A stretch of 39,388 nucleotides of DNA from Nanobdellota archaeon (lineage in GTDB: Archaea; Nanobdellota; Nanobdellia; Pacearchaeales; GW2011-AR1). This document shows positions 1-39,388 of this stretch, in pieces. The stretch lies in assembly GCA_038045285.1 (NCBI GenBank), contig JBBSYK010000020.1:1-39388 (forward strand). The letters are read 5' to 3'. How positions within the stretch are numbered: position 1 is the stretch's first letter; the number at the start of each line of letters is the position of its first letter. Below the pieces are notes generated by a model. That model was not told the DNA's origin. It was given only the letters and a program-made list of their open reading frames with translations, and ran no database searches. Both the position numbers and the translations under genes were made by a program.

Positions 1-4
1 GAAG

Positions 5-820
5 CTAATTAATTTCATCTGATGCCCCATAGCTTGCTATGGGGTTCTTCACTTTTGAGAAAACTCTCTGCCAATGATTTTCGCAAGTAATCATTAGCAG
101 ATTTAATTGATCTATTCTTTTTTTATAAAAATCCAAAGAGTGCTCTTCGTTCTTTGTCTGTCTATTATCATGTACATAATCAATTTTCACACTCTCTATC
201 TTTCTTCCATCGGCAAGAGCATTTATAATTGGAATAAATAGAGAATCCCATTTATCGCCATATTCTCCCCTATATTCTAAGAAATAATGGGCAAGACTTC
301 TTTTAAATATACGAACACCAAACCACATATCTAAATCTGCTTTTGTTAATTCTTTCCAGAAAAGATTTGCAAAAGGCTCTATATACTGCTGAGCTTTCGG
401 ATATGAATTGAAAGATTTTCTATTTGGAATAACCATTTCAGCTTTATTTTCCATTATTGGTTTTATTGATTTCTCAATGTTTCTTATATAATCGTGCTTT
501 TCAGGTTCCATCCAAATTATTATTTCAGCACCCCGATTAAAAGCCTCTCTAAATGCTTCTCTTCTTGATGCCCCCATAGTTTCTGATCTATCAGGGATAA
601 CTATGGCTCCAGCTTTCTCAAATTCATTTCTGATTTTTTTTGGAGAACCAGCATCAACAACAATTATTTCATATCCTTCTTTCTTTGCTTTTTTTATCAT
701 CTCCAAGGCAAGTTTCGCCCTGATTTTATCTGTTTCGTTATCAGCTCGATAAAGAGTAGATGTCGCAATAATCACCTTTTCTTTCTTTTTGTTTTCCATT
801 TCTTCATTTGTTTTTTTCAT
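5..820 (-). CDS. GT-A-like glycosyltransferase-family protein (family not resolved)
   Basis: 271-aa ORF. KVIIATSTLY...GYEIIVVDAGSP resembles the N-terminal nucleotide-sugar-binding region of GT-A enzymes. It lies at the edge of a glycan cluster. By-eye call only. Confidence 0.4.
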   Translation of the reverse strand: MKKTNEEMENKKKEKVIIATSTLYRADNETDKIRAKLALEMIKKAKKEGYEIIVVDAGSPKKIRNEFEKAGAIVIPDRSETMGASRREAFREAFNRGAEIIIWMEPEKHDYIRNIEKSIKPIMENKAEMVIPNRKSFNSYPKAQQYIEPFANLFWKELTKADLDMWFGVRIFKRSLAHYFLEYRGEYGDKWDSLFIPIINALADGRKIESVKIDYVHDNRQTKNEEHSLDFYKKRIDQLNLLMITCENHWQRVFSKVKNPIASYGASDEIN

Positions 821-898
821 ATTTTCCTCTTCAAATTTTTATCCTTTGAAATTATTATATTCTATGAACATAGTCAATATTGTTTGAAAACAACAATG

Positions 899-906
899 CT
901 TAAATA
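899..906 (+). promoter_or_regulatory. TATA-like box CTTAAATA, 29 nt upstream of ATG 928
   Basis: The same -29/-30 spacing recurs at many first-in-unit genes in this window, which implies a leaderless mRNA. Confidence 0.4.
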
Positions 907-927
907 GCTTTCTCTTAAATCATAAAA

Positions 928-1611
928 ATGCCAGAACAAGAAATTTATCATTTTAAAATTCCTAAAGCAGAAGCTGAATTTGATGGTCTAGGTTTAACAA
1001 TAAAATTATTTTATCCTGACAGAGATAGACTAGAAGAAACTTCTTCTAGACTTTCAGAACAGCTTGATTTCGGAATTAATGTCTTTGAACAGCTCTTGAG
1101 AAGTGGAAGAGCGATTGCTGCTGATCCTCAACATCCTTTAAAGCCTTCTGCAGCAGGCTCAATGTATATTCTTGATGATAATACAATTGTCTGCCACCGA
1201 AGAGACAAAGGTGCAGGCGTGCATAAGCTTTATCACAGTCCAAATGGAGGCTATACTAAATCCAGAGAATTTACACACAGCCTAAAATGGCTAGAGGCAA
1301 CTGCTCTTGCAGAGACAGCAGAAGAATGTTTGTTAATCACGAAAGATAAAAATCCTTATCTTATTGTCCCAGAAGAATCAAAAGAAGAAACTCTTAAGAG
1401 AGCAAGGTTGTTCAATATTGATCTACCAACAAGAGAAGTAAAATCAGAAATAATTCCCGGTACTGACAGATTAGAAGTATATGAGAATAATGTGCCTTTA
1501 TTCACCGCTGACAAGGTTTGCATTTCCTTGTTATATGAATCTTCAACTTCTCTAAGCACATTATGGCCTCGTAGACTTCCTCTTTTTACAGATGAAGTTG
1601 TTCCCAATTGA
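928..1611 (+). CDS. Hypothetical protein; possibly the 5' part of a frameshifted ~355-aa gene
   Basis: 227-aa ORF with no confidently recognisable motif. ALAETAEECLL is faintly Nudix-box-like but degenerate. The +1 frame is open from 1556 and continues as ORF 1592..1987. Confidence 0.5.
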   Translation: MPEQEIYHFKIPKAEAEFDGLGLTIKLFYPDRDRLEETSSRLSEQLDFGINVFEQLLRSGRAIAADPQHPLKPSAAGSMYILDDNTIVCHRRDKGAGVHKLYHSPNGGYTKSREFTHSLKWLEATALAETAEECLLITKDKNPYLIVPEESKEETLKRARLFNIDLPTREVKSEIIPGTDRLEVYENNVPLFTADKVCISLLYESSTSLSTLWPRRLPLFTDEVVPN

Positions 1612-1987
1612 CACAGAGGGAATGGAAAAACAAGAAAGATTCATTCATTTTAATCGTGAAACATATTTAATTCCATTGGAAGAAGTTATAAATAAAAAAT
1701 TTGGCACCCCTCTTAATAATTTTCAAGTTTTTCAACTGGACAGAGTTGAAAATGGAATTCCTTATATCAAGACTCCAACTCATGAGCCACCATATTTAGG
1801 ACCAGAAGGATTTTCTGTGACTCATCCGCATCTTTGGGCTCCTGAAGACATGATGGTTAATTGCTTAAGATCTTTGGAAGTGGCAGGATACAGAAGTGCT
1901 GATGGCCTGCAATTAGAGCTTGGAAAAATCAAAGCGAGAAAAGATAATCGTTCATTAGTGCCAAAAGAATATCTTGTTAATCAATAA
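1592..1987 (+). CDS. Hypothetical protein; possibly the 3' part of the same gene
   Basis: 131-aa ORF in the +1 frame relative to 928..1611, with a 20-nt overlap. A T5 run (1583-1587) sits inside the region where both frames are open. Confidence 0.45.
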   Translation: MKLFPIDTEGMEKQERFIHFNRETYLIPLEEVINKKFGTPLNNFQVFQLDRVENGIPYIKTPTHEPPYLGPEGFSVTHPHLWAPEDMMVNCLRSLEVAGYRSADGLQLELGKIKARKDNRSLVPKEYLVNQ

Positions 1988-1990
1988 AAA

Positions 1991-2890
1991 ATGGGAAAAA
2001 TATTAATCACAGGAGCATCAGGAAGAATAGGAAGCAATTTCATTAGAAATTTAGACTTTCTAATAGGAAAAGACGATGAAGTTTGTCTTTTGCAAAATAG
2101 AAATCCTATAAAAAAAGAGGAAATTAATAAAGGTAATTTATCTGTGGTTTATTCTCTTCCATCGCGTAGAGAATATGATGCTGCGTTTCATATTGCTGGA
2201 AATATACACACTTCAAGAGGAGATCCTAGCAAGACTCCTGAAAATTACCCTGAATTTGTAAGAGACAATTTAGAGCTAACAGAGAGAGTTTGTTTTAGCG
2301 CAAGATATGTCTTATCTGCTTCAACAGACAATGTATTTTCTGGAATGGATAATAGGGATTATTTAGAAAGCGATCAGACAAATCCTCCAAATAATTATTA
2401 TGGTCAGACAAAAGCTGAAGCAGAAAAAATAGTTTTAGATAATGATGGTGCTGTTATAAGATTTCAATCACCAATAGGAATTTCAAGTAACTTAATAATT
2501 GATAAAATAATCCCTGCTTTGGAAGGAAAACCTTCATGGCCTTTCTGGAATGATCAATATGTAAGACCTACATTTTTTGATGATCTCCTCTCAGTATTTA
2601 AAAGATTGTATTGGGGAAATAAACAAGGAATTTATCATGTTTCATGTAATGGTGTCACTCCCTCAAGAGCAGGAATTGCTAGAAAAGTGCTTGAAGTTTT
2701 TAGAAGATATGATATTCCAAGAGCTAAAGATTACATTCAAGAAGAACCTTGTAATGATCCTAACTTTCCAAAGAGATTAGTTCTAGATACTCAACAAACA
2801 AGGGAAAAGCTAGGAATAGCTTCTTTCACAGAAGTTGATGAAGCAATAAGATTGCATGTTCTTAGGATAAAGAAGCCCGAAGCGATTTAG
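1991..2890 (+). CDS. RmlD-like NAD(P)-dependent nucleotide-sugar reductase (extended SDR)
   Basis: ILITGASGRIGSNF Rossmann motif. STDNVFSG...YYGQTKAEAEK matches the RmlD-type STDYVFdG / YGxTKxxgE pattern. Confidence 0.7.
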   Translation: MGKILITGASGRIGSNFIRNLDFLIGKDDEVCLLQNRNPIKKEEINKGNLSVVYSLPSRREYDAAFHIAGNIHTSRGDPSKTPENYPEFVRDNLELTERVCFSARYVLSASTDNVFSGMDNRDYLESDQTNPPNNYYGQTKAEAEKIVLDNDGAVIRFQSPIGISSNLIIDKIIPALEGKPSWPFWNDQYVRPTFFDDLLSVFKRLYWGNKQGIYHVSCNGVTPSRAGIARKVLEVFRRYDIPRAKDYIQEEPCNDPNFPKRLVLDTQQTREKLGIASFTEVDEAIRLHVLRIKKPEAI

Positions 2891-2900
2891 ATTTTAAGCA

Positions 2901-3860
2901 TTATTGTCGTAAGATATTTGCTTTATACCACTCAATTGTCTTCCTTATTCCTTCTTCTAAAGAAGTTTTAGGCTGCCAGCCCAAGATTGTTTTAGCTTTT
3001 GTGCAATCTAAAGCTAGTGATGTTTTTATTGTTGGCTTAGTGGTATCATACTCAATGTTTAAGGACTTTCCAGATGCATCAATTATTTTCTGCACTAAAT
3101 CTTTAATTGCGGCAGCTTTTCCTAACCCGATATTTAATAACTCAAATTTAGATTCTTGTTTATTTAAAGCGAGAACAATTGCATCAACTAAATCATCCAC
3201 ATAAAGCAAATCTCTCTCTTCTTCACCTGTTCCCCAGACAATTATTTTTCCATCTTTTGCAGTAAGAACTTTAGTCATGGTTGCTCCAAAAACATGGCTC
3301 TTTTCTAAATCGAATTTATCATGAGAGCCATAAATGTTAGAATGGCGAAGCACTGTAAATTTTGTTTCTCCCAAACGTGAAAAAAACTCGCACATTTTCT
3401 CAAGATATATCTTTGTCCAACCCGGACCAAAATAATTTTTATAAAGTTCTTTATTTGCGTCAAAATCGCTCTCTTTCAACGGAATAGAAGAAGATTGATA
3501 CATGAGTGTGCAGCTTGGAAATATAAAATGCTTTATTTTATTTTCAAATACAGATCTTAATATAAGTGAATTCATTAAAACATTATTTGTTACAAAAATA
3601 TATGGCTTAGAGACAATATCCTTCACCCCAGACGTTGTAGCAGCCATCTGAATTATTATATCTTGGTCTTGCACAACTCTATCAACATCTTCTCTTTTTG
3701 TTAAGTCTGCTTTAACAAAATTTATTTTTCTATTATTAAATATAGGTCTAATATGATAAACTCCATTTACTTCGAAATCTTCTCTCTCTGCTAATGCTTC
3801 AGCGACATTTCTGCCTATAAAACCAGTAACACCGCAAACTAGGACTTTTTTCTTATTCAT
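2901..3860 (-). CDS. NAD-dependent epimerase/dehydratase family protein (Fcl/WcaG-like)
   Basis: VLVCGVTGFIGRNV glycine-rich motif, extended-SDR length (319 aa), C-terminal GWQPKTSLEEGI typical of the family. The active-site region reads PGWTK rather than YGWxK. Confidence 0.7.
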   Translation of the reverse strand: MNKKKVLVCGVTGFIGRNVAEALAEREDFEVNGVYHIRPIFNNRKINFVKADLTKREDVDRVVQDQDIIIQMAATTSGVKDIVSKPYIFVTNNVLMNSLILRSVFENKIKHFIFPSCTLMYQSSSIPLKESDFDANKELYKNYFGPGWTKIYLEKMCEFFSRLGETKFTVLRHSNIYGSHDKFDLEKSHVFGATMTKVLTAKDGKIIVWGTGEEERDLLYVDDLVDAIVLALNKQESKFELLNIGLGKAAAIKDLVQKIIDASGKSLNIEYDTTKPTIKTSLALDCTKAKTILGWQPKTSLEEGIRKTIEWYKANILRQ

Positions 3861-3863
3861 CTT

Positions 3864-4847
3864 TTAACTCTTATCAATGAAAACATTGAATCTTTTATTT
3901 ACAATATTCTTATTATTTTTATACCATTCCATTGTATCTTTAATTCCTGCTTCCAGAGAAATTATAGGCTCCCATCCAAGACTTTTTGCTCTTGATATGT
4001 CCATCAATCTTTTTTTATCTCCGGATGGCTTAGAAGTATCCCAAACTATCTTTGGCTTTTTTTCTAAGTTGTTTACAATTATATCAACAATTTCTTTAAT
4101 CGTATATCCTTTACCGCTGCCCAAATTAACTGGTAAATTATATCCTTTTTCCAACACAAGCATCATTCCTCGGGCAACATCTTTTGCATGAATAAAATCT
4201 CTTATAGGAGTGCCATCACCCCAGACAACTAATGGATCTTCTCCATCCATCGCTCTTTTGATTAAAGATGGAATAACCATTGCATTTTCTGGATCAAAGT
4301 TATCATATGGTCCGTAAACATTAGCAGGTCTAACAATTGAAATCTCATTCCAACCATATTGAATTTGATATGCTTTCGCTTGTAATTCTCCTGTTCTTTT
4401 ATGCCATCCTCCAAAAAGATCATTTGGTGATGGAAGAGTTTTTTCAGTATCATCTTCATAAAAAATTTCTGATGGACCATAAACTCCAACGCTGCTAGTA
4501 AATAAAAATCTCTTTACATTGGATCTTCTTGCTGCTTCCATCATATTCGTAGTAAAAAGAAGTGATGAAACAAAGTAACTTGCAGGTTTTTCTTTCATCA
4601 TTTTTGGAGAACCTTTAATACCTGCAAGATGAAAAACGAATTCTACATTATTGCAAGCATTAATGCAATTATCTAAGTTAGTAAGATCTACTCTCATAAA
4701 TTCTGTTCCTGAAGGTGCTAAAGAAGGATCATCTAATGAAGCAATTCTGACTTTAGCTCCTTTTTGAATCAAAAGTTCAACTAGCTGCCTTCCAATCATT
4801 CCAGTTCCTCCCGTAACAAGCACATTTTTATCTTTGTAAAAACTCAT
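3864..4847 (-). CDS. NAD-dependent epimerase/dehydratase family protein
   Basis: VLVTGGTGMIGRQL, FTSSVGVYG, RPANVYGP, C-terminal LGWEP. The active-site region reads GGWHKRTGE rather than YGWxKxxxE. Confidence 0.75.
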   Translation of the reverse strand: MSFYKDKNVLVTGGTGMIGRQLVELLIQKGAKVRIASLDDPSLAPSGTEFMRVDLTNLDNCINACNNVEFVFHLAGIKGSPKMMKEKPASYFVSSLLFTTNMMEAARRSNVKRFLFTSSVGVYGPSEIFYEDDTEKTLPSPNDLFGGWHKRTGELQAKAYQIQYGWNEISIVRPANVYGPYDNFDPENAMVIPSLIKRAMDGEDPLVVWGDGTPIRDFIHAKDVARGMMLVLEKGYNLPVNLGSGKGYTIKEIVDIIVNNLEKKPKIVWDTSKPSGDKKRLMDISRAKSLGWEPIISLEAGIKDTMEWYKNNKNIVNKRFNVFIDKS

Positions 4848-4905
4848 TTTCTATATTAGATATTCATGACCAATAATCCATATTTAAAGATATTTTTATA
4901 TTTAA

Positions 4906-5769
4906 TCATATGGATTTAATTCCAGAAATTGTGAAGAAATCTTTTTTTGCTAATGTCCAAATTAGCTGAACAAAAAATCTGTCTAATCTTGAAGAATAAG
5001 TATTAGAAATCTTATTATTTCTAAAATAATCCTTTATAATAATTGGCGGTGAAGCTAAGCAGGGTTTTAAACCTTCATCTTTAAACATTTGCAATATTTT
5101 TCCTATAGTAAAGAAACTTTCTTTAGGGTTATCTGTTCCGTCTAATATTAATTCGCGTGCATTTGGTAGGCTAGCTAAGTTTCTATCTTTCTTCATAAGA
5201 TATTTAATTTTCTCTTTAACTTTATTTCCAAAAAATAATCTTAATTTTTCCCTCTGAAATATTCTTCCCATCAACGAACCATATAAGTTATAAGTGCCTA
5301 TGACGAGAATACCACCAGGCTTAACATACTTTGATATTTTTTTAAATGCTCTTATATAATCTTGTGTATGTTGAATAACCCCCATACAAAAGACAATATC
5401 AAATTTCTCCTTTAGGTCTAAGTTTAGTATATCTGCTTCAAAATAGTTAATTTTAAGATTTAGATTTTTAGCGTTTTGTTTTGCTTTTCTAACAGATGAC
5501 GGACTTATATCAAATCCAGTCACGTAAAAGCCAAGAGAAGAGAACATACAACTGTTCTCACCAGTACCCCCTCCGCAATCTAAAAGAGTTTTATTTTTAG
5601 ATTCTTTAATATATGCTAAAGGAATCGTGCGCAAATACCATGCATGTTTTAGACAATACTGCTTGAAATTTTCCTGTGTTGAAATGTCATAATTTGGAAA
5701 TGGATAATCTGTATAGAAATGCTTAGTTTTTTTAGTTATATCCTCCTCAGATTTTTTCGAAATATTCAT
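4906..5769 (-). CDS. Class I SAM-dependent methyltransferase
   Basis: Motif I LLDCGGGTGENS, acidic loop GFDISP, FDIVFCMGVIQH, VKPGGILVI. Confidence 0.8.
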   Translation of the reverse strand: MNISKKSEEDITKKTKHFYTDYPFPNYDISTQENFKQYCLKHAWYLRTIPLAYIKESKNKTLLDCGGGTGENSCMFSSLGFYVTGFDISPSSVRKAKQNAKNLNLKINYFEADILNLDLKEKFDIVFCMGVIQHTQDYIRAFKKISKYVKPGGILVIGTYNLYGSLMGRIFQREKLRLFFGNKVKEKIKYLMKKDRNLASLPNARELILDGTDNPKESFFTIGKILQMFKDEGLKPCLASPPIIIKDYFRNNKISNTYSSRLDRFFVQLIWTLAKKDFFTISGIKSI

Positions 5770-5771
5770 TT

Positions 5772-6761
5772 TTACATCAACTCCTTTTTCACTTCACTCC
5801 TGCAATGTTCCAAAAGAAAAGCCACGCTTTCTTCAAAAGAATATCTTGGCTTCCAGCCAGTTTCATTTTCAAATTTAGAAGTATCCGGAATTTGTAAAGT
5901 AACATCTGTTGGTCTAAGAAGAGAAGGATCAACTCTAGAGGGTATTGGACATTTAGCTAATTTTTTAAGAACATCAAGAAATTCTCCAACTTTTATTATC
6001 GTTTTTCCGCCAATATTATATACTTCTCCAGGCTTGCCTTTAGTTGTTGCGATCCAATAAGATTCCATCGCATCTCTGACATCTATTAATGTTCTAGTAG
6101 AGTCTAAATTTCCATGTAAAAGTTCTTTTTGCAAGCCTGCTTCTATTCTTGCAACTTGCATGGCAAAAGAAGTTGCAAATAAATCTGCTCTTCTGGGGTT
6201 TAAGTAGGCAAACATTCTTGTCCTTATTATAGGTATGCCATAGCTTTTGAAATAGGTATATCCTAGAGCATCTTGAGTAAGTTTTGATACTGCATAAGGG
6301 TTGACTGGATTAATTGGGCAGTCTTCCCTTATAGGAACATTTTTAGGATCTACTTGCCCATAGACTTCTGAGGTTGAACAAATTTGTATTATTGGTTTTA
6401 TTTCTGCAAGATGGACTGCTTCTAACAGATTCGCCGTTCCTATTACATTATTATAAATTACTGCCAAAGGAGTAATAAAAGCAGCCCGTACATTTGCATA
6501 AGACGCTATATGAAAAATTGCATCAGGTTTTACTTCTTTTAAAACTGATAGAATAGAAGAAAGATCTGTTAAATCACATTCACGTAATTTTACTTGATTT
6601 TTAATTTTTTCAAGATTATTTGAAGCAGTAGTGCTATGCCAGCGAGCCATACCATACAATTCTACTTCAGGATGATTATTTACTATATATTCTGCCAAAT
6701 AACTTCCTCCAGAACCACTAATACCAGTTATTAAAGCTTTTTTTATTGAAGTACCATTCAT
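5772..6761 (-). CDS. GDP-mannose 4,6-dehydratase / GDP-4-keto-6-deoxymannose reductase (Gmd/Rmd) family SDR
   Basis: ALITGISGSGGSYLAEY, STSEVYG, PYAVSKL (YxxxK), FAMQVARIEAGLQKELLHGNLDSTRTLIDVRD resembles the Gmd/Rmd signature. The exact activity is not resolvable by eye. Confidence 0.7.
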   Translation of the reverse strand: MNGTSIKKALITGISGSGGSYLAEYIVNNHPEVELYGMARWHSTTASNNLEKIKNQVKLRECDLTDLSSILSVLKEVKPDAIFHIASYANVRAAFITPLAVIYNNVIGTANLLEAVHLAEIKPIIQICSTSEVYGQVDPKNVPIREDCPINPVNPYAVSKLTQDALGYTYFKSYGIPIIRTRMFAYLNPRRADLFATSFAMQVARIEAGLQKELLHGNLDSTRTLIDVRDAMESYWIATTKGKPGEVYNIGGKTIIKVGEFLDVLKKLAKCPIPSRVDPSLLRPTDVTLQIPDTSKFENETGWKPRYSFEESVAFLLEHCRSEVKKELM

Positions 6762-6782
6762 ATTTATCAGAAATTAAGATGG

Positions 6783-6790
6783 TTTTTAAT
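6783..6790 (-). promoter_or_regulatory. TATA-like box (ATTAAAAA on the minus strand), 29 nt upstream of ATG 6761
   Basis: Positional pattern shared with other unit-leading genes. The box itself is a weak match. Confidence 0.3.
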
Positions 6791-6860
6791 GTTTATTGTG
6801 TTTCTTTCTCACTATGGACAATTCTATTGGTTGTGTTACTTGTTTTTAAGAATTATCCAT

Positions 6861-7000
6861 TAGAGAATTCTAGACTATAGAGAGCTTTGAATAACCCTCC
6901 AATTTGATATTATCTGAGGGTTTTCAAAGCGGCTCGATAGAGGACTTTAGGGGTTTTTCAAAGTCTTCTATAAGTAACATAATTACCAGAATTCTCTATA
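6861..7000. mobile_element. MITE-like palindromic element, copy 1 (two internal hairpins, short terminal inverted repeats)
   Basis: Terminal inverted repeats tagagaattcta (6861-6872) and cagaattctcta (6987-6998). Hairpin 1 spans 6884-6930 (gctttgaaTaaccctc / gagggttttcaaagc). Hairpin 2 spans 6940-6968 (gaggacttt / aaagtcttc). A second copy lies at 18246-18345. Confidence 0.6.
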
Positions 7001-7092
7001 AAATAGATATTAAAATGAGCTGTTCAATTATTATAATGTATCAACAATAACTTATTAAATATGCTTATTCATTTTATTAAAACTGTGAGAAG

Positions 7093-8220
7093 ATGAGAAT
7101 AGAATTTGGAGATTTGAGGCTTGATGAAGTTGCTAAAGAAAATTTGTTAAATTGTATAGCAACCAGCTGGGTTTCTGGTGGACCAAAAGTTAAAAAATTT
7201 GAAGAAGAGTGGGGCAAATTATTCGGCTATAAACATAATCTTGCTGTTTATTCTGGAACAGGAGGAGATATTGGTGCCTGCATGGCTCTTTATGATTTTG
7301 GAGCTCAAAGAGGGGATGAAATTATTGCTCCAGCACTTGCTTTTGCAGCAGTTGGAGAAGCAATATTACAAGCAGGTTTTAAACCAGTTTTTATTGATAT
7401 AGAAAAACACACTTTAAACATCAATCCAAGAAAAATAGAGGAGAAAATAACATCTAAGACCAAAGCAATAATGGCTGTTCATACAATGGGAAAACCATGT
7501 GAAATGGATTTAATTATGGAAATTGCAAAAAAACACAATTTGCTCGTTATCGAAGATTCTTGCGAAGCCCATGGAGCTAAATACAAAGGAAATTTTATTG
7601 GACATTGGGGCGATATGGCTGTTTTTAGTTATTATATCGCTCATTTAGTTTGTTGCGGAGAGGGAGGAATGATTTCAACAAACAACGATAAAATAGCAGA
7701 TATCTTGCAGTCAATTAGGACTCATGGTAGAAAAGGCGCACAATTATATTTTGATCATGAAAGATTAGGAAGTAATTTAAAAATGAATGATATGGAGGCA
7801 TCTATCGGCTTATCAGAAATAAAAAAGTTCTGGAATATTTTCGATACAAGAAAGAAGAATCTTATTTATCTTCTGTATAAATTAAAAGATCTTGAAAAAT
7901 ATGCATGGTTTAATTTAGAGGAAAAAAATGATATTATCTGCCCACATGCCTTTTCAGTAACATTAAAAGATTCAAAATACAATTGTTCATCACTTTACAA
8001 ATTCTTAGAGGATAACTCAATAAAATGCAAGAGAAATTTTGGCAGCATGCCGACTCAGCATAAGGCTTTCTCTTTTCTCGGACATAAAATAGGAGACTTT
8101 CCAGAGGCAGAATATGTTGGAGATAATGGCTTGCATTTTGGAATTCACCAATTCCTTGCATTAGATGACTTAGATTATATTTCGGAAAAGTTGCATGAAT
8201 ATTTTAAGAAGTTCGGCTAA
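7093..8220 (+). CDS. DegT/DnrJ/EryC1-family PLP/PMP enzyme with His replacing the Schiff-base Lys (ColD-like sugar 3-dehydratase candidate)
   Basis: Family motifs AVHTMGKPCEMD...LLVIEDSCEAHGA and GEGGMISTN. In FSYYIAHLVCCGEGG the residue six positions before E of GEGG is His, where aminotransferases such as SFHAIKNITCAEGG have Lys. Confidence 0.7.
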   Translation: MRIEFGDLRLDEVAKENLLNCIATSWVSGGPKVKKFEEEWGKLFGYKHNLAVYSGTGGDIGACMALYDFGAQRGDEIIAPALAFAAVGEAILQAGFKPVFIDIEKHTLNINPRKIEEKITSKTKAIMAVHTMGKPCEMDLIMEIAKKHNLLVIEDSCEAHGAKYKGNFIGHWGDMAVFSYYIAHLVCCGEGGMISTNNDKIADILQSIRTHGRKGAQLYFDHERLGSNLKMNDMEASIGLSEIKKFWNIFDTRKKNLIYLLYKLKDLEKYAWFNLEEKNDIICPHAFSVTLKDSKYNCSSLYKFLEDNSIKCKRNFGSMPTQHKAFSFLGHKIGDFPEAEYVGDNGLHFGIHQFLALDDLDYISEKLHEYFKKFG

Positions 8221-8845
8221 GATAATCAATAATAACCTCTCCAGCTTCTTCTGCTGTTTTACCAAATGAAATTATGCCGTCCTCATGGCCTAGCATAGCA
8301 AATATTTTCTTCTTTTTAACATCACTATTTTTGAATAATCGTCTTACTTCCTTTGCCATCTCGGGAGTACCATATTTAACGCACTCAAGTGTATTGGGCA
8401 AATCAATTTCTTTATAATCTCTCCATAAATCAGAAGAGTGAACGTGAAATACATATCTATAATCTGTACTTATATCATAAATTGTTCCATGCGTCATCGA
8501 TTCAGAAGATGCTTCTATTGGCCCTTCTGAAATAACTAAATTCTTCTCAGGATGATACTTCAACACAATGCTATAATGCTCTTCTGTAAGATATTCTAGA
8601 TAACCTGTCTGTGTCCCGGTAATTAAAAATCTTCTATTATAAACCGGAGCTTCATATGGCTCAAGCCTTTTACTCAAATTTCCATATCCAACTCCATTAT
8701 ACTTTCTTGAATTCTGGCCTATAAGGCCTTGTTGTTTTAAAATTCTCCTCCATTCGTTCAATTCAATTATATTTTTATTTTCAATAGGCCGGCTAAAAGT
8801 ATGTCTCTTTTCAAACTTAACAACTCCTTCTTTTACTTGATCCAT
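8204..8845 (-). CDS. Class II aldolase/adducin-domain protein
   Basis: GNLSKR..., FLITGTQTG, catalytic-type ASSES, metal ligands HVH (VFHVHSS) and GHEDG. Convergent 17-nt overlap with 7093..8220. Confidence 0.65.
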   Translation of the reverse strand: MDQVKEGVVKFEKRHTFSRPIENKNIIELNEWRRILKQQGLIGQNSRKYNGVGYGNLSKRLEPYEAPVYNRRFLITGTQTGYLEYLTEEHYSIVLKYHPEKNLVISEGPIEASSESMTHGTIYDISTDYRYVFHVHSSDLWRDYKEIDLPNTLECVKYGTPEMAKEVRRLFKNSDVKKKKIFAMLGHEDGIISFGKTAEEAGEVIIDYLSRTS

Positions 8846-8901
8846 GATAATATTATTAAACTAAGAATATAAATATAGCGGTAATTAAAAATCTATATTT
8901 T

Positions 8902-10650
8902 TTAACTTATCTTCTCAAATAAATAATCCTCCATTGCGAGATATTTAAGAGACGAGTTTTCAACTGTATGAAGGGCATCCTCTGGCTTAAGAACATTAGG
9001 CTCGCCATGAAGATTGAATGAAGTGTTTAGAACAGCTCCTATTTTAGTCAATTTGCTGAATTTTTCTATAATATCATAATAATCTGCGTTGTATTCTTTT
9101 GTAACAATTTGCGGTCTTATTGTAAAATCATAAGGGTGCATTGCAGCAGGCATTTCTTTTTCTGCTGTTTTAGTAGAATCAAATGTAATCGCCATATACG
9201 GAGAAAAAATTCTTTTCTCATTTAAAATATATTTTTTCTCGAATTTATCCAATATAGAAGGAGTAAATGGCATCCAAAAGTCTCTATCCTTAATAGTTTC
9301 ATTAAGTATGCGAATAGTGTCAATATTTACAGGATTAGCTAAAATTGACCTGTTTCCCAGAGAGCGAGCTCCCCACTCACTTCTTCCTGAACAACGAGCA
9401 ACAATTTCTCCCTTTGCTAAAAGCCGAGCTATAGTGAAATTGATATTTTTTTCTTTTCTTATCCTATATTTATTTCTTAAATTCTCTCTTTCTATCAGTT
9501 CTTCAATATAATAATTATCATATTCAGGTCCTAGATATAAATCAGTTAATGGCAAAGGTAAATATTCCGTTTTGTTTTTCTCGCAGAATAATCTATATCC
9601 GTAAAAGCAGGATCCTATAGCATTGCTTTCATCTCCTGCGCTCGGCATCACAAAAATCTCCTTAACATCAGGCAATTCAGATATTTTTTTATTTGCTTTC
9701 ACATTCATAAAGACTCCTCCAGATAAAGCAACATGTCTTATACCTGTTTTTATTATTGCTTTTTTTATCCATTCACAACAAAGTTCTTCAGTTAATTTTT
9801 GAACTGCTCCTGCAATAGTGTCAAAACGTACATTTTTCATTTCTTGATTAAAGAAATGATCTGCAAAAGGCATATTAAATGAAGAATGAAATTCCAAATT
9901 ATTATCTATCCAGAATAATTTTTTAATTTTTTGATAAACTTCATTTACTTTGTCTATTTTTGCATATGGTGCAAGCCCCATGACTTTAAACTCATGTTCA
10001 AGAGGCTTCATTCCTAAATACATGGTTGCAAGTCCATAAAAATATCCTAATGATGCAGTTTTTCTTGTTTTAGATAAAATTCTTAGGGATTTTCCATCGT
10101 AAATATTTACAGTTGCGCATAATCCGGAACCTTCGCCATCTAGAGTAAAAATTAGCCATTTTTTGCTTTTGTCAAGGTTGCCTATCGTACCAAAGGCATG
10201 CATCAAATGATGATCCGATACTATTATCTTTTTTCTTTCTGCATGAAGCTCTTTTGATAATTGTTTTTTAATTTTTTCTCTGAAATTTTCTTCATTATTT
10301 TCTCTTTTCTTTTCTTTAATTTTATAATAAAAATTAAATAAACTTGGGTAATTATATCCAAAATAGGAAAGCACTTTTCTTTTTAGAGATTTATTTATAT
10401 AAGCATTAAAGAAATTCTTTCCAAAATTTGGATCTCTTTCTATATGGTATTGGTCGTCAAGTACAATTAAATCAACATCATTTAACTTTATTTTTTCTTC
10501 ATTAAGAATGAATTGGATAGAATTATAAGGTATTCCGTGATGATTCTTAATGCGTGAAAAACGTTCTTCACTTATACACGATATAATTTTTCCATCTTTA
10601 AGAAGGCATGCAGTTGCATTATGTCCAATGTTTAATCCCAAAATATACAT
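8902..10650 (-). CDS. Carbamoyltransferase (NodU/CmcH family)
   Basis: 582 aa. N-terminus MYILGLNIGHNATACLLKDGKIISCISEERFSRIKNH is typical of the carbamoyltransferase N domain. The C-terminal domain has RSEWGARSLGNRSILANP and VLNTSFNLHGEP. Confidence 0.9.
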   Translation of the reverse strand: MYILGLNIGHNATACLLKDGKIISCISEERFSRIKNHHGIPYNSIQFILNEEKIKLNDVDLIVLDDQYHIERDPNFGKNFFNAYINKSLKRKVLSYFGYNYPSLFNFYYKIKEKKRENNEENFREKIKKQLSKELHAERKKIIVSDHHLMHAFGTIGNLDKSKKWLIFTLDGEGSGLCATVNIYDGKSLRILSKTRKTASLGYFYGLATMYLGMKPLEHEFKVMGLAPYAKIDKVNEVYQKIKKLFWIDNNLEFHSSFNMPFADHFFNQEMKNVRFDTIAGAVQKLTEELCCEWIKKAIIKTGIRHVALSGGVFMNVKANKKISELPDVKEIFVMPSAGDESNAIGSCFYGYRLFCEKNKTEYLPLPLTDLYLGPEYDNYYIEELIERENLRNKYRIRKEKNINFTIARLLAKGEIVARCSGRSEWGARSLGNRSILANPVNIDTIRILNETIKDRDFWMPFTPSILDKFEKKYILNEKRIFSPYMAITFDSTKTAEKEMPAAMHPYDFTIRPQIVTKEYNADYYDIIEKFSKLTKIGAVLNTSFNLHGEPNVLKPEDALHTVENSSLKYLAMEDYLFEKIS

Positions 10651-10674
10651 AAAAAAGTCTAAATTGCGTTACTT

Positions 10675-11661
10675 TTAAGTTTTATTATGATGCTCTTTAT
10701 TCATGAATTCCCTTAATTTTCCTTCTTTTATTTTTTTAATATTATGCAAGCAGTAAAATAATGATTTAAAATAAAATTTCATCTTTAATAAATCATGTCC
10801 TTTTCTCGTCATTAGGAGCTTCAGAGGTCTTAGAATCGATATTCCTATTAGTGACCAAATAAAAATTACCTTTTCTCTCCAATTTTTATTCAAATTCTTA
10901 AAATTAAAATAAAAATGATCTATTTGATTTATATATGACATCTTTTCAGTTGGATATCTTTCTATATTTGATACTCTATGCAATAAATTTGCATAAGGAG
11001 TAATATATAATGAATTTTGATGTTTCTGAGATAAACGATAACTGAAATCTATATCTTCAGCAATAGTGTACCCAAGAAGATTTTCGTCAAAACTCTGCTC
11101 TTTAAACACAGATCTCTTGTAAGCCATGTTGACTCCAGATATCCATTGAGATTTTATTATTTTTGAGAGTTTTGAAGGATATGTATTGCCATATGCGGAG
11201 ATTATCCTTGCATTTTCATCTTCAGGAAAAGATAAGCAAAAGATTTTCCTTAAAAGTTTCTCAATTTTATTCATATTTCTTATATCATCTGATGGAACAT
11301 AAGCTGCAGCACCTTTTGCCTCTTTATACCCATTAAAAATTTTTAAAATTCCAGTAAAATAATTCTCTCCAAGATCAACGTCATCATCAATAAAACATAT
11401 AACTTTTGTTTTTTTATTAGTTTTTTTTACTCCTAAATTTCTGGCAATTGTTATAGAAGGCGTTTCTGAGAAAACATACTTAACTTTTTTATTTTTTATT
11501 TTTTTAATTAATTCAAATGTTTTTTTATCTGTACTCTGATCAACTACAATTACTTCCTTCAATTTAGAAATATGAGGTTTTAATTTATTTAGAGTTTTCT
11601 TAACATCTTCCTGTCTATTATACGTAGGCACTATAACTGTAATATCTTTTTGTTCATACAT
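10675..11661 (-). CDS. Family 2 glycosyltransferase
   Basis: ITVIVPTYNRQEDVKKTL, VVDQSTD, FIDDDV (DxD); length and position fit. Confidence 0.85.
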   Translation of the reverse strand: MYEQKDITVIVPTYNRQEDVKKTLNKLKPHISKLKEVIVVDQSTDKKTFELIKKIKNKKVKYVFSETPSITIARNLGVKKTNKKTKVICFIDDDVDLGENYFTGILKIFNGYKEAKGAAAYVPSDDIRNMNKIEKLLRKIFCLSFPEDENARIISAYGNTYPSKLSKIIKSQWISGVNMAYKRSVFKEQSFDENLLGYTIAEDIDFSYRLSQKHQNSLYITPYANLLHRVSNIERYPTEKMSYINQIDHFYFNFKNLNKNWREKVIFIWSLIGISILRPLKLLMTRKGHDLLKMKFYFKSLFYCLHNIKKIKEGKLREFMNKEHHNKT

Positions 11662-11693
11662 AAAATACTCCTCTCAATATAAGTTAAAAAAGG

Positions 11694-12602
11694 TTACTTT
11701 TTCTTAAAAACATCAACACTCTGGCTTCCAGCAAAAAAACCTTTCCAAAAACCTTTTACATAGTTAATATGCATGAAAGGAATGACTGCTGTATAATAAG
11801 GATACAAAGATACGCCTTTTTTAAATGGATAGCTTATTAAGAAAGGAATTATACCTAAAACTGGAAGAGCTTTAAATATGCCTACATGCCACCTAGGCAT
11901 TTTCCTTCCATGAATTCTAACAAGTGTGCCAAAACCATTCGCATATTGAATAACCTTTTCTAGTCTAGTTTTAAAGTCAGTTGGATGATAGTGTATTATT
12001 GCCGCATCTGGATAACCAATCTTGCCTTCTTTTTTCAGTTTAATATACAGATCAAAGTCCTCCCCAGCTGTTCTAAAGTCTTTATCGTTAAAAAACCCAA
12101 CATTACTTAGATTTGTCAACCTATAAGCACATCCCTTTTCATCCAATAAAGGTCTAATTGTTCCTTTTTCCTGCAGCATAATCGCCTTGCCAAAATTATC
12201 TAGTTTCTCCCACAGTTCATCTGGAAACTGAACTTTTGAAACAGTAGCCACTATTTCCTTATCCTCAAACGGTTTAACTAAATTTTGAAGCCAATTTTCT
12301 CCCAGGGGAATGCAATCCTGCTGCAAAACTATTACAATATCGTTTTTTGCTTTTTTAATGCCTGCATTCATTGATGAAGCAAAACTAAGGTTTTCATTAA
12401 CCTCAAACACATTAATTCTCATTTTTCTTGACCTTTTCTTAAAAGAATTAATTAATCTTAAGCATTCTTCATCAATTTTCTTATTCACAACTTCAATTTC
12501 TATCTTAAACTCATTTTTTTGATTTTCCAAAGATTTCAATATTTTCTCTAATAAAAATAATTTTGGCTGATAAAGATTAAAAACTATTGAGACTTTTTTC
12601 AT
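11694..12602 (-). CDS. Family 2-like glycosyltransferase with C-terminal membrane segment
   Basis: VSIVFNLYQP, GIKKAKNDIVIVLQQDCIP, hydrophobic C-terminus. Start moved to the second ATG (12602, MKKVSIV) because TTTATATA then sits exactly at -29. The ORF-track start is 12611. Confidence 0.65.
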   Translation of the reverse strand: MKKVSIVFNLYQPKLFLLEKILKSLENQKNEFKIEIEVVNKKIDEECLRLINSFKKRSRKMRINVFEVNENLSFASSMNAGIKKAKNDIVIVLQQDCIPLGENWLQNLVKPFEDKEIVATVSKVQFPDELWEKLDNFGKAIMLQEKGTIRPLLDEKGCAYRLTNLSNVGFFNDKDFRTAGEDFDLYIKLKKEGKIGYPDAAIIHYHPTDFKTRLEKVIQYANGFGTLVRIHGRKMPRWHVGIFKALPVLGIIPFLISYPFKKGVSLYPYYTAVIPFMHINYVKGFWKGFFAGSQSVDVFKKK

Positions 12603-12623
12603 ATTTTTCATTATTTTCAGGAT

Positions 12624-12631
12624 TATATAAA
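12624..12631 (-). promoter_or_regulatory. TATA box (TTTATATA on the minus strand), 29 nt upstream of ATG 12602
   Basis: Read directly from the sequence; one half of a divergent promoter pair. Confidence 0.45.
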
Positions 12632-12643
12632 TTTTATTGGCTT

Positions 12644-12655
12644 TGACTTAAGTCA
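12644..12655. promoter_or_regulatory. Perfect 12-bp palindrome TGACTTAAGTCA between divergent TATA boxes
   Basis: Lies between TATA 12624-12631 (-) and TATA 12689-12696 (+). Candidate regulator site; a short AT-rich palindrome could arise by chance. Confidence 0.25.
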
Positions 12656-12688
12656 CAAATAACTCAATACCAATAAACCACAGCATAA

Positions 12689-12696
12689 TTTAAATA
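12689..12696 (+). promoter_or_regulatory. TATA box TTTAAATA, 29 nt upstream of ATG 12718
   Basis: Read directly from the sequence; same spacing rule. Confidence 0.45.
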
Positions 12697-12717
12697 TCCT
12701 GGAAATAAATAAAATCC

Positions 12718-13188
12718 ATGAATGAAAGTGTAAAAAAGGTAATTGAAGGAGTTGTTATAGCACCAATGAAAAGAATACCTGATGAAAGGGGAGCAATTTA
12801 TCATATGATGAGAGCTGATGATCCTGTTTTCAAGCAATTTGGAGAGGTTTATGGTTCATGGGTTCATCCAGGAGCAATAAAATCATGGCATTTACATAAG
12901 ACAATGACTCTAAATTACGTGGTTCCTGTCGGAAAGATAAAACTAGTTTTGTATGATACGAGAGATAATTCATCAACAAAAGGAGTTTTAATGGAAATTT
13001 TTATGGGAAAAGACAATTACGCTAGAGTTACTGTTCCTCCAGGTGTTGTAAATGGATTTAAAGGTATCGGAACAGAAGACTCATTAGTAATAAATATAGC
13101 CTCTCATTCGCATGATCCTGATGAAATAGTTAGAATTGATCCTTTCACAAAAGATATTCCTTATAATTGGGAGATAAAACATGGTTGA
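12718..13188 (+). CDS. RmlC-like cupin (dTDP-4-dehydrorhamnose 3,5-epimerase / sugar ketoisomerase family)
   Basis: DERGAIY...FGEVYGSWVHPGAIKSWHLHK...GKIKLVLYDTRDNSST matches the RmlC/FdtA-like pattern D.RG...n.S....lRG.H.H....v..G.i..v.vD.R. At 156 aa it is short for a canonical RmlC. Confidence 0.7.
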   Translation: MNESVKKVIEGVVIAPMKRIPDERGAIYHMMRADDPVFKQFGEVYGSWVHPGAIKSWHLHKTMTLNYVVPVGKIKLVLYDTRDNSSTKGVLMEIFMGKDNYARVTVPPGVVNGFKGIGTEDSLVINIASHSHDPDEIVRIDPFTKDIPYNWEIKHG

Positions 13189-13205
13189 TAAGGATTAATC
13201 AAATA

Positions 13206-14072
13206 ATGAAAATCTTAATTACAGGAAGTGCAGGATTTGTCGGGAAAAATCTATTCAATTATTTAAAAAATGAGCATGAAGTTTATGGAATTTCCAGGCG
13301 TACTGGAGAGATAACAACCCATAAGTGTGATATAACAAAGAAAGATGATATTATGCAAGTTTTAAATTCAATTAATCCGGATATTATTGTCCATAGTGCT
13401 GCTTTGACTTTTGTTGATTTTTGCGAAGAACATAAAGATGAGGCTTGGACAATAAATGTTGAAGGAACTATGAATTTAGCAAAATGGTCTTTCTTCAACA
13501 AGAAGAAAGTAATCTATATCTCAACAGACTATGTTTATGCTGGAGAGAAAGGTAATTATTTTGAAGAAAGTGAAACAAAACCAGTAAATTTTTATGGAGA
13601 AACAAAGCTAGCTGCTGAAAAAATTGTCTCTATTCTTACAAATTTTCTTATACTTAGGTCAACTGTTATTTTTGGCTACGAACCCGGAGGCAACAATTTC
13701 ATGATGCAAATAGTTAACTTGAAGAATAACAGAATAATTGTAAAAGATCAAATTAGTAATCCTACTGATGTTCTAGTTCTCTGTGAATATATCAAGCGAT
13801 CTATAGAAAAAAATTTAAACGGAATTTATGTTGCAACTGGCCCTGAAACTGTTGATAGATTTGAATTTGCGTCAATTATTGCTGATGTTTTTGGAATTGA
13901 TAAGAATTTATTGCAAAGAGGAAAAACCTCTGATTCAGGACAAAAAGCTCTTCGCCCGTTAAACAATGGAACTAATTCTTCAAAATTAAGGTCTGTTCTA
14001 GATTATAAATGCCCTTCTTTAAGAGAATCGCTTGAAAATCATAAAAAGATTATGGAAAATGATATGAGTTAA
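13206..14072 (+). CDS. rmlD: dTDP-4-dehydrorhamnose reductase (RmlD) family
   Basis: MKILITGSAGFVGKNL, ISTDYVYAGEKGNYFEESETKPVNFYGETKLAAE. Start set at ATG 13206 rather than the TTG at 13167 in the ORF track. Confidence 0.85.
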   Translation: MKILITGSAGFVGKNLFNYLKNEHEVYGISRRTGEITTHKCDITKKDDIMQVLNSINPDIIVHSAALTFVDFCEEHKDEAWTINVEGTMNLAKWSFFNKKKVIYISTDYVYAGEKGNYFEESETKPVNFYGETKLAAEKIVSILTNFLILRSTVIFGYEPGGNNFMMQIVNLKNNRIIVKDQISNPTDVLVLCEYIKRSIEKNLNGIYVATGPETVDRFEFASIIADVFGIDKNLLQRGKTSDSGQKALRPLNNGTNSSKLRSVLDYKCPSLRESLENHKKIMENDMS

Positions 14073-14081
14073 AAATATTAA

Positions 14082-14273
14082 TTAATATTCTCCTATCTTA
14101 ACCTCTTTAATTTTCTCAAAGTGTTTTTTATTTCTGGTAAAAAGAGTTTCATTATTTATAATTGTAATTGCACCAATCATCATAAGGACGCCGTCCTCCG
14201 CCGTAGGCGGATTTTTTGCGAAGCAAAAAACCTTTAGGAGATGGAGGATGTCACATATCGCATCTAATTTCAC
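14082..14273 (-). pseudogene. C-terminal fragment of a second PIN-domain (VapC-like) gene, its 5' part replaced by a GC-rich hairpin cluster
   Basis: The C-terminal half, LMMIGAITIINNETLFTRNKKHFEKIKEVKI, matches the last PIN strand/helix (D..iaA.A.......l.T.n.khF). The N-terminal 30 aa are encoded by three consecutive perfect hairpins. Confidence 0.4.
14186..14230. repeat. Array of three abutting perfect hairpins with 3-nt loops
   Basis: GGAC-gcc-GTCC (14186-14196), CCGCC-gta-GGCGG (14198-14210), TTTTTTGC-gaa-GCAAAAAA (14212-14230). Locally GC-rich in an AT-rich background. Confidence 0.6.
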
Positions 14274-14689
14274 ATATCTTTTAGGAGGCTAAGAATCTCT
14301 GCAGTTTTCCGCAATTTAACACGATTCTGCTTTTCAAAATGTGTATCATCGCTCCATATGCCGTCATTTTCAACAGCAAGGGCAGTAGCAGTAAAAACAA
14401 CGTCATTTTTATCAATGTTTCCTATGATAGAATTAGCTTCATCCATAAAAGGATCTAATATATTTTGCTGAACAAAATTTATGTAAGAAGTTATCTTTTC
14501 TAATAACTCATGATATTGAGAGGGTGTTAGTCCGGATTTTTCAAGAATAAGTGTTTCATATTTTTTAATTTCGCCTAAAGCTACAAGAGGATAAAAAAAC
14601 TTCCATCCAGACTTTATAATTATTTTTCGCGTTAGAGAATCTTTAATAAGGGCAGCTAGAAGAATATTAGTATCAAGAATAATTCTCAT
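14270..14689 (-). CDS. PIN-domain ribonuclease toxin (VapC-like)
   Basis: MRIILDTNILLAAL (first acidic residue), ...DVVFTATALAVENDGIWSDDTHF (C-terminal acidic residues). 4-nt overlap with the upstream antitoxin ORF. Confidence 0.8.
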   Translation of the reverse strand: MRIILDTNILLAALIKDSLTRKIIIKSGWKFFYPLVALGEIKKYETLILEKSGLTPSQYHELLEKITSYINFVQQNILDPFMDEANSIIGNIDKNDVVFTATALAVENDGIWSDDTHFEKQNRVKLRKTAEILSLLKDM

Positions 14690-14910
14690 TTTAGCCTGAG
14701 CCTTTTTGCCAGAGAATTTTTAATTAAATTAGAAATTTCTTCAACATCATTCTGTGTCAACTTGCTTTTTTGAGCTATCTTTTCTACAGTTTCTAAATCG
14801 TTAATTCTCCTTTCAATTGCTTGCCTAGCTATTTCACTCCATTTAATTTCTCTAAATTGCTTCATTTTTTGAAGTAAATTTTCCGGTATTGATAAAGTCA
14901 TATTTCCCAT
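14686..14910 (-). CDS. Antitoxin-like small DNA-binding protein (RHH/VapB-like)
   Basis: 74 aa. MTLSIPENLLQKMKQF...SEIARQAIERRI fits a ribbon-helix-helix. Overlaps the start of the PIN gene by 4 nt. Confidence 0.6.
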   Translation of the reverse strand: MGNMTLSIPENLLQKMKQFREIKWSEIARQAIERRINDLETVEKIAQKSKLTQNDVEEISNLIKNSLAKRLRLK

Positions 14911-14914
14911 AAAT

Positions 14915-14936
14915 AAATATGTGGATACACATATTT
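14915..14936. promoter_or_regulatory. Putative TA operator: perfect 9-bp inverted repeat AAATATGTG-gata-CACATATTT
   Basis: Begins 5 nt upstream of the antitoxin ATG (14910). TA operons are typically autoregulated at palindromes that overlap the promoter. Confidence 0.45.
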
Positions 14937-15034
14937 AAACCTTCCTGTTTTTTAGAAAAATAATTCAAACAACTCCAAACTCCCAACTGCTCTCCACTTT
15001 CGTTCCCCTGTTGCTGACAAATGTCGCAGTAATT

Positions 15035-15946
15035 CTATAGCTTCCTTAGCAATCCTGCCTTCGCTCCTTGATGCATAAGCACAGAACAAGCTTCTTTATG
15101 TCCAAAAGAAAGCGATTCGTCAATATTTTTGCCTTTAATTATACCATAAACAAATCCAGCACCAAACGCATCCCCTGCTCCAGTTGTATTCAATGGTTTC
15201 AATGATATAAATTTTTTTATAAATAATTTCTTTCCATCAAAAGCATGAATAGGCATCTTTCCATCCGTAATAACAACAACACCATTTACATAATTAGATA
15301 ATACCTCTAACGACTCTTTAATAGATAACTTATTTGTTAATAATAAAGATTCTTCTTTATTAATTATCATTATATCCGTATTTTTCAATATTTCTGATAA
15401 TTTTTTTACACCTCTTTCAGCTAAGTAACTGCTAATATTTAGAGCAACCTTAATATGGTGTTTCTTAGCATGTTTTGCAATAGAAATCATTGTCTTAAAG
15501 CTTTTCCCCATCATTGTAGAGATATAAAGCAACTTGCACCTAATTCTACTAAGATCAATATCTTTTAATTCTAAATCATCATTAATTCCTTTAAATGTTA
15601 AAATAGTTCTATCATCATGACTAGGTAAAATAACTGAGTATCCGCTATTGCCTTTTTTTTCTTTGCCTAAAAATGAAACATTCTCTTTTTTCAATTCTTC
15701 TAAAATTATTTGAGCATGAATATCTGATCCAAGAATGCCAAGATATGCCGTTTTTAATCCCAGCCTTGAAAAAGCAATTGCTGAATTTGTTCCGCCGCCG
15801 CCTGTTGTAATATTAATGTTATCAACAAGGATTTTATCACCTAGATGATAACAAATATCTCTATGACTGCCATAGTTTCTGATTTCCCTATGCATCTTAA
15901 GAAACACATCAATCGTCGCACTGCCTATTGTAATTATGTCATACAT
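15035..15946 (-). CDS. PfkB-family carbohydrate/nucleoside kinase (ribokinase-like)
   Basis: GGGGTNSAIAFSRLG and NTTGAGDAFGAGFVYG signatures. Confidence 0.85.
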   Translation of the reverse strand: MYDIITIGSATIDVFLKMHREIRNYGSHRDICYHLGDKILVDNINITTGGGGTNSAIAFSRLGLKTAYLGILGSDIHAQIILEELKKENVSFLGKEKKGNSGYSVILPSHDDRTILTFKGINDDLELKDIDLSRIRCKLLYISTMMGKSFKTMISIAKHAKKHHIKVALNISSYLAERGVKKLSEILKNTDIMIINKEESLLLTNKLSIKESLEVLSNYVNGVVVITDGKMPIHAFDGKKLFIKKFISLKPLNTTGAGDAFGAGFVYGIIKGKNIDESLSFGHKEACSVLMHQGAKAGLLRKL

Positions 15947-15959
15947 TTTAATTATTTTA

Positions 15960-16925
15960 TTATTTGTTCACTATATTCAATGGCTTATTTTCAATATAAG
16001 ATTTTAAATTTATTATAGTATTTTCTAATGTTTTTTGGAATGACTCTCGGCTATAATATCCAATATGAGGGGTTAGGATAACGTGGCCTTTATGTAATAG
16101 TTTATTTATGAAACTTGAGTTCTGTCCCAATCTCCATGCCTCTTCACCTTCAACAACATCTAAACCTGCTGCAGAAACAATTCCAGATTCAAGAGCTTTT
16201 ACCAGTGCGCTCGTATCAATAACTTTTCCTCTCGAGGTATTAATCAACACAGCGCCTTTTTTCATTTTACTAAATGCCTTTTCGTCAATTAAATGCTCTG
16301 TTTCTTTAGTTAAATTAACATGAAGAGTAATAATGTCCGAAGAGGATAAGAGTTTATCTAAAGATACATAGCTAAAACCCAATTTTTTTGTTAGCTCATT
16401 GTTAGGCAAAAGGTCATAGCCAATTACCTTCATTCCGAATCCTTTTGCAATGTTAATTACTTGCGCTCCAATTCTGCCAGTTCCAATTACTCCAAGAGTT
16501 TTTTCATTTAAAGTGAAACAGTTTAAATCATGCACTGACAGAGAGCTTTTCATCCTAGTTGATTCAATAAGATTTCTTGATAAAGCAAGAAGCAGAGCAA
16601 AAGTATGCTCTGCTACACTATGTTGGCTGTAAGCAGGCAGATTTGACACTTTAATGCCCGCTTTTTTACATGCATCTAAATCAATATGATCAAAGCCAGT
16701 TGATCTTGTAGCTATGTATTTTAGATTAGGAAGTTGTTCTATAATTTCTGAATTTATTTTCGAATAGATAAATATGCACAAAGCATCAGCATCTTTTATT
16801 TTATCTAAATTTTCAGATGATAAAAAATCTTTATAAAAATAAACTTTATTACCCTTTAGATTTTTTGAAAAATATTCTTTTTCTTCCTTTCCAGTTTCAA
16901 AAAATGCTATTTTCATTTTATGCAA
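15960..16925 (-). CDS. D-isomer-specific 2-hydroxyacid dehydrogenase
   Basis: GVIGTGRIGAQV NAD motif; NTSRG, DVVEGE, LTPHIG catalytic-triad context. Confidence 0.85.
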   Translation of the reverse strand: MHKMKIAFFETGKEEKEYFSKNLKGNKVYFYKDFLSSENLDKIKDADALCIFIYSKINSEIIEQLPNLKYIATRSTGFDHIDLDACKKAGIKVSNLPAYSQHSVAEHTFALLLALSRNLIESTRMKSSLSVHDLNCFTLNEKTLGVIGTGRIGAQVINIAKGFGMKVIGYDLLPNNELTKKLGFSYVSLDKLLSSSDIITLHVNLTKETEHLIDEKAFSKMKKGAVLINTSRGKVIDTSALVKALESGIVSAAGLDVVEGEEAWRLGQNSSFINKLLHKGHVILTPHIGYYSRESFQKTLENTIINLKSYIENKPLNIVNK

Positions 16926-17246
16926 TTACACATCTAACTCTTTACTCTCCTTTCTATTTTTTATTTTGCCGTATATAAGACCTATAAGAGATCCAACAAT
17001 AAACACGATAATTATATTTGTTATACCAGTTGATATATAGAGAAACATCATATTACGACTACCTGTTACAACAGCAATAAGAAAAGAGGCACTAATAATA
17101 CTAATACAATAATAAGGACTATTTTCCCAAGACGTACATCCTTTCGAGGTATTACTTATACTCACAATTATAATAAAAAAAACAATTATTAAAATAACTC
17201 CAATCACTCCTCCCTTCAACCAATACGGCCAGTTTTTCCAACTCAT
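16926..17246 (-). CDS. Small integral membrane protein (about 3 TM), unknown function
   Basis: 106-aa ORF with three hydrophobic stretches. It abuts the downstream gene without a gap; a TATA-like TTATATAA lies about -26 to -29 upstream. Confidence 0.5.
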   Translation of the reverse strand: MSWKNWPYWLKGGVIGVILIIVFFIIIVSISNTSKGCTSWENSPYYCISIISASFLIAVVTGSRNMMFLYISTGITNIIIVFIVGSLIGLIYGKIKNRKESKELDV

Positions 17247-17346
17247 TTTTTTACCAATCCTTACTTATATAATAAAGAAGATATATTTATATACGTTCCT
17301 ATATCAATTACAATATTAAAGTAAATTAAAAAGAGCTAATTTAAAA

Positions 17347-18219
17347 ATGTCATTACTTATTGCCAGTTTTCCAGAAACGAAGCATATAGGGAAAAAAGTC
17401 GCCAAAGTCTTAAAAGCAAAACATACAACAATTTTTGTTGAAGATTTCCCAGATTCAGAGTTTCATTTAAAGCTCAGAAAAAATCCAAAAAACAAAACCG
17501 TAGTTATAATTAATTCAATAACAAAAGATCCTGACGAAAAAATAATAGAAACAATTCTTGCTGCTGGAGTAGCAAAGGATTTCGGAGCTAAGAAAGTTGT
17601 TTTAGTTGCCACTTATTTTCCCTATATGAGGCAGGATAAACATTTTCTAAAATATGACAGCTTTTCTTCAAGGCATATTATAAAGCTTTTTAGCGATTTT
17701 AATGATATTTTCTTATTAGACCCTCATCTCCATAGAATAAAAGCACCTAAGGAATTATATTGGAAAGCAAAACGCATCAGTGCGAACAAATTAATTGCTA
17801 ATTTTATTGCTAAAAAATTCAAAGGCGATTTTATTATCTTAGGTCCTGATGAAGAAAGCACACAGTGGAGTTCTGAAATTGCTAAAATACTTGGCAAAAA
17901 TGTCGTAATTTTGAAAAAAATAAGAAAATCTCCAAGATTTGTCAAAATTAATAAAGTAAATCTAGGTATAGCCAAAAATGTTATTATTATAGATGATATA
18001 ATCAGCACAGGCAGAACTTTAGTTGAAACACTCAAAATTGCCAAAGAGCAAGGAGCTAAGAATTTAGTTTGTATAGGTATACATGGCATATTTGCAGAAG
18101 GGGCTGATAAAAAGATTAGAAAATATGCTCGTTTAATAACTACAAACAGTATTCCCAATAAATATGCTAAGATAGATGTTTCTTCTGTAATTTCTGATGC
18201 GCTTAAAAATTACTCTTGA
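17347..18219 (+). CDS. prs: Ribose-phosphate pyrophosphokinase (PRPP synthetase)
   Basis: PRPP-binding loop VIIIDDIISTGRTL, DPHLHRI, overall Prs architecture (290 aa). Confidence 0.85.
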   Translation: MSLLIASFPETKHIGKKVAKVLKAKHTTIFVEDFPDSEFHLKLRKNPKNKTVVIINSITKDPDEKIIETILAAGVAKDFGAKKVVLVATYFPYMRQDKHFLKYDSFSSRHIIKLFSDFNDIFLLDPHLHRIKAPKELYWKAKRISANKLIANFIAKKFKGDFIILGPDEESTQWSSEIAKILGKNVVILKKIRKSPRFVKINKVNLGIAKNVIIIDDIISTGRTLVETLKIAKEQGAKNLVCIGIHGIFAEGADKKIRKYARLITTNSIPNKYAKIDVSSVISDALKNYS

Positions 18220-18228
18220 TAATAAAAG

Positions 18229-18239
18229 TTTTATTTTTT
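18229..18239 (+). terminator. Oligo-T tract (TTTTATTTTTT) 10 nt after the prs stop
   Basis: Archaeal termination commonly uses T-runs. Sequence observation only. Confidence 0.3.
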
Positions 18240-18245
18240 GAATTA

Positions 18246-18345
18246 ATTATAGAGAGCTTTGAATAACCCTTATTTTCAAATGGTTTTCAAAGCGATTCTT
18301 AGAGGATTTTTGGGGTTTTTCAAAATCCCCTATAGACTAGAATTA
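18246..18345. mobile_element. MITE-like palindromic element, copy 2
   Basis: Aligns with copy 1 across tatagagagctttgaataaccc...ggttttcaaagcg...tagagga.ttt..ggggtttttcaaa.tc..ctatag. Right end ctatagactagaatt is the inverse of the copy 1 left end. Flanked by the 9-bp direct repeat TTTGAATTA (18237-18245 and 18346-18354). Confidence 0.6.
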
Positions 18346-18450
18346 TTTGAATTATGACTCAGCATGTTTAGGGCGTCGGAGGAGATCATATAAATAATCT
18401 TTTGGTATGTTATCATAAATTATATTATGATGCCATAATGTTAGTTTCAA

Positions 18451-18598
18451 TTTTTGAGAATGCCTAAGATAATAATTTCAAACAAAGAAATAGGAAATAA
18501 TATTTTTTCTCCCACCCAATAGGAGAGACGCGCGCAGTTTTCTTTTCAAGAAAACTAGATTGCAAAAACTTCGTTTTTGGATTTATAGGAGGATTTCC
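18451..18598. repeat. Left arm of a long degenerate inverted repeat bracketing the 9-gene operon
   Basis: Modules: A tttttgagaatgcc (18451-18464), B gaaataatatttttt (18494-18508), C gagagacgcgcgc (18523-18535), D pyrimidine/purine hairpin (18536-18556), E ggatttcc (18591-18598). Each has a reverse-complement partner in the same order at 24618-24737. Confidence 0.75.
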
Positions 18599-18691
18599 TT
18601 AGTCCTTCGGATAGATAGTCTCGCTTTCAGCGAGAAATTTAATTAAAAATAACTTAGTAGTAATCACAATATTAACTTTAAAATAGTAACA

Positions 18692-18699
18692 CTTATAAA
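18692..18699 (+). promoter_or_regulatory. TATA box CTTATAAA, 29 nt upstream of ATG 18721 (operon promoter)
   Basis: Same box and spacing as host genes. Favours ATG 18721 over the TTG 18715 of the ORF track. Confidence 0.45.
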
Positions 18700-18720
18700 C
18701 TTCTAAATATCCTTTTGTAT

Positions 18721-19425
18721 ATGAAAAAACAGTATGATGACTCAACTGCCGATATGAGAGAGACAGTTTTTTCTAAAAATATTCCCAATTTTGTCCATGA
18801 AAAGTTTTTAGATTATGTGGGAAAAACTCCAAATAGGGGTAGAATTTTAGATATTGGAACAGGAAATGGATATATCTTAAGAGAAATTAAAAAGAGATTT
18901 CCTGAGAGATATGAATTAATAGGTGTTGATTCTTCTCCTTCCATGTTAGAGAAAGCAAGATTAATTGATAAAACAATAGAATATTTGTTAGCAGATAACA
19001 ATAATCTTCCCTTTAGGGATGGCCATTTTTCAACAGTTACAGCGAAAAATGTTACTCGCTTTTCAGCAGAAGAATTTGCAAGAGTTTTACAAGTAGGAGG
19101 ATTATTTGTCTTTAGAGAATACGGACCAGGAAAAGGGTTAGTTGAAATTTCTAAACTCTTTCCGGATAGATTAATTAGATCTCGTGAGCTGGATTATTAT
19201 GTTACCCAGTTAAATAAATCTGGATTTGAGAGTATCAATGTTGAAAGATTTACTATTCAAAGACAATATGCTCAAGAGGAATTGTTAAAGATTGTTCAAA
19301 TGTTTCCATTTATTGAGAATATGGATGATTCAGATTTAGAAAAGATAAAATATCTTTTTAGAGGAAAAGAATTTATTAAAGTAACTTCCGATCCATTTAT
19401 CTTAACAGCAAGGAGGAAAAAATGA
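18721..19425 (+). CDS. Class I SAM-dependent methyltransferase (UbiE/Methyltransf_11-like)
   Basis: Motif I ILDIGTGNGYIL, ELIGVDSSPSMLEKA, LPFRDGHFS, GGLFVF. Confidence 0.8.
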   Translation: MKKQYDDSTADMRETVFSKNIPNFVHEKFLDYVGKTPNRGRILDIGTGNGYILREIKKRFPERYELIGVDSSPSMLEKARLIDKTIEYLLADNNNLPFRDGHFSTVTAKNVTRFSAEEFARVLQVGGLFVFREYGPGKGLVEISKLFPDRLIRSRELDYYVTQLNKSGFESINVERFTIQRQYAQEELLKIVQMFPFIENMDDSDLEKIKYLFRGKEFIKVTSDPFILTARRKK

Positions 19426-20351
19426 TAAGCTATGATACTTTAATTATTGGTGGAGGTCCTGCAGGAATGTCTGCAGCATTATTTGCACAAGGAGATGGAT
19501 TAAATTTTAGATTGAGTGAAAAAGGGATTCCTTGCCAGTTTGTTGAAGAAACAATCAATACCAATTTTACTAATTTAGAAAATTATCTTGGTCTATATGA
19601 TATGGACGGAACATCTGTGGCGCGAATTTTTAGAAAACATTTGGAAGATAGAAAAATTCCCCTATTTCACGAAGAAATAAAGGATATAAAACCTCTTGAT
19701 AATCTTTTTTGTATAAATTCAGATAAAGGAGAGTACATGGCAAAAACGATTATTCTAGCTACGGGAACTAGACCAAGGGAATTAACAATTCCTGGAATAG
19801 AAAATGTTCTTGAAAGAGTTCATTATGGAATTAACAAAGATTTTTCTCACTATAAAAATCATGTTGCCCTAGTTGTTGGGGGAAGAAATTCTGGAGCAGT
19901 TACTGCAGTTAGATTAAAAGAAATTGGGGTAAACCCAATCGTAATAGAAAAATCATCTAAATCAACAGCTAAAACAAAATATTTAGAAAAACTGGACGAA
20001 TTATCAATACCGCTATTAACAAATGCGAATCTTGAAAAAATTGTAGGCTTTCGAGGAATACAAGAGGCACATGTTACAATCAATAATAAATTAAAAATTT
20101 TTAATCCGATTGCTATATTTGGTTGTATTGGATATACTCCAAATAACAGAATTGCGGTAGATCTCGGATTACAATTAGATAAAGAAGGGTATATTGAAGT
20201 TGATAGAAAAATGCAAACCTCTATGGAAGGAGTATATGCGGCTGGAGATGTTAATGGCGGAGTTAAAATGATTGCTGTTGCATCAGGAGAAGGAGCAATA
20301 GCAGAATATTATGCTAATGGATATGTAAAATTAAAATGGAAAGAAGAATAG
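19422..20351 (+). CDS. Thioredoxin-reductase-fold FAD/NAD(P)-binding oxidoreductase lacking the CxxC redox centre
   Basis: DTLIIGGGPAGMSAA (FAD), VVGGRNSGAVTAVRL (second dinucleotide fold), VYAAGDVNGG. No CxxC (CATCDG-type) anywhere. ATGA overlap with the upstream gene; GGAGG 6 nt upstream. Confidence 0.75.
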   Translation: MISYDTLIIGGGPAGMSAALFAQGDGLNFRLSEKGIPCQFVEETINTNFTNLENYLGLYDMDGTSVARIFRKHLEDRKIPLFHEEIKDIKPLDNLFCINSDKGEYMAKTIILATGTRPRELTIPGIENVLERVHYGINKDFSHYKNHVALVVGGRNSGAVTAVRLKEIGVNPIVIEKSSKSTAKTKYLEKLDELSIPLLTNANLEKIVGFRGIQEAHVTINNKLKIFNPIAIFGCIGYTPNNRIAVDLGLQLDKEGYIEVDRKMQTSMEGVYAAGDVNGGVKMIAVASGEGAIAEYYANGYVKLKWKEE

Positions 20352-20815
20352 GAATGTTATTTGATTGTTTAAGGGCACCTTATGATGTAGCCCATATCTA
20401 TCAGGTAGCTGTTGCTTTAGGAAATTGTGATTTATATTTATCAGGAAATAGTATTGATCCAAATCATAAAAAAATTGTTAGTAAAACAAGATCTTGGGGT
20501 ATTGAGGAGATACCCTCTTTTAGAAAGTTTGAATCTTTGAAATCTGCAGCGGAGCATCTGCATCGAGAAGGGAAATATTTGATAGGGACATCTCCCAATA
20601 CAGATAATGATCTCTATAATTATAATTTTACAAAGCATGATTCTGTTATTGTTTTTGGAACAGAATCTTCTGGATTAACTAAAAGAAAGTCTCTTTTACT
20701 TGATGATTTAATAAAAATACCCATGAATTCTGAATGTAAATTTCTAACATTGCCTACCGCAGTTCCAGTTATAGCTTATGAATTCTATAGGCAAATAAAG
20801 GAGGCTGGAAAATGA
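20336..20815 (+). CDS. Divergent SPOUT (SpoU/TrmH-like) methyltransferase-fold protein
   Basis: IVFGTESSGL (motif 2) and IKIPMNSECKFLTLPTAVPVIAYEF (motif 3-like). Motif 1 (N.G...R) is not recognisable. An alternative start is ATG 20354. Confidence 0.6.
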   Translation: MERRIGMLFDCLRAPYDVAHIYQVAVALGNCDLYLSGNSIDPNHKKIVSKTRSWGIEEIPSFRKFESLKSAAEHLHREGKYLIGTSPNTDNDLYNYNFTKHDSVIVFGTESSGLTKRKSLLLDDLIKIPMNSECKFLTLPTAVPVIAYEFYRQIKEAGK

Positions 20816-21888
20816 AATCTTTGGATGGAAAGGTATTGTATATTATAGGAACCGGAGCAAAGAAAATTACGCAGATTCCTCGTATGATACAGGAATTTGT
20901 TGGTGAAGGAGCAGAGATTTACACTATGATGTCTGATATAGGTAAACAGATATGTGATTCTGGTTTATCAGAATTTAGAATAAATAGAAATACGATTATT
21001 CAGGGTTATTCAGGAGAAGGAGAAGCTTTACCTTTAGAAGATATGGTTTTAGTTGCACCTTGCACTTTCAATACTTTAAATAAAATTGCGGGAGGTATTG
21101 CAGATACTTATCCATTAACAATAGCTGCTACAGCAATAGGAGCTGGAAGAAATGTTGTAATTGCTCCCGCTATGAATGGAGACTTATGGTATCATCCTAT
21201 TATGCAAGAATCAAGAAAGAAATTAGAACAGTGGGGCTGTAAAATTGTTTGGCCAGAGATTACCCCCGAGAAAGTTACAATGGCTCCAATTGAAAAAATC
21301 GCTGATACAGTGTATCACATTTTATCTGGAACGCGATATGATTCTGAACAAGTTGAAAGAACCATTGATTTTGATAGATTAGTTGATAACCATTATACTG
21401 AATTTAGGGAAGTCGGTCAAGAATTAGTTGATATTGATTTAACAAGAGGAACTGGGGGTTGTTTAAGTAAAAAAGTAAACGAAGGAATTTTGGTTTCAGC
21501 GAGTGGATCTCAAGTTGGAAGTTTATCTAAACAAGACATTTCCTTAATAATAAAAGTTGAAAATGAAAAGATTCATTGGATGGGATATAAAAAACCATCT
21601 TCAGAATCTCCATTACTTTCTGAGTTATATCAAAATTTCTCAGAAGCAAATGCGATCATCCATAGTCATTGTCCAAGAATTACCTATGATAGTAAAATGC
21701 AAAAATACTCGATTCCTAATTATGTTCGAGCAGGTTGTTTTGGTGAAGGAAAGAAAATCGCAAATGTTATCTCGGATAATGAGGGTTTTGCAATTTTAAG
21801 ACTTCATGGGGAATTGGCTGTTGGAAGTTCATTACAAGAGGTATATCAAAAATTAAAAACAAAGATGGAGGAAGCACATGAAAGATAA
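20812..21888 (+). CDS. Fusion protein: HFCD/PPC-decarboxylase-like flavoprotein domain (N) + class II aldolase/adducin domain (C)
   Basis: N-terminal domain: VLYIIGTGAKK, VLVAPCTFNTLNKIAGGIADTYPLT, IAPAMNGDLWYHP (PAMNxxMW-type). C-terminal domain: GTGGCLSKK, LVSASGS, KPSSES, AIIHSHCP (HxH), LRLHGELAVG. GGAGG upstream; 4-nt overlap. Confidence 0.75.
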   Translation: MKSLDGKVLYIIGTGAKKITQIPRMIQEFVGEGAEIYTMMSDIGKQICDSGLSEFRINRNTIIQGYSGEGEALPLEDMVLVAPCTFNTLNKIAGGIADTYPLTIAATAIGAGRNVVIAPAMNGDLWYHPIMQESRKKLEQWGCKIVWPEITPEKVTMAPIEKIADTVYHILSGTRYDSEQVERTIDFDRLVDNHYTEFREVGQELVDIDLTRGTGGCLSKKVNEGILVSASGSQVGSLSKQDISLIIKVENEKIHWMGYKKPSSESPLLSELYQNFSEANAIIHSHCPRITYDSKMQKYSIPNYVRAGCFGEGKKIANVISDNEGFAILRLHGELAVGSSLQEVYQKLKTKMEEAHER

Positions 21889-22426
21889 GTTAACAACATT
21901 AATTGCAGGACCTACTGATAGAACAAAATTATTTAGATTTGGAAGCATTGCTCCAGCAGAATACCAAAATTTTATAGGTAAAAGGGCTGGTATACTGGCA
22001 AGGTATATACCTCAAATAAATATTATCCCTGATGATGGAGTTCCTTTGGATATTGCCAGAGCTTATAAAAATTCAGGAGGTGAGAATGTTGTAGGTTATG
22101 TACCAAAGGGTGGAATAAGAAAATTAGAAAAATATTTCCAATATTGCGATAAGATAGAAGAATTTGATACTGGGTGGTCAGGGCTTAATACTTGCCTTAG
22201 TTTAAAAGGAGATATTATTGTTGTTTTCGGTTTCTCACCAGGAACATTGGTTGAAGTAGTATATACAAAATATCACAAAAAATATCTAGATAGAGATGTG
22301 CCAGTTATAATTGACAGAACTACAATTGATGGGAATATGCCTCCAGAATTACTGGACGAATTAAGTATAAGGTACTTTTCTACAAACGATGAATTATCAA
22401 AAATATTGGAGGGGTATAAAAAATGA
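21878..22426 (+). CDS. LOG/SLOG-family (TIGR00725-like) Rossmann-fold nucleotide-binding protein
   Basis: DDGVPLDIARAYKNSGGENVVGYVP and IIVVFGFSPGTLVEV resemble the LOG pattern G.M.a...ga...GG...G..P / ..GG.GTl.E. By-eye call. Confidence 0.55.
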   Translation: MKDKLTTLIAGPTDRTKLFRFGSIAPAEYQNFIGKRAGILARYIPQINIIPDDGVPLDIARAYKNSGGENVVGYVPKGGIRKLEKYFQYCDKIEEFDTGWSGLNTCLSLKGDIIVVFGFSPGTLVEVVYTKYHKKYLDRDVPVIIDRTTIDGNMPPELLDELSIRYFSTNDELSKILEGYKK

Positions 22427-22890
22427 GAGGGCTATATGTGGGGAGATTTGATCCATTTCATTTAGGTCATCTTAAGGCTCATGATTTGTTATGTAAAATC
22501 GTTGATGAAGTTAAAATTGGTATTGGTGCACAAAGAGAAAATGATTTTTTAACTATAGAAGAAAGAATAAAAGGAGTTTATGAAAATACAGGAGTCCAGC
22601 CAGTTGAATTAGAAGATTTGGAGAGTAATCATCCTTTATATTGGGACTGGGGAGAGTATGTTCTGGGGAGGATTGAATATGTAGAAATAGTTGCTACAGG
22701 GAATGACTATGTTAGAGATGATTTTACTAAAAAGAATATTCCTGTTTTATGGCTACCGAGGTATGATAATATAAGTGGGACCATAATTAGAAATAAAATT
22801 AGTGAGAAAGATGATTCTTGGAAATTATTAGTTCCAGAAAAAACAAAATTATTGATATTAAACTCTGTAAGATATAAGGAAACAAAATGA
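22423..22890 (+). CDS. Archaeal NMNAT-fold (HxGH) nucleotidyltransferase
   Basis: MRGLYVGRFDPFHLGHL (GRFqPFHxGH), IGIGAQ, ISGTIIRNKI, W..LVPE: close by eye to archaeal nicotinamide-nucleotide adenylyltransferase. Substrate not determinable. Confidence 0.75.
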   Translation: MRGLYVGRFDPFHLGHLKAHDLLCKIVDEVKIGIGAQRENDFLTIEERIKGVYENTGVQPVELEDLESNHPLYWDWGEYVLGRIEYVEIVATGNDYVRDDFTKKNIPVLWLPRYDNISGTIIRNKISEKDDSWKLLVPEKTKLLILNSVRYKETK

Positions 22891-23621
22891 AACTTTATCA
22901 AGATTTAGCAAAAATGTATGATTTACTCTATTCATATAGAGATTATGGTAAAGAAGCAGATTTTTTAATTAGAAATCTTGCTAAGCGATGTAGCCCAAGA
23001 TTATTAGATGTAGCTTGTGGAACAGGGGTTCATCTTGACGCATTGAGAAAAAGATTACCTTCAGCTATTTTGGAAGGGATTGATTTAAACCAAGGAATGC
23101 TTGATGTTACTAAAGAAAAATCTTTGGATGCTGGATTGACACAAACAGATATGAGGAATTTTGATTTGGGTAGAAACTTTGATTTAGTCTATTGTTTATC
23201 TAGTTCTATTCAATATAATTTATCTCAAGAAGATTTTAAAAGAACTGTTGATTCAATGAGAAATCATGCTGTTGGAGGAAAGGTGGTATTTGATTTAGCA
23301 TACTACGTTGAGAGATGGAAAGAAGGATATACAAATATAACTGCAAATAGTGATGGAAGATTTGATGTTGCTGAGCTTTACACTTCACATTCAAGTGATG
23401 GTTTTTCATATTGGAATCCACTGTATCTAATTAAAGATAAAAAAACTGGCAGAATGGATATGCATGTTGATAAGCATAAAATAAAATTATGGAGTGTCTC
23501 AGAAGTTAGAGATATTTTATCTTCACAGGAAATTCCTTTTAAATTAAAAAGAGGATATTCTGAAGTTGAAGATGAAAATGGAGTTCCAATCTTCATTTTA
23601 GAAGGAATTAAAAAAGAATAA
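22887..23621 (+). CDS. Class I SAM methyltransferase resembling TylM1/DesVI-type NDP-aminosugar N,N-dimethyltransferases
   Basis: YDLLYSYRDYGKEADFL, LLDVACGTGVHL, GIDLNQGML, TDMRNFDLGRNFDLVYCLSSSIQY. Pattern recalled from memory for the TylM1 family. Confidence 0.65.
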   Translation: MKLYQDLAKMYDLLYSYRDYGKEADFLIRNLAKRCSPRLLDVACGTGVHLDALRKRLPSAILEGIDLNQGMLDVTKEKSLDAGLTQTDMRNFDLGRNFDLVYCLSSSIQYNLSQEDFKRTVDSMRNHAVGGKVVFDLAYYVERWKEGYTNITANSDGRFDVAELYTSHSSDGFSYWNPLYLIKDKKTGRMDMHVDKHKIKLWSVSEVRDILSSQEIPFKLKRGYSEVEDENGVPIFILEGIKKE

Positions 23622-23635
23622 ATATTTATAATAAG

Positions 23636-24091
23636 ATGAAAAGAAAAATATTAACTTTTGTTGTGAATGGCAGGAAATTTTTAGCTTTGGAAATGACCAA
23701 ACATCCTGAACATGCTCCAGAAGGAGGATGGTTTGTTGTAACTGGAGGTGTAGAAGAAAATGAATCCTCTGAAGATGCAGTTGCTCGGGAAGTTTTTGAA
23801 GAAACAGGACTAAACATAGAAGAAACAATTTTCTTAAATTGGAGTTCTATTTACGAATGGAGTGGAGAATTATGTGAAGAACAGAATTTTATCTCTTTTG
23901 TTAAACCTGGGGAGGTTATTTTGAATGAAGAGCATTCAAGGTATGAATGGTTAAATCTTGATGAGTTTATTAAAAAAATTAATTGGGATGACGATAAAGA
24001 ATTATTAAAAAAGGTTCTAGAAAAAGCACTTAACAAAGAAAAACACTTTGATAAGATAACTATTAAAGATTATAGGAGAAAAAATGAATAA
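23636..24091 (+). CDS. Nudix hydrolase
   Basis: Complete Nudix box GGVEENESSEDAVAREVFEETGL (Gx5Ex7REUxEExGU). Confidence 0.85.
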   Translation: MKRKILTFVVNGRKFLALEMTKHPEHAPEGGWFVVTGGVEENESSEDAVAREVFEETGLNIEETIFLNWSSIYEWSGELCEEQNFISFVKPGEVILNEEHSRYEWLNLDEFIKKINWDDDKELLKKVLEKALNKEKHFDKITIKDYRRKNE

Positions 24092-24584
24092 TTTAGCCAT
24101 TGCTGTGATGAATTTAGCAAATGAAACTAATGTTGGTGGTTTAATTAGAACTGCTAACGCAGCAAATATTAAAGAAGTGGTTATAGTTGGAAGAAAAAAA
24201 TGGAATAAGGGTGCTGCCACAGGAGCACATTCAAAGATCAACGTTGTTAAAATGAGAACTTCAGATGAATTTATTGAATATTGTAAGGAGCATGATTATA
24301 ATATTGTATCAATTGAAATAGGCAATGATTCTAAGAATCTTTTTGATTACAGATATCCAAACAATCCGATGTTAGTTATTGGAAATGAAGGAACAGGAGT
24401 TCCACAAAAAATTCTTGAGAATTCTATTGATAGAATTTATATCCCTCAATACGGAAGTGTTGAATGTTTAAATGCTGCGGTTGCAGGAAGTATTGTTATT
24501 TATGATTGGATTAAAAAGAATAATTCTTGTAAAGAATTAGATACAATAGATAGAAAATTTGATATTTACAAATTCCAAAAATAG
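24084..24584 (+). CDS. SpoU/TrmH-family (SPOUT) 2'-O-ribose methyltransferase-like protein, canonical motifs
   Basis: NVGGLIRTA (motif 1), LVIGNEGTGV (motif 2), IPQYGSVECLNAAVAGSIVIYDW (motif 3). AGGAG upstream; 8-nt overlap with the Nudix gene. Confidence 0.85.
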   Translation: MNNLAIAVMNLANETNVGGLIRTANAANIKEVVIVGRKKWNKGAATGAHSKINVVKMRTSDEFIEYCKEHDYNIVSIEIGNDSKNLFDYRYPNNPMLVIGNEGTGVPQKILENSIDRIYIPQYGSVECLNAAVAGSIVIYDWIKKNNSCKELDTIDRKFDIYKFQK

Positions 24585-24587
24585 CGA

Positions 24588-24608
24588 CTTCTTTTTAGAA
24601 AAAAGAAG
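24588..24608 (+). terminator. Perfect hairpin CTTCTTTTT-aga-AAAAAGAAG 4 nt after the operon stop (possible terminator)
   Basis: Contains a T5 run. The terminator role is an inference. Confidence 0.3.
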
Positions 24609-24617
24609 CAAAAAGAC

Positions 24618-24737
24618 GGAAATCCCCCTTTTCTTTTTTTAGGAAAAAAAGAAACAAAAAAAGCGCGCGTCTCTCTAATACATGGTCCACCCAAAAAAAT
24701 ATTATTTCAGAATTATATAAAACGGCATTCTCAAAAA
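24618..24737. repeat. Right arm of the long degenerate inverted repeat
   Basis: Partners of the left-arm modules: E' ggaaatcc (24618-24625), D' hairpin TTTCTTTTTTT-agg-AAAAAAAGAAA (24630-24654), C' gcgcgcgtctctc (24663-24675), B' aaaaaatattatttc (24694-24708), A' ggcattctcaaaaa (24724-24737). Confidence 0.75.
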
Positions 24738-24975
24738 CTTTGATTTTTTGCCTTCAGCATCGTTGCATTAAAATCTCGTCCTCATTTCATTCAGAGAATA
24801 GAACAGGGCTTAAACGGTTCCGAAACCTTGCAGGTTTCTCCACCCAAATTGCTCGCCACTCAAAAATTTTCCATCTCTGAAGCTCATTGGGTTGCCTATT
24901 CGCTTCGAGGGAAAATTTTTAGGAGGGCTCGCAACTTCGGTTAAGCTCGATGTTAGTTTCAATTGAGAAAAAGCG

Positions 24976-25257
24976 CTAAATCATAGGAAGTGTCTCAGTT
25001 TGATATAATACTTTTTCACCTTTGGGTTTAAGTTCACCATCAAGCATGTTTCCATACTGAATCTCAAACCTAAACCTATGCAATCCTGGCAGGTAGGTTC
25101 TTGTAGAAGGCATTACTTTTACTCTATATACACCGCTACCTTCTGGCATCTCTTCGTGCCTTAAGTGATCCATTCTTCGTAAATCTGTATTTAATTCTAC
25201 TCGAATTTCAGGATTGTTCATATCAATTTCTGTTGTATCAAGTATTCTTGTTAGCAT
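24976..25257 (-). CDS. Hypothetical small protein (93 aa from ATG 25257; the ORF track extends it to a GTG at 25338)
   Basis: No recognisable motif. TTTATAAG sits exactly 30 nt upstream of ATG 25257, the same box and spacing as the giant surface-protein gene. This favours the shorter leaderless form. Confidence 0.4.
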   Translation of the reverse strand: MLTRILDTTEIDMNNPEIRVELNTDLRRMDHLRHEEMPEGSGVYRVKVMPSTRTYLPGLHRFRFEIQYGNMLDGELKPKGEKVLYQTETLPMI

Positions 25258-25279
25258 AGGTTTAGGTGATAATAGTGAA

Positions 25280-25287
25280 CTTATAAA
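25280..25287 (-). promoter_or_regulatory. TATA box (TTTATAAG on the minus strand), 30 nt upstream of ATG 25257
   Basis: Read directly from the sequence. Confidence 0.4.
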
Positions 25288-25401
25288 GTTATCGCGCCTT
25301 TTCTCAACTCGAGATTTTTCCCTTCGGGAACGTTGCACTCTCCTTTCAGTTGGACGACATAACAGACATTAAACGGCTCAAGTCTTGCAGTCTTTCAGCC
25401 A

Positions 25402-25421
25402 ATATTTGCTGTCGCAAATAT
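25402..25421. promoter_or_regulatory. Perfect 8-bp inverted repeat ATATTTGC-tgtc-GCAAATAT in a divergent intergenic region
   Basis: Lies between the minus-strand ORF (start 25257) and ATG 25477, 27 nt upstream of the weak TATA-like ATTTTAAT (25448-25455). Confidence 0.3.
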
Positions 25422-25476
25422 CTTTCAATGCCATATGTCCCAATAAGATTTTAATCTCTTATTTATTCACATTAAT

Positions 25477-26133
25477 ATGGATTTAATTAAATTAAGCTCA
25501 AAAGAAATCGAACCAAATCCAATAATTATTGAAGCATTAAAATACATAAATGAAAACAGCTTGTTTAAAGATAAAATTGCAAAGGTTTTGGATATCGGTG
25601 CTGGAGATGGAATGGATTCTATTTTTCTAGTCAAAAATGGATTTAACGTTACAGCAATAGACTCATCATCTTATTCCATACATAAAATTAATCAACTGGC
25701 AAAGATCCATGCTATAACAATCAAATCTGCAAAATTTGATGCAATAACTTTTCCTTTTGAAACCTCAAGATTTGTATTTGCGCAACCCTCCTGCTTCAGT
25801 TCGAGAGCAAGCAAATCAAATCTTGATGGTGCTCAAGAACCCGAACACGCCCCGGACTTTAGTCCGAGGGTTCTTGACAACTACGATATAATAATATGTA
25901 TTAATGTTTTACATCTAATAAAACTAGAAGAAGCTACAGAGTTAATTAAAAAAATGAAAATGTACACTTCAGTAGGAGGCATGAATATAGTTAGCTTATA
26001 TATAAATGATGATAGTCCTCTAAATAACTTAGAAAGTTTTTATACTGATTGGAAAATCATACATTTAAATAAAAGTTTTCATAAAGTGAAAAAAAACAAA
26101 ATACTCCTAGAGTTTATCGCCGTGAAGAAATAA
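25477..26133 (+). CDS. TehB-like class I SAM methyltransferase carrying a ~39-aa in-frame insertion
   Basis: VLDIGAGDGMDSIFL, NVTAIDSS, then YDIIICINVLHLI and GGMNIV. The segment between FPFE and NYDII is a GC-rich, low-complexity insert. Confidence 0.7.
   Translation: MDLIKLSSKEIEPNPIIIEALKYINENSLFKDKIAKVLDIGAGDGMDSIFLVKNGFNVTAIDSSSYSIHKINQLAKIHAITIKSAKFDAITFPFETSRFVFAQPSCFSSRASKSNLDGAQEPEHAPDFSPRVLDNYDIIICINVLHLIKLEEATELIKKMKMYTSVGGMNIVSLYINDDSPLNNLESFYTDWKIIHLNKSFHKVKKNKILLEFIAVKK
25762..25878. mobile_element. GC-rich palindromic insertion inside the methyltransferase ORF (frame preserved)
   Basis: Nested hairpin 25834-25876: CAAGAACCC...GGGTTCTTG enclosing CGGAC-ttta-GTCCG. Shares aaccctcc, ggactttag and gagggtt with the MITE-like element at 6861-7000. 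Confidence 0.5.
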
Positions 26134-27967
26134 GCTTCAAAGCCGATTTCGCAATGGAAGAAGAGTCAATTCCATACTTTCTTAATAATTCTTCAGATTT
26201 ACCAGAATGAGGTATTTCTCTTATTGAAAGATTAATAACTTTAATTCCACTTTTTTCTAAATCACCATAAAGCATTTCACCAATCCCTCCTTCAGTATAA
26301 TGATCTTCACTTATTACAATTCTATTTCCATGTTTTTTAATAAACTTAATTAATTTTCTTGCATTTAATGGTTTTATGCAATAAAGGTCAATTACAGCCG
26401 ATTCTATATTTTTATTTTTCAATATTTCATGGGCTTTAATAGATTCATGCAATGTAATTCCAGCCCCCAACAAAACAACCTTATCATTTTTACTTTGGCT
26501 TATAATTTTGAATTCTCCCAATAGAAATTTTTCTTTAGAAGAATAAATTATAGGTGTCTTAGGACGGGATGTTCTTAGGTATTTAACAGAAGGTTTTTTA
26601 ATTGAAGCTGCTAAATAAGTCAACTTTTCAGTTGATATAGCATCTGATGGATAAAAGATGATGCTATTAGGTAAATCGCGAAACATACCTATATCTTCTA
26701 AACCCATTTGTGAAGCTCCATCCTGTCCAATTGAAACTCCTGCATGAGAGCCGCATACTGTTATAGATGCATTGGATAATGATGACATACGGAGTTGATC
26801 ATGAGCCCTCGATAAAAATGAGGCGAAACTCGAAGCAAAAACATTGAAGCCCTTTAATGATAACCCTAAGGAAAGAGAAATCATATTTTGTTCTGCTATA
26901 AATGATTCTATAAATTGCCTAGGCGCAGCAAACTTTGCCTTTTCTGCAAAAGTAGAATTACTGACTTCAGCATCAACAACAATTACTTTCTTATTATTTT
27001 TAGCTAAGTTAGTAATTGCATTTCCATATGCTTCTCTTGTAGCAAGACTTATACTTTGAGCATAGTTAGTTAAAGAAGGAATTTTTATAATCTTAGATTT
27101 TTCATTTTGACTTTTTAATATTGGTTTTCTAATTTCAATTTCAGGAAAATCGCTTATTGGGATTTCGTCAAGTGCTCTTTCAAGTTCATATCTATTAAGA
27201 ACACGCCCGTGCCATCCTTCTTTATTCTCTATGAATGAAACTCCCTTGCCTTTAATTGTTTTGGCAAAGATTGCAAATGGTTTTTTAGCTTTTTTTGATT
27301 GTTTCAATGCAGATATAATTTGAGCAATATTGTGTCCATTCACAATCTTGACATCCCATCCAAATGACTCAAAACGTTTAGCATATTTGGCAGTATTCCA
27401 GCCGACCATTGTCTCCCCTCTCTGTCCAAGTCTATTGACATCTACAATTGCACAAAGATTATTAAGATTATAATAAGATGCCAACTGTAATGCTTCATAA
27501 ATTTCTCCTTCTGCAATTTCACTATCTCCAAGCAATACGAATGTTCTATAATCTTTATTATTTAGTTTTGCTGCAAGTGCCATTCCAAGTCCAATAGATA
27601 ATCCCTGCCCTAGTGAGCCAGTTGCTACTTTCACCCAACCATCAAAAGGAATAGGATGTCCTTCAAGACGACTTGAGATTTTTCTATATGAAAGTAAGGC
27701 ATCTTTAATACATCCAGCTCTAAAAAGAGCAGAATAATATATTGCAGAAGCATGCCCCTTGCTTAAAATAAACTCATCATTATTAGGATTTTCAGCATTT
27801 AAAGGATCAAATCTCATTTCATGAAAGAATAATGCAGCCATGATATCTGAACATGAAAGGCAAGAAGAAGGATGACCGCTGCCCGCTTCAGAAGTCATTT
27901 TTAATGTATCAACTTTAATAATATTTGAAATTTCTCTGATTTCTTTAACCTCTTTTTGAAATGCCAT
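26114..27967 (-). CDS. tkt: Transketolase (full length, N and C halves fused)
   Basis: GSGHPSSCLSCSDIMAALFF, LLGDSEIAEGEIYEA (TPP motif), ESFIAEQNM, GSHAGVSIGQDGASQMGLEDI. Confidence 0.9.
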   Translation of the reverse strand: MAFQKEVKEIREISNIIKVDTLKMTSEAGSGHPSSCLSCSDIMAALFFHEMRFDPLNAENPNNDEFILSKGHASAIYYSALFRAGCIKDALLSYRKISSRLEGHPIPFDGWVKVATGSLGQGLSIGLGMALAAKLNNKDYRTFVLLGDSEIAEGEIYEALQLASYYNLNNLCAIVDVNRLGQRGETMVGWNTAKYAKRFESFGWDVKIVNGHNIAQIISALKQSKKAKKPFAIFAKTIKGKGVSFIENKEGWHGRVLNRYELERALDEIPISDFPEIEIRKPILKSQNEKSKIIKIPSLTNYAQSISLATREAYGNAITNLAKNNKKVIVVDAEVSNSTFAEKAKFAAPRQFIESFIAEQNMISLSLGLSLKGFNVFASSFASFLSRAHDQLRMSSLSNASITVCGSHAGVSIGQDGASQMGLEDIGMFRDLPNSIIFYPSDAISTEKLTYLAASIKKPSVKYLRTSRPKTPIIYSSKEKFLLGEFKIISQSKNDKVVLLGAGITLHESIKAHEILKNKNIESAVIDLYCIKPLNARKLIKFIKKHGNRIVISEDHYTEGGIGEMLYGDLEKSGIKVINLSIREIPHSGKSEELLRKYGIDSSSIAKSALKLISSRR

Positions 27968-28079
27968 TTTATTACCTTATTTATTATTTATCTCACAAAT
28001 TACAAGGCATAGAGGTATAAAAAGCTAAGTTTTTTAGTATTGCATGATTTTTTTCTTCTGATGAAAACAATTCAAATAG

Positions 28080-28493
28080 TTAATGCTGATGCTCTAAATT
28101 ACCAAATTCTCGAATTATTTCTTGAAGTCCATTGTTATAAAGCTCTAATCGCTCAAGAAGATATCCTCGTGCCTGCGAAAGTTTCTTAATTTGCTCCTCA
28201 ATAATTTTTTTCGTTTCATTAATGCTCTTTTTGACTAATACGTTAGCTCCTGCATGAACTAGAATTTTCTCTTCAATTAATTGTGATTTCACATAAAGGC
28301 CTTTTCCCAAAGTAGAATATGATTCTTTGCATTCTTTATTATCGACATGGCCAAGAGAAGATAAATTCTTGCTTAAAGTATCAAGTTCAAAAATTTCTTT
28401 TTCTAAATATTCTATTTGCTGTGCTGTTTCTTGAGAATTTTTCTCAAATAATGAAGCTTGCATTACTAGCTCTTGTTCTCTTTGTTTGTCCAT
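28080..28493 (-). CDS. pfdA: Prefoldin alpha subunit
   Basis: 137 aa; coiled-coil ends flank central beta-hairpins (LGKGLYVKSQL...ILVHAGANVLVKKSINETKKII). Confidence 0.7.
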   Translation of the reverse strand: MDKQREQELVMQASLFEKNSQETAQQIEYLEKEIFELDTLSKNLSSLGHVDNKECKESYSTLGKGLYVKSQLIEEKILVHAGANVLVKKSINETKKIIEEQIKKLSQARGYLLERLELYNNGLQEIIREFGNLEHQH

Positions 28494-28495
28494 AA

Positions 28496-29083
28496 TTATT
28501 TCAGTAAAGAATAGGTTTTAAAGCTTTTTATTTTCTTTTTCCTTCTTTCTTCATCCTCTTTTTTTATTTCCCAGACTTCTATTTTTTCAAAGAAAAATTT
28601 CTGTGAAGATAAAACTATATGACTCAGTTTTTGCTTTTTCATCTCAGCGATAATTCTTATTTTAGGAGTTAACGAAGATATAACTATCAATGAAACACCT
28701 TCAGTTGTTAAATGTTTATTCAAAGATTTTAAAAATCTGAGAATAATCTCATCGCCTTTCTTGCCCCCAGATGTAATTCTACTGCTCTCCGAATCTTCTC
28801 TTTTATCTCTAGGAAGATAAGGAGGATTGAAAATAATTAGGTCAAATTTATCTTCAATATTAGAAAATAAATCGGACAAAATTGCTTTAATATCTCTATC
28901 TCTAAGATGCTTTATTACTTCATGATTTATATCACTTGCAAGAATAGATTTAGCTCCAGCATTAAGAGCAGCTTTTGCTTGTATTCCATCTCCAGAACCC
29001 ATATCTAAAACTTTCTTATTTTTAGCATATTTCTTAACTTGCTTTGCAAGCATCAAAGAATCTTCTAAAGGTAAATAAATCAT
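28496..29083 (-). CDS. HemK/Mtq2-like (N/Q-specific) SAM methyltransferase
   Basis: VLDMGSGDGIQA motif I and catalytic DLIIFNPPYLP (NPPY). Confidence 0.8.
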   Translation of the reverse strand: MIYLPLEDSLMLAKQVKKYAKNKKVLDMGSGDGIQAKAALNAGAKSILASDINHEVIKHLRDRDIKAILSDLFSNIEDKFDLIIFNPPYLPRDKREDSESSRITSGGKKGDEIILRFLKSLNKHLTTEGVSLIVISSLTPKIRIIAEMKKQKLSHIVLSSQKFFFEKIEVWEIKKEDEERRKKKIKSFKTYSLLK

Positions 29084-29104
29084 ATAATAATTTCATAACT
29101 TAAG

Positions 29105-29112
29105 TTATTAAA
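29105..29112 (-). promoter_or_regulatory. TATA box (TTTAATAA on the minus strand), 29 nt upstream of ATG 29083
   Basis: Read directly from the sequence. Confidence 0.4.
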
Positions 29113-29198
29113 GTTTCTTCTACCAAATAAAATACTAATAATATAACATATAAAACTAATAATTTAAAAATTATTCCTCAAAAAGCTCCCTGAAAGAT

Positions 29199-29747
29199 TT
29201 ATGCAACTGGCGCTGATTCAAACAGCGCTAATATTTTATCTTTAAAGATAATTGTAGCTATTACTGCCCCAACTAGTAACAATAAAACTGCGATAAAAAT
29301 TATAATTTTTGTTTTCTTTGAACTCTTTTGTTTTACCAAAGAATCTATTTTTTGAGATTTTTCTAGAGAGGGTTGTTGTATTTCCTGTTGAGAGGAATTA
29401 AAAGGTGATGAAAAACTTGGCGATGTTTGATTCATAAAATTATTCGTTGATTGTGATGAAATCTCTGATTTCTGAGAAACAGCAGGCATAGAATCTATAT
29501 TTGAATACTTTTGCTGTTGAGTTTGCTGCGACGATTGTAATGTCATAACTTGAGGAGAGATAGATTTATCTCCAGAACTCTGGGTATCTTGCGATGTCAT
29601 ATTAGTTGCCCCATAACCCATTGCATTTGCAGCCTCATTTACCTCAACAGGATTATATCCAGCATTTATAAAAGTCTGGACAGCATCTTTTAACGATGAT
29701 CCTCGGTCTATAGCATTTTTCAAACCAGATTGTATTTCATCTTTCAT
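29199..29747 (-). CDS. S/Q-rich tail-anchored membrane protein, unknown function
   Basis: 182 aa: small N-terminal helical region, long Ser/Gln-rich low-complexity linker, single C-terminal TM (IIIFIAVLLLLVGAVIATIIF). 4-nt overlap with the RNase J gene. Confidence 0.5.
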   Translation of the reverse strand: MKDEIQSGLKNAIDRGSSLKDAVQTFINAGYNPVEVNEAANAMGYGATNMTSQDTQSSGDKSISPQVMTLQSSQQTQQQKYSNIDSMPAVSQKSEISSQSTNNFMNQTSPSFSSPFNSSQQEIQQPSLEKSQKIDSLVKQKSSKKTKIIIFIAVLLLLVGAVIATIIFKDKILALFESAPVA

Positions 29748-31087
29748 GTTAAATTTAACATCTGCCCATTTTGCAATATATGGACTGATTTATTTAATTT
29801 ATACCCCATTTCAATTGCAAGAGACGCGCCAGCTGTTAATTTTCTTACATCTCCATGCGATGGAATAACGTGTTCTGGCTTTAAAAGGTTTATTAAATCT
29901 CTTAAATCCTCCCTGCCCCCATGTCCGCTTGTATGAACATTATCAAAAATTCTGACATGATGTTTTTTCAATCTTCTTTCCAGTTGCTGCCTATTTTCTT
30001 CATTTATAGGAGTAGGTATTGTCTTAGAAGAAAATATAACATTATCATTTTGATTAAGACGCATAGGTAATTGGTGTCGTGCTATACGATCTAAAATTGA
30101 ACCAGGCTCGCCCTGATGACCTGTACAGACTAAGAGATATTTATCTCTATTTTTATTTACCTTCTTTAAAATATTCTGTAGTTGTTTCTTATAGCTCAAC
30201 AATTGAATTTGATTGAAGAATGGAAGCTTAATTACTCTATTTGCGGCAGTTACATATTTAATTAAACTTCTTCCGACAAATATCACTTCTCGGTTAAGCC
30301 TTCTGCCAAACTCGCTTATAGTTTTTAATCTGGCTATATGAGAAGAAAAAGTAGTAATCACAATACCGCATTTTTTGTTATCCGTTGTAAATAAAACATC
30401 TTCTAATAATCCCTTAGCAATTTTCTCTGAGGGAGTTTTCCTATCATCTGGAGCATATAAACAATCTACAACCAAAGCCTTGATTCCTATCTTAGATAAT
30501 TCTTTAAGCCGGGGATAATTTGGTTTATCGCCCAATACAGGCGTATTATCTAATTTATAATCATTAGCATACATTACAACACCATAGGGGGTATGAACTG
30601 CCAAAATAGCGCTTTGTAAAGTTGAATGTGTAATATTTATAAATTCAATTTTGTAGGTATTGCTTTTGCCTCGTAAATTATAAGATCCATTTACAGTGAT
30701 AGGAATTATTCTATTATTAATTTTTTGATTTGAATCTTCCATTAATACTTTTAATACTTCCATTGTAAAAGGCGTGCCCATAACCGGAGCGTTATATCTC
30801 GGAGCAATGTATGGAACAGCACCCACATGATCAAGATGAGCGTGAGAAATTAATATTGCTCTAACTTTCTGTCTCAATCCATGTTTCTCGAGATATATAT
30901 CATCAGGCAAGGCTCCAAGATTCCTCATGCTCTTTTCTGTTGGAATTTTTTCTCTTTCAGATACTCCAACAATTGCAGGAAGAAAAAGACCAGCATCAAA
31001 CAATATAACATCTTCATCCACTTCTAATGCAGTCATATTCTTACCAACTTCATTATATCCGCCAATTGTGTGTATTTTTATCACCAT
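29744..31087 (-). CDS. rnj: Archaeal RNase J (metallo-beta-lactamase / beta-CASP ribonuclease)
   Basis: ISHAHLDHVGAVP (HxHxDH), beta-CASP-type TGHQGEPGS, C-terminal HTSGHGGREDL and PSHGD. Confidence 0.85.
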   Translation of the reverse strand: MVIKIHTIGGYNEVGKNMTALEVDEDVILFDAGLFLPAIVGVSEREKIPTEKSMRNLGALPDDIYLEKHGLRQKVRAILISHAHLDHVGAVPYIAPRYNAPVMGTPFTMEVLKVLMEDSNQKINNRIIPITVNGSYNLRGKSNTYKIEFINITHSTLQSAILAVHTPYGVVMYANDYKLDNTPVLGDKPNYPRLKELSKIGIKALVVDCLYAPDDRKTPSEKIAKGLLEDVLFTTDNKKCGIVITTFSSHIARLKTISEFGRRLNREVIFVGRSLIKYVTAANRVIKLPFFNQIQLLSYKKQLQNILKKVNKNRDKYLLVCTGHQGEPGSILDRIARHQLPMRLNQNDNVIFSSKTIPTPINEENRQQLERRLKKHHVRIFDNVHTSGHGGREDLRDLINLLKPEHVIPSHGDVRKLTAGASLAIEMGYKLNKSVHILQNGQMLNLT

Positions 31088-31190
31088 ATTAAATCTTTCT
31101 TAAAATGTTATAGAAAAGAGCATTTAAATAGGTTTTCGATTTATATCTTCCAGATATTAAATATTCAACTTGACTTTAAAAAAAGAAAAA

Positions 31191-31198
31191 TTTATAAT
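31191..31198 (+). promoter_or_regulatory. TATA box TTTATAAT, 29 nt upstream of ATG 31220
   Basis: Read directly from the sequence. Confidence 0.45.
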
Positions 31199-31219
31199 CT
31201 TAAATTAACAAGTCTTTAA

Positions 31220-32101
31220 ATGGAACAAAAATTACTTCACGAAAAGCACAAAAAACACAGAAATATTTTGTATTTTATAGTTTTTATTCTCCTTATATTG
31301 CAGTTAGTATCGTTTATTTCTTTGAGCAGCCAGGTTTCAAAAGTCAGTAATCAGCTCGAAGTGCAAAGAATTGCAAATTTTCGGTCCATTGAAAACTTAA
31401 GTTATTTTTTCTCAGGTATTATAGATGATAATTCTGCAAGAAGTCAACAGGCAATTACTGAACTTTCCCTCACATTAGCTAAACAAGAATCAAGTTTAAG
31501 CAAAGAAATATCATTGTTAAAATCCTCAGGCGGGGACTTTTCTGGAATAATTGATGAAGTAATAAAAGGAGTGGTTAGCGTTGGAACAGATAAATCAATG
31601 GGGAGCGGTTTCATTATTGATAAAGAAGGGTATGTTGTAACTAATCAACATGTTATCTCAGGAGCAAAAAAGATTGCAGTTCTCACATACGATAAACAGG
31701 TTATTGCAGCAAAATTAATAGGGTCTGATATTAATAGAGATATTGCACTGTTAAAAATTGAAGGAGAATTTAATTCACTCGACTTAGGAGATTCAGATAA
31801 TGTTCAACCAGGCAGAAAGGTAATTGCTATCGGCAATCCTTTAGGACTTTCATTCACAGTAACTCAAGGTATTGTCTCTGCAGTAGATAGAGATGGACCT
31901 AATGGTGCACAAGAGTATATTCAGACCGACGTCTCTCTTAATCCTGGAAATTCTGGGGGCCCGCTTATAGATATAAACGGCGAGGTTATAGGTATTAATA
32001 ACTTTAAAGTTGGTGGAGCTGAAAGTCTTGGCTTTGCTCTTGAGAGCAATGTAGTAAAAAAAATTGCGAATGAAATAGCCAATACAACAATTATTAATTA
32101 A
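31220..32101 (+). CDS. HtrA-like trypsin-fold serine protease, membrane-anchored, no PDZ
   Basis: N-terminal TM (ILYFIVFILLILQLVSFI). Catalytic contexts VVTNQHVI (His), DIALLKI (Asp), GNSGGPL (Ser). Confidence 0.85.
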   Translation: MEQKLLHEKHKKHRNILYFIVFILLILQLVSFISLSSQVSKVSNQLEVQRIANFRSIENLSYFFSGIIDDNSARSQQAITELSLTLAKQESSLSKEISLLKSSGGDFSGIIDEVIKGVVSVGTDKSMGSGFIIDKEGYVVTNQHVISGAKKIAVLTYDKQVIAAKLIGSDINRDIALLKIEGEFNSLDLGDSDNVQPGRKVIAIGNPLGLSFTVTQGIVSAVDRDGPNGAQEYIQTDVSLNPGNSGGPLIDINGEVIGINNFKVGGAESLGFALESNVVKKIANEIANTTIIN

Positions 32102-32163
32102 CTTTTTTACCTTAATGTATAAATAATAATTTTATTCCAATTAGAATAAAATTGTCACGAAAA

Positions 32164-32171
32164 GTTATAAA
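32164..32171 (+). promoter_or_regulatory. TATA-like box GTTATAAA, 29 nt upstream of ATG 32193
   Basis: Read directly from the sequence. Confidence 0.4.
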
Positions 32172-32192
32172 TGCTTTTTCTCTCTAAAATCT

Positions 32193-33377
32193 ATGTACCA
32201 AAAAACTAAAGAACTAGAATTAGAAACTCTTTTTGTTCATGGAGGCGAGCATCCTGATCCTTTAACTGGCGCACTTGCGCCCGTACTCATTCGGAGTAAA
32301 ACTTACAAGCAGCCTGAATTTGGAAAGAAAGCCAGATGGGAATATGCGCGCGGACAAAATCCTACTCGCTCGTTGTTGGAAGAAAAGTTAGCTGCACTAG
32401 AAGGGAGAGGTTATGCAAGTGTTTTTTCTTCAGGTCTCGCTGCAGAAACTATGATATTTATGACGCTCTTACCTGGAGATAACATTATAATCCCCAAGGA
32501 AGTATACGGAGGCACATTACGTTTATTCAACAATATCTTTGTTCCTTACGGAATTAATTATTCTCAGACAGATTTTTCTTCAGAGAATAATATAGAACAA
32601 GCGATCATGCCAAAAACAAAATATATGTTTATCGAAGCGCTGACAAATCCCTCATTAAATGTTATTGATTTATCTCTAATGCAAAAAGTTTCAGAAAAAA
32701 CCTCTATTCCTTTCATTGCAGATATGACATTCTCCCCTACCTGCTCAATAAGAGCCTTTGAATATGGAGCAAAAGCTATTGTGCAAAGTTTAAGCAAATA
32801 TATCTCAGGGCATAATGACGTAATTGGAGGAGCGATTATTACAGAAGACCCTATTCTTAACGAAAAACTTAAATTTCTGCAAAAAACAGTTGGCGCAATT
32901 CTGTCTCCTGACGAGTGTTATCGAACTATTCAGGGAATTAAAACCCTGCACTTGAGATGGGATTATGTTAGCAAAAGCGCATTAGAAGTTGCACAATATC
33001 TTGAAAGTCATGAAAAAGTTGCCCGCGTTCTTTATCCGGGATTGTCTAGCCATCCTTCGCATAAGATTGCACAAAAGCAGATGAAAAACAGCTTTGGTGG
33101 CGTGCTTTCATTCGAGCTCGCTCCAATGAAAGCTGAGTCTATGTTAAAAGCATTTGTTGATGCTGTCCAAGCAAGAAACACAATTACTTATGGAGAAAGC
33201 CTTGCAAGTCCTGAAACCCTGCTCGCTTATCCCTGTACTATGAGCCATGGCTCTCTTTCAGATAAAGAAAAAGAAACTTGCGGCATCTCAAAACGTTTCT
33301 TCAGGCTCTCGCTCGGCTTTGAATCGCCACGTGATATCATCGCAGACCTCGAACAAGCTCTGCAACTTATTTCTTAA
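32193..33377 (+). CDS. Cys/Met-metabolism PLP enzyme (cystathionine gamma-synthase/beta-lyase family)
   Basis: PLP-lysine context QSLSKYISGHNDVIGG; N-terminal TLFVHGG...; family-typical length (394 aa). Confidence 0.85.
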   Translation: MYQKTKELELETLFVHGGEHPDPLTGALAPVLIRSKTYKQPEFGKKARWEYARGQNPTRSLLEEKLAALEGRGYASVFSSGLAAETMIFMTLLPGDNIIIPKEVYGGTLRLFNNIFVPYGINYSQTDFSSENNIEQAIMPKTKYMFIEALTNPSLNVIDLSLMQKVSEKTSIPFIADMTFSPTCSIRAFEYGAKAIVQSLSKYISGHNDVIGGAIITEDPILNEKLKFLQKTVGAILSPDECYRTIQGIKTLHLRWDYVSKSALEVAQYLESHEKVARVLYPGLSSHPSHKIAQKQMKNSFGGVLSFELAPMKAESMLKAFVDAVQARNTITYGESLASPETLLAYPCTMSHGSLSDKEKETCGISKRFFRLSLGFESPRDIIADLEQALQLIS

Positions 33378-33478
33378 TGAAAGTAATATAAATTACTAAC
33401 ACAATTGTCCTATTTTAATATTCCAATAGGAATATTTTTATCACAAAAATATTTATATAAGAAATAATTATATGATGT

Positions 33479-33640
33479 ATGAACACTACACAATTTGAAG
33501 ATGAGATTGAAGACATTTATCAATTAAATGGACCAGTAGAACATAAAACCTTGACATTGAATTCCATTCTTTGGCAATTCAGAAGGGAAAGAGTTGAAGT
33601 TTTTACAGAAGAAGAGGTTCTTCTCAATTCTGAGATTTAA
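33479..33640 (+). CDS. Possible 53-aa small acidic protein (below the ORF-track cutoff)
   Basis: ATG...TAA read by hand: MNTTQFEDEIEDIYQLNGPVEHKTLTLNSILWQFRRERVEVFTEEEVLLNSEI. ATATTTATATAA lies upstream. No homology evidence. Confidence 0.2.
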   Translation: MNTTQFEDEIEDIYQLNGPVEHKTLTLNSILWQFRRERVEVFTEEEVLLNSEI

Positions 33641-33657
33641 TAACAGAAAAAATAATA

Positions 33658-36600
33658 TCAATATCCCCTCCACTTTCTAAATCTAAGAATTCTTTTAATA
33701 ATGAAAAATGCAATCACGCCAAAGATTATAATTGTAGAAACAATATATAAAAGAGGTCTGTTTATATTGTCGAGTAAAGCGAAACCAGTAACAAACTGAG
33801 AACTATCATAGACAAAAAACTCTTCAACGAAGTTAATATCTGCTCCTGCTTTCTTGGCTGCAACTTTTAACAGCTCATTTCTTGCCTTCGAAACATCTAA
33901 AATAACTGAAAAATTCTTTTCCTCAAGATCTATATCATAACTATCTTCTTTTTCTGAGATAACTTCTCCATCTTCATTTGTAACCATAAATAAAATTCTC
34001 TCTCTAGAATCAGTTTTTCCGGTAATACTAAAATTAACCGTAAGCTCGTTTTTTGTCAATAGAGTCATTTCTTTTATATTAATAAAGAAACCATGTGGTA
34101 TTACTATCGCTTCAAATGACAAGTCAGCATTTTTCTCCAGGCACTCAAGTCTTAGTTGGACACTATAATTTGTCGTTGCATTAATAGGTGCTTGTAATCT
34201 GAATAAATAATCAGCTATCTCTCCAATATTAATATTCTTCAAATCATCTGATTCTATCCAATTGAGGTATTCACCAATCCCAATAAGTTTGCATTTATTC
34301 AAGAAAGTCTTGCCAGTATTTTTTACACTAAGTTCAAGTATCTTAACCTCTCCTGGATAAATTAGGACATCATCAAGCTTTGAGAATTCAATATTTTTCT
34401 CTTCAGAAACTTTTTTATTTATTATTATGCCGCTTCCTCCCCCGCCAGAACTCTCGCTAGATCCTCCACCACCCCCTCCACCACCTCCCCCGCCAGAACT
34501 CTGTGGACTGACAATAATTGCTCTGCTCTGACTTCCATCAGTATAATTCTCATCGCCAGCAAAATACGCAGTTACAGTATGATTTCCAACAGTGGAAAAT
34601 AATTTAGATATATACAATGGAGTTAAACTGTAATTAATAGATTCTCCATTAATAGTTAAATTTATCTCTCCATTTGAAGGAGAATTCAATGTCGCATTGA
34701 TAGCAACTTCTCCTCCAGAACTAGGCAGGGTAACATCAGCCGCAATATCATTCAAAGTCAAATTAATTACTGGATTAGCCTTATTTACAGTTAAAGTTCC
34801 AGTTACGCTCGCGCTAGTATAATTTTGCGTCTGCGCAGAAGTACATGCATAATTATAAGAGCTCGACGCGAGAATTCCAGTATCTGGATTTGCAACAAAT
34901 GTATTATTTCTTGTCAATACAGTAGCAGATTCTACATTATTAGCAGAACAACTCACAGTTGTCGTTGTTCCATAATTAACTGTCCAGCTAGGAGTAATTG
35001 TAAAGAACAATGCAGCTACTGCTCTATCAACAGTGTAGTTTTGAAGAGGAGAAGACACTAAATTTCCAGAACTATCATTTGCCCACCATCTATAGCTATA
35101 GCTAGTAACAGCAAGTTTAGTGAAATTAATATAATACTCATTTCCATTTTTACTGATATTTCCCTTATTATAACTATAATTAACATTACTTATCTGGAAT
35201 ATGACTTCAGAAATTCCAATATTATCTGTCCAAGTAGCATTAAATTGATATACTTTTGTAGGAGAATAAATTGTTGGTGAAGTAGGTATGGCGCTTAAGT
35301 TAGAAAACTGTGGAGAATTCTGATCAACAACTGTAATAGTGTGAGTTTTATTTACAGTGCTATAATTTTGGCTTGTCAATATAGAAACTCTCCAAACTCT
35401 GTTTCCAAGAGTACTATAATTCTTTACTATAAATATAGAAGAGCTGTTTCCAACCAAAGCACTATTTTCATAAAGCTGAACTAATGCTCCCAGAGGCGAC
35501 AAAGACGAAGCATTGACATTAAAATTAGCACCAGCACTTACAGATATATCAGAATCAAATCCGTTTATAAGTAAGTTTAATTCTGGAGTTGCTTTTGTTA
35601 TATTTAGCAAGAAAGTTTTATTTACAGCGCTGTAATTCTGATTTCCACTAAACACGGCACTGTAATTATATAATCCAACAGCTAATATCAATATTTCAGA
35701 TAATAAATCGCTGTTGTTAGCCACAACAATTCCATTCTTTTTTAGTTCAATAATCAAATTAGAATCACTAATAATCGCAGTAATATTGCTAGTATTACCA
35801 TAAACTTGGCTTTGATTTCCTTCATTGCCGTTAATATATAGATTTAATTGAGGTATAGCCTTATTTATAGTAAGATTTCTACTGACACTTGCAGCACTAT
35901 AATTCTGCCCTCCGCTTGTATTAAAAACATAAACATAGATTCCAACTCCTAGAACACCTATATCAGATACTGTTTCTCCTGATCCAAGAGATAAATTATT
36001 CCTAAATAAATTATACGTTAAATCTCCCCCACCGATATTTCCATTAAATCCAGTTGTATTTGTCCCTGTTCCATAAGTAGTAGTCTTATTTGCAGGCGAG
36101 CCATCAATAACTAAATTTAAAGTCGGAGACGCTCTTGTCACGTTCAAAAACAATGTCCTTGAAGAACCGCTCACATTCTCGCTTTCTAGAATAATTGCCG
36201 TATAATTATAAATTCCAGCACCAAGAACATTAATTTCATTTCCACCAGCAATTAACTCTCCATTTTTGTATAAAGATGCACTGCCATTAAATCCAATAAT
36301 CGTTACATTAATTTGTGTTCCATAGGCAATAGACAAATTTTGATTTTTGTTTCCATTTATATAAATATCAACAGCGCTTCCTGTCTTTGTAACGTTAATA
36401 ATCTGTGTACTACTAGAATTTAAATTTCCAAATGAATCATTAGCGTACGATATCCAATAGAAAGTGCCAGCACCTATGCTCGTGTTAAACCCATATTTAT
36501 TGCTTGCTATTAAATACATGCTGTAGTTTCTATCGCTCCCAGAGAAATTACTCTCAAACCAAACTCTGCTTACTGAATTAGAATCACTCCAGCTAACATT

Positions 36601-38325
36601 AAACGATGATAAAACATTTTCAGAGTAAACTGCAGGATTTCCAGATTGAATGTTGCTCCATGAAGGAGGAGTGCTGTCAATTGAAAAAGATATGCTGCTA
36701 AAGTTTACATTTCCAGCAGAGTCATTTGCATAAATTTGCAGCGCATGGCTTCCCTCGCTTAATCCAACAATGCTTGCCGTAGAACATCCAAGGAGAGTAG
36801 CTGCAGGACTTTCGTCTAATACATACCAACATTTATCTATTGCATTATCATCGCTCGCCGTATAATTGAGAAATACAATTGAAGAAGTATAGGTCTTATT
36901 TTCAGGGCTAATAATATTAATAGTTGGAGGAATAGTATCGAGAAGAGCATAGTTAATGCTAACATTAAACAAACTAGCCGTCAAATCAGCCTCCTGGGTT
37001 GAAAAGTAAATTTTATACTGGAAATATCTTCCAGTTAGATTAATGTTATTAGATAAATTATAGAAGTAGCTGTTAGAAGTTCCATTTTCTCCGACAAATT
37101 CTTCGTTAGTGCACAAAGAAGAACAGTTTCTAACTTGAAAACTGATGTTAGTCCTTAACAAAAGTGCAGTCATTCCTCTAGCAGCCCCATTACCGCCGTT
37201 ATAAGAATCATTTACTTGCGTCCACGTTGTGCCGTTATTACTAGATCTAAACACTATCCCTTGTGATTGACCAGCAATTACATATAAATTATTTAAAGAA
37301 TCCCCGGCCCCAGCAAACAAATCATTGCTGGCAAAAGTGTTATTAACTTTTATCCAGCTAACTCCGGAATTAGAAGATTTCCATACTTCTTTGTTCGAGT
37401 TAGCAATAATGTATAAATTCGCTGATGCATCTGAAAACATATCTTGTGTATCTCCTGTTCTGCCATAACTAGAATTCTTTAAAATCCAAGTAGCTCCAGA
37501 ATTAGAAGAACTATAAACTTTTCCTTGTGCATCTACTGCGAAAACAACATTGCTTTTGTTGATAGTCATTCCTCTAGCAGCCCCATTACCGCCGTTATAA
37601 GAATCATTTACTTGCGTCCACGTTGTGCCGTTATTACTAGATCTAAACACTATCCCTTGTGATTGACCAGCAATTACATATAAATTATTTAAAGAATCCC
37701 CGGCCCCAGCAAACAAATCATTGCTGGCAAAAGTGTTATTAACTTTTATCCAGCTAACTCCGGAATTAGAAGATTTCCATACTTCTTTGTTCGAGTTAGC
37801 AATAATGTATAAATTCGCTGATGCATCTGAAAACATATCTTGTGTATCTCCTGTTCTGCCATAACTAGAATTCTTTAAAATCCAAGTAGCTCCAGAATTA
37901 GAAGAACTATAAACTTTTCCTTGTGCATCCACCGCTAATAAATATTCTTTCTTAGGTAGAAAACCATTCCAGCTTAGATTTGTCCATCTGGAAAGCGAAT
38001 TAGCATCGAATATTCTGCTGGTAAATGTTCCAGTGAGATTACCATTAACTAGAATAACAGCACTGCCATTATATGTAGTATTAGTATAGGTGCCGTTATT
38101 AAAATCTCCCTGAGTTGCATCATAAAATTGTAATGCGTTAGCAAAGAAAATTGAAAAAATTATCATTAAAAACATACAAACAGCATATTTATTTTTGTTT
38201 TTTAGAGTTGATCTCATAATTATTTCTATTTTTTTAGACAGCATAATAGCATTTTCTTCACAATACTTTCTAAAAGTGTCATATATTTTAGAATCAATAC
38301 TCAAAGTCACCTTCTTTTTAGTCAT
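33658..38325 (-). CDS. Giant (1555 aa) sequon-rich cell-surface protein: RHH-like N-terminus, TM/signal, BNR (Asp-box-like) propeller repeats, tandem Ig-like modules, Gly-run linker, C-terminal domain and TM anchor
   Basis: Asp-box-like SSNSGATW / SSNSGVSW / SSNNGTTW. Recurrent module starts such as LNVTRASPTLNLVIDG, LTINKAIPQLNLYING, LNITKATPELNLLING and LTVNKANPVINLTLND. Very many NxS/T sequons. GGGGGGGGGGG linker. C-terminal LLYIVSTIIIFGVIAFFII + KRILRFRKWRGY. Confidence 0.85.
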   Translation of the reverse strand: MTKKKVTLSIDSKIYDTFRKYCEENAIMLSKKIEIIMRSTLKNKNKYAVCMFLMIIFSIFFANALQFYDATQGDFNNGTYTNTTYNGSAVILVNGNLTGTFTSRIFDANSLSRWTNLSWNGFLPKKEYLLAVDAQGKVYSSSNSGATWILKNSSYGRTGDTQDMFSDASANLYIIANSNKEVWKSSNSGVSWIKVNNTFASNDLFAGAGDSLNNLYVIAGQSQGIVFRSSNNGTTWTQVNDSYNGGNGAARGMTINKSNVVFAVDAQGKVYSSSNSGATWILKNSSYGRTGDTQDMFSDASANLYIIANSNKEVWKSSNSGVSWIKVNNTFASNDLFAGAGDSLNNLYVIAGQSQGIVFRSSNNGTTWTQVNDSYNGGNGAARGMTALLLRTNISFQVRNCSSLCTNEEFVGENGTSNSYFYNLSNNINLTGRYFQYKIYFSTQEADLTASLFNVSINYALLDTIPPTINIISPENKTYTSSIVFLNYTASDDNAIDKCWYVLDESPAATLLGCSTASIVGLSEGSHALQIYANDSAGNVNFSSISFSIDSTPPSWSNIQSGNPAVYSENVLSSFNVSWSDSNSVSRVWFESNFSGSDRNYSMYLIASNKYGFNTSIGAGTFYWISYANDSFGNLNSSSTQIINVTKTGSAVDIYINGNKNQNLSIAYGTQINVTIIGFNGSASLYKNGELIAGGNEINVLGAGIYNYTAIILESENVSGSSRTLFLNVTRASPTLNLVIDGSPANKTTTYGTGTNTTGFNGNIGGGDLTYNLFRNNLSLGSGETVSDIGVLGVGIYVYVFNTSGGQNYSAASVSRNLTINKAIPQLNLYINGNEGNQSQVYGNTSNITAIISDSNLIIELKKNGIVVANNSDLLSEILILAVGLYNYSAVFSGNQNYSAVNKTFLLNITKATPELNLLINGFDSDISVSAGANFNVNASSLSPLGALVQLYENSALVGNSSSIFIVKNYSTLGNRVWRVSILTSQNYSTVNKTHTITVVDQNSPQFSNLSAIPTSPTIYSPTKVYQFNATWTDNIGISEVIFQISNVNYSYNKGNISKNGNEYYINFTKLAVTSYSYRWWANDSSGNLVSSPLQNYTVDRAVAALFFTITPSWTVNYGTTTTVSCSANNVESATVLTRNNTFVANPDTGILASSSYNYACTSAQTQNYTSASVTGTLTVNKANPVINLTLNDIAADVTLPSSGGEVAINATLNSPSNGEINLTINGESINYSLTPLYISKLFSTVGNHTVTAYFAGDENYTDGSQSRAIIVSPQSSGGGGGGGGGGGSSESSGGGGSGIIINKKVSEEKNIEFSKLDDVLIYPGEVKILELSVKNTGKTFLNKCKLIGIGEYLNWIESDDLKNINIGEIADYLFRLQAPINATTNYSVQLRLECLEKNADLSFEAIVIPHGFFINIKEMTLLTKNELTVNFSITGKTDSRERILFMVTNEDGEVISEKEDSYDIDLEEKNFSVILDVSKARNELLKVAAKKAGADINFVEEFFVYDSSQFVTGFALLDNINRPLLYIVSTIIIFGVIAFFIIKRILRFRKWRGY
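34436..34501. repeat. 18-nt direct repeat (cctcccccgccagaactc) flanking the poly-Gly-coding GC-rich patch
   Basis: Copies at 34436-34453 and 34484-34501 (offset 48 nt). The 11 Gly are encoded with mixed codons. Confidence 0.7.
37168..37929. repeat. Tandem duplication: two 366-bp perfectly identical segments with a 396-bp period, inside the surface-protein gene
   Basis: 37168-37533 equals 37564-37929 base for base by my reading. Each segment encodes a 3-Asp-box unit (AVDAQGKVYSSSNSGATW...GNGAARGMT). Confidence 0.9.
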
Positions 38326-38347
38326 TACAAATAACTAATATTCCAAC

Positions 38348-38355
38348 CTTATAAA
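38348..38355 (-). promoter_or_regulatory. TATA box (TTTATAAG on the minus strand), 30 nt upstream of ATG 38325
   Basis: Read directly from the sequence. Supports use of the upstream ATG, which includes the RHH-like segment. Confidence 0.4.
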
Positions 38356-38488
38356 CTTTTCTTTTTCTATATTTCTGCTTATTTCTCTATAATCCCATAT
38401 ATTTCTCTGTAAATATATGGATGTATAATTATGTTGAGTTAAAGTAGAAATATCAGGCTAATATTTCTTTGACAAATCATCAAAATTA

Positions 38489-39202
38489 TTAGCGTCGTCC
38501 GTTTTTCTTAAGAAGCACAATTCCTTTATTGGTTATTTGCATAGGCACTGGCCCTCTCATATGATTTGTTCTTCGCATCTTTACAATTCTTATAGCCCTA
38601 TCAGATACGCCTCCAAGGCCAGAAGAATGTAAATGAACTAAACTATCGCTAAGAAACTTAACATGATTAATACCATCATCAGCAGAAGACACTATTCCTA
38701 TCTCTTCTACATCACCAGTAGTAGTCTCAGCAGACAATAAAGTGGTAACATCAAATCTTTTCAAAAGAGAAGTCATATCAACTAACATCATTCTAATTTT
38801 AGAATCTTTCTCTTCAGATTTTCCAAAAAGATTAACAGGATCAAAACAAATTCTTTTAACATCATATCTTGCTATTAAAAAAGTGAGTTCTTTTTTTAAT
38901 TCGCTCAAAGTAGTATAAGGAGATATTTTTACAATTTTAATTTCATTATTTTTATCATGTTCTTCAATAGTTAATCCAACTTTAAGCCCATCTTTATACA
39001 ATTCCTGAACATCCTCTTCAAAACTGACATATACTCCATTTTCTTTATAGAGGGTTACTCCATTATATAGAAATTGTAAAAGAAAAATTGTTTTCCCGCT
39101 TCCAGGTCCTCCAACAATGCAATTAACACTATTTCTCACAAAACCTCCTTCACAAAGATCATCAAAGCCTTCAATTCCTGAATGACAACGTTCACTATCC
39201 AT
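38489..39202 (-). CDS. Single-domain KaiC/RecA-superfamily ATPase (archaeal KaiC-like)
   Basis: GIEGFDDLCEGGF...IVGGPGSGKTIFLLQFL (Walker A), Walker B-like VKRICFDPV, SD-like AGAGGA upstream. Confidence 0.85.
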   Translation of the reverse strand: MDSERCHSGIEGFDDLCEGGFVRNSVNCIVGGPGSGKTIFLLQFLYNGVTLYKENGVYVSFEEDVQELYKDGLKVGLTIEEHDKNNEIKIVKISPYTTLSELKKELTFLIARYDVKRICFDPVNLFGKSEEKDSKIRMMLVDMTSLLKRFDVTTLLSAETTTGDVEEIGIVSSADDGINHVKFLSDSLVHLHSSGLGGVSDRAIRIVKMRRTNHMRGPVPMQITNKGIVLLKKNGRR

Positions 39203-39388
39203 ATTATCCTCTTTAATTTAAACTTTCTCTCCGAAATACAATATATACTTTGACCTATATAAATTTATGCATGTCTTGAGCTGTAAAGTTAACGGCACCC
39301 AATAGTCAAGTTTTTAAATTTTGGGTGTTAGATGGCTTTGCGTACATATTATCTAATCTTATTGAAATAAGATAATCTTGCTCTATTG

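Follow-up and report, generated by a model that had tools for sequence, protein, structure and literature searches.

Inverted repeats flanking a nine-gene operon represent both conserved ends of a gene cassette family found in many DPANN archaea, apparently inserted beside the chromosomal XerA recombination site

The inverted repeats surrounding a nine-gene operon in the window, i.e. the whole stretch of 39,388 nucleotides analysed, are the two conserved ends, termed L and R, of a family of gene cassettes present in many DPANN archaea. Apparently, the nine-gene cassette was inserted beside the XerA recombination site of the chromosome. We found no paper describing this DPANN cassette family.

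Two different ends bracket the nine-gene operon

A sequence-only reading had described the arms as inverted repeats of five modules, A to E. For A, B, C and E the coordinates and the mirrored, collinear order were confirmed, and the partners are exact reverse complements (Table 1). When the two intergenic regions were compared after dinucleotide-preserving shuffling, 0 of 2000 shuffles produced three exact inverted matches of 13 or more nt and 1 produced two, in agreement with the earlier estimate that three matches of 13-15 nt hardly arise by chance. No further copy of module C was detected in the window with 2 mismatches allowed; the chance expectation was also none. The proposed module D partners are hairpins that occupy corresponding positions in the two arms, though with unrelated sequences. 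Because of this feature, among several, the arms are regarded as two different element types, and the idea of two inverted copies of one small element was abandoned: L and R differ in their inner parts, and only R carries an insert of 57-61 nt and an apex. CCACCCAA, not recorded in the earlier reading, is located between B and C in both arms on the same absolute strand; therefore, the segment is not inverted. An invertible segment and a relic of an inverted duplication, both considered earlier, do not account for the same L and R ends bracketing unrelated cargo in dozens of genomes.

The boundaries originally given, 18451 and 24737, proved too narrow. An exact 15-nt direct repeat, which had been missed, flanks the whole unit, and the right-hand conserved element extends about 230 nt past module A, to 24964, which had likewise escaped notice. 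The unit thus spans 18441-24949, between the two 15-nt cores. A 15-nt core shared by both ends is typical of site-specific integration; the ends are bounded by this core and do not fit a reading as terminal inverted repeats of a classical transposon flanked by a target-site duplication. The tip is conserved as ATG|TTAGTTTCAAT. The DNA following the right core is not an L end; in loci L104 and L048, TTAGTTTCAAT is likewise followed by unrelated DNA.

Table 1. Coordinates of the cassette and of adjoining features in the window
Feature	Position	Strand	Remarks
TATA-like box ATTATTTATATGA (minus-strand reading)	18385..18398	-	position of xerA promoter in recombinase-bearing relatives
dif-like palindrome TGTTATCATAA-ATTATA-TTATGATGCCA	18408..18435	.	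11-6-11, 9/11 paired; ends 5 nt before TTAG
Left 15-nt core ATGTTAGTTTCAATT	18438..18452	+	attL-type junction; putative crossover ATG|TTA
L end	18441..18645	+	tip TTAGTTTCAA, A 18451-64, B 18494-508, CTCCCACCCAATAG 18509-22, C 18523-35
L end hairpins	hairpin 1 18536-56, hairpin 2 18563-79, hairpin 3 18602-12, hairpin 4 18619-35	+
L end module E	18590-98	+	between hairpins 2 and 3; matched to R at 18591-98
Cargo	18721..24584	+	nine co-oriented genes
R end	24586..24737	-	minus-strand order A (24724-37), B (24694-708), GGGTGGACCATGTATTA, C (24663-75), T-run, polypyrimidine/polypurine hairpin, GGGGGATTTCC, terminal hairpin; E partner 24618-25
R terminal hairpin	24586-24609
Two-hairpin insert	24738..24795	+	R ends only, between right-arm A and inverted tip
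Inverted tip copy GAATAGAACA and apex	24796..24949	+	tip 7/10 vs consensus GAAACTAACA
Right 15-nt core ATGTTAGTTTCAATT	24950..24964	+	attR-type junction
ORF, 120 aa	24976..25338	-	no family match; between right core and second apex remnant
Decayed second copy of insert, inverted tip and apex	25330..25434	+	possible tip remnant CTTTCAATGCC at end

The L end of the window shares 82-94% identity with the L ends of 35 loci, and its R end shares 76-96% with those of 43 further DPANN loci. The first 36 nt of the R insert are 92-96% identical in many loci, and 55 of 65 R ends have AAACTAACA about 61 nt after right-arm A. The apex, GGGCTTAA...loop...TTAAGCTCG, forms a palindrome that is imperfect and varies in its centre; of the 19 apex ends examined, 18 terminate in ...TTAA-N4-GATG|, including that of the window.

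According to Pfam, cargo genes 1-5 encode a methyltransferase, a thioredoxin-reductase-like protein, SpoU, a flavoprotein-aldolase fusion and an unknown protein of 182 aa; genes 6-9 encode a cytidylyltransferase-like protein, a methyltransferase, a Nudix protein and SpoU. This cargo looks like housekeeping genes. The operon was also found in another context: locus L056 harbors the same nine genes between L and R, with 40-90% amino acid identity. In the closest relatives (L007-L010) the operon is absent between prs and transketolase. An exact empty site or excision product of the window cassette was not seen. The sole circle-like contig, L149, might just as well be a collapsed tandem repeat; at its junction it contains an extra 180-nt insert.

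A tblastn search of the window with five family recombinases gave nothing below E = 0.3, and Pfam analysis of the flanking genes revealed no recombinase or transposase either. The earlier description of a non-autonomous, bracketed unit resembling a cassette, whose recombinase is located elsewhere, is supported.

The ends define a cassette family

L and R ends were identified in about 45 DPANN species with about 85-99% identity, and the family is common to the Pacearchaeota, Woesearchaeota and Nanoarchaeota lineages. Exact joint matches to B and C were obtained in 58 stretches, nearly all labelled DPANN, from archaeal and bacterial contigs represented by one genome per species; the 24-nt tip plus A matched 101 metagenome stretches and had 0 matches in IMG/VR. 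All data are metagenome assemblies, in which contigs often break at these repeats. It had been considered that the modules might be scattered over many loci unrelated to boundaries; many loci were indeed found, but always at cassette boundaries, an outcome in favour of the earlier reading. The ends comprise 108 L and 84 R; they form 49 pairs, all of them convergent L/R, and neither an L/L nor an R/R pair was counted.

The cargo between L and R spans 441-6864 nt. Its ORFs are directed from L to R in 89 cases and from R to L in 46, and 13 cassettes are oriented wholly R to L. Cargo is unrelated among loci and includes restriction-modification genes (L051, L173), a ResIII helicase (L026/L054), an exonuclease, an NYN-domain protein and an aaRS-like ORF, recognized by eye from HLGH/KMSAS motifs without a family-library search.

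Across 106 distinct outer flanks, conservation begins at (T)G|TTAGTTTCAA. Distal ends read ...TTAA-N4-GATG|TT, followed by variable DNA with the pattern TTAnnnnCAAT. Where cassettes from different species are 91-94% identical, their homology is lost at the ends (L020/L058, L026/L054, L027/L032/L040/L061, L043/L068); furthermore, cassette ends are 85-99% identical across species with proteins of 55-80% identity. The stems of the L hairpins are preserved by compensatory changes, with TTC or TTCG loops.

A recombinase gene and a dif-like palindrome adjoin some L tips

Among the 85 L tips with at least 1 kb of outward flank, 17 have a divergent Xer-like tyrosine recombinase gene less than 400 nt outside the tip and 68 have no adjoining recombinase; beside R ends, none was found in 21 cases of the first, genome-derived set. 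The recombinases match PF00589, NF040815 XerA (193-211 bits) and the PDB XerA structure 5hxy (6e-38). Their link to the cassettes is one of adjacency. In an independent test we started from recombinase homologues, with no selection on repeats, and sampled six xerA loci. A perfect 10-6-10 palindrome was located 46-57 nt upstream of xerA in all six, and an ATG|TT junction 4-6 nt past the palindrome in five; in the sixth, L173, the palindrome arm is joined directly to a cassette apex. This locus also shows two cassettes tip to tip across CATCATG. The gene downstream of xerA is topA at two loci and smc at one, and the remaining three have unrelated genes there; the L011 recombinase is likewise followed by topA or smc. 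In all these loci with topA or smc, the gene order suggests the chromosomal xerA.

Palindromes beside the tip have spacers of 4-9 nt in many recombinase-adjacent loci, so that strict dif geometry applies only to a subset. The tip is located not in the palindrome spacer but 5 nt beyond the palindrome, which, to our knowledge, is not the way in which known Xer-exploiting elements insert.

The left flank of the window matches recombinase-bearing platforms in TATA position, palindrome and 5-nt spacing. The TATA-like box was identified by alignment with the recombinase-adjacent flanks of L157, L133, L011, L115, L014, L092 and L086, and the palindrome has the geometry and distance found in L011, L014, L115 and L157; it is a decayed copy of the site upstream of xerA. 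Behind the TATA-like box only an 11-codon ORF follows, and six-frame translations contained no recombinase ORF there. The window has thus kept the promoter position and a decayed palindrome and has lost the recombinase gene. With the inverted tip also decayed and a second cassette degenerate, the platform is a relic; hence, the nine-gene cassette is probably fixed in place now.

Proposed integration and alternative explanations

We consider it likely, with a probability of roughly 70%, that a circular cassette with a quasi-palindromic attachment site of about 600 bp entered the chromosome through site-specific recombination and that its site was thereby split into the inverted arms. The free circle would carry a single site, a long imperfect palindrome of about 600 bp in the order R arm, 57-nt insert, inverted tip, apex, core ATG|TTAGTTTCAAT and L arm. 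Through recombination at the core, the circle would enter a matching half-site located 5 nt from the dif-like palindrome just upstream of the chromosomal xerA. Cassettes would be mobile through such circular intermediates, a host Xer-like tyrosine recombinase, presumably XerA, being most likely the catalyst and the core presumably containing the exact cleavage point. If a palindromic site is cut near its middle, each half comes to lie just within one end of the insert, where the two form inverted repeats, and the core remains as a short direct repeat outside them; repeated insertions would generate arrays. Modules A-C are candidate sites for accessory proteins or arm-type contacts of the recombinase and/or may form stems of a folded single strand. 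Folded as single strands, the natural R-apex-L unit of L045 (z = -11.3) and the virtual circle junction of the window cassette (z = -9.6) each form one long hairpin in which C, B, A and the tips are paired. Several findings speak against the proposed integration: neither an excision product nor an exact empty site was seen, 68 of the 85 tips do not adjoin the recombinase gene, the palindrome spacers often deviate from dif geometry, the junction lies beyond the palindrome, diverged L-like sequences adjoin some platforms, and the window combines housekeeping-like cargo with decayed sites.

Alternatively, the ends might act at the RNA level, L as a conserved promoter with a structured 5' leader and R as a terminator module, A-B-C pairing the ends of a long transcript into a panhandle for stability or processing. 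Archaeal rRNA processing stems are a precedent for such a panhandle. Module B is TATA-like with C about 25 nt downstream, the four L hairpins with TTC/TTCG loops covary, R presents hairpins and then T-runs in the operon direction, and strands containing both arms fold strongly. We nevertheless regard this explanation as unlikely: cargo is transcribed either way relative to L, including the cassettes oriented wholly R to L, and the operon's own TATA-like box is located about 25 nt before the leaderless ATG at 18721, downstream of the entire L end. The internal loop between B and C measures 14 x 17 nt and has no bulge-helix-bulge motif, and no Rfam family matched. Furthermore, the adjacency of recombinase and palindrome, the shared 15-nt core and the same cassette in differing contexts would be left unexplained. 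An RNA-level role could exist alongside the cassette as a secondary function.

No transposase was found among the clustered or annotated cargo proteins, target-site duplications are absent, a sequence-specific core is common to the ends and the target, and the insertion position is fixed beside one palindrome upstream of xerA. These findings make it improbable that L and R are long terminal inverted repeats with subterminal hairpins of a non-autonomous cut-and-paste or single-strand DNA transposon mobilized by a DDE or HUH transposase in trans, although such an element would fit the inverted ends of 100-200 bp with hairpins, the variable cargo, the many copies per genome, the contigs breaking at ends and the lack of a recombinase within cassettes. 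Moreover, the strict L/R asymmetry and the apex at one end are unlike transposon terminal repeats, and IMG/VR lacks the tip-plus-A 24-mer.

Diverged L-like subfamilies adjoin the platform in L174, L176 and L179; therefore, L may partly be a resident feature of the platform. On this basis, L and R could be resident terminus or dif features, e.g. XerA accessory or polarity sequences, scattered and duplicated by rearrangement, and the cassettes simply genes between copies. The single polarity of CCACCCAA-type motifs and the housekeeping-like window cargo would be consistent with this. We give it little credence in view of the pairing rule (49/49), near-identical cargo and ends in different species with homology stopping at the tips, restriction-modification systems among the cargo, and ends more similar than the proteins of their species. 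AT-rich intergenic DNA is rich in short matches (212 inverted pairs in 7.4 kb), but chance similarity has a negligible probability as no shuffle gave the three long matches, and a local inverted duplication private to this genome is already refuted by the same arms in dozens of other genomes.

Comparison with known systems

Like the DPANN cassettes, bacterial integrons with attC sites and archaeal integrons (Ghaly et al. 2022, PMC9668308) stack variable cargo units beside a tyrosine recombinase gene. The probable DPANN crossover, G|TT in a GTTAG-type box, is similar, as is the recombination site, whose imperfect palindrome has paired boxes (AACTAAC/GTTAGTT; GGGCTTAA/TTAAGCCC), a variable centre and unpaired bases; orphan cassettes lacking a recombinase recall attC clusters without integrase. 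In contrast, the DPANN recombinase lacks the extra domain specific for integron integrases, and its gene is followed by topA or smc in 3 of 6 xerA loci. DPANN cassettes are often multi-gene and face either way, each has conserved ends (L about 205 bp, R plus insert about 215 bp), and the whole site measures about 600 bp as compared to 55-150 bp for attC.

Xer-exploiting elements (Vibrio CTX, TLC and VGJ phages; gonococcal genetic island) also lack their own recombinase, insert next to the dif-type site of the host, presumably through its Xer enzyme, and form tandem arrays there; the attachment site of CTX phage is a folded single-strand hairpin of two inverted dif-like sequences. The DPANN system differs by its archaeal host with a single XerA-type enzyme, cargo that is neither phage nor conjugative island, a junction 5 nt beyond the palindrome instead of in its spacer and far longer conserved arms.

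The pdif (Xer) modules of Acinetobacter plasmids are discrete gene modules between inverted Xer-type sites, with the recombinase in trans and the same module in differing contexts. However, pdif sites are simple 28-bp 11-6-11 sites, whereas the DPANN brackets are composites of 150-400 bp and of two types, in a chromosomal and archaeal setting. Lambda-type sites (P, P' arms) and cer/psi accessory sequences resemble the DPANN arrangement in that a long multi-module site is split by integration, the arms lying just inside the insert ends as P' and P do in a lambda prophage and carrying repeated binding modules (putative in DPANN cassettes) rather than the crossover itself. Unlike these, DPANN arms are mutually inverted and able to fold into one hairpin, and the element is a bare cassette, neither phage nor plasmid, with no known accessory proteins.

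Neighbouring repeats

Downstream of the right core, the second, decayed copy of insert, inverted tip and apex had not been noticed before. Its local alignment score was 66 against the L054 unit, as compared to 25.0 +/- 4.7 for shuffles, and 58 against the first apex (direct-repeat family D1). The 120-aa ORF preceding it had no Pfam hit and is not on record elsewhere; possibly, it is the cargo of a second, older cassette. A MITE-like element had been proposed 105 bp left of the cassette. A small two-hairpin repeat does occur there, at 18249-18335, but it is unrelated to the cassette ends; further copies are located at 6877-6972 and in a relative.

The arms enclose a nine-gene operon at a variable site

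The window is a metagenome-assembled contig of 39,388 nt from Hainich groundwater, labeled 'Nanoarchaeota archaeon' (DPANN), with a G+C content of about 31%; an identical prs protein is recorded for this contig and for five near-identical ones. Its archaeal origin is confirmed by a prefoldin gene. Modules A, B, C and E of the two arms were recovered as exact inverted matches in mirrored order, at the positions assigned to them in the sequence-only reading, which had also judged such matches very unlikely to arise by chance. Among 2000 shuffles that preserved dinucleotide composition, 0 reproduced three exact inverted matches of 13 nt or more between the two intergenic regions. With plain local alignment, the arms reached a modest score of 35 (comparison: 23 ± 2.6) because the spacers differ between them; the count of exact collinear matches is the better test. 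Furthermore, CCACCCAA occupies the interval between B and C in both arms without a change of strand, an exact 15-nt direct repeat (the core) is present outside the unit, and the region right of the right arm is repeated (Table).

The genes enclosed by the arms form one nine-gene operon. Neither the window genes nor a homology search of the window yielded a recombinase, in agreement with the earlier claim; tRNAs and Rfam families were likewise not found in the window. In the closest relatives, found via prs, a neighborhood of 2-hydroxyacid dehydrogenase, prs, ..., TehB-like methyltransferase, transketolase and prefoldin is conserved, and the nine-gene operon is missing from it. Transketolase directly adjoins prs in L009 and L010 (L numbers denote genomic or metagenomic loci compared with the window), and other small genes occupy the position after prs in L007 and L008. 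Behind prs, the gene content thus varies, and the presence of the operon and its arms in this place is specific to the lineage.

Table. Positions and composition of features in the window and in compared loci
Feature	Locus	Position	Strand	Description
TATA-like promoter position	window	18385-18398	minus	from alignment with platforms
Palindrome	window	18408-18435		TGTTATCATAA-ATTATA-TTATGATGCCA; 9/11 paired; tip starts 5 nt beyond
Core, two copies	window	18438-18452; 24950-24964	same	ATGTTAGTTTCAATT
C-rich motif, L end, R end and apex	window	18512-18519; 24687-24694; 24840-24847	same	CCACCCAA type
Inverted tip	window	24796-24805		7/10 positions match
Repeat of region right of right arm	window	25340-25379		
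Second insert/apex copy	window	25330-25434		decayed; score 66 versus 25 ± 4.7
L end				like window left arm: tip, A, B, CTCCCACCCAATAG, C, four hairpins, GGGGATTTCC
R end				like reverse complement of right arm: A, B, GGGTGGGCTATGTATTA, C, T-run, polypyrimidine/polypurine hairpin, GGGGATTTCC, terminal hairpin
R end, outside A				57-61-nt two-hairpin insert, inverted tip copy GAAACTAACA, apex GGGCTTAA...variable...TTAAGCCCGATG
Natural R-apex-L unit	L045	1598-2060		
Hybrid end	L098	8781-8950		L-type outer part, R-type inner part
Overlapping contig	L149	1-1056		FLOH01003285.1; 125-nt terminal overlap
Thioredoxin-reductase-like gene	window; L056	19422-20351; 1076-1999		
Two-hairpin repeat	window	18249-18335; 6877-6972		GCTTTGAA...TTCAAAGC, then GGATTTT...AAAATCC
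Two-hairpin repeat	L007	6250-6327		
Assembly stops	window	18277-18315		four independent assemblies of this strain
PIN-domain gene	window	14270-14689 and upstream		4 kb left of cassette

Two types of ends form a family

A scan for B and C together, with one genome per species, returned 58 stretches, where about 0.3 are expected by chance according to our own estimate. Nearly all were labeled Woese-, Pace-, Nano- or Aenigmatarchaeota; several genomes held multiple copies, and many copies lay at contig ends. Alignment separated the stretches into two distinct types, the L and R ends (Table), and AAACTAACA was present about 61 nt after A' in 55 of 65 R ends. The 24-nt combination of A with the tip, which is the conserved outermost L sequence, was detected in 101 metagenome stretches and had 0 matches in IMG/VR; with three chance-like matches there for module C, an origin from a virus or provirus was rejected.

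A second subfamily of ends carries a different tip and A (TGTTATCTGTAATTCGAGACGCC) with B, C and the inner parts unchanged (L ends of L012, L017, L041 and L064; R ends of L012 and L052), and further diverged L-like elements adjoin xerA platforms in L174, L176 and L179. Hence, the family is broader than exact-pattern scans show.

Over all loci, 108 L and 84 R ends were counted. Each of the 49 facing pairs consisted of an L with an R end, and neither L/L nor R/R pairs were among them. In an invertible segment, as considered in the sequence-only reading, both orientations occur between fixed inverted sites and an invertase is located nearby; this proposal was not supported, as L and R are asymmetric and always combined with each other, a single end is a hybrid, and the window contains no invertase. 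The hybrid, one among about 190 ends, is of the kind that inversion via recombination between inverted A-B-C modules would be expected to produce.

Cassettes carry varying cargo between species

Cargo between paired ends comprised 441-6864 nt and up to nine genes, with 89 ORFs directed from L to R, 46 from R to L, and mixed directions in 18 cassettes. Its content varies by locus and includes restriction-modification systems (L051, L173), a ResIII helicase, an exonuclease, an NYN-domain protein, a TrmB-type regulator, and one ORF which, judged by eye, resembles a class I aminoacyl-tRNA synthetase. The nine genes of the window were found elsewhere only in L056 (on a scaffold shared with L097), again between L and R, with 40-90% amino-acid identity; there the cassette is preceded by the apex of another cassette and not by prs. 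Between the two loci, identity is only 40% for the thioredoxin-reductase-like gene and 67-90% for its eight neighbors, which suggests replacement of this one gene inside the cassette.

Cassettes with 91-94% nucleotide identity were found in different species, and homology stops at the cassette ends. The sharing of cassettes between differing contexts contradicts the view that L and R are resident sequences of the chromosome terminus, although the diverged L-like elements beside platforms lend that view some support.

Boundaries of the cassettes

Among 106 distinct outer flanks of L ends, conservation starts at (T)G|TTAGTTTCAA. The apex, an imperfect palindrome beyond the R insert and inverted tip, terminates in the last cassette of a row with ...TTAA-N4-GATG|TT; the sequence that follows is variable and fits TTAnnnnCAAT. 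In the window, L104 and L048, the apex is followed by TTAGTTTCAAT and then by DNA other than an L end. At some junctions, the inverted-tip side is directly joined to a tip (...AACAGCGA|TTAGTTTCAA); they look as though recombination at TTA had removed the loop of the apex. Given these boundaries of L flanks and apex ends, the two 15-mers of the window are best interpreted as the common cores of attL and attR, with a predicted empty site ...GATGCCATA-ATGTTAGTTTCAATT-GAGAAAAAGCG....

DNA transposons and MITEs have terminal inverted repeats, a target-site duplication of fixed length and, in autonomous copies, a transposase. Such an origin is contradicted: the flanks contained no target-site duplication, a sequence-specific core is instead common to ends and target, and no transposase cluster emerged among 367 clustered neighboring ORFs.

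With its match to the distal flank of L054, locus L179 resembled an empty site; it contains a diverged L-like element, however, and is not empty. L149 could be a circle of 931 nt or a tandem repeat that has collapsed; it contains an L end, one ORF of 127 aa, an R end, an apex and, at the junction, a 180-nt insert bounded by 10-nt inverted repeats (GATGTTGTAT/ATACAACATC). It is possibly, though not decisively, an excised mini-cassette.

L ends are associated with a Xer-like recombinase

Clustering of the neighboring ORFs revealed one dominant family with 13 members, namely tyrosine recombinases of 270-290 aa encoded divergently just outside L ends. They match PF00589 and reach 193-211 bits with the archaeal XerA model (cutoff 220); the integron-integrase model TIGR02249 gave 183 bits (cutoff 265) in two stretches with profile positions of about 179-236 skipped. 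By comparison with PDB entries, they are equally close to XerA (5hxy, one stretch) and IntI4 (2a3v, two stretches). Over all loci, 85 tips had at least 1 kb of outward flank, and a divergent recombinase gene was located at most 400 nt from 17 of them; none was found beside 21 R ends in the first set of loci. Between tip and recombinase gene, a TATA-like box and a palindrome with arms covarying between loci were present.

These loci had been selected by means of the repeats; therefore, the association test was repeated starting from the recombinase protein. Close homologues number in the thousands in these lineages, and the contigs that carry them are often very short. A perfect 10-6-10 palindrome was located 46-57 nt upstream of the xerA start codon in all six protein-selected long contigs, followed after 4-6 nt by the ATG|TT junction in five of them. 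In the sixth, L173, a cassette apex is directly joined to the palindrome arm: an intact L-R cassette with a DpnII-type restriction-modification system lies tip to tip with a second cassette across CATCATG, and the apex-palindrome fusion of the latter reads ...CCCCGATG|TTATCATGA-ATTTAC-TCATGATAAC. The gene downstream of xerA was topA in two loci, smc in one and unrelated in three; topA or smc is expected in this position for a chromosomal xerA.

The dif geometry with a 6-nt spacer was found at all six protein-selected loci and in a subset only of the repeat-selected palindromes, so that strict dif geometry for every recombinase-adjacent palindrome was rejected. The palindrome upstream of xerA presumably is a functional dif. 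Tips resemble the palindrome arms (TGTTAGTTTCAA, TGTTATCTGTAA, TGTTATCATGA), which is why the tip is regarded as a putative recombinase-binding arm.

Very many contigs with close recombinase homologues measure 1-2 kb only, which fits breaks of the assemblies at the repeats beside xerA and suggests that xerA-adjacent regions are under-represented in DPANN genome bins.

The left flank of the window aligns with the recombinase-bearing platforms (xerA with its upstream dif-like palindrome and the ATG|TT junction). Behind the TATA-like position, only an 11-codon ORF precedes an unrelated two-hairpin repeat and prs. Past the right core lies ORF120, for which an exact database look-up gave no match, and then the decayed second insert/apex copy. 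From this arrangement, the window may be interpreted as a platform that lost its recombinase and bears two cassettes in an array.

Folding of the ends

As a single strand, a natural R-apex-L unit folded into one long hairpin of -97.4 kcal/mol (z = -11.3) in which C'/C, B'/B, A'/A and the tips pair; the circle junction postulated for the window cassette gave a hairpin of the same kind (z = -9.6). The segments between B and C are unable to pair because CCCACCC is on the same strand in both, and these unpaired segments mark the two strands differently. The stems of L hairpins 1-3 are kept via compensatory changes; CTT/AAG is replaced by CGA/TCG, for instance, and GTCC/GGAC by GTGC/GCAC or GTCAC/GTGAC. 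Hairpins were tabulated singly instead of relying on RNAalifold, which missed hairpin 1 in the raw alignment because indel variants were misaligned. The folding data appear compatible with duplex DNA, single-stranded DNA or RNA as the relevant form; G-T versus A-C mismatches in the hairpins are ambiguous as to the strand.

At gathering thresholds, Rfam gave nothing in the window or in 18 related loci, permissive thresholds gave chance-level matches only, and 57 loci contained one tRNA only; rRNA flanks, processing stems and introns were therefore rejected. In a bulge-helix-bulge stem of the archaeal rRNA type, a stable RNA is enclosed by flanking inverted repeats whose helix has two bulges of 3 nt separated by 4 bp; this candidate failed, with a B-C loop of 14 x 17 nt and no Rfam family between or near the arms. 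A purely RNA role of the ends could coexist with a role in recombination; as the sole explanation it is contradicted by cargo pointing in both directions and by the link to the recombinase.

The CCACCCAA-type motifs could be a polar signal or a putative binding site of an accessory protein. Upstream of xerA at two platforms, those of L176 and L174, a related motif, GGGTGGTCGGGGG, is found on the strand that points to the palindrome, and one reversed cassette in L173 breaks a simple polarity rule.

A possible mechanism and its relation to known systems

Beyond the observed anatomy of the ends, their family, pairing rule, boundaries, recombinase association and changes of context, we propose that a cassette would exist as a circle, in which R arm, insert, apex, core and L arm form a quasi-palindromic attachment site of about 600 bp. 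The platform recombinase would presumably insert it by recombining the core, the likely point of cleavage, with a half-site beside the xerA-proximal palindrome, and A to C would serve as accessory or arm-type modules. After insertion, the halves of the site would be found as inverted repeats just inside the ends, with the core duplicated outside. For the window, a circle junction ...GGTTAAGCTCGATGTTAGTTTCAATTTTTGAGAATGCC... and an empty platform ...TTATGATGCCATAATGTTAGTTTCAATTGAGAAAAAGCG... are predicted.

Such a system would work like an integron and like elements exploiting Xer at dif; it also shares with pdif modules the bracketing by inverted sites of the Xer type. Integrons have a cassette array directly beside the integrase gene, with insertion at G|TT of attI; similarly, 17 of 85 tips lie beside a divergent recombinase gene, and a fixed ATG|TT junction is located next to the palindrome in the protein-selected xerA loci. 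The attC site is an imperfect palindrome of 55-150 nt with outer boxes RYYYAAC...GTTRRRY, inner boxes, unpaired bases and a variable center. When the apex was compared with this description, AACTAAC/GTTAGTT matched the outer boxes in 6/7 positions each, GGGCTTAA/TTAAGCCC corresponded to the inner boxes, the spacers were asymmetric (1 nt versus 3 nt), and the center comprised 4-149 nt. The integron integrase is a tyrosine recombinase with an additional IntI-specific domain near patch III, whereas the platform recombinase lacks this domain. Integron cassettes mostly carry a single promoterless ORF in one orientation; in contrast, the cassettes described here span 0.44-6.9 kb, hold up to nine genes and face either way. 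A canonical integron was rejected on account of the missing IntI domain, and published archaeal integrons belong to the canonical attC type.

Xer-exploiting elements use the host Xer recombinase and integrate at a locus with dif, in which 6 nt separate two inverted 11-nt arms. The palindromes upstream of xerA, and the imperfect copy in the window, agree with this. However, Xer-exploiting elements cross over within the dif spacer and leave a hybrid dif at both junctions, whereas here the palindrome is intact and species-specific, and the cassette tip starts 5 nt past its outer arm. A pdif module is bounded by two simple inverted Xer sites of 28 bp; the L and R ends, in contrast, are composite, span 150-400 bp, and contain no 11-6-11 site.

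A description of the L/R cassette family, literal motifs included, was not found in the open-access literature, and we consider it undescribed with moderate confidence. The most far-reaching interpretation, to which we assign a probability of slightly below one half (about 45%), is that DPANN archaea of the Pacearchaeota/Woesearchaeota radiation share an undescribed, integron-analogous gene capture, in which XerA, a housekeeping enzyme, would act at a platform joined to the dif site of the chromosome. Each cassette would comprise one to nine genes and a foldable palindromic attachment site of about 600 bp, the L and R arms of which are conserved. By moving from species to species, such cassettes would bring restriction-modification, nucleic-acid-modifying and metabolic genes into genomes that are otherwise minimal. 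DPANN archaea are host-dependent and their genomes are tiny; to our knowledge, the ways in which they acquire and exchange genes are poorly understood. A pool of cassettes whose ends are near-identical in dozens of species would provide a concrete, testable route of gene flow, tied to the dimer-resolution enzyme of the chromosome and not to a dedicated integrase. It would extend the principles of integrons and Xer-exploiting elements to a new archaeal architecture and account for assembly breaks next to xerA in these genomes. Furthermore, with tip plus module A as a simple sequence tag, the pool of mobile genes in these organisms could be mined from metagenomes.

Neighboring elements in the window

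A PIN-domain gene is located left of the cassette, and in sister contigs a ribbon-helix-helix gene of 74 aa is called beside it; together they resemble a toxin-antitoxin pair. In relatives, this neighborhood harbors HEPN/nucleotidyltransferase or HicAB pairs, so the region around the cassette is also variable.

The 'MITE-like element' reported left of the arm turned out to be the small two-hairpin repeat, which is unrelated to the cassette ends. Its copies are 77% identical within the window and 84% in a relative whose local coding DNA is 70-82% identical, and one compensatory change is seen in its second stem. The contigs of four independent assemblies of this strain stop inside or just before this element.

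What the first reader, a model, noticed from the sequence alone, without database searches (positions are those of the whole stretch)
18721..24584. Nine-gene, translationally coupled nucleotide-centric operon that I cannot map to any characterised pathway
Nine same-strand genes are packed with 4-16 nt overlaps, apart from one 14-nt gap. The overlap junctions are 19422/19425, 20336/20351, 20812/20815, 21878/21888, 22423/22426, 22887/22890 and 24084/24091. There is a single TATA box at -29 of gene 1. Most internal cistrons have GGAGG-type SD sequences (upstream of 19422, 20812, 21878, 22423 and 24084), whereas most unit-leading genes elsewhere in the window have none.

Content by motif:
- SAM methyltransferase
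- TrxR-fold flavoprotein without CxxC
- divergent SPOUT
- HFCD-flavoprotein::class II aldolase fusion
- LOG/SLOG protein
- archaeal NMNAT-fold nucleotidyltransferase
- TylM1-like methyltransferase
- Nudix hydrolase
- canonical SpoU/TrmH

Every component acts on nucleotides, nucleotide-linked sugars or cofactors, or RNA ribose. Competing hypotheses, all inference:
(a) Synthesis and turnover of a methylated NAD/ADP-ribose-like or other nucleotide-derived small molecule. This uses the NMNAT + Nudix + LOG logic, as in NadM-Nudix fusions.
(b) A CoA-like or nucleotide-activated sugar/cofactor pathway: an HFCD decarboxylase-like domain plus an HxGH adenylyl/cytidylyltransferase, as in CoaC/CoaD logic; an aldolase for a sugar phosphate; a TylM1-like N-methylation step.
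(c) An RNA-end or tRNA modification/repair module (two SPOUTs, a nucleotidyltransferase, Nudix).
(d) A conflict/defence cassette, given the inverted-repeat-bounded context.
Basis: partly seen in the sequence, partly recalled or inferred. Interest (0 to 1): 0.85.

Follow-up and report, generated by a model that had tools for sequence, protein, structure and literature searches.

The report
Conserved mobile nucleotide-modifying operon, product unknown
The nine genes are a real, self-contained operon from a gene-cluster family shared by ultra-small archaea (Pacearchaeota) and ultra-small bacteria (Patescibacteria), and it most likely makes a methylated nucleotide-derived compound that no described pathway accounts for.

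Summary
**Observation.** It is confirmed: nine + strand genes at 18721-24584, the stated overlaps, GGAGG sites before g2, g4, g5 and g6, and one TATA box about 28 nt before gene 1. All nine domain calls hold.

**Not a chance juxtaposition.** I examined 74 non-redundant loci that encode the rare flavoprotein::class II aldolase fusion (g4).
- The divergent SPOUT (g3) is directly adjacent in 50 of 53 loci.
- The UbiE-like methyltransferase (g1) is present in 47 of 47.
- The Nudix (g8) is present in 28 of 35.
- None of the window's flanking genes recur.

**Two architectures.**
- Archaeal: g1-g2-g3-g4-g5, then an NMNAT-like enzyme or a kinase, methyltransferases, Nudix and SpoU.
- Bacterial: g1-g3-g4 with a viperin-like radical SAM enzyme, an extra methyltransferase, Nudix and a kinase.

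**Departures from the parent families.**
- g4 lacks the catalytic His of Cys-decarboxylases but keeps the aldolase metal site.
- g3 has invariant D/Q where SpoU enzymes have N/R.
- g3 also occurs alone. In one lineage the resident g3 copy decayed after the cluster arrived.

**Best reading (about 0.4).** The operon makes a bioactive nucleotide-derived small molecule, and its RNA methyltransferases give self-protection.

**Rivals.** RNA hypermodification, a modified cofactor, and viperin-type defence.

I found no literature on this cluster.

The parts
18693..18699 (+). TATA-like box (TTATAAA) 22-28 nt upstream of the g1 ATG. It is the likely single archaeal promoter, and the transcript is leaderless or has a very short leader.
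   Evidence: Sequence read; motif scan. The block is conserved in L036, L001 and L069.
18721..19425 (+). g1: class I SAM methyltransferase (UbiE/Methyltransf_11/25 type). It is an invariant core gene of the cluster family.
   Evidence: Pfam E 6e-14. All NCBIfam hits are below cut-off (ArsM_2, BioC, UbiE, RlmA). Present in 47 of 47 fusion loci with enough flank. Has a family-specific conserved C-terminal block, AKNVTR...REYGPGKG.
19422..20351 (+). g2: thioredoxin-reductase-fold FAD/NAD(P)H oxidoreductase without the CxxC redox disulfide. It is a type A (archaeal) accessory gene.
   Evidence: Pyr_redox_2 E 2e-37. TIGR01292 scores 173 bits against a cut-off of 343. Best PDB match is TrxR 3cty, E 8e-36. 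No conserved Cys pair in 27 orthologues; GGGPAG, GGRNSG and AAGD are kept. Present in 26 of 43 loci, and never together with the viperin-like rSAM.
20336..20815 (+). g3: minimal SPOUT-fold protein of a distinct 'D/Q' subfamily. It is an invariant core gene and is almost always translationally coupled to g4.
   Evidence: SpoU_methylase 56 bits. Best PDB match is AviRb, E 2e-9. In 66 orthologues motif 1 is P-Y-D-x-A-x-I-x-Q (D17 and Q23 invariant) instead of N-x-G-x-x-x-R, while knot motifs 2 and 3 are kept. Directly adjacent to g4 in 50 of 53 loci. The family has at least 296 clusters, some standalone.
20812..21888 (+). g4: fusion of an HFCD-type flavoprotein domain (residues ~8-170) and a class II aldolase/AraD-like domain (residues ~195-350). 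It is the signature gene of the cluster.
   Evidence: Pfam finds both domains. AlphaFold pLDDT is 93.6. Foldseek matches PPC-DC, EpiD and UbiX for the N half and FucA and MtnB-like for the C half, with no solved chain containing both. Invariant residues are E76 D77 N87 K91 D98 | P262 E265 H284 H286 T291 Y292 Y304, with S263, S264 and H332 nearly invariant. The catalytic His of the decarboxylases is absent. There are only ~29 full-length representatives among 1.84 billion.
21878..22426 (+). g5: SLOG/LOG-fold nucleotide-binding or N-glycosidase-like protein. Its family is found only in this cluster (type A).
   Evidence: Only a faint Pfam hit, LDcluster4, and no PDB sequence hit. 52 homologues, all at 48% identity or more. 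AlphaFold pLDDT is 93.7. Foldseek matches Moco carrier protein, TM1055, TT1465 and LOG with TM 0.6-0.7. SPGTxxE is conserved, equivalent to the LOG motif PGGxGTxxE.
22423..22890 (+). g6: HxGH nucleotidyltransferase closest to archaeal NMN adenylyltransferase. It is an accessory gene, absent or replaced by an APH-family kinase in other loci.
   Evidence: CTP_transf_like E 5e-10. NMNAT subfamily model scores 65 bits against a cut-off of 127. Best PDB match is MJ0541, E 2.5e-11. GRFxPFHxGH and SGTxIR are conserved. Present in 16 of 43 loci. APH replaces it in L019 and L059.
22887..23621 (+). g7: TylM1/DesVI-like class I methyltransferase, a family of amine N,N-dimethyltransferases that act on nucleotide-linked sugars. 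It is an accessory gene.
   Evidence: PDB 3pfg, E 2e-20, followed by DesVI and CalS10. Present in 16 of 37 loci.
23636..24091 (+). g8: small single-domain Nudix hydrolase of MutT/NudB/Ap4A-hydrolase type, a likely NTP or dinucleotide pyrophosphohydrolase. It is frequent in both architectures.
   Evidence: NUDIX E 4e-15. NudB-like E 2e-10, below cut-off. PDB matches are 5cfi and MTH1. The Nudix box is conserved. Present in 28 of 35 loci.
24084..24584 (+). g9: canonical SpoU/TrmH-type 2'-O-ribose RNA methyltransferase with all three motifs intact. It is an accessory gene.
   Evidence: SpoU_methylase 110 bits. RlmB and TrmH hits are below cut-off. The motifs N-x-G-x-x-x-R, GNEGxG and IPxxGxxxxLN are conserved. 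Present in 9 of 22 loci.
18451..18547 (.). Left arm of the imperfect inverted repeat that brackets the operon. It includes GAGAGACGCGCGC at 18523-18535 and lies inside the conserved non-coding block 18438-18640.
24651..24737 (.). Right arm of the inverted repeat. It includes the reverse complement of GAGAGACGCGCGC at 24663-24675 and lies just after the T-rich terminator region that follows g9.

Best explanation
**What it is.** The nine genes are one transcription unit and one mobile functional unit. It is an elaborate archaeal member of a modular cluster family whose invariant core is g1 (class I methyltransferase), g3 (D/Q-type SPOUT) and g4 (flavoprotein::class II aldolase).

**Proposed function.** The cluster most likely makes a methylated, nucleotide-derived small molecule with biological activity, such as an antimetabolite or a signal. 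Its RNA methyltransferases protect the producer's own RNA target.

**Proposed flow (inferred, not shown).**
1. A nucleoside triphosphate or dinucleotide is trimmed by the Nudix enzyme g8.
2. The nucleotide state is shuffled by the NMNAT-like adenylyltransferase g6. In other loci an APH-type kinase takes this place.
3. The LOG-fold protein g5 binds the nucleotide or cleaves its N-glycosidic bond.
4. The phospho-sugar or ribose-derived part is enolised, dehydrated or cleaved at the metal site of the g4 aldolase domain. This is coupled to flavin redox chemistry in the g4 N-terminal domain, which the TrxR-like g2 reduces.
5. g7 N-methylates an amine.

In bacterial versions a viperin-like radical SAM enzyme plus another methyltransferase replace g2 and g5.

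**Role of the RNA methyltransferases.** g3 and g9, and perhaps g1, methylate rRNA or tRNA so that the product does not harm the producer. Standalone g3 copies in other genomes would then be resistance-only or housekeeping copies.

**Shown versus inferred.**
- Shown: unit structure, conservation, modularity, domain identities, residue conservation and loss, mobility, and the fact that g3 does not need g4.
- Inferred: the substrate, the order of steps, the bioactivity and the immunity role.
For: **Real conserved unit.**
- g3 is adjacent to g4 in 50 of 53 loci, g1 is present in 47 of 47 and g8 in 28 of 35.
- Architectures are tabulated.
- Flanking genes are never shared between loci.

**Enzymes that point to nucleotides or small molecules.**
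- g7 matches TylM1/DesVI at E 2e-20.
- g8 is a MutT/NudB/Ap4A-type Nudix.
- g6 matches NMNAT MJ0541 at E 2.5e-11.
- g5 has a LOG/Moco-carrier fold and keeps SPGTxxE.
- The g4 C-domain keeps the His metal ligands, the PSSE acid/base and the phosphate-binding serines of FucA/MtnB.
- The type B radical SAM is closest to viperin, BlsE and MoaA. It matches both pVip models end to end at 92-104 bits.
- An APH-type kinase appears in both architectures.

**No accessory RNA-binding domains.** Pfam finds no RNA-binding domain such as THUMP, PUA or TRAM in any of the proteins.

**g3 works without g4.**
- Standalone D/Q-type copies lie in housekeeping contexts in Saccharibacteria and in L114.
- In L027 the resident g3 decayed to an 85-nt remnant after a cluster with its own g3 (84% identical) arrived, while the flanks are 94-95% identical.

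**Precedent.** The saskemycin gene cluster carries a class I methyltransferase plus a SPOUT methyltransferase that confer self-resistance by methylating one rRNA nucleotide. Both are orthologues of housekeeping enzymes (PMC12637814).

**Accessory and mobile character.**
- A flanking inverted repeat.
- IS remnants.
- Relaxase and R-M neighbours.
- Distribution across both domains at 32-42% identity.
- A MacB-type exporter and a two-component system next to the cluster in L111.
Against: - No product, substrate or target has been observed.
- No exporter, aminotransferase or glycosyltransferase lies in the window's operon.
- g3 lacks the Asn and Arg that SpoU-type 2'-O-methyltransferases use for catalysis. 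Its RNA-methylating activity is therefore assumed, not shown.
- A SPOUT enzyme that methylates the small molecule itself cannot be excluded.
- Some bacterial loci appear to have little beyond g1, g3 and g4. That is thin for a biosynthetic pathway, although L076, L111 and L113 show extra genes that my queries missed.
- DPANN and CPR organisms are not known producers of specialised metabolites.
- Median pI values do not separate RNA enzymes from small-molecule enzymes.
Confidence: 0.4

Rival explanations
1. RNA hypermodification pathway. g3 installs a base or ribose methyl group on a specific tRNA or rRNA nucleotide. g1, g4, g2/g5 (or the radical SAM enzyme plus MTb), g7 and g9 elaborate it into a complex modified nucleoside, in the way wybutosine or mnm5s2U pathways work.
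For: - There are two SPOUT genes.
- g3-type SPOUTs stand alone among housekeeping genes.
- The standalone and cluster copies are functionally redundant, so g3 could be the first step that the rest builds on.
- g1 and MTb show weak similarity to the rRNA methyltransferases RlmA, Erm and KsgA.
- A radical SAM enzyme and an FAD oxidoreductase are known to substitute for each other at one tRNA-modification step (PMC13228596). This mirrors the mutually exclusive g2 and rSAM.
- g3 and g4 are tightly coupled in translation.
Against: - Nudix, NMNAT-like, LOG-fold, APH-kinase, TylM1-like, HFCD and class II aldolase families have no known role in RNA modification.
- No RNA-binding accessory domains are present.
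- The cluster is mobile and patchy, which is unusual for core RNA modification.
- The radical SAM resembles viperin, BlsE and MoaA, which act on free nucleotides, rather than RlmN, MiaB or TYW1.
Confidence: 0.2
2. Synthesis or salvage of a modified cofactor, meaning a methylated NAD-, flavin- or CoA-like dinucleotide. g4 would act on or modify a bound flavin or phosphopantetheine-like substrate. g6 and g8 would interconvert the mono- and dinucleotide forms. g5 would act as a carrier, like a Moco carrier protein.
For: - The g4 N-domain derives from CoaC and is 31% identical to the CoaC part of P0287.
- A CoaC-CoaB-aldolase fusion exists in an archaeon.
- UbiX, which modifies its own flavin, is among the structural neighbours of g4.
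- g6 is NMNAT-like.
- The best structural matches of g5 are Moco carrier proteins.
- g2 could supply reduced flavin.
Against: - The catalytic His and clamp Cys of PPC decarboxylases are absent.
- g6 is present in only 16 of 43 loci and g5 and g2 are absent from all bacterial versions. The dinucleotide-handling part is therefore dispensable.
- A cofactor pathway would not be expected to be patchy, IS-flanked and exchanged between domains.
- g3-alone genomes make no sense for a cofactor pathway step.
Confidence: 0.15
3. Anti-virus defence that produces chain-terminating or otherwise toxic nucleotides on infection. This would be a relative of prokaryotic viperin systems, with the Nudix enzyme and the methyltransferases controlling or tailoring the nucleotide.
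For: - The type B radical SAM matches the pVip models full length, E 1e-27 to 1e-30, and its best PDB hit is viperin.
- L025 lies next to an R-M-like island and a relaxase.
- The cluster is patchy and mobile.
- Nudix g8 weakly hits a PADLOC candidate family.
Against: - The viperin-like gene is absent from the window and from all 43 type A loci.
- None of g2-g6 or g9 matches any PADLOC model.
- The rSAM scores are below NCBI's viperin cut-off, 80-93 bits against 180.
- No sensor or effector architecture is present.
- The fusion is absent from viral contigs and phage genomes.
Confidence: 0.1
4. Disposal or salvage of SAM by-products (SAH, MTA, 5'-deoxyadenosine) by a DHAP-shunt-like route made of a nucleosidase (g5), a kinase (APH) and a class II aldolase or dehydratase (g4). 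It would be co-located with SAM-consuming enzymes.
For: - The g4 C-domain is closest to MtnB-like aq_1979 and scores against MtnB and FucA models.
- The APH family includes methylthioribose kinase (my own knowledge).
- The cluster encodes 3-5 SAM-dependent enzymes.
- The window's neighbours are pentose and nucleotide salvage genes.
Against: - No MtnA-type isomerase is present.
- Strict linkage of g4 to two particular methyltransferases is not expected for general by-product salvage.
- The g4 aldolase domain forms a distinct clade, with N29 replaced and extra invariant residues T291, Y292 and Y304.
- The window's neighbours are not conserved elsewhere.
Confidence: 0.05
5. Chance juxtaposition of unrelated housekeeping genes in a compact genome.
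For: DPANN genomes are gene-dense and overlaps are common. Each family has housekeeping relatives.
Against: The same genes recur in the same order in dozens of distinct loci from two domains of life, while the flanking genes differ.
Confidence: 0.01

Closest known systems
Self-resistance methyltransferase pairs in antibiotic gene clusters, such as SasO (class I, RsmC-like) plus SasN (SPOUT) of the saskemycin cluster (PMC12637814), and AviRb and TsnR/NshR
   Same: A class I methyltransferase and a SPOUT methyltransferase are embedded in a biosynthetic cluster. Orthologous copies occur as ordinary standalone genes in other genomes. g3's best solved relative is AviRb.
   Different: No antibiotic or target is known here. 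g3 lacks the canonical SpoU catalytic Asn and Arg. The hosts are DPANN and CPR organisms, not actinomycetes.
Prokaryotic viperins (pVip) and other radical SAM enzymes that act on nucleotides (BlsE, MoaA)
   Same: The bacterial members of the cluster family carry a 303-aa radical SAM protein that aligns end to end with the pVip models. Its best PDB match is viperin.
   Different: The scores are below NCBI's viperin cut-off. The gene is absent from the window and from all archaeal-type loci. pVips are not known to be linked to SPOUT or HFCD-aldolase genes.
CoaBC (Dfp) and the HFCD cysteine decarboxylases (PPC-DC, EpiD, MrsD)
   Same: The g4 N-domain has the same fold, the PxxxxNTxxK motif and most of the PAMN motif. 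An archaeal CoaC-CoaB-aldolase fusion, P0287, shows the same pair of domains in one protein.
   Different: The catalytic His is replaced by non-conserved residues, there is no conserved clamp Cys, and there is no CoaB domain.
Class II aldolase/AraD-like superfamily (FucA, MtnB, DrdA/Ald2 of the DHAP shunt, OtnC)
   Same: The His metal ligands (H284 and H286 invariant, H332 nearly so), the Glu acid/base (E265) and the phosphate-binding Ser-Ser are conserved. Foldseek TM-scores normalised to the target are 0.6-0.68.
   Different: The Asn29 equivalent is Cys or Phe. There are additional invariant residues T291, Y292 and Y304. The domain is fused to a flavoprotein. Related domains occur in ~320-aa and ~800-aa proteins of unknown function.
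LOG cytokinin-activating phosphoribohydrolases, SLOG domains and Moco carrier proteins
   Same: g5 has the fold (TM 0.6-0.7) and a GTxxE motif. LOG-clade SLOG domains release modified free bases that act as signals (PMC9503650).
   Different: The N-terminal glycine-rich loop is replaced by GPTDxTK. No conserved Arg sits at the LOG catalytic position. The family is confined to this cluster.
Nucleoside-antibiotic pathways such as puromycin and A201A (my own knowledge, not tested here)
   Same: They combine a Nudix NTP pyrophosphohydrolase, an oxidoreductase, N- and O-methyltransferases and a resistance kinase, and they act on a nucleotide.
   Different: There is no aminotransferase, peptide-bond-forming enzyme or acetyltransferase. 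There is no sequence-level orthology beyond the superfamily.

Membership tests
HFCD cysteine decarboxylases (CoaC/PPC-DC, EpiD) - g4 N-domain | Flavoprotein (PF02441) fold with FMN-binding motifs | tested here: met
   Pfam E 6.5e-16. Foldseek matches 1mvn, 1g63 and 3qjg with target-normalised TM 0.75-0.80. N87, K91 and D98 are invariant.
HFCD cysteine decarboxylases (CoaC/PPC-DC, EpiD) - g4 N-domain | Catalytic His (H90 in AtHAL3a, H67 in EpiD) and the substrate-clamp Cys | tested here: not met
   The column that aligns with the His of P0287 ('VEHIQLED') is Ala in the window and varies (A/S/L/E/K/P) across 26 fusions. There is no invariant Cys in the N-domain.
Class II aldolase/AraD-like (FucA, MtnB) - g4 C-domain | Three His metal ligands plus the Glu73-equivalent acid/base and the Ser-Ser phosphate site | tested here: met
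   H284, H286 and E265 are invariant. H332, S263 and S264 are conserved in at least 90% of sequences. Pfam E 1.5e-16.
Class II aldolase/AraD-like (FucA, MtnB) - g4 C-domain | Equivalog-level match to a characterised member (FucA, MtnB, AraD, OtnC) | tested here: not met
   All NCBIfam hits score 42-51 bits against cut-offs of 137-400. The Asn29 equivalent is replaced.
SpoU/TrmH 2'-O-ribose RNA methyltransferases - g3 | Trefoil-knot SAM-binding motifs 2 (GxExxG) and 3 (IPMxxxxxSLN-like) | tested here: met
   FGTExxGL and P129...F-L-T-L are conserved in 66 orthologues. Pfam 56 bits.
SpoU/TrmH 2'-O-ribose RNA methyltransferases - g3 | Motif 1 N-x-G-x-x-x-R with the catalytic Arg | tested here: not met
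   It is replaced by D-x-A-x-I-x-Q, with D17 and Q23 invariant in archaeal, bacterial and standalone copies.
SpoU/TrmH 2'-O-ribose RNA methyltransferases - g9 | All three SpoU motifs and a strong family score | tested here: met
   Pfam 110 bits. N-x-G-x-x-x-R, GNEGxG and IPxxGxxxxLN are conserved. No equivalog cut-off is reached, so the target nucleotide is unknown.
Thioredoxin reductase - g2 | Redox-active CxxC in the NADPH domain | tested here: not met
   The window has 'YGINKDF' where TrxR has 'CATCDG' (read). There is no conserved Cys pair in 27 orthologues. TIGR01292 scores 173 against 343.
LOG phosphoribohydrolases - g5 | LOG/SLOG Rossmannoid fold | tested here: met
   Foldseek probability 1.0 and TM 0.6-0.7 to LOG, TT1465, TM1055 and Moco carrier protein.
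LOG phosphoribohydrolases - g5 | PGGxGTxxE motif with catalytic Glu and the partner Arg | tested here: inconclusive
   G-x-S-P-G-T-x-x-E is conserved (G118, S120, G122, T123 and E126 invariant), but no invariant Arg is found in the family alignment. Catalysis versus binding cannot be decided.
NMN adenylyltransferase (archaeal type) - g6 | H/TxGH and ISSTxxR-type motifs | tested here: met
   GRFDPFHLGH and SGTIIR are conserved in 14 orthologues. Best PDB match is MJ0541, E 2.5e-11.
NMN adenylyltransferase (archaeal type) - g6 | Score above the curated family cut-off | tested here: not met
   PRK01153 scores 65 bits against 127, and TIGR01527 scores 60 against 181.
Prokaryotic viperin (pVip) defence | Presence of the viperin-family radical SAM gene | tested here: not met
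   None is found in the window or in 43 type A loci. It is present in 12 of 31 type B loci, where it matches the pVip models at 92-104 bits but scores below NCBI's cut-off.
Known anti-phage systems (PADLOC) | Match of the component proteins to a described system | tested here: not met
   There are only generic methyltransferase hits (mad2) and one candidate Nudix family. g2, g3, g4, g5, g6 and g9 have no hit.
Nucleotide-derived specialised-metabolite cluster with target-site self-resistance | A detectable product, and a resistance phenotype that depends on the methyltransferases | not testable with these tools
   This needs expression, metabolomics and RNA mass spectrometry.

The most novel reading that the evidence does not exclude
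Ultra-small episymbionts of both domains (Pacearchaeota and Patescibacteria) share, by horizontal transfer, a previously unknown pathway. Its signature enzyme couples flavin chemistry to aldolase-type chemistry on a nucleotide-derived phospho-sugar. The pathway yields a new class of methylated nucleotide-derived compound used against hosts, competitors or viruses. A new D/Q-type SPOUT methyltransferase acts as the matching immunity or target-modifying enzyme.
Probability: 0.3. Interest if true: 0.85.

Novelty: new variant of a known kind. Interest (0 to 1): 0.7.

Why it matters
DPANN archaea and CPR bacteria are thought to have almost no specialised metabolism, and most of their conserved gene clusters are unexplained.

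This cluster is compact, conserved and exchanged between the two domains. It is built around a domain fusion seen in only about 29 representative proteins among 1.84 billion, and around a SPOUT subfamily that has swapped its catalytic residues.

- If it makes a bioactive nucleotide derivative, it would be a first handle on chemical interactions between these episymbionts and their hosts or viruses. It would also add a new enzyme chemistry that joins flavin and class II aldolase domains.
- If it instead builds an RNA modification, it would bring enzyme families never seen before in RNA modification.

Either way the 6-kb operon is small enough to synthesise and test directly.

Tried and rejected
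- **Rfam.** Nothing scored at gathering threshold over the whole window. The permissive search of the two flanks gave nothing on the left and, on the right, four sub-threshold matches led by a wcaG match at 24.5 bits against a gathering score of 42. No riboswitch reveals the ligand.
- **Conserved upstream block 18438-18650.** Folding gave z-scores of -1.8 and -2.1. That is too weak to call an RNA.
- **tRNAs.** None in the window.
- **Viral contigs, INPHARED phages and PLSDB plasmids.** There is no full-length fusion, only CoaBC- or EpiD-type hits to the N-domain. P0313 against plasmids gave nothing.
- **PADLOC on the nine proteins.** Only generic hits.
- **Chloroflexota loci L004-L016.** They match only the flavoprotein half and have an unrelated context, so I dropped them.
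- **CoA hypothesis.** Examined and downgraded because the catalytic His is absent.
- **RiPP hypothesis** (HFCD + radical SAM + N-methyltransferases). Considered and rejected. There is no catalytic His, no SPASM domain in the 303-aa radical SAM, and I saw no conserved small precursor ORF.
- **Kennedy-type phosphocholine pathway** (kinase + cytidylyltransferase + N-methyltransferases). Considered and rejected. g6 is NMNAT-like, and the kinase and g6 are both dispensable.
- **pI comparison.** It did not discriminate RNA enzymes from small-molecule enzymes.
- **APH-like kinase of L019.** No PDB sequence relative at E <= 0.01.
- **Literature.** Eight full-text searches found no description of this cluster, fusion or SPOUT subfamily.

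Full report
**1. The observation**

The ORF scan finds nine + strand ORFs at the stated coordinates.
- Overlaps between consecutive genes are 4, 16, 4, 11, 4 and 4 nt, then a 14-nt gap, then 8 nt.
- GGAGG lies 10-15 nt upstream of g2, g4, g5 and g6. g9 has GGAG and g7 has AGGA. g1, g3 and g8 have none. Few of the other ~30 ORFs in the window have such a site.
- TTATAAA lies at 18693-18699, which is 22-28 nt before the g1 ATG.
- A hairpin and a T-run follow the g9 stop codon.
- GC content is the same as in the rest of the window, so composition gives no sign of recent import.
- The window belongs to a Nanoarchaeota/Pacearchaeota MAG. P0001 is 100% identical to g4 and comes from a 39,388-bp contig, and the closest genome locus is 'Candidatus Pacearchaeota'.

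**2. What each protein is**

| Gene | Assignment | Key evidence |
|---|---|---|
| g1 | Class I SAM methyltransferase, UbiE/Methyltransf_11 type | No NCBIfam equivalog |
| g2 | TrxR-fold flavoprotein without CxxC | Best PDB match TrxR 3cty, E 8e-36. 'YGINKDF' stands where TrxR has the CxxC. No conserved Cys pair in 27 orthologues |
| g3 | SPOUT, new D/Q subfamily | Pfam 56 bits, best PDB match AviRb. Motif 1 N-x-G-x-x-x-R is D-x-A-x-I-x-Q in 66 orthologues, with D17 and Q23 invariant. Knot motifs 2 and 3 are kept |
| g4 | HFCD flavoprotein + class II aldolase | pLDDT 93.6. Foldseek finds PPC-DC, EpiD and UbiX for one half and FucA and MtnB-like for the other. No solved chain has both |
| g5 | SLOG/LOG fold | No sequence match in the PDB. 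The model (pLDDT 93.7) matches Moco carrier proteins, TM1055, TT1465 and LOG. SPGTxxE is conserved |
| g6 | NMNAT-like nucleotidyltransferase | MJ0541 E 2.5e-11. Motifs are kept but scores are below family cut-offs |
| g7 | TylM1/DesVI-like methyltransferase | E 2e-20 |
| g8 | Small MutT/NudB/Ap4A-type Nudix | |
| g9 | Canonical SpoU | 110 bits, all motifs intact |

In g4 the aldolase metal ligands (H284, H286, H332), the PSSE acid/base (E265) and the Ser-Ser phosphate site are conserved across 26 fusions. The catalytic His of Cys decarboxylases is not: it is Ala in the window and the column varies.

Three proteins (g2, g3 and the g4 N-domain) have lost the defining catalytic residues of their parent families. 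In g3 the replacement residues (D17, Q23) are themselves invariant, so this is a change of function rather than decay.

**3. Is it a functional unit?**

I collected 116 loci from genome, metagenome and assembly collections. I mapped the nine proteins plus accessory proteins onto 108 of them.

Among 74 non-redundant loci with a full-length fusion:
- g3 is directly adjacent to g4 in 50 of 53. The three exceptions have g3 two genes away.
- g1 is present in 47 of 47.
- g8 is present in 28 of 35, g5 in 41 of 62, g2 in 26 of 43, g6 in 16 of 43, g7 in 16 of 37 and g9 in 9 of 22.

None of twelve flanking genes of the window recurs near the cluster in any other locus that carries it. The proposed refutation by chance juxtaposition therefore fails decisively.

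There are two architectures.
- Type A (archaeal; g4 is 48-99% identical to the window): [MTase] g1 g2 g3 g4 g5 [g6, APH kinase or nothing] [MTase] [g7] g8 [g9].
- Type B (bacterial; 32-42% identical): [viperin-like rSAM + MTase] [Nudix] [APH-like kinase] g1 g3 g4, or g1 g4 MTase rSAM g3.

The viperin-like radical SAM occurs in 0 of 43 loci that have g2 or g5, and in 12 of 31 loci that lack them.

The fusion family is rare. There are about 29 full-length representatives among 1.84 billion 50%-identity representatives. It is absent from IMG/VR, from phage genomes and from PLSDB plasmids.

**4. Mobility**

- The operon is bracketed by an imperfect inverted repeat of about 90 nt. Its GC-rich 13-mer occurs exactly twice in the window, with 0 expected.
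- Both flanking non-coding regions are 76-88% identical in related Pacearchaeota loci. In L033 the 'upstream' block lies downstream of the operon, next to transposase fragments.
- L023 has an IS240-like gene after g9.
- L025 sits between a relaxase and an R-M-like island.

The clearest case is L114 against L027, two bacterial loci whose flanks are 94-95% identical.
- L114 has a lone g3.
- L027 has an 85-nt remnant of that resident g3, which is 93% identical to it.
- L027 also has a 5.65-kb extra segment that carries TyrRS, rSAM, MTase, g1, a more divergent g3 (84% identical) and g4.

The cluster therefore arrives with its own g3 and makes the resident copy redundant.

**5. What the g3 asymmetry means**

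- Every fusion has a g3, but g3-type SPOUTs form a larger family of at least 296 clusters.
- g3 also stands alone among housekeeping genes: beside RecG in a Saccharibacteria contig, and beside FtsK and the S6-SSB-S18 genes in L114. These copies keep the D/Q motif.
- A mid-pathway enzyme for a small molecule would be pointless on its own. g3 therefore has a self-sufficient activity, most simply methylation of an RNA.

This fits two models:
- g3 is the first step of an RNA hypermodification.
- g3 (with g1 and g9) is a target-modifying immunity gene that is more widespread than the biosynthetic genes. The saskemycin cluster is a direct precedent. It carries a class I (RsmC-like) and a SPOUT methyltransferase that protect the producer by methylating one 16S rRNA nucleotide, and both are orthologues of common housekeeping enzymes (PMC12637814).

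**6. What the other genes point to**

Apart from the SPOUTs, the families involved act on free nucleotides, nucleotide-linked sugars or phospho-sugars:
- TylM1-like g7.
- NTP- or dinucleotide-type Nudix g8.
- NMNAT-like g6.
- LOG-fold g5. LOG-clade SLOG domains release modified free bases that act as signals (PMC9503650).
- APH-type kinases.
- The class II aldolase domain with an intact phosphate site.
- In type B, a radical SAM whose nearest solved relatives are viperin, then SkfB, BlsE, other viperin-like enzymes and MoaA. It aligns end to end with both pVip models.

No protein carries an RNA-binding accessory domain.

I therefore favour a nucleotide-derived small molecule made by g4, g2, g5, g6, g7 and g8, with g3, g9 and possibly g1 acting on RNA. 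Confidence is about 0.4. The step order in the 'best explanation' field is inference.

**7. Rivals**

- **RNA hypermodification (0.2).** It explains the tight g3-g4 coupling and the alternation between g2 and rSAM. A radical SAM enzyme is known to replace an FAD oxidase at a tRNA modification step (PMC13228596). It does not explain the enzymes that handle free nucleotides.
- **A modified cofactor (0.15).** It is suggested by the CoaC ancestry of g4, by the archaeal CoaC-CoaB-aldolase fusion P0287 and by the Moco-carrier-like g5. It fits poorly with the patchy distribution, the mobility and the g3-alone genomes.
- **Viperin-type defence (0.1).** It applies at best to type B.
- **SAM by-product salvage (0.05).** It lacks an isomerase and does not explain the strict linkage.
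- **Chance (0.01).** Excluded.

**8. Novelty**

Eight full-text searches found no description of this cluster, the fusion or the D/Q SPOUT subfamily. Every component belongs to a known superfamily, and the overall logic resembles known biosynthetic or modification clusters. I therefore class it as a new variant of a known kind. There is about a 0.3 chance that it is a truly new pathway class for nucleotide-derived bioactive compounds in DPANN and CPR organisms.

Interest is 0.7. The cluster is real, conserved, cross-domain and experimentally tractable, and it has two unusual enzymes. Its function remains inferred.

Noticed in passing
window 18438-18640; also L036, L001/L032 and L069 (upstream of g1) and L033:5985-6163 (downstream of the operon): A non-coding block of about 200 nt, 76-88% identical across Pacearchaeota loci, lies upstream of the TATA box. 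It contains the conserved string GGATTTCCTTAGTCCTTCGGAcAGATAGTCTCG and a hairpin at 18619-18635. It has no Rfam match, and its fold z-scores are only -1.8 and -2.1. It could be a small RNA, a regulatory region or the end of a mobile element.
   Followed up: partly
window 24585-24975: The non-coding region downstream of the operon is 83-84% identical in L001/L032 and L033. It contains the right arm of the inverted repeat, a direct copy of ATGTTAGTTTCAATT (also at 18438), and a sub-threshold match to the wcaG RNA motif on the - strand (24574-24658, 24.5 bits against a gathering score of 42).
   Followed up: partly
window 18248-18334 and 6876-6972: Two intergenic stretches of about 90 nt are 77% identical to each other. 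This is another repeated non-coding element in the genome.
   Followed up: no
L116:6757-8580 (protein P0287, archaeal MAG GCA_042570655.1): A 607-aa protein combines CoaC, CoaB and a class II aldolase domain. The CoaC catalytic His is intact. The gene is translationally coupled to an upstream Amidohydro_2 gene and is followed by a GNAT acetyltransferase. This suggests a link, undescribed as far as I could find, between class II aldolase-like enzymes and phosphopantetheine metabolism in some archaea.
   Followed up: partly
proteins P0294, P0298 and P0307 (~320 aa) and P0313, P0339, P0344 and P0394 (~800 aa): P0294 and P0313, whose sequences I read, carry the g4-type aldolase signature (HxHC..TY...Y..Y.xG) in other architectures. 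The others match the same region of the g4 profile. P0394 has an N-terminal response-regulator receiver domain, and Pfam detects no other domain in the rest of the ~800-aa proteins. Their function and genomic context are unknown.
   Followed up: partly
L022:11117-12082: A 321-aa protein made of two tandem g3-like SPOUT domains, a covalent pseudo-dimer, lies next to g4. A third g3-like gene lies at L022:13763-14269.
   Followed up: no
L076:3414-4031 and 9421-10173: Two paralogous genes that look, by eye, like a pyrophosphatase fused to a glyoxalase/bleomycin-resistance domain flank the bacterial cluster on the same strand. A 2H-phosphoesterase-like ORF with two HxT motifs lies at 10176-10679, and a type I R-M system follows.
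   Followed up: no
window 25477-26133: A TehB-like methyltransferase whose Pfam match is split into two stretches by a low-complexity insert (roughly residues 100-135). It is not conserved next to the cluster elsewhere.
   Followed up: partly
window 15035-18219 and 26114-27967: The operon is embedded among pentose and nucleotide salvage genes: a PfkB kinase, a 2-hydroxyacid dehydrogenase, PRPP synthetase and a fused transketolase. This neighbourhood is not conserved in other loci.
   Followed up: yes
protein P0286 (739 aa): A protein with four tandem HFCD flavoprotein domains appeared among the representative hits.
   Followed up: no
L111:10886-14983: A MacB-type ABC transporter (FtsX + ABC_tran) and a two-component system lie immediately downstream of the bacterial g1-g3-g4 cluster. 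They may export or sense the product.
   Followed up: no

What the first reader, a model, noticed from the sequence alone, without database searches (positions are those of the whole stretch)
20812..21888. Unusual domain fusion: HFCD (PPC-decarboxylase-like) flavoprotein fused to an apparently catalytically intact class II aldolase domain
In archaeal CoaBC the flavoprotein (CoaC) domain is fused to CoaB. Here the same fold (APCTFNTLNKIAGGIADT, APAMNGDLWYHP) is fused to a class II aldolase/adducin domain instead. That domain retains the PSSE catalytic Glu context and the three metal-ligand histidines (IIHSHC, LRLHGE). I could not place the conserved HFCD active-site His by eye: the aligned position appears to be Glu in GEGEALPLEDMVLVAP. 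The flavin domain may therefore not be a Cys decarboxylase. I do not know of a characterised protein with this architecture.
Basis: partly seen in the sequence, partly recalled or inferred. Interest (0 to 1): 0.65.

Follow-up and report, generated by a model that had tools for sequence, protein, structure and literature searches.

The report
Flavoprotein–aldolase fusion enzyme, function unknown
A small archaeon encodes a real, conserved but uncharacterised enzyme that joins a flavin-binding domain, which has lost the residues needed for coenzyme A synthesis, to an intact metal-dependent aldolase domain, and its gene always sits beside an unusual methyltransferase in a cluster shared with ultra-small bacteria.

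Summary
ORF 20812-21888 (+) encodes 358 aa with a Pfam Flavoprotein domain (aa 11-167) and a class II aldolase domain (aa 199-348), both above the curated cut-offs. It is not an assembly chimera: about 64 clusters at 32-100% identity share the architecture, and I examined 29 genomic loci.

The aldolase site is under strict selection: His284, His286, His332, Tyr304 and Ser263 are invariant in 29/29, and Glu265 is Glu in 27 and Asp in 2. The flavoprotein half keeps its FMN motifs. It lacks the EpiD/CoaC catalytic His and shows a 10-residue gap where I place EpiD's substrate clamp. The clamp Cys also appears absent, by eye. It is very unlikely to be a cysteine decarboxylase.

New here: the gene always neighbours a divergent SPOUT methylase (29/29; canonical Asn and Arg replaced) and usually a class-I methyltransferase (25/29). 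NUDIX, a viperin-like radical SAM, a LOG-fold protein and a CxxC-less TrxR-like flavoenzyme are accessory. The module occurs patchily in DPANN archaea, Patescibacteria and low-GC gut MAGs.

No solved structure or paper covers it. Function is unknown. My best guess is FMN-coupled metal-enolate chemistry on a phosphorylated, ribose-derived substrate.

The parts
20812..21888 (+). Fusion ORF (FUS), 358 aa: flavoprotein domain, helical linker, class II aldolase domain
20842..21312 (+). N-terminal HFCD/CoaC-like flavoprotein domain (aa 11-167). FMN-type motifs are kept (Glu76, Asp77, Pro83, Asn87, Lys91, Asp98, Met157, Asp165 invariant). The catalytic His is absent (Glu69 codon at 21016-21018) and the clamp region is gapped.
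21313..21405 (+). Inter-domain linker (aa 168-198). A strand and a long helix (aa 185-207) are predicted with high confidence. The linker is conserved in length across the family, with no frameshift or stop.
21406..21855 (+). C-terminal class II aldolase domain (aa 199-348). Codons: Ser263-Ser264-Glu265 at 21598-21606, His284 at 21661-21663, His286 at 21667-21669, Tyr304 at 21721-21723, His332 at 21805-21807.
20336..20815 (+). SpoU1: minimal (159 aa) divergent SPOUT methyltransferase. It neighbours the fusion in 29/29 loci. Motif-1 Asn is Asp17, motif-1 Arg is Gln23 and motif-3 Asn is Thr138.
18715..19425 (+). MT_A: class-I SAM methyltransferase (Methyltransf_25/11), found in 25/29 loci
19422..20351 (+). 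TrxR-fold FAD/NAD(P)H oxidoreductase with no CxxC (0 of 6 members have one). DPANN-only accessory and a candidate electron donor.
21878..22426 (+). U182: LOG/SLOG-fold protein with a PG-T-x-x-E motif. DPANN-only accessory.
22423..22890 (+). NMNAT-like nucleotidyltransferase (CTP_transf_like), below the curated cut-offs. An APH-family kinase takes its place in L005.
22887..23621 (+). MT_B: second class-I SAM methyltransferase
23636..24091 (+). NUDIX hydrolase, present in 12/29 loci in both archaea and bacteria
24084..24584 (+). SpoU2: canonical SpoU/TrmH-type 2'-O-methyltransferase (motif 1 NVGGLIRT)

Best explanation
Shown. The ORF encodes a genuine, selectively maintained bifunctional-looking enzyme. 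It is the signature gene of a small gene module that has moved between domains of life: a class-I methyltransferase (MT_A), a divergent SPOUT methyltransferase (SpoU1) and the fusion. A NUDIX gene accompanies them in both domains. Loci labelled bacterial (plus L028, labelled archaeon) add a viperin-like radical SAM, and the bacterial-labelled ones a second methyltransferase. DPANN archaea add a LOG-fold protein, a TrxR-fold flavoenzyme without CxxC and a nucleotidyltransferase or kinase.

Inferred mechanism. The C-terminal domain works like a FucA/MtnB-type class II aldolase. It holds a divalent metal on His284, His286 and His332. It binds a phosphorylated alpha-hydroxy-carbonyl substrate through Ser263, Ser264 and Gly232. 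Glu265, probably helped by Tyr304, forms a metal-stabilised enediolate for C-C cleavage or formation, or for a related dehydration or epimerisation. The N-terminal domain is derived from CoaC but is no longer a cysteine decarboxylase. It binds FMN and supplies or removes electrons for the same substrate or its aldehyde/enediol product. In archaea the adjacent TrxR-fold NAD(P)H oxidoreductase would recharge it.

The accessory genes are nucleotide- or ribose-centred (NUDIX, LOG-fold, viperin-like radical SAM, nucleotidyltransferase). SpoU1 has lost the canonical RNA-methylase Asn and Arg. I therefore favour a ribose- or nucleotide-derived small molecule, methylated by SpoU1 and MT_A, over RNA as the substrate. 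The identity of the substrate is unknown.
For: Both domains and folds are confirmed. The architecture is conserved in about 64 clusters at 32-100% identity and in about 30 representatives at the 50% level. Metal, Glu and phosphate-site residues are invariant in 29 loci and in alignment A1. FMN-type motifs are invariant while the His67 equivalent is absent and the clamp region is gapped. Neighbour counts: SpoU1 29/29, directly upstream in 24; MT_A 25/29; radical SAM 13/29; NUDIX 12/29; U182 and the TrxR-like gene 6/29. SpoU1 has Asn to Asp17, Arg to Gln23 and Asn to Thr138 compared with the canonical SpoU2, and most SPOUT structures align only to its C-terminal half. U182 has a LOG/Moco-carrier/PpnN fold. 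The radical SAM partner matches the pVip model over its full length at 96.7 bits and resembles MoaA and MftC. The TrxR-like protein has no CxxC. The distribution across DPANN, Patescibacteria and low-GC gut MAGs, with archaeal-bacterial identity of only 29-41%, indicates horizontal spread of a functional unit.
Against: There is no biochemical data. No SPOUT enzyme is known, to my knowledge, to methylate a small molecule, so the invariant SPOUT partner could equally point to RNA. The FucA Asn29 equivalent, a phosphate ligand, is Phe or Cys here, so the phosphate site differs from FucA. No sugar isomerase or phosphorylase is conserved in the module. FMN and metal binding are inferred from motifs only. 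NCBIfam scores are far below every equivalog cut-off, so the chemistry (aldolase, dehydratase, epimerase or decarboxylase) is not resolved.
Confidence: 0.4

Rival explanations
1. RNA-modification machinery. SpoU1, MT_A and the fusion act together on a tRNA or rRNA nucleotide, with the fusion building or remodelling a sugar-derived or redox-dependent hypermodification.
For: A SPOUT-family gene is linked in 29/29 loci, usually directly upstream with overlapping or near-abutting reading frames. All characterised SpoU relatives found are RNA 2'-O-methyltransferases such as AviRb, TrmL, TrmH and RlmB. The module is retained in very small genomes such as Saccharibacteria and Pacearchaeota. The NUDIX gene has weak RppH and YtkD-like hits. 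A canonical SpoU2 sits in the same archaeal cluster.
Against: SpoU1 lacks the canonical motif-1 Asn and Arg and the motif-3 Asn. All characterised enzymatic members of the class II aldolase family that I know of act on small phospho-sugars, and the Ser-Ser-Gly phosphate site is conserved here. The module is patchy and rare: about 25 species representatives among the 80 loci kept, and about 30 representatives at the 50% level among 1.84 billion proteins. That fits an accessory function better than core translation. Isoelectric points are near neutral and not informative.
Confidence: 0.25
2. Disposal or salvage of SAM by-products, similar to a DHAP shunt. The aldolase domain would cleave 5-deoxyribulose-1-phosphate or methylthioribulose-1-phosphate, which derive from the 5'-deoxyadenosine or methylthioadenosine made by neighbouring SAM enzymes. 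The flavoprotein domain would process the aldehyde product.
For: Several of the conserved neighbours use SAM: methyltransferases, SPOUT enzymes and a radical SAM. The aldolase domain scores similarly to MtnB and archaeal FucA models and matches the B. thuringiensis aldolase 6btd/6btg, whose entries are titled fuculose phosphate aldolase and deoxyribose-phosphate aldolase. I recall this enzyme as the 5-deoxyribulose-1-phosphate aldolase. An APH-family kinase, the Pfam family I recall as holding methylthioribose kinase MtnK, replaces the nucleotidyltransferase in L005.
Against: No isomerase, nucleosidase or phosphorylase is conserved in the module. The kinase was seen in only one of the loci examined. 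The linkage is to one specific divergent SPOUT, not to SAM enzymes in general. The archaeal versions have no radical SAM. I know of no HFCD flavoprotein that acts on simple aldehydes.
Confidence: 0.13
3. A natural-product, RiPP or conflict system: a radical SAM, methyltransferases and an HFCD flavoprotein tailor a peptide or a nucleoside analogue, with a SPOUT gene as the self-resistance gene.
For: The bacterial radical SAM partner resembles MftC, sactipeptide maturases and viperin. The methyltransferases give weak hits to RiPP methyltransferases. SpoU1's best PDB hit is the antibiotic-resistance methylase AviRb. The distribution is patchy and points to horizontal transfer.
Against: No precursor-like small ORF was found in the window's gaps. 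The HFCD domain lacks the His that LanD enzymes need. PADLOC gives no hit for the fusion, SpoU1, U182 or the TrxR-like protein. SpoU1 lacks the catalytic Arg expected of a resistance methylase.
Confidence: 0.1
4. A true phosphopantothenoylcysteine decarboxylase (CoaC) that happens to be fused to an aldolase, working in CoA biosynthesis or salvage.
For: The N-domain's nearest families are CoaBC and EpiD. One archaeal protein, P0116, is CoaC+CoaB+Aldolase_II and aligns with both halves at 31% and 25% identity.
Against: The catalytic His is absent family-wide and the clamp region is gapped, and I see no clamp Cys by eye. There is no CoaB domain in the ORF or cluster. P0116, by contrast, keeps the His. 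The NCBIfam coaBC score is 52.5 bits against a cut-off of 219.7.
Confidence: 0.03
5. An assembly or annotation artefact: two genes joined by a misassembly or frameshift.
For: None found.
Against: The same continuous architecture, 351-397 aa long, recurs in about 64 clusters from JGI, ENA, NCBI and Logan assemblies, in 25 species-representative genomes and in about 30 representatives at the 50% level. The linker is conserved and confidently modelled.
Confidence: 0.01

Closest known systems
HFCD flavoproteins: CoaC/Dfp N-domain, AtHAL3a, EpiD, MrsD (Pfam PF02441)
   Same: Same fold (Foldseek TMt 0.76-0.81 to AtHAL3a and EpiD). The motifs I take to be the HFCD FMN-binding motifs (P-x-T-x-N-T-x-x-K-x-A-x-G-x-A-D, P-A-M-N, T-M-x-P) are conserved.
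   Different: No catalytic His: EpiD His67 aligns to the variable Glu69. The EpiD alignment has a 10-residue gap where I place the substrate clamp, and I see no Cys matching the CoaC clamp Cys (by eye). The partner domain is an aldolase, not CoaB.
Class II aldolase/adducin family: FucA, archaeal short FucA (FucA_Meth, PRK08660), MtnB, AraD, OtnC/YgbL (PF00596)
   Same: Same fold (TMt about 0.65). The three metal-binding His, the catalytic Glu in P-S-S-E, the Ser-Ser and Gly phosphate site, and a Tyr at about the position of FucA Tyr113 are conserved in 27-29 of 29 copies.
   Different: Every equivalog scores far below its cut-off (at most 51 bits against 137-400). The FucA Asn29 equivalent is Phe or Cys. 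The family has its own invariant motif H-x-H-C-x-x-x-T-Y and an N-terminal helical linker. It is always fused to a flavoprotein-like domain, or a degenerate one.
P0116, an archaeal CoaC+CoaB+Aldolase_II triple fusion (L087:6757-8580, GCA_042570655.1)
   Same: The only other architecture found that joins an HFCD domain to a class II aldolase domain. Both halves align with the window protein, and both share the LEDMV(L/V)V motif.
   Different: It keeps the CoaC His (VEHIQLED) and a full CoaB domain. Its gene context has no SPOUT or MT_A. It was seen on a single contig.
Stand-alone His-less flavoproteins of Chloroflexota (155-255 aa, loci L032-L086)
   Same: They share the subfamily signature LVAPCTFNT(F/L)NK...ADN and WGC...(M/L)AP, at 32-42% identity to the N-domain over most of its length, and they also lack the catalytic His.
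   Different: No aldolase domain and no conserved neighbours. They are uncharacterised too.
SpoU/TrmH family RNA 2'-O-methyltransferases (AviRb, TrmL, TrmH, RlmB), for the obligatory partner SpoU1
   Same: PF00588 at 56 bits, with motif 2 and the overall shape of motif 3 conserved.
   Different: Motif-1 Asn is Asp and motif-1 Arg is Gln, both invariant. Motif-3 Asn is Thr. The N-terminal half does not align to most solved SPOUT enzymes.

Membership tests
HFCD cysteine decarboxylases (CoaC/PPCDC, EpiD, MrsD) | Flavoprotein (PF02441) Rossmann-like fold | tested here: met
   PF02441 at 58.8 bits against 22.7. Foldseek AtHAL3a and EpiD TMt 0.76-0.81.
HFCD cysteine decarboxylases (CoaC/PPCDC, EpiD, MrsD) | FMN-binding sequence motifs | tested here: met
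   Pro83, Asn87, Lys91, Asp98, Met157 invariant and Asn122 in 22/29. Actual FMN binding cannot be tested here.
HFCD cysteine decarboxylases (CoaC/PPCDC, EpiD, MrsD) | Catalytic His (EpiD His67; from my own knowledge also AtHAL3a His90 and E. coli Dfp His75) | tested here: not met
   His67 aligns to Glu69. The position is variable and never His. No conserved His in aa 58-78 in 29 copies.
HFCD cysteine decarboxylases (CoaC/PPCDC, EpiD, MrsD) | Substrate-recognition clamp, with the Cys needed to reduce the enethiol in CoaC | tested here: not met
   The profile alignment to EpiD has a 10-residue gap where I place the clamp (clamp position from memory). The window loop WPEITPEKVTMAP has no Cys.
Bifunctional CoaBC | CoaB (PF04127 DFP) domain fused or adjacent | tested here: not met
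   No PF04127 in the ORF or in any cluster gene. The coaBC_dfp model scores 52.5 bits against a cut-off of 219.7.
Class II aldolase/adducin superfamily (PF00596) | Fold and Pfam domain | tested here: met
   PF00596 at 61.3 bits against 22.2. Foldseek FucA TMt about 0.65.
Class II aldolase/adducin superfamily (PF00596) | Three His metal ligands (FucA His92, His94, His155) | tested here: met
   His284, His286 and His332 in 29/29. The mapping to FucA numbering is by motif (H-x-H and H-G), from my own knowledge.
Class II aldolase/adducin superfamily (PF00596) | Catalytic Glu (FucA Glu73) and the Ser-Ser phosphate site | tested here: met
   Ser263 29/29; Ser264 25/29; Glu265 is Glu in 27 and Asp in 2.
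Class II aldolase/adducin superfamily (PF00596) | Phosphate ligand Asn (FucA Asn29) | tested here: not met
   The equivalent position 217 is Phe in 17, Cys in 10 and Asn in 2.
Specific equivalogs: FucA, MtnB, AraD, OtnC, DrdA | Score above the curated NCBIfam cut-off | tested here: not met
   Best scores are 51 (PRK08660, cut-off 203), 49.9 (MtnB, 137) and 49.7 (FucA_Meth, 250).
SpoU/TrmH RNA 2'-O-methyltransferases (partner SpoU1) | Motif-1 Asn and catalytic Arg, and motif-3 Asn | tested here: not met
   Asp17, Gln23 and Thr138 are invariant in SpoU1, while SpoU2 has N..R and N.
LOG/SLOG phosphoribohydrolase-like proteins (partner U182) | SLOG Rossmann fold with a PGGxGTxxE-type motif | tested here: inconclusive
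   The fold matches LOG, Moco carrier protein and PpnN (TMq 0.6-0.7). The motif is S-P-G-T-L-x-E, with Ser120, Gly122, Thr123 and Glu126 invariant. The GGGxxG motif is not evident. Pfam LDcluster4 is below its cut-off.
Thioredoxin reductase (partner TrxR-like) | Redox-active CxxC | tested here: not met
   0 of 6 members contain C-x-x-C. TIGR01292 scores 173 bits against a cut-off of 343.

The most novel reading that the evidence does not exclude
The MT_A-SpoU1-FUS module makes, or remodels, a so far unknown methylated metabolite or cofactor derived from ribose or a nucleotide. It would use two unprecedented enzymes: a SPOUT methyltransferase repurposed for a non-RNA substrate, and an FMN-plus-metal flavo-aldolase in which a CoaC-derived redox domain is wired to a class II aldolase enediolate site. 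The pathway would have been exchanged horizontally among ultra-small symbionts (DPANN, Patescibacteria) and reduced gut Firmicutes. Fusing a trimer-forming fold to a tetramer-forming fold could also produce a cage-like 24-mer.
Probability: 0.3. Interest if true: 0.8.

Novelty: new variant of a known kind. Interest (0 to 1): 0.6.

Why it matters
Both folds are textbook, but this combination has no characterised member, no solved structure and no paper in the searched library. The strict conservation of the aldolase metal site, alongside the loss of the HFCD decarboxylase residues, shows that a CoA-biosynthesis domain has been repurposed. The obligatory pairing with a SPOUT methylase that has lost the canonical RNA-methylase residues defines a compact, experimentally tractable three-gene module. 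It is shared by DPANN archaea, Patescibacteria and gut MAGs, organisms whose metabolism is largely inferred and whose conserved unknown genes are the main gap in that inference. Solving its function would add either a new metabolite pathway or a new RNA modification, and would give a clear case of gene-module transfer between archaeal and bacterial episymbionts.

Tried and rejected
1. Assembly chimera: rejected.

2. Stand-alone Chloroflexota flavoproteins as a functional clue: 55 loci clustered, with no conserved neighbours beyond antisense artefacts.

3. Contexts of related architectures: P0120 and P0121 (about 320 aa, degenerate N-region plus aldolase) and P0142 (about 800 aa, an N-terminus that looks like a response-regulator receiver by eye, plus aldolase). 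Their contexts are unrelated and tell nothing about this module.

4. Defence-system models (PADLOC): no hit for the fusion, SpoU1, U182 or the TrxR-like protein. Only generic methyltransferase and NUDIX hits, plus the pVip-like radical SAM.

5. RiPP precursor search in the window's gaps (18220-18714 and 24585-25476): no convincing small ORF. Rfam found nothing in the window, and there are no tRNAs.

6. Isoelectric points as a test of RNA against small-molecule substrate: near neutral and not informative.

7. Sequence search of U182 against PDB: nothing. Only the structure prediction gave the LOG fold.

It was redone with database homologues.

9. Seven literature searches found nothing on this fusion or module. 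The archaeal fusion survey PMC11237513 does not mention it.

10. Whether the two active sites face each other could not be tested, because the model coordinates are not exposed to the scripting tool.
Full report
**1. Observation**

All the quoted peptide motifs are present. Pfam places a Flavoprotein domain (PF02441) at aa 11-167 (58.8 bits, gathering cut-off 22.7). It places a class II aldolase/adducin domain (PF00596) at aa 199-348 (61.3 bits, cut-off 22.2).

NCBIfam gives only sub-threshold hits. The N-half hits CoaBC (52.5 bits against 219.7). The C-half hits archaeal-type aldolase PRK08660, MtnB, FucA_Meth and OtnC (44-51 bits against 137-250). So the protein belongs to both superfamilies but to no curated equivalog.

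An AlphaFold2 model built on 16 family members is confident throughout (pLDDT 93.2, pTM 0.89). Foldseek against the PDB matches the N-half to AtHAL3a and EpiD (TMt 0.76-0.81) and the C-half to FucA (TMt about 0.65). No chain covers both halves: the best query-normalised TM-score is about 0.4.

**2. Not a chimera**

A search of 5.8 billion proteins returns about 64 clusters with the same PF02441+PF00596 architecture. They are 351-397 aa long, 32-100% identical, and come from JGI, ENA, NCBI and Logan assemblies. The shorter hits lie on contigs of about 1-3 kb.

A profile search of 1.84 billion representatives at the 50% level finds about 30 full-length representatives. A scan of species-representative genomes finds 25 species with the full-length gene among the 80 loci kept. 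The linker is conserved in length and confidently modelled.

The nearest genome is a Candidatus Pacearchaeota MAG at 84% identity. The rest of the window is archaeal housekeeping plus a glycan island.

**3. Active sites**

*Aldolase half.* In 29 non-redundant genomic copies, His284, His286, His332, Tyr304, Thr291, Ser263, Gly232 and Gly216 are invariant. Glu265 is Glu in 27 and Asp in 2. By motif, and from my own knowledge of FucA, these correspond to the three metal-binding His, the catalytic Glu73, the Ser71/Ser72 and Gly44 phosphate site, and roughly Tyr113. The FucA Asn29 equivalent is not kept (Phe or Cys).

*Flavoprotein half.* The residues of the FMN-type motifs are invariant: Pro83, Asn87, Lys91, Asp98 and Met157. 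Asn122 of P-A-M-N is kept in 22/29.

HMMER aligns the EpiD catalytic His67 to Glu69, with both the single sequence and the family profile. That column is variable and never His, and no His is conserved anywhere in aa 58-78. In the alignment to human PPCDC (1qzu), the segment I take to carry its catalytic His lies in an insertion that the family lacks. The alignment to EpiD has a 10-residue gap where I place EpiD's substrate clamp. By eye the loop has no Cys.

**4. Genomic context: the main new result**

I looked up six distant homologues and then clustered all neighbours within 6 kb in 29 loci.

| Neighbour | Loci (of 29) | Notes |
|---|---|---|
| SpoU1-type SPOUT, 156-165 aa | 29 | directly upstream on the same strand in 24; downstream in 5 |
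| MT_A, class-I methyltransferase | 25 | |
| Radical SAM, 303 aa | 13 | 12 loci labelled bacterial plus L028, labelled "uncultured archaeon" |
| NUDIX | 12 | both domains |
| Second class-I methyltransferase | 11 | loci labelled bacterial; all 11 also carry the radical SAM |
| U182 and TrxR-fold protein | 6 each | DPANN only |

In this window the cluster spans 18715-24584: MT_A, TrxR-like, SpoU1, FUS, U182, NMNAT-like nucleotidyltransferase, MT_B, NUDIX, SpoU2. Most neighbouring reading frames overlap or abut.

Archaeal and bacterial fusion proteins are only 29-41% identical. Yet the MT_A-SpoU1-FUS order is shared by Pacearchaeota and Woesearchaeota, several Patescibacteria lineages (Saccharibacteria, Moranii-, Paceibacterota, WWE3) and low-GC gut MAGs labelled Clostridia or Bacilli. 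Taxon names are those in the record titles. This pattern indicates horizontal spread of a functional unit.

**5. The partners**

*SpoU1.* It is a bona fide PF00588 member, and its best solved relative is AviRb. Its family-invariant motif 1 is P-Y-D-x-A-H-I-x-Q. Aligned to the canonical SpoU2 of the same window (N-V-G-G-L-I-R), the Asn is Asp17 and the Arg is Gln23, and the motif-3 Asn is Thr138. Most SPOUT structures align only to its C-terminal half. From my own knowledge, the motif-1 Arg is the catalytic residue of TrmH. SpoU1 probably therefore has a changed substrate or chemistry.

*U182.* It has no Pfam hit above the cut-off and no PDB sequence hit. Its model (pLDDT 92.7) has a LOG/SLOG fold. 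The best matches are Moco carrier protein, LOG with AMP, PpnN/YgdH and DprA. It keeps an S-P-G-T-L-x-E motif.

*TrxR-like protein.* None of six members has a CxxC. It is an NAD(P)H/FAD oxidoreductase of the TrxR fold and not a disulfide reductase.

*Radical SAM partner.* It matches prokaryotic viperin models over their full length (96.7 bits). It also resembles MoaA and MftC, and scores below all curated cut-offs.

**6. Relatives with other architectures**

- P0116, from an archaeon, is CoaC+CoaB+Aldolase_II. It keeps the CoaC His and aligns to both halves of the window protein. This gives a plausible origin: an archaeal CoaBC-aldolase fusion that lost CoaB and the decarboxylase residues.
- About 55 Chloroflexota species (with a few others) carry stand-alone His-less flavoproteins of the same subfamily, with no conserved neighbours.
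- Proteins of about 320 aa and about 800 aa carry a degenerate flavoprotein-like region in front of an aldolase domain with the same H-x-H-C..T-Y signature. Their contexts are unrelated.

**7. Mechanism**

*Shown.* The fusion is conserved. It has an intact aldolase-type metal and phosphate site. Its FMN-type motifs lack the decarboxylase residues. It is always linked to a divergent SPOUT and usually to a class-I methyltransferase.

*Inferred.* The C-domain generates a metal-stabilised enediolate from a phosphorylated alpha-hydroxy-carbonyl compound. The FMN domain performs a coupled redox step, fed in archaea by the TrxR-fold protein. The substrate is a ribose- or nucleotide-derived small molecule that SpoU1 and MT_A methylate. 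I base this on the nucleotide-centred accessory genes (NUDIX, LOG-fold, viperin-like radical SAM, nucleotidyltransferase or kinase) and on SpoU1's lost RNA-methylase residues.

I give this about 0.4. The rivals are:

| Rival | Probability |
|---|---|
| RNA hypermodification complex | 0.25 |
| DHAP-shunt-like disposal of SAM by-products | 0.13 |
| Natural-product or conflict system | 0.10 |
| True CoaC | 0.03 |
| Artefact | 0.01 |

**8. Novelty**

No solved structure, no curated family, only the names "hypothetical protein" or "flavoprotein", and nothing in seven literature searches.

Both folds are known, so I class this as a new variant of known kinds: a new architecture and a new module. I do not class it as categorically new. 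Interest is 0.6. If the small-molecule SPOUT and flavo-aldolase pathway proves real, it would deserve about 0.8.

Noticed in passing
window 20336-20815: SpoU1 belongs to a tight SPOUT subfamily (147 clusters, all about 156-165 aa). Its invariant motif 1 is P-Y-D-x-A-H-I-x-Q, so the canonical Asn and Arg are replaced, and its motif 3 is F-L-T-L-P. It is an uncharacterised SPOUT variant in its own right.
   Followed up: yes
window 19422-20351: A thioredoxin-reductase-fold protein with no CxxC in any of six orthologues. It is probably an NAD(P)H:flavin or ferredoxin oxidoreductase. The six fall into two sequence types with 38-40% identity between them.
   Followed up: partly
L087:6757-8580 (P0116, archaeon GCA_042570655.1): A 607-aa CoaC+CoaB+class II aldolase triple fusion that keeps the CoaC catalytic His, followed by an acetyltransferase gene. 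It suggests an unexplored link between class II aldolases and archaeal CoA metabolism. It was seen on one contig only.
   Followed up: partly
L032-L086 (Chloroflexota and a few others): About 55 species carry stand-alone 155-255 aa flavoproteins of the same His-less HFCD subfamily (LVAPCTFNTFNK...). They have no conserved gene neighbours and their function is unknown.
   Followed up: yes
L091:6001-8403 (P0142) and P0157, P0175, P0230: Proteins of about 800 aa whose N-terminus looks like a response-regulator receiver (by eye; Pfam finds only the aldolase domain). A long unknown region is followed by the same linker and aldolase module, with the Glu of PSSE replaced by Ser in P0142. In L091 the gene sits beside PPDK_N and PEP-utilizers genes, a purine/cytosine permease and a gene with only faint FAD-oxidoreductase hits.
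   Followed up: partly
P0114 (739 aa): A protein with four tandem Flavoprotein (HAL3/PPCDC-like) domains. It is an unusual repeat architecture, unrelated to the window.
   Followed up: no
window 1991-14072: A sugar-nucleotide and glycan biosynthesis island: several NAD-dependent epimerases/dehydratases, a DegT-type aminotransferase, a carbamoyltransferase, two GT2 glycosyltransferases, a class-I methyltransferase, and RmlC-like and RmlD-like genes.
   Followed up: partly
window 33658-38325 (-): A 1555-aa ORF with only a weak Sortilin/Vps10 (BNR-like) hit. It may be a large surface protein.
   Followed up: no
window 24585-25476: An unusually long gap of about 0.9 kb after the cluster. Its only sizeable ORF is 120 aa on the minus strand (24976-25338), with no Pfam hit. 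No Rfam family matches.
   Followed up: partly
window 20812-21888 (whole protein): From my own knowledge, HFCD domains assemble as trimers or dodecamers and class II aldolases as tetramers. A covalent fusion of a C3 unit and a C4 unit could in principle form an octahedral 24-mer cage. This was not testable here.
   Followed up: no
window 25477-26133: A TehB-like SAM methyltransferase just beyond the cluster matches the TehB profile in two separate stretches, which suggests an insertion in the domain.
   Followed up: no
L004:3422-4333 (-) and equivalents in 13 loci: The 303-aa radical SAM partner of the bacterial modules is viperin-like over its full length but scores below the curated viperin cut-off. 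It has no SPASM domain and always comes with an extra class-I methyltransferase.
   Followed up: partly

Follow-up and report, generated by a model that had tools for sequence, protein, structure and literature searches.

A putative PATE-like IS200/IS605 derivative read in frame within a TehB-like methyltransferase gene of a DPANN archaeon

Introduction

The closest described systems for the element reported here are non-autonomous derivatives of IS200/IS605 insertion sequences. PATEs (palindrome-associated transposable elements) are defined as elements of non-coding length that lack terminal inverted repeats, carry near-terminal palindromes and leave no target duplication (PMC3119063). IS200/IS605 elements insert 3' to a specific tetra- or pentanucleotide, and IS608 and ISDra2 move through a single-strand 'peel and paste' route in which excision is seamless (PMC5027513). 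A second point of comparison is provided by the Rickettsia palindromic elements (RPEs; Ogata et al. 2000, 2002), nearly half of whose R. conorii copies reside in ORFs; in-frame fusions of MITEs are known, and a review treats RPEs as the extreme case (PMC10969869). Among DPANN archaea, some genomes, one of them Woesearchaeal, were reported to have very high densities of MITEs in a census that relied on terminal inverted repeats (PMC11602168). A literature search of incomplete coverage returned no paper on IS200/IS605-type elements, or on in-frame copies, in Pacearchaeota.

The locus analyzed here lies in a 39,388-nt stretch of DNA from a Nanobdellota archaeon (the window), whose own assembly, G000, comprises 850,789 bases in 102 contigs and is 85% complete. 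In a preliminary description made from the letters of the window, a methyltransferase gene was proposed to be interrupted in frame by a GC-rich palindromic segment, possibly a diverged copy of a MITE-like element at 6861-7000 and reminiscent of RPEs.

Results

The methyltransferase gene remains open across the insert

The host gene (25477..26133, plus strand) encodes a TehB-like class I SAM-dependent methyltransferase of 218 aa. Its score for Pfam TehB (PF03848) is 63.4 bits, where the cut-off is 20.4, and the ORF is also matched by other profiles of class I methyltransferases. The insert occupies 25762..25878 of the plus strand, i.e., 117 nt running from ACCTC to CTTGAC, although 25763-25879 is an equally possible placement owing to a 1-nt ambiguity. 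It encodes the 39 residues TSRFVFAQPSCFSSRASKSNLDGAQEPEHAPDFSPRVLD, and the protein around it reads FPFE|TSRFV...RVLD|NYDIIICINV. Directly 5' of the insert lies the pentanucleotide TTGAA (25757..25761, plus strand), which is part of the target and not of the element.

The ORF, junctions and hairpin arms given in the preliminary description were all correct on re-reading the sequence. The same applies to composition and frame: the insert is far richer in GC (49.6%) than the remaining host gene (26.5%) or the genome (32%), and the 218-aa ORF runs through it uninterrupted. The gene is still open because the insert is a multiple of three nucleotides long and its sense frame is free of stops; in the window's subfamily, two frames of the sense strand are open and none of the three antisense frames is.

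Homologues and a syntenic orthologue lack the segment

The preliminary description had taken close family members to have no insert at this position, which was borne out: in a protein alignment it is missing from all nine methyltransferase homologues, none of which carries an equivalent segment, so that the segment is specific to the window's lineage among them. The closest homologue in a collection of 5.8 billion proteins is 179 aa long, that is, 218 minus 39. This orthologue is encoded at three metagenome loci syntenic with the window, the shared gene order being PRPP synthase, a 168-aa gene, the methyltransferase, a convergent transketolase gene and prefoldin. Nucleotide identity between the window and the orthologue locus is 87% for the methyltransferase gene and 92% for the transketolase gene. 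A syntenic gene without the insert is also present in the same-genus genome G003, and the seven further homologues lack it as well.

At the insertion point the orthologue reads ...CTCTTCAAG|AACTATGAT (...TTCAAG|) and the window ...CCTTTTGAA[117 nt]AACTACGAT (...TTTGAA[117 nt]). The junction in outgroups is FE|NYD or FE|DYN, which indicates that the Glu is ancestral, and the G003 gene has TTTGAA there. From the outgroup Glu and the G003 codons, TTGAA was very probably present in the methyltransferase gene before the insertion.

Methyltransferase matches at E <= 1e-5 were found in 14 of the 41 genomes searched (G000 included). Relatives of the neighbouring transketolase are mostly groundwater MAGs, the best at 71% identity, and by these relatives the organism is a DPANN archaeon of Pacearchaeota/Woesearchaeota type. 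The scan of genome contigs returned no methyltransferase relatives, and an exact-match scan of metagenome contigs returned no empty allele of the gene.

The insert belongs to a repeat family found in one genus

Nucleotide relatives of the insert, suspected earlier, are abundant elsewhere in the genome: 46 matches were obtained in G000 with BLAST and 53 with an nhmmer profile, and the insert is one copy of a mobile palindromic repeat. Full-length copies number 26, are ~90-97% identical to the window copy, and the family as a whole makes up 0.62% of the assembly; many matches are cut by contig ends, which makes a higher true copy number probable. Conservation among the aligned copies extends from TTGAAACCTC... 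to ...GTTCTTGACA, and their flanks are unrelated. Relative to the 123-nt consensus of the family, the window copy is changed at four positions, a divergence of ~3%.

The family occurs in 7 of 16 other same-genus genomes and in none of 24 genomes of other genera; among the genomes searched, it is restricted to one genus. An unbiased scan of metagenome DNA yielded 56 loci with 41 full-length copies, and a scan of viral contigs yielded no match.

Several longer variants were noticed in G000 (C23:2996-3304, C4:1400-1705 and C37:1279-1586), in which positions 1-105 and the last ~20 nt are split by ~180 nt of extra sequence. Other variants, on contigs C56, C92 and C64, have the right end alone in common with the element. 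At the limits of the window itself, positions 1-53 and 39335-39384 carry ~53-nt sequences in common with other contig ends, which look like assembler overlaps at breaks in repeats.

Insertion occurs 3' of TTGAA and is polymorphic between strains

Three exact pairs of empty and filled sites were recovered. In each, insertion took place directly 3' of TTGAA, no target base is duplicated, and the alleles differ by ACCTC...CTTGAC, with the same 1-nt ambiguity. A Hainich groundwater contig (L184), 99.5-99.75% identical to contig C21 of G000, is filled at two sites where G000 has no element. One of these sites is cacttgaa|atatcaac; the other, CCATTTGAA|AATAAGG, lies inside a subfamily-B copy of the 6861-7000 repeat. 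Empty copies of subfamily B read ...GAAAACCATTTGAA|AATAAGGGTT..., and contigs C101, C84 and C2 are filled at the same point. A pair within the genome, C101 (filled) versus the 18240-18345 copy of the window and others (empty), gives identical boundaries. The window's unoccupied target site, CCATTTGAA|AATAAGG, is located at 18268..18283 of the minus strand, in the hairpin loop of its second 6861-7000-family copy, a member of subfamily B. Since insertion is polymorphic between near-identical strains, the element is recently mobile.

TTGAA precedes 33 of 42 left ends in G000 (TTGA, 41 of 42) and 36 of 41 left ends of metagenome copies. In other species of the genus, the subfamilies follow TTAAT or TTGAT, and every one terminates in GTTCTTGACA. 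TTGAA is also present in unoccupied sites.

A fourth strain difference in the presence of the element was observed between L194:1034-1156 and C99:7087-7475 of G000. In this pair, the left junction of the filled allele contains ~10 bases (GGATTTTGA) that the empty allele lacks, and the pair was left out of the exact set.

Hairpins lie near both ends

Fold prediction places a long hairpin at the left end (25762..25830, plus strand; stem TCAAGATTTGTATTTGC / GCAAATCAAATCTTGA) and a nested hairpin at the right end (25833..25877, plus strand). The latter has an outer stem formed by CAAGAACCC (25834-25842) and GGGTTCTTG (25868-25876) and an inner stem GCCCCGGAC-TTTA-GTCCGaGGGT, whose core CGGAC-ttta-GTCCG spans 25853-25866; it is followed by the conserved terminus TTCTTGAC(A). 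Folded as single-stranded DNA, positions 25757-25879 reach -25.1 kcal/mol (z = -5.4), and none of 200 shuffles was as stable.

Covariation was assessed in an alignment of ten subfamily representatives from across the genus. Compensatory double changes affect 9 of 15 pairs of the left hairpin, and 6 of 9 pairs of the right inner stem covary, with variants GGAC/GTCC, CCAC/GTGG, GGAA/TTCC and ATACAC/GTGTAT among the subfamilies. Cells of the alignment are paired in 91.3% of cases versus 78.6% in shuffles, and controls with slid partners give at most 54%. Changes on both sides were seen in 15 of 30 pairs, where 9.0 +/- 1.5 were expected and none of 500 shuffles reached 15. These patterns indicate that the hairpins near both ends are kept by compensatory changes.

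Rfam returned a match to the HEARO RNA on the minus strand of window 25774-25878, with 21.9 bits against a gathering score of 83 (E = 0.014). HEARO belongs to the IscB branch of IS200/IS605 elements; the sub-threshold match is probably due to chance.

The termini match an insertion sequence that carries a Y1 transposase

The 117-nt element holds at most ~40 codons in any frame, too short for a transposase. Its ends, ACCTCAAGATTTG... and ...GGTTCTTGACA, show no extended terminal inverted repeats, with the minor caveat that a 6-nt inverted motif, TCAAGA/TCTTGA, occurs near both ends, offset from the termini, so that this absence is not absolute. The terminus GGTTCTTGACA is the right end of a 644-bp IS in the same-genus genome G015 (locus L141), and it also occurs at contig ends of G000. 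This IS follows TTTAAT|, ends in ...GGTGACCAGTGGTTCTTGACA and encodes a 136-aa TnpA in which the HVH motif and the tyrosine are present. Its right-end 11-mer is identical to that of the element, while the left end is similar, not identical. An IS of genome G006, likewise carrying TnpA, has the right end ...AAAGTTCTTGACA, i.e., ...GTTCTTGACA, and nCnnCAAGAATT(C) occurs at the left end both of the 644-bp IS and of several subfamilies of the element. The target of the IS is TTAAT versus TTGAA for the window's subfamily.

Four contig ends of G000, each with a different flank that closes with TTTAAT, extend into the left end of the G015-type IS, and a further three contigs open with its right end. 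These stretches are 94-98% identical to the G015 IS. Rebuilding the interior from overlaps of G000 contig ends gave no joins, and it apparently lies outside the G000 bin. A tblastn search of the 85%-complete G000 with the G015 and G006 TnpA returned distant matches only as candidates for a cognate tnpA. The nearest Y1 gene of G000, located on C96, shares 32% identity with the G015 TnpA, and its flanks are different. Altogether G000 contains four Y1 (HUH) transposase genes, one of them intact, and no similarity to the element was detected in the flanks of the four. TnpB (PF07282) has no match in the G000 assembly; the search of G000 for Y2 transposases (PF04986) gave zero matches, as did its control search.

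The label 'MITE-like' puts the insert in the wrong class, given the lack of target duplication and of extended terminal inverted repeats and the match of its termini to an IS with a Y1 transposase. We consider it likely that the insert is a PATE-like non-autonomous derivative of an IS200/IS605 element, a reading that includes its in-frame, near-neutral insertion into the methyltransferase gene.

Other hairpin repeats of G000 were observed alongside. The intact Y1 gene is of IS200 type (C96:1676-2119, 146 aa), and a copy of another hairpin repeat (C96 2052-2119; the third repeat of the next section) lies directly upstream of it; the ends of this locus differ from those of the 117-nt element, and it may represent a second pairing of a Y1 gene with a hairpin repeat. 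Further short families terminate in the same TCTTGACA, preceded by a hairpin. Among these, the one that ends in ...TTATGCCCGAAGGGCATTATCTTGACA after a different hairpin (C47:19490-19604; also on C8, C9, C21, C27 and C80), occupies on C47 the same 6861-7000-family loop site as the 117-nt element.

The 6861-7000 repeat is a separate family

The repeat at 6861-7000 is ~97 nt long (6876-6972) and has true terminal inverted repeats. At least 10 copies exist, six of them full length at 92-99% identity. In the window it is nested in a third hairpin repeat (6840-6878 and 6968-7005), which was seen contiguous elsewhere (C1 23740-23809; C25 898-965).

The three words that had suggested kinship with the insert are really present in both, but they are not collinear, and no alignment of the two sequences is significant (best E = 1.2). 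The proposal that the insert is a diverged copy of this repeat was rejected on that basis, and the two are treated as separate families. Subfamily B of the ~97-nt family, which includes the copy at 18240-18345, has a TTGAA target in its hairpin loop; the element inserts into this loop, which accounts for the frequent adjacency of the two families.

A minority of copies is read in frame within other genes

In-frame cases were sought by a peptide search and by the unbiased metagenome DNA scan. Of the 26 full-length copies in G000, only the window's clearly lies within a gene that could be assigned to a family, and a few more make up the tails of ORFs. In metagenomes, 5 of 41 full-length copies are in frame with Pfam-supported host domains. 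One copy sits between the AAA_14 and DUF4143 domains of an ATPase, with host matches on both sides, and two-sided matches were also obtained for Dph2-like and PRiA4-like proteins. Copies adjoining a single domain match were found in a hemerythrin, a MazG-like protein and a HerA-like ATPase (as a C-terminal tail). In a related metagenome organism (L192:120-2756), 10 residues separate an element that is read through from the catalytic domain of leucyl-tRNA synthetase; with ATG starts only considered, there is no start between the element and this domain, and the 39 residues may be present at the N terminus of the enzyme. In a NUMOD3 protein, one copy is read in the other open frame. No antisense-read copy was encountered among the element copies found in genes. 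A search of the genus for a Dph2 orthologue to pair with P0019 gave element matches only.

Subfamilies of G003 and G005 have stops in the frame used by the window copy, which argues that coding capacity is not conserved across the family. Selection for coding capacity across the whole family was considered and rejected, as several subfamilies have stops in frame. Although genomes as small as these are expected to be gene-dense, most copies lie between genes, which points to removal of most genic insertions.

The insert is predicted to form a loop before strand beta-4

The AlphaFold model of the 218-aa protein has a mean pLDDT of 81.7 and a pTM of 0.77, with a core above 90. Residues 97-121 and 126-131 fall below 50, which may be due to the gap in every other row of the alignment at this place, and the stretch from strand 83-86 to strand 136-141 has no predicted secondary structure. 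The 39 extra residues are thus modelled as a low-confidence loop before strand beta-4; the preliminary description had raised a surface loop, and a loop is what the model predicts. The best PDB matches of the model are TehB structures 3m70 and 2xva (Foldseek, E 1e-11 to 1e-12). In class I methyltransferases, the N-terminal end of beta-4 is found on that side of the sheet which faces away from the SAM site.

Motif I (VLDIGAGDG) and the conserved core residues are intact. Amino-acid changes number 12 on the window branch and 13 on the orthologue branch, i.e., there is no acceleration. The dN/dS ratio is 0.36 for the methyltransferase versus 0.13 for the neighbouring transketolase, and some relaxation of selection on the former may have occurred. 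Judged by its sequence and model, a functional methyltransferase that bears the insert is plausible.

Discussion

We propose a 'peel and paste' mode of movement for the element, in the form of single-stranded DNA and with TnpA supplied in trans. The enzyme would bind the hairpins and cut beside the conserved flanking and terminal motifs. One copy would have landed in sense orientation at TTGAA (codons Phe-Glu), in the link between beta-3 and beta-4 of the methyltransferase. With a net gain of 117 nt and no stop in the sense frame of the window's subfamily, the gene would have stayed open, and the protein would have gained a 39-residue, probably flexible loop just before beta-4. Given the class I topology, the SAM site should be remote from this end of the sheet. 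It is probable that the insertion is tolerated as a near-neutral passenger and does not represent an adaptation.

The alternative to be taken most seriously is that insertion inactivated the methyltransferase and that the open frame marks a young pseudogene that has yet to decay. The higher dN/dS of the gene than of its neighbour would fit, and so would a copy so close to its consensus that insertion may be recent; frames that are not conserved across subfamilies would make the coding capacity fortuitous, and a protein matched in only 14 of 41 genomes is probably dispensable. Set against this are a gene free of stops and frameshifts with SAM motif I and core residues intact, the absence of any acceleration on its branch (12 versus 13 changes), a core modelled with pLDDT above 90 in which the insert falls between strands, and sibling copies that persist in frame in other genes. 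We regard inactivation as possible but doubtful.

The remaining readings concern the nature of the repeat. A REP-like element handled by a domesticated RAYT-type Y1 enzyme, as opposed to a mobile IS200 derivative, would agree with the Y1 transposase genes present, with palindromic, mostly intergenic repeats and with another hairpin repeat directly beside the intact C96 gene. We hold it to be very unlikely, as the unit is 117 nt with two different hairpins and not a 20-40-nt palindrome, its termini are those of a multi-copy 644-bp IS with its own tnpA, and its insertion is polymorphic between 99.5%-identical strains. A classical MITE, related to the 6861-7000 element and dependent on a DDE transposase for its movement, has only a slim chance of being the right reading: the three common 7-9-nt words, the short TCAAGA/TCTTGA inverted motif and the frequent adjacency of the families speak for it, but the similarity is not significant, the three exact site pairs show no target duplication next to a fixed 5' flanking pentanucleotide, and adjacency is accounted for by insertion into the loop of the other repeat. 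Scarcely credible is an ancestral or lineage-specific protein loop, or an insert spliced at the RNA level such as a bulge-helix-bulge (BHB) intron. The preserved frame and the position between strands would be expected of either, yet the same DNA occurs ~50 times, mostly between genes, and all homologues are without the segment. The intron was rejected on reading the junctions, since the 3' exon lacks the complement to the first intron bases that a bulge-helix-bulge needs.

A PATE-like IS200/IS605 derivative thus remains our preferred reading. Whether in-frame residence forms part of how the family persists in gene-dense DPANN genomes, with insertions reversible through scarless excision, is a further matter, and we think it rather unlikely. 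Were it so, subfamilies of 3n length and free of sense stops would sit in genes as extra loops, and a Y1-transposase route would lead to RPE-like 'protein-coding palindromes' and provide a source of new disordered loops.

In-frame landing of a mobile element is a known kind of event, while the element family is new. It offers a concrete, testable mobilisation route for RPE-like in-frame insertion, comprising a Y1 transposase, a TTGAA target and scarless insertion. It also indicates that recently mobile non-autonomous elements are present in DPANN genomes of very small size and high gene density, and that near-identical strains from groundwater differ in them. For annotation, two warnings follow: the elements break assemblies at contig ends, and they add ~39 residues foreign to the ancestral protein to predicted proteins.

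Comparison with known systems

The likeness to RPEs drawn in the preliminary description holds, by description, for the event and its effect: in both cases a palindromic repeat of 100-150 bp lies in frame in unrelated genes and adds a peptide at fold-compatible positions (PMC10969869). It does not extend to the extent of ORF colonisation, which is far rarer here (1-2 of 26 copies in G000 and 5 of 41 in metagenomes), nor to open frames, which are not conserved across subfamilies. Unlike for RPEs, a mobilisation route can be proposed for the present element.

With IS608 and ISDra2, which are moved by a Y1 HUH TnpA (PMC5027513), the element shares a left end placed 3' of a tetra- or pentanucleotide without duplication, subterminal hairpins on one strand, and empty and filled sites that differ by exactly the element. 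It differs from them in having no transposase gene and in its target, TTGAA instead of TTAC; compared with IS608, the feet of its hairpins are nearer to the ends, and the distance from foot to cleavage site is shorter at the left end.

The closest match is to the PATEs of Haloquadratum walsbyi and other non-autonomous IS200/IS605 derivatives (PMC3119063; PMC7290912). Like the element, they are without extended terminal inverted repeats. PATEs and the element alike carry palindromes near both termini, create no target duplication, have a conserved terminal oligonucleotide in common with IS200/IS605-type elements, and form a homogeneous family (>90% identity) with strain-specific insertions and nesting with other small repeats. 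The element differs in its host, a DPANN (Pacearchaeota-like) archaeon with a genome of less than 1 Mb, and in its partner, a TnpA-only IS of IS200 type, with no TnpB match in the assembly. Several copies of the present family are read in frame inside genes, a situation for which the accessible part of the PATE account has no mention.
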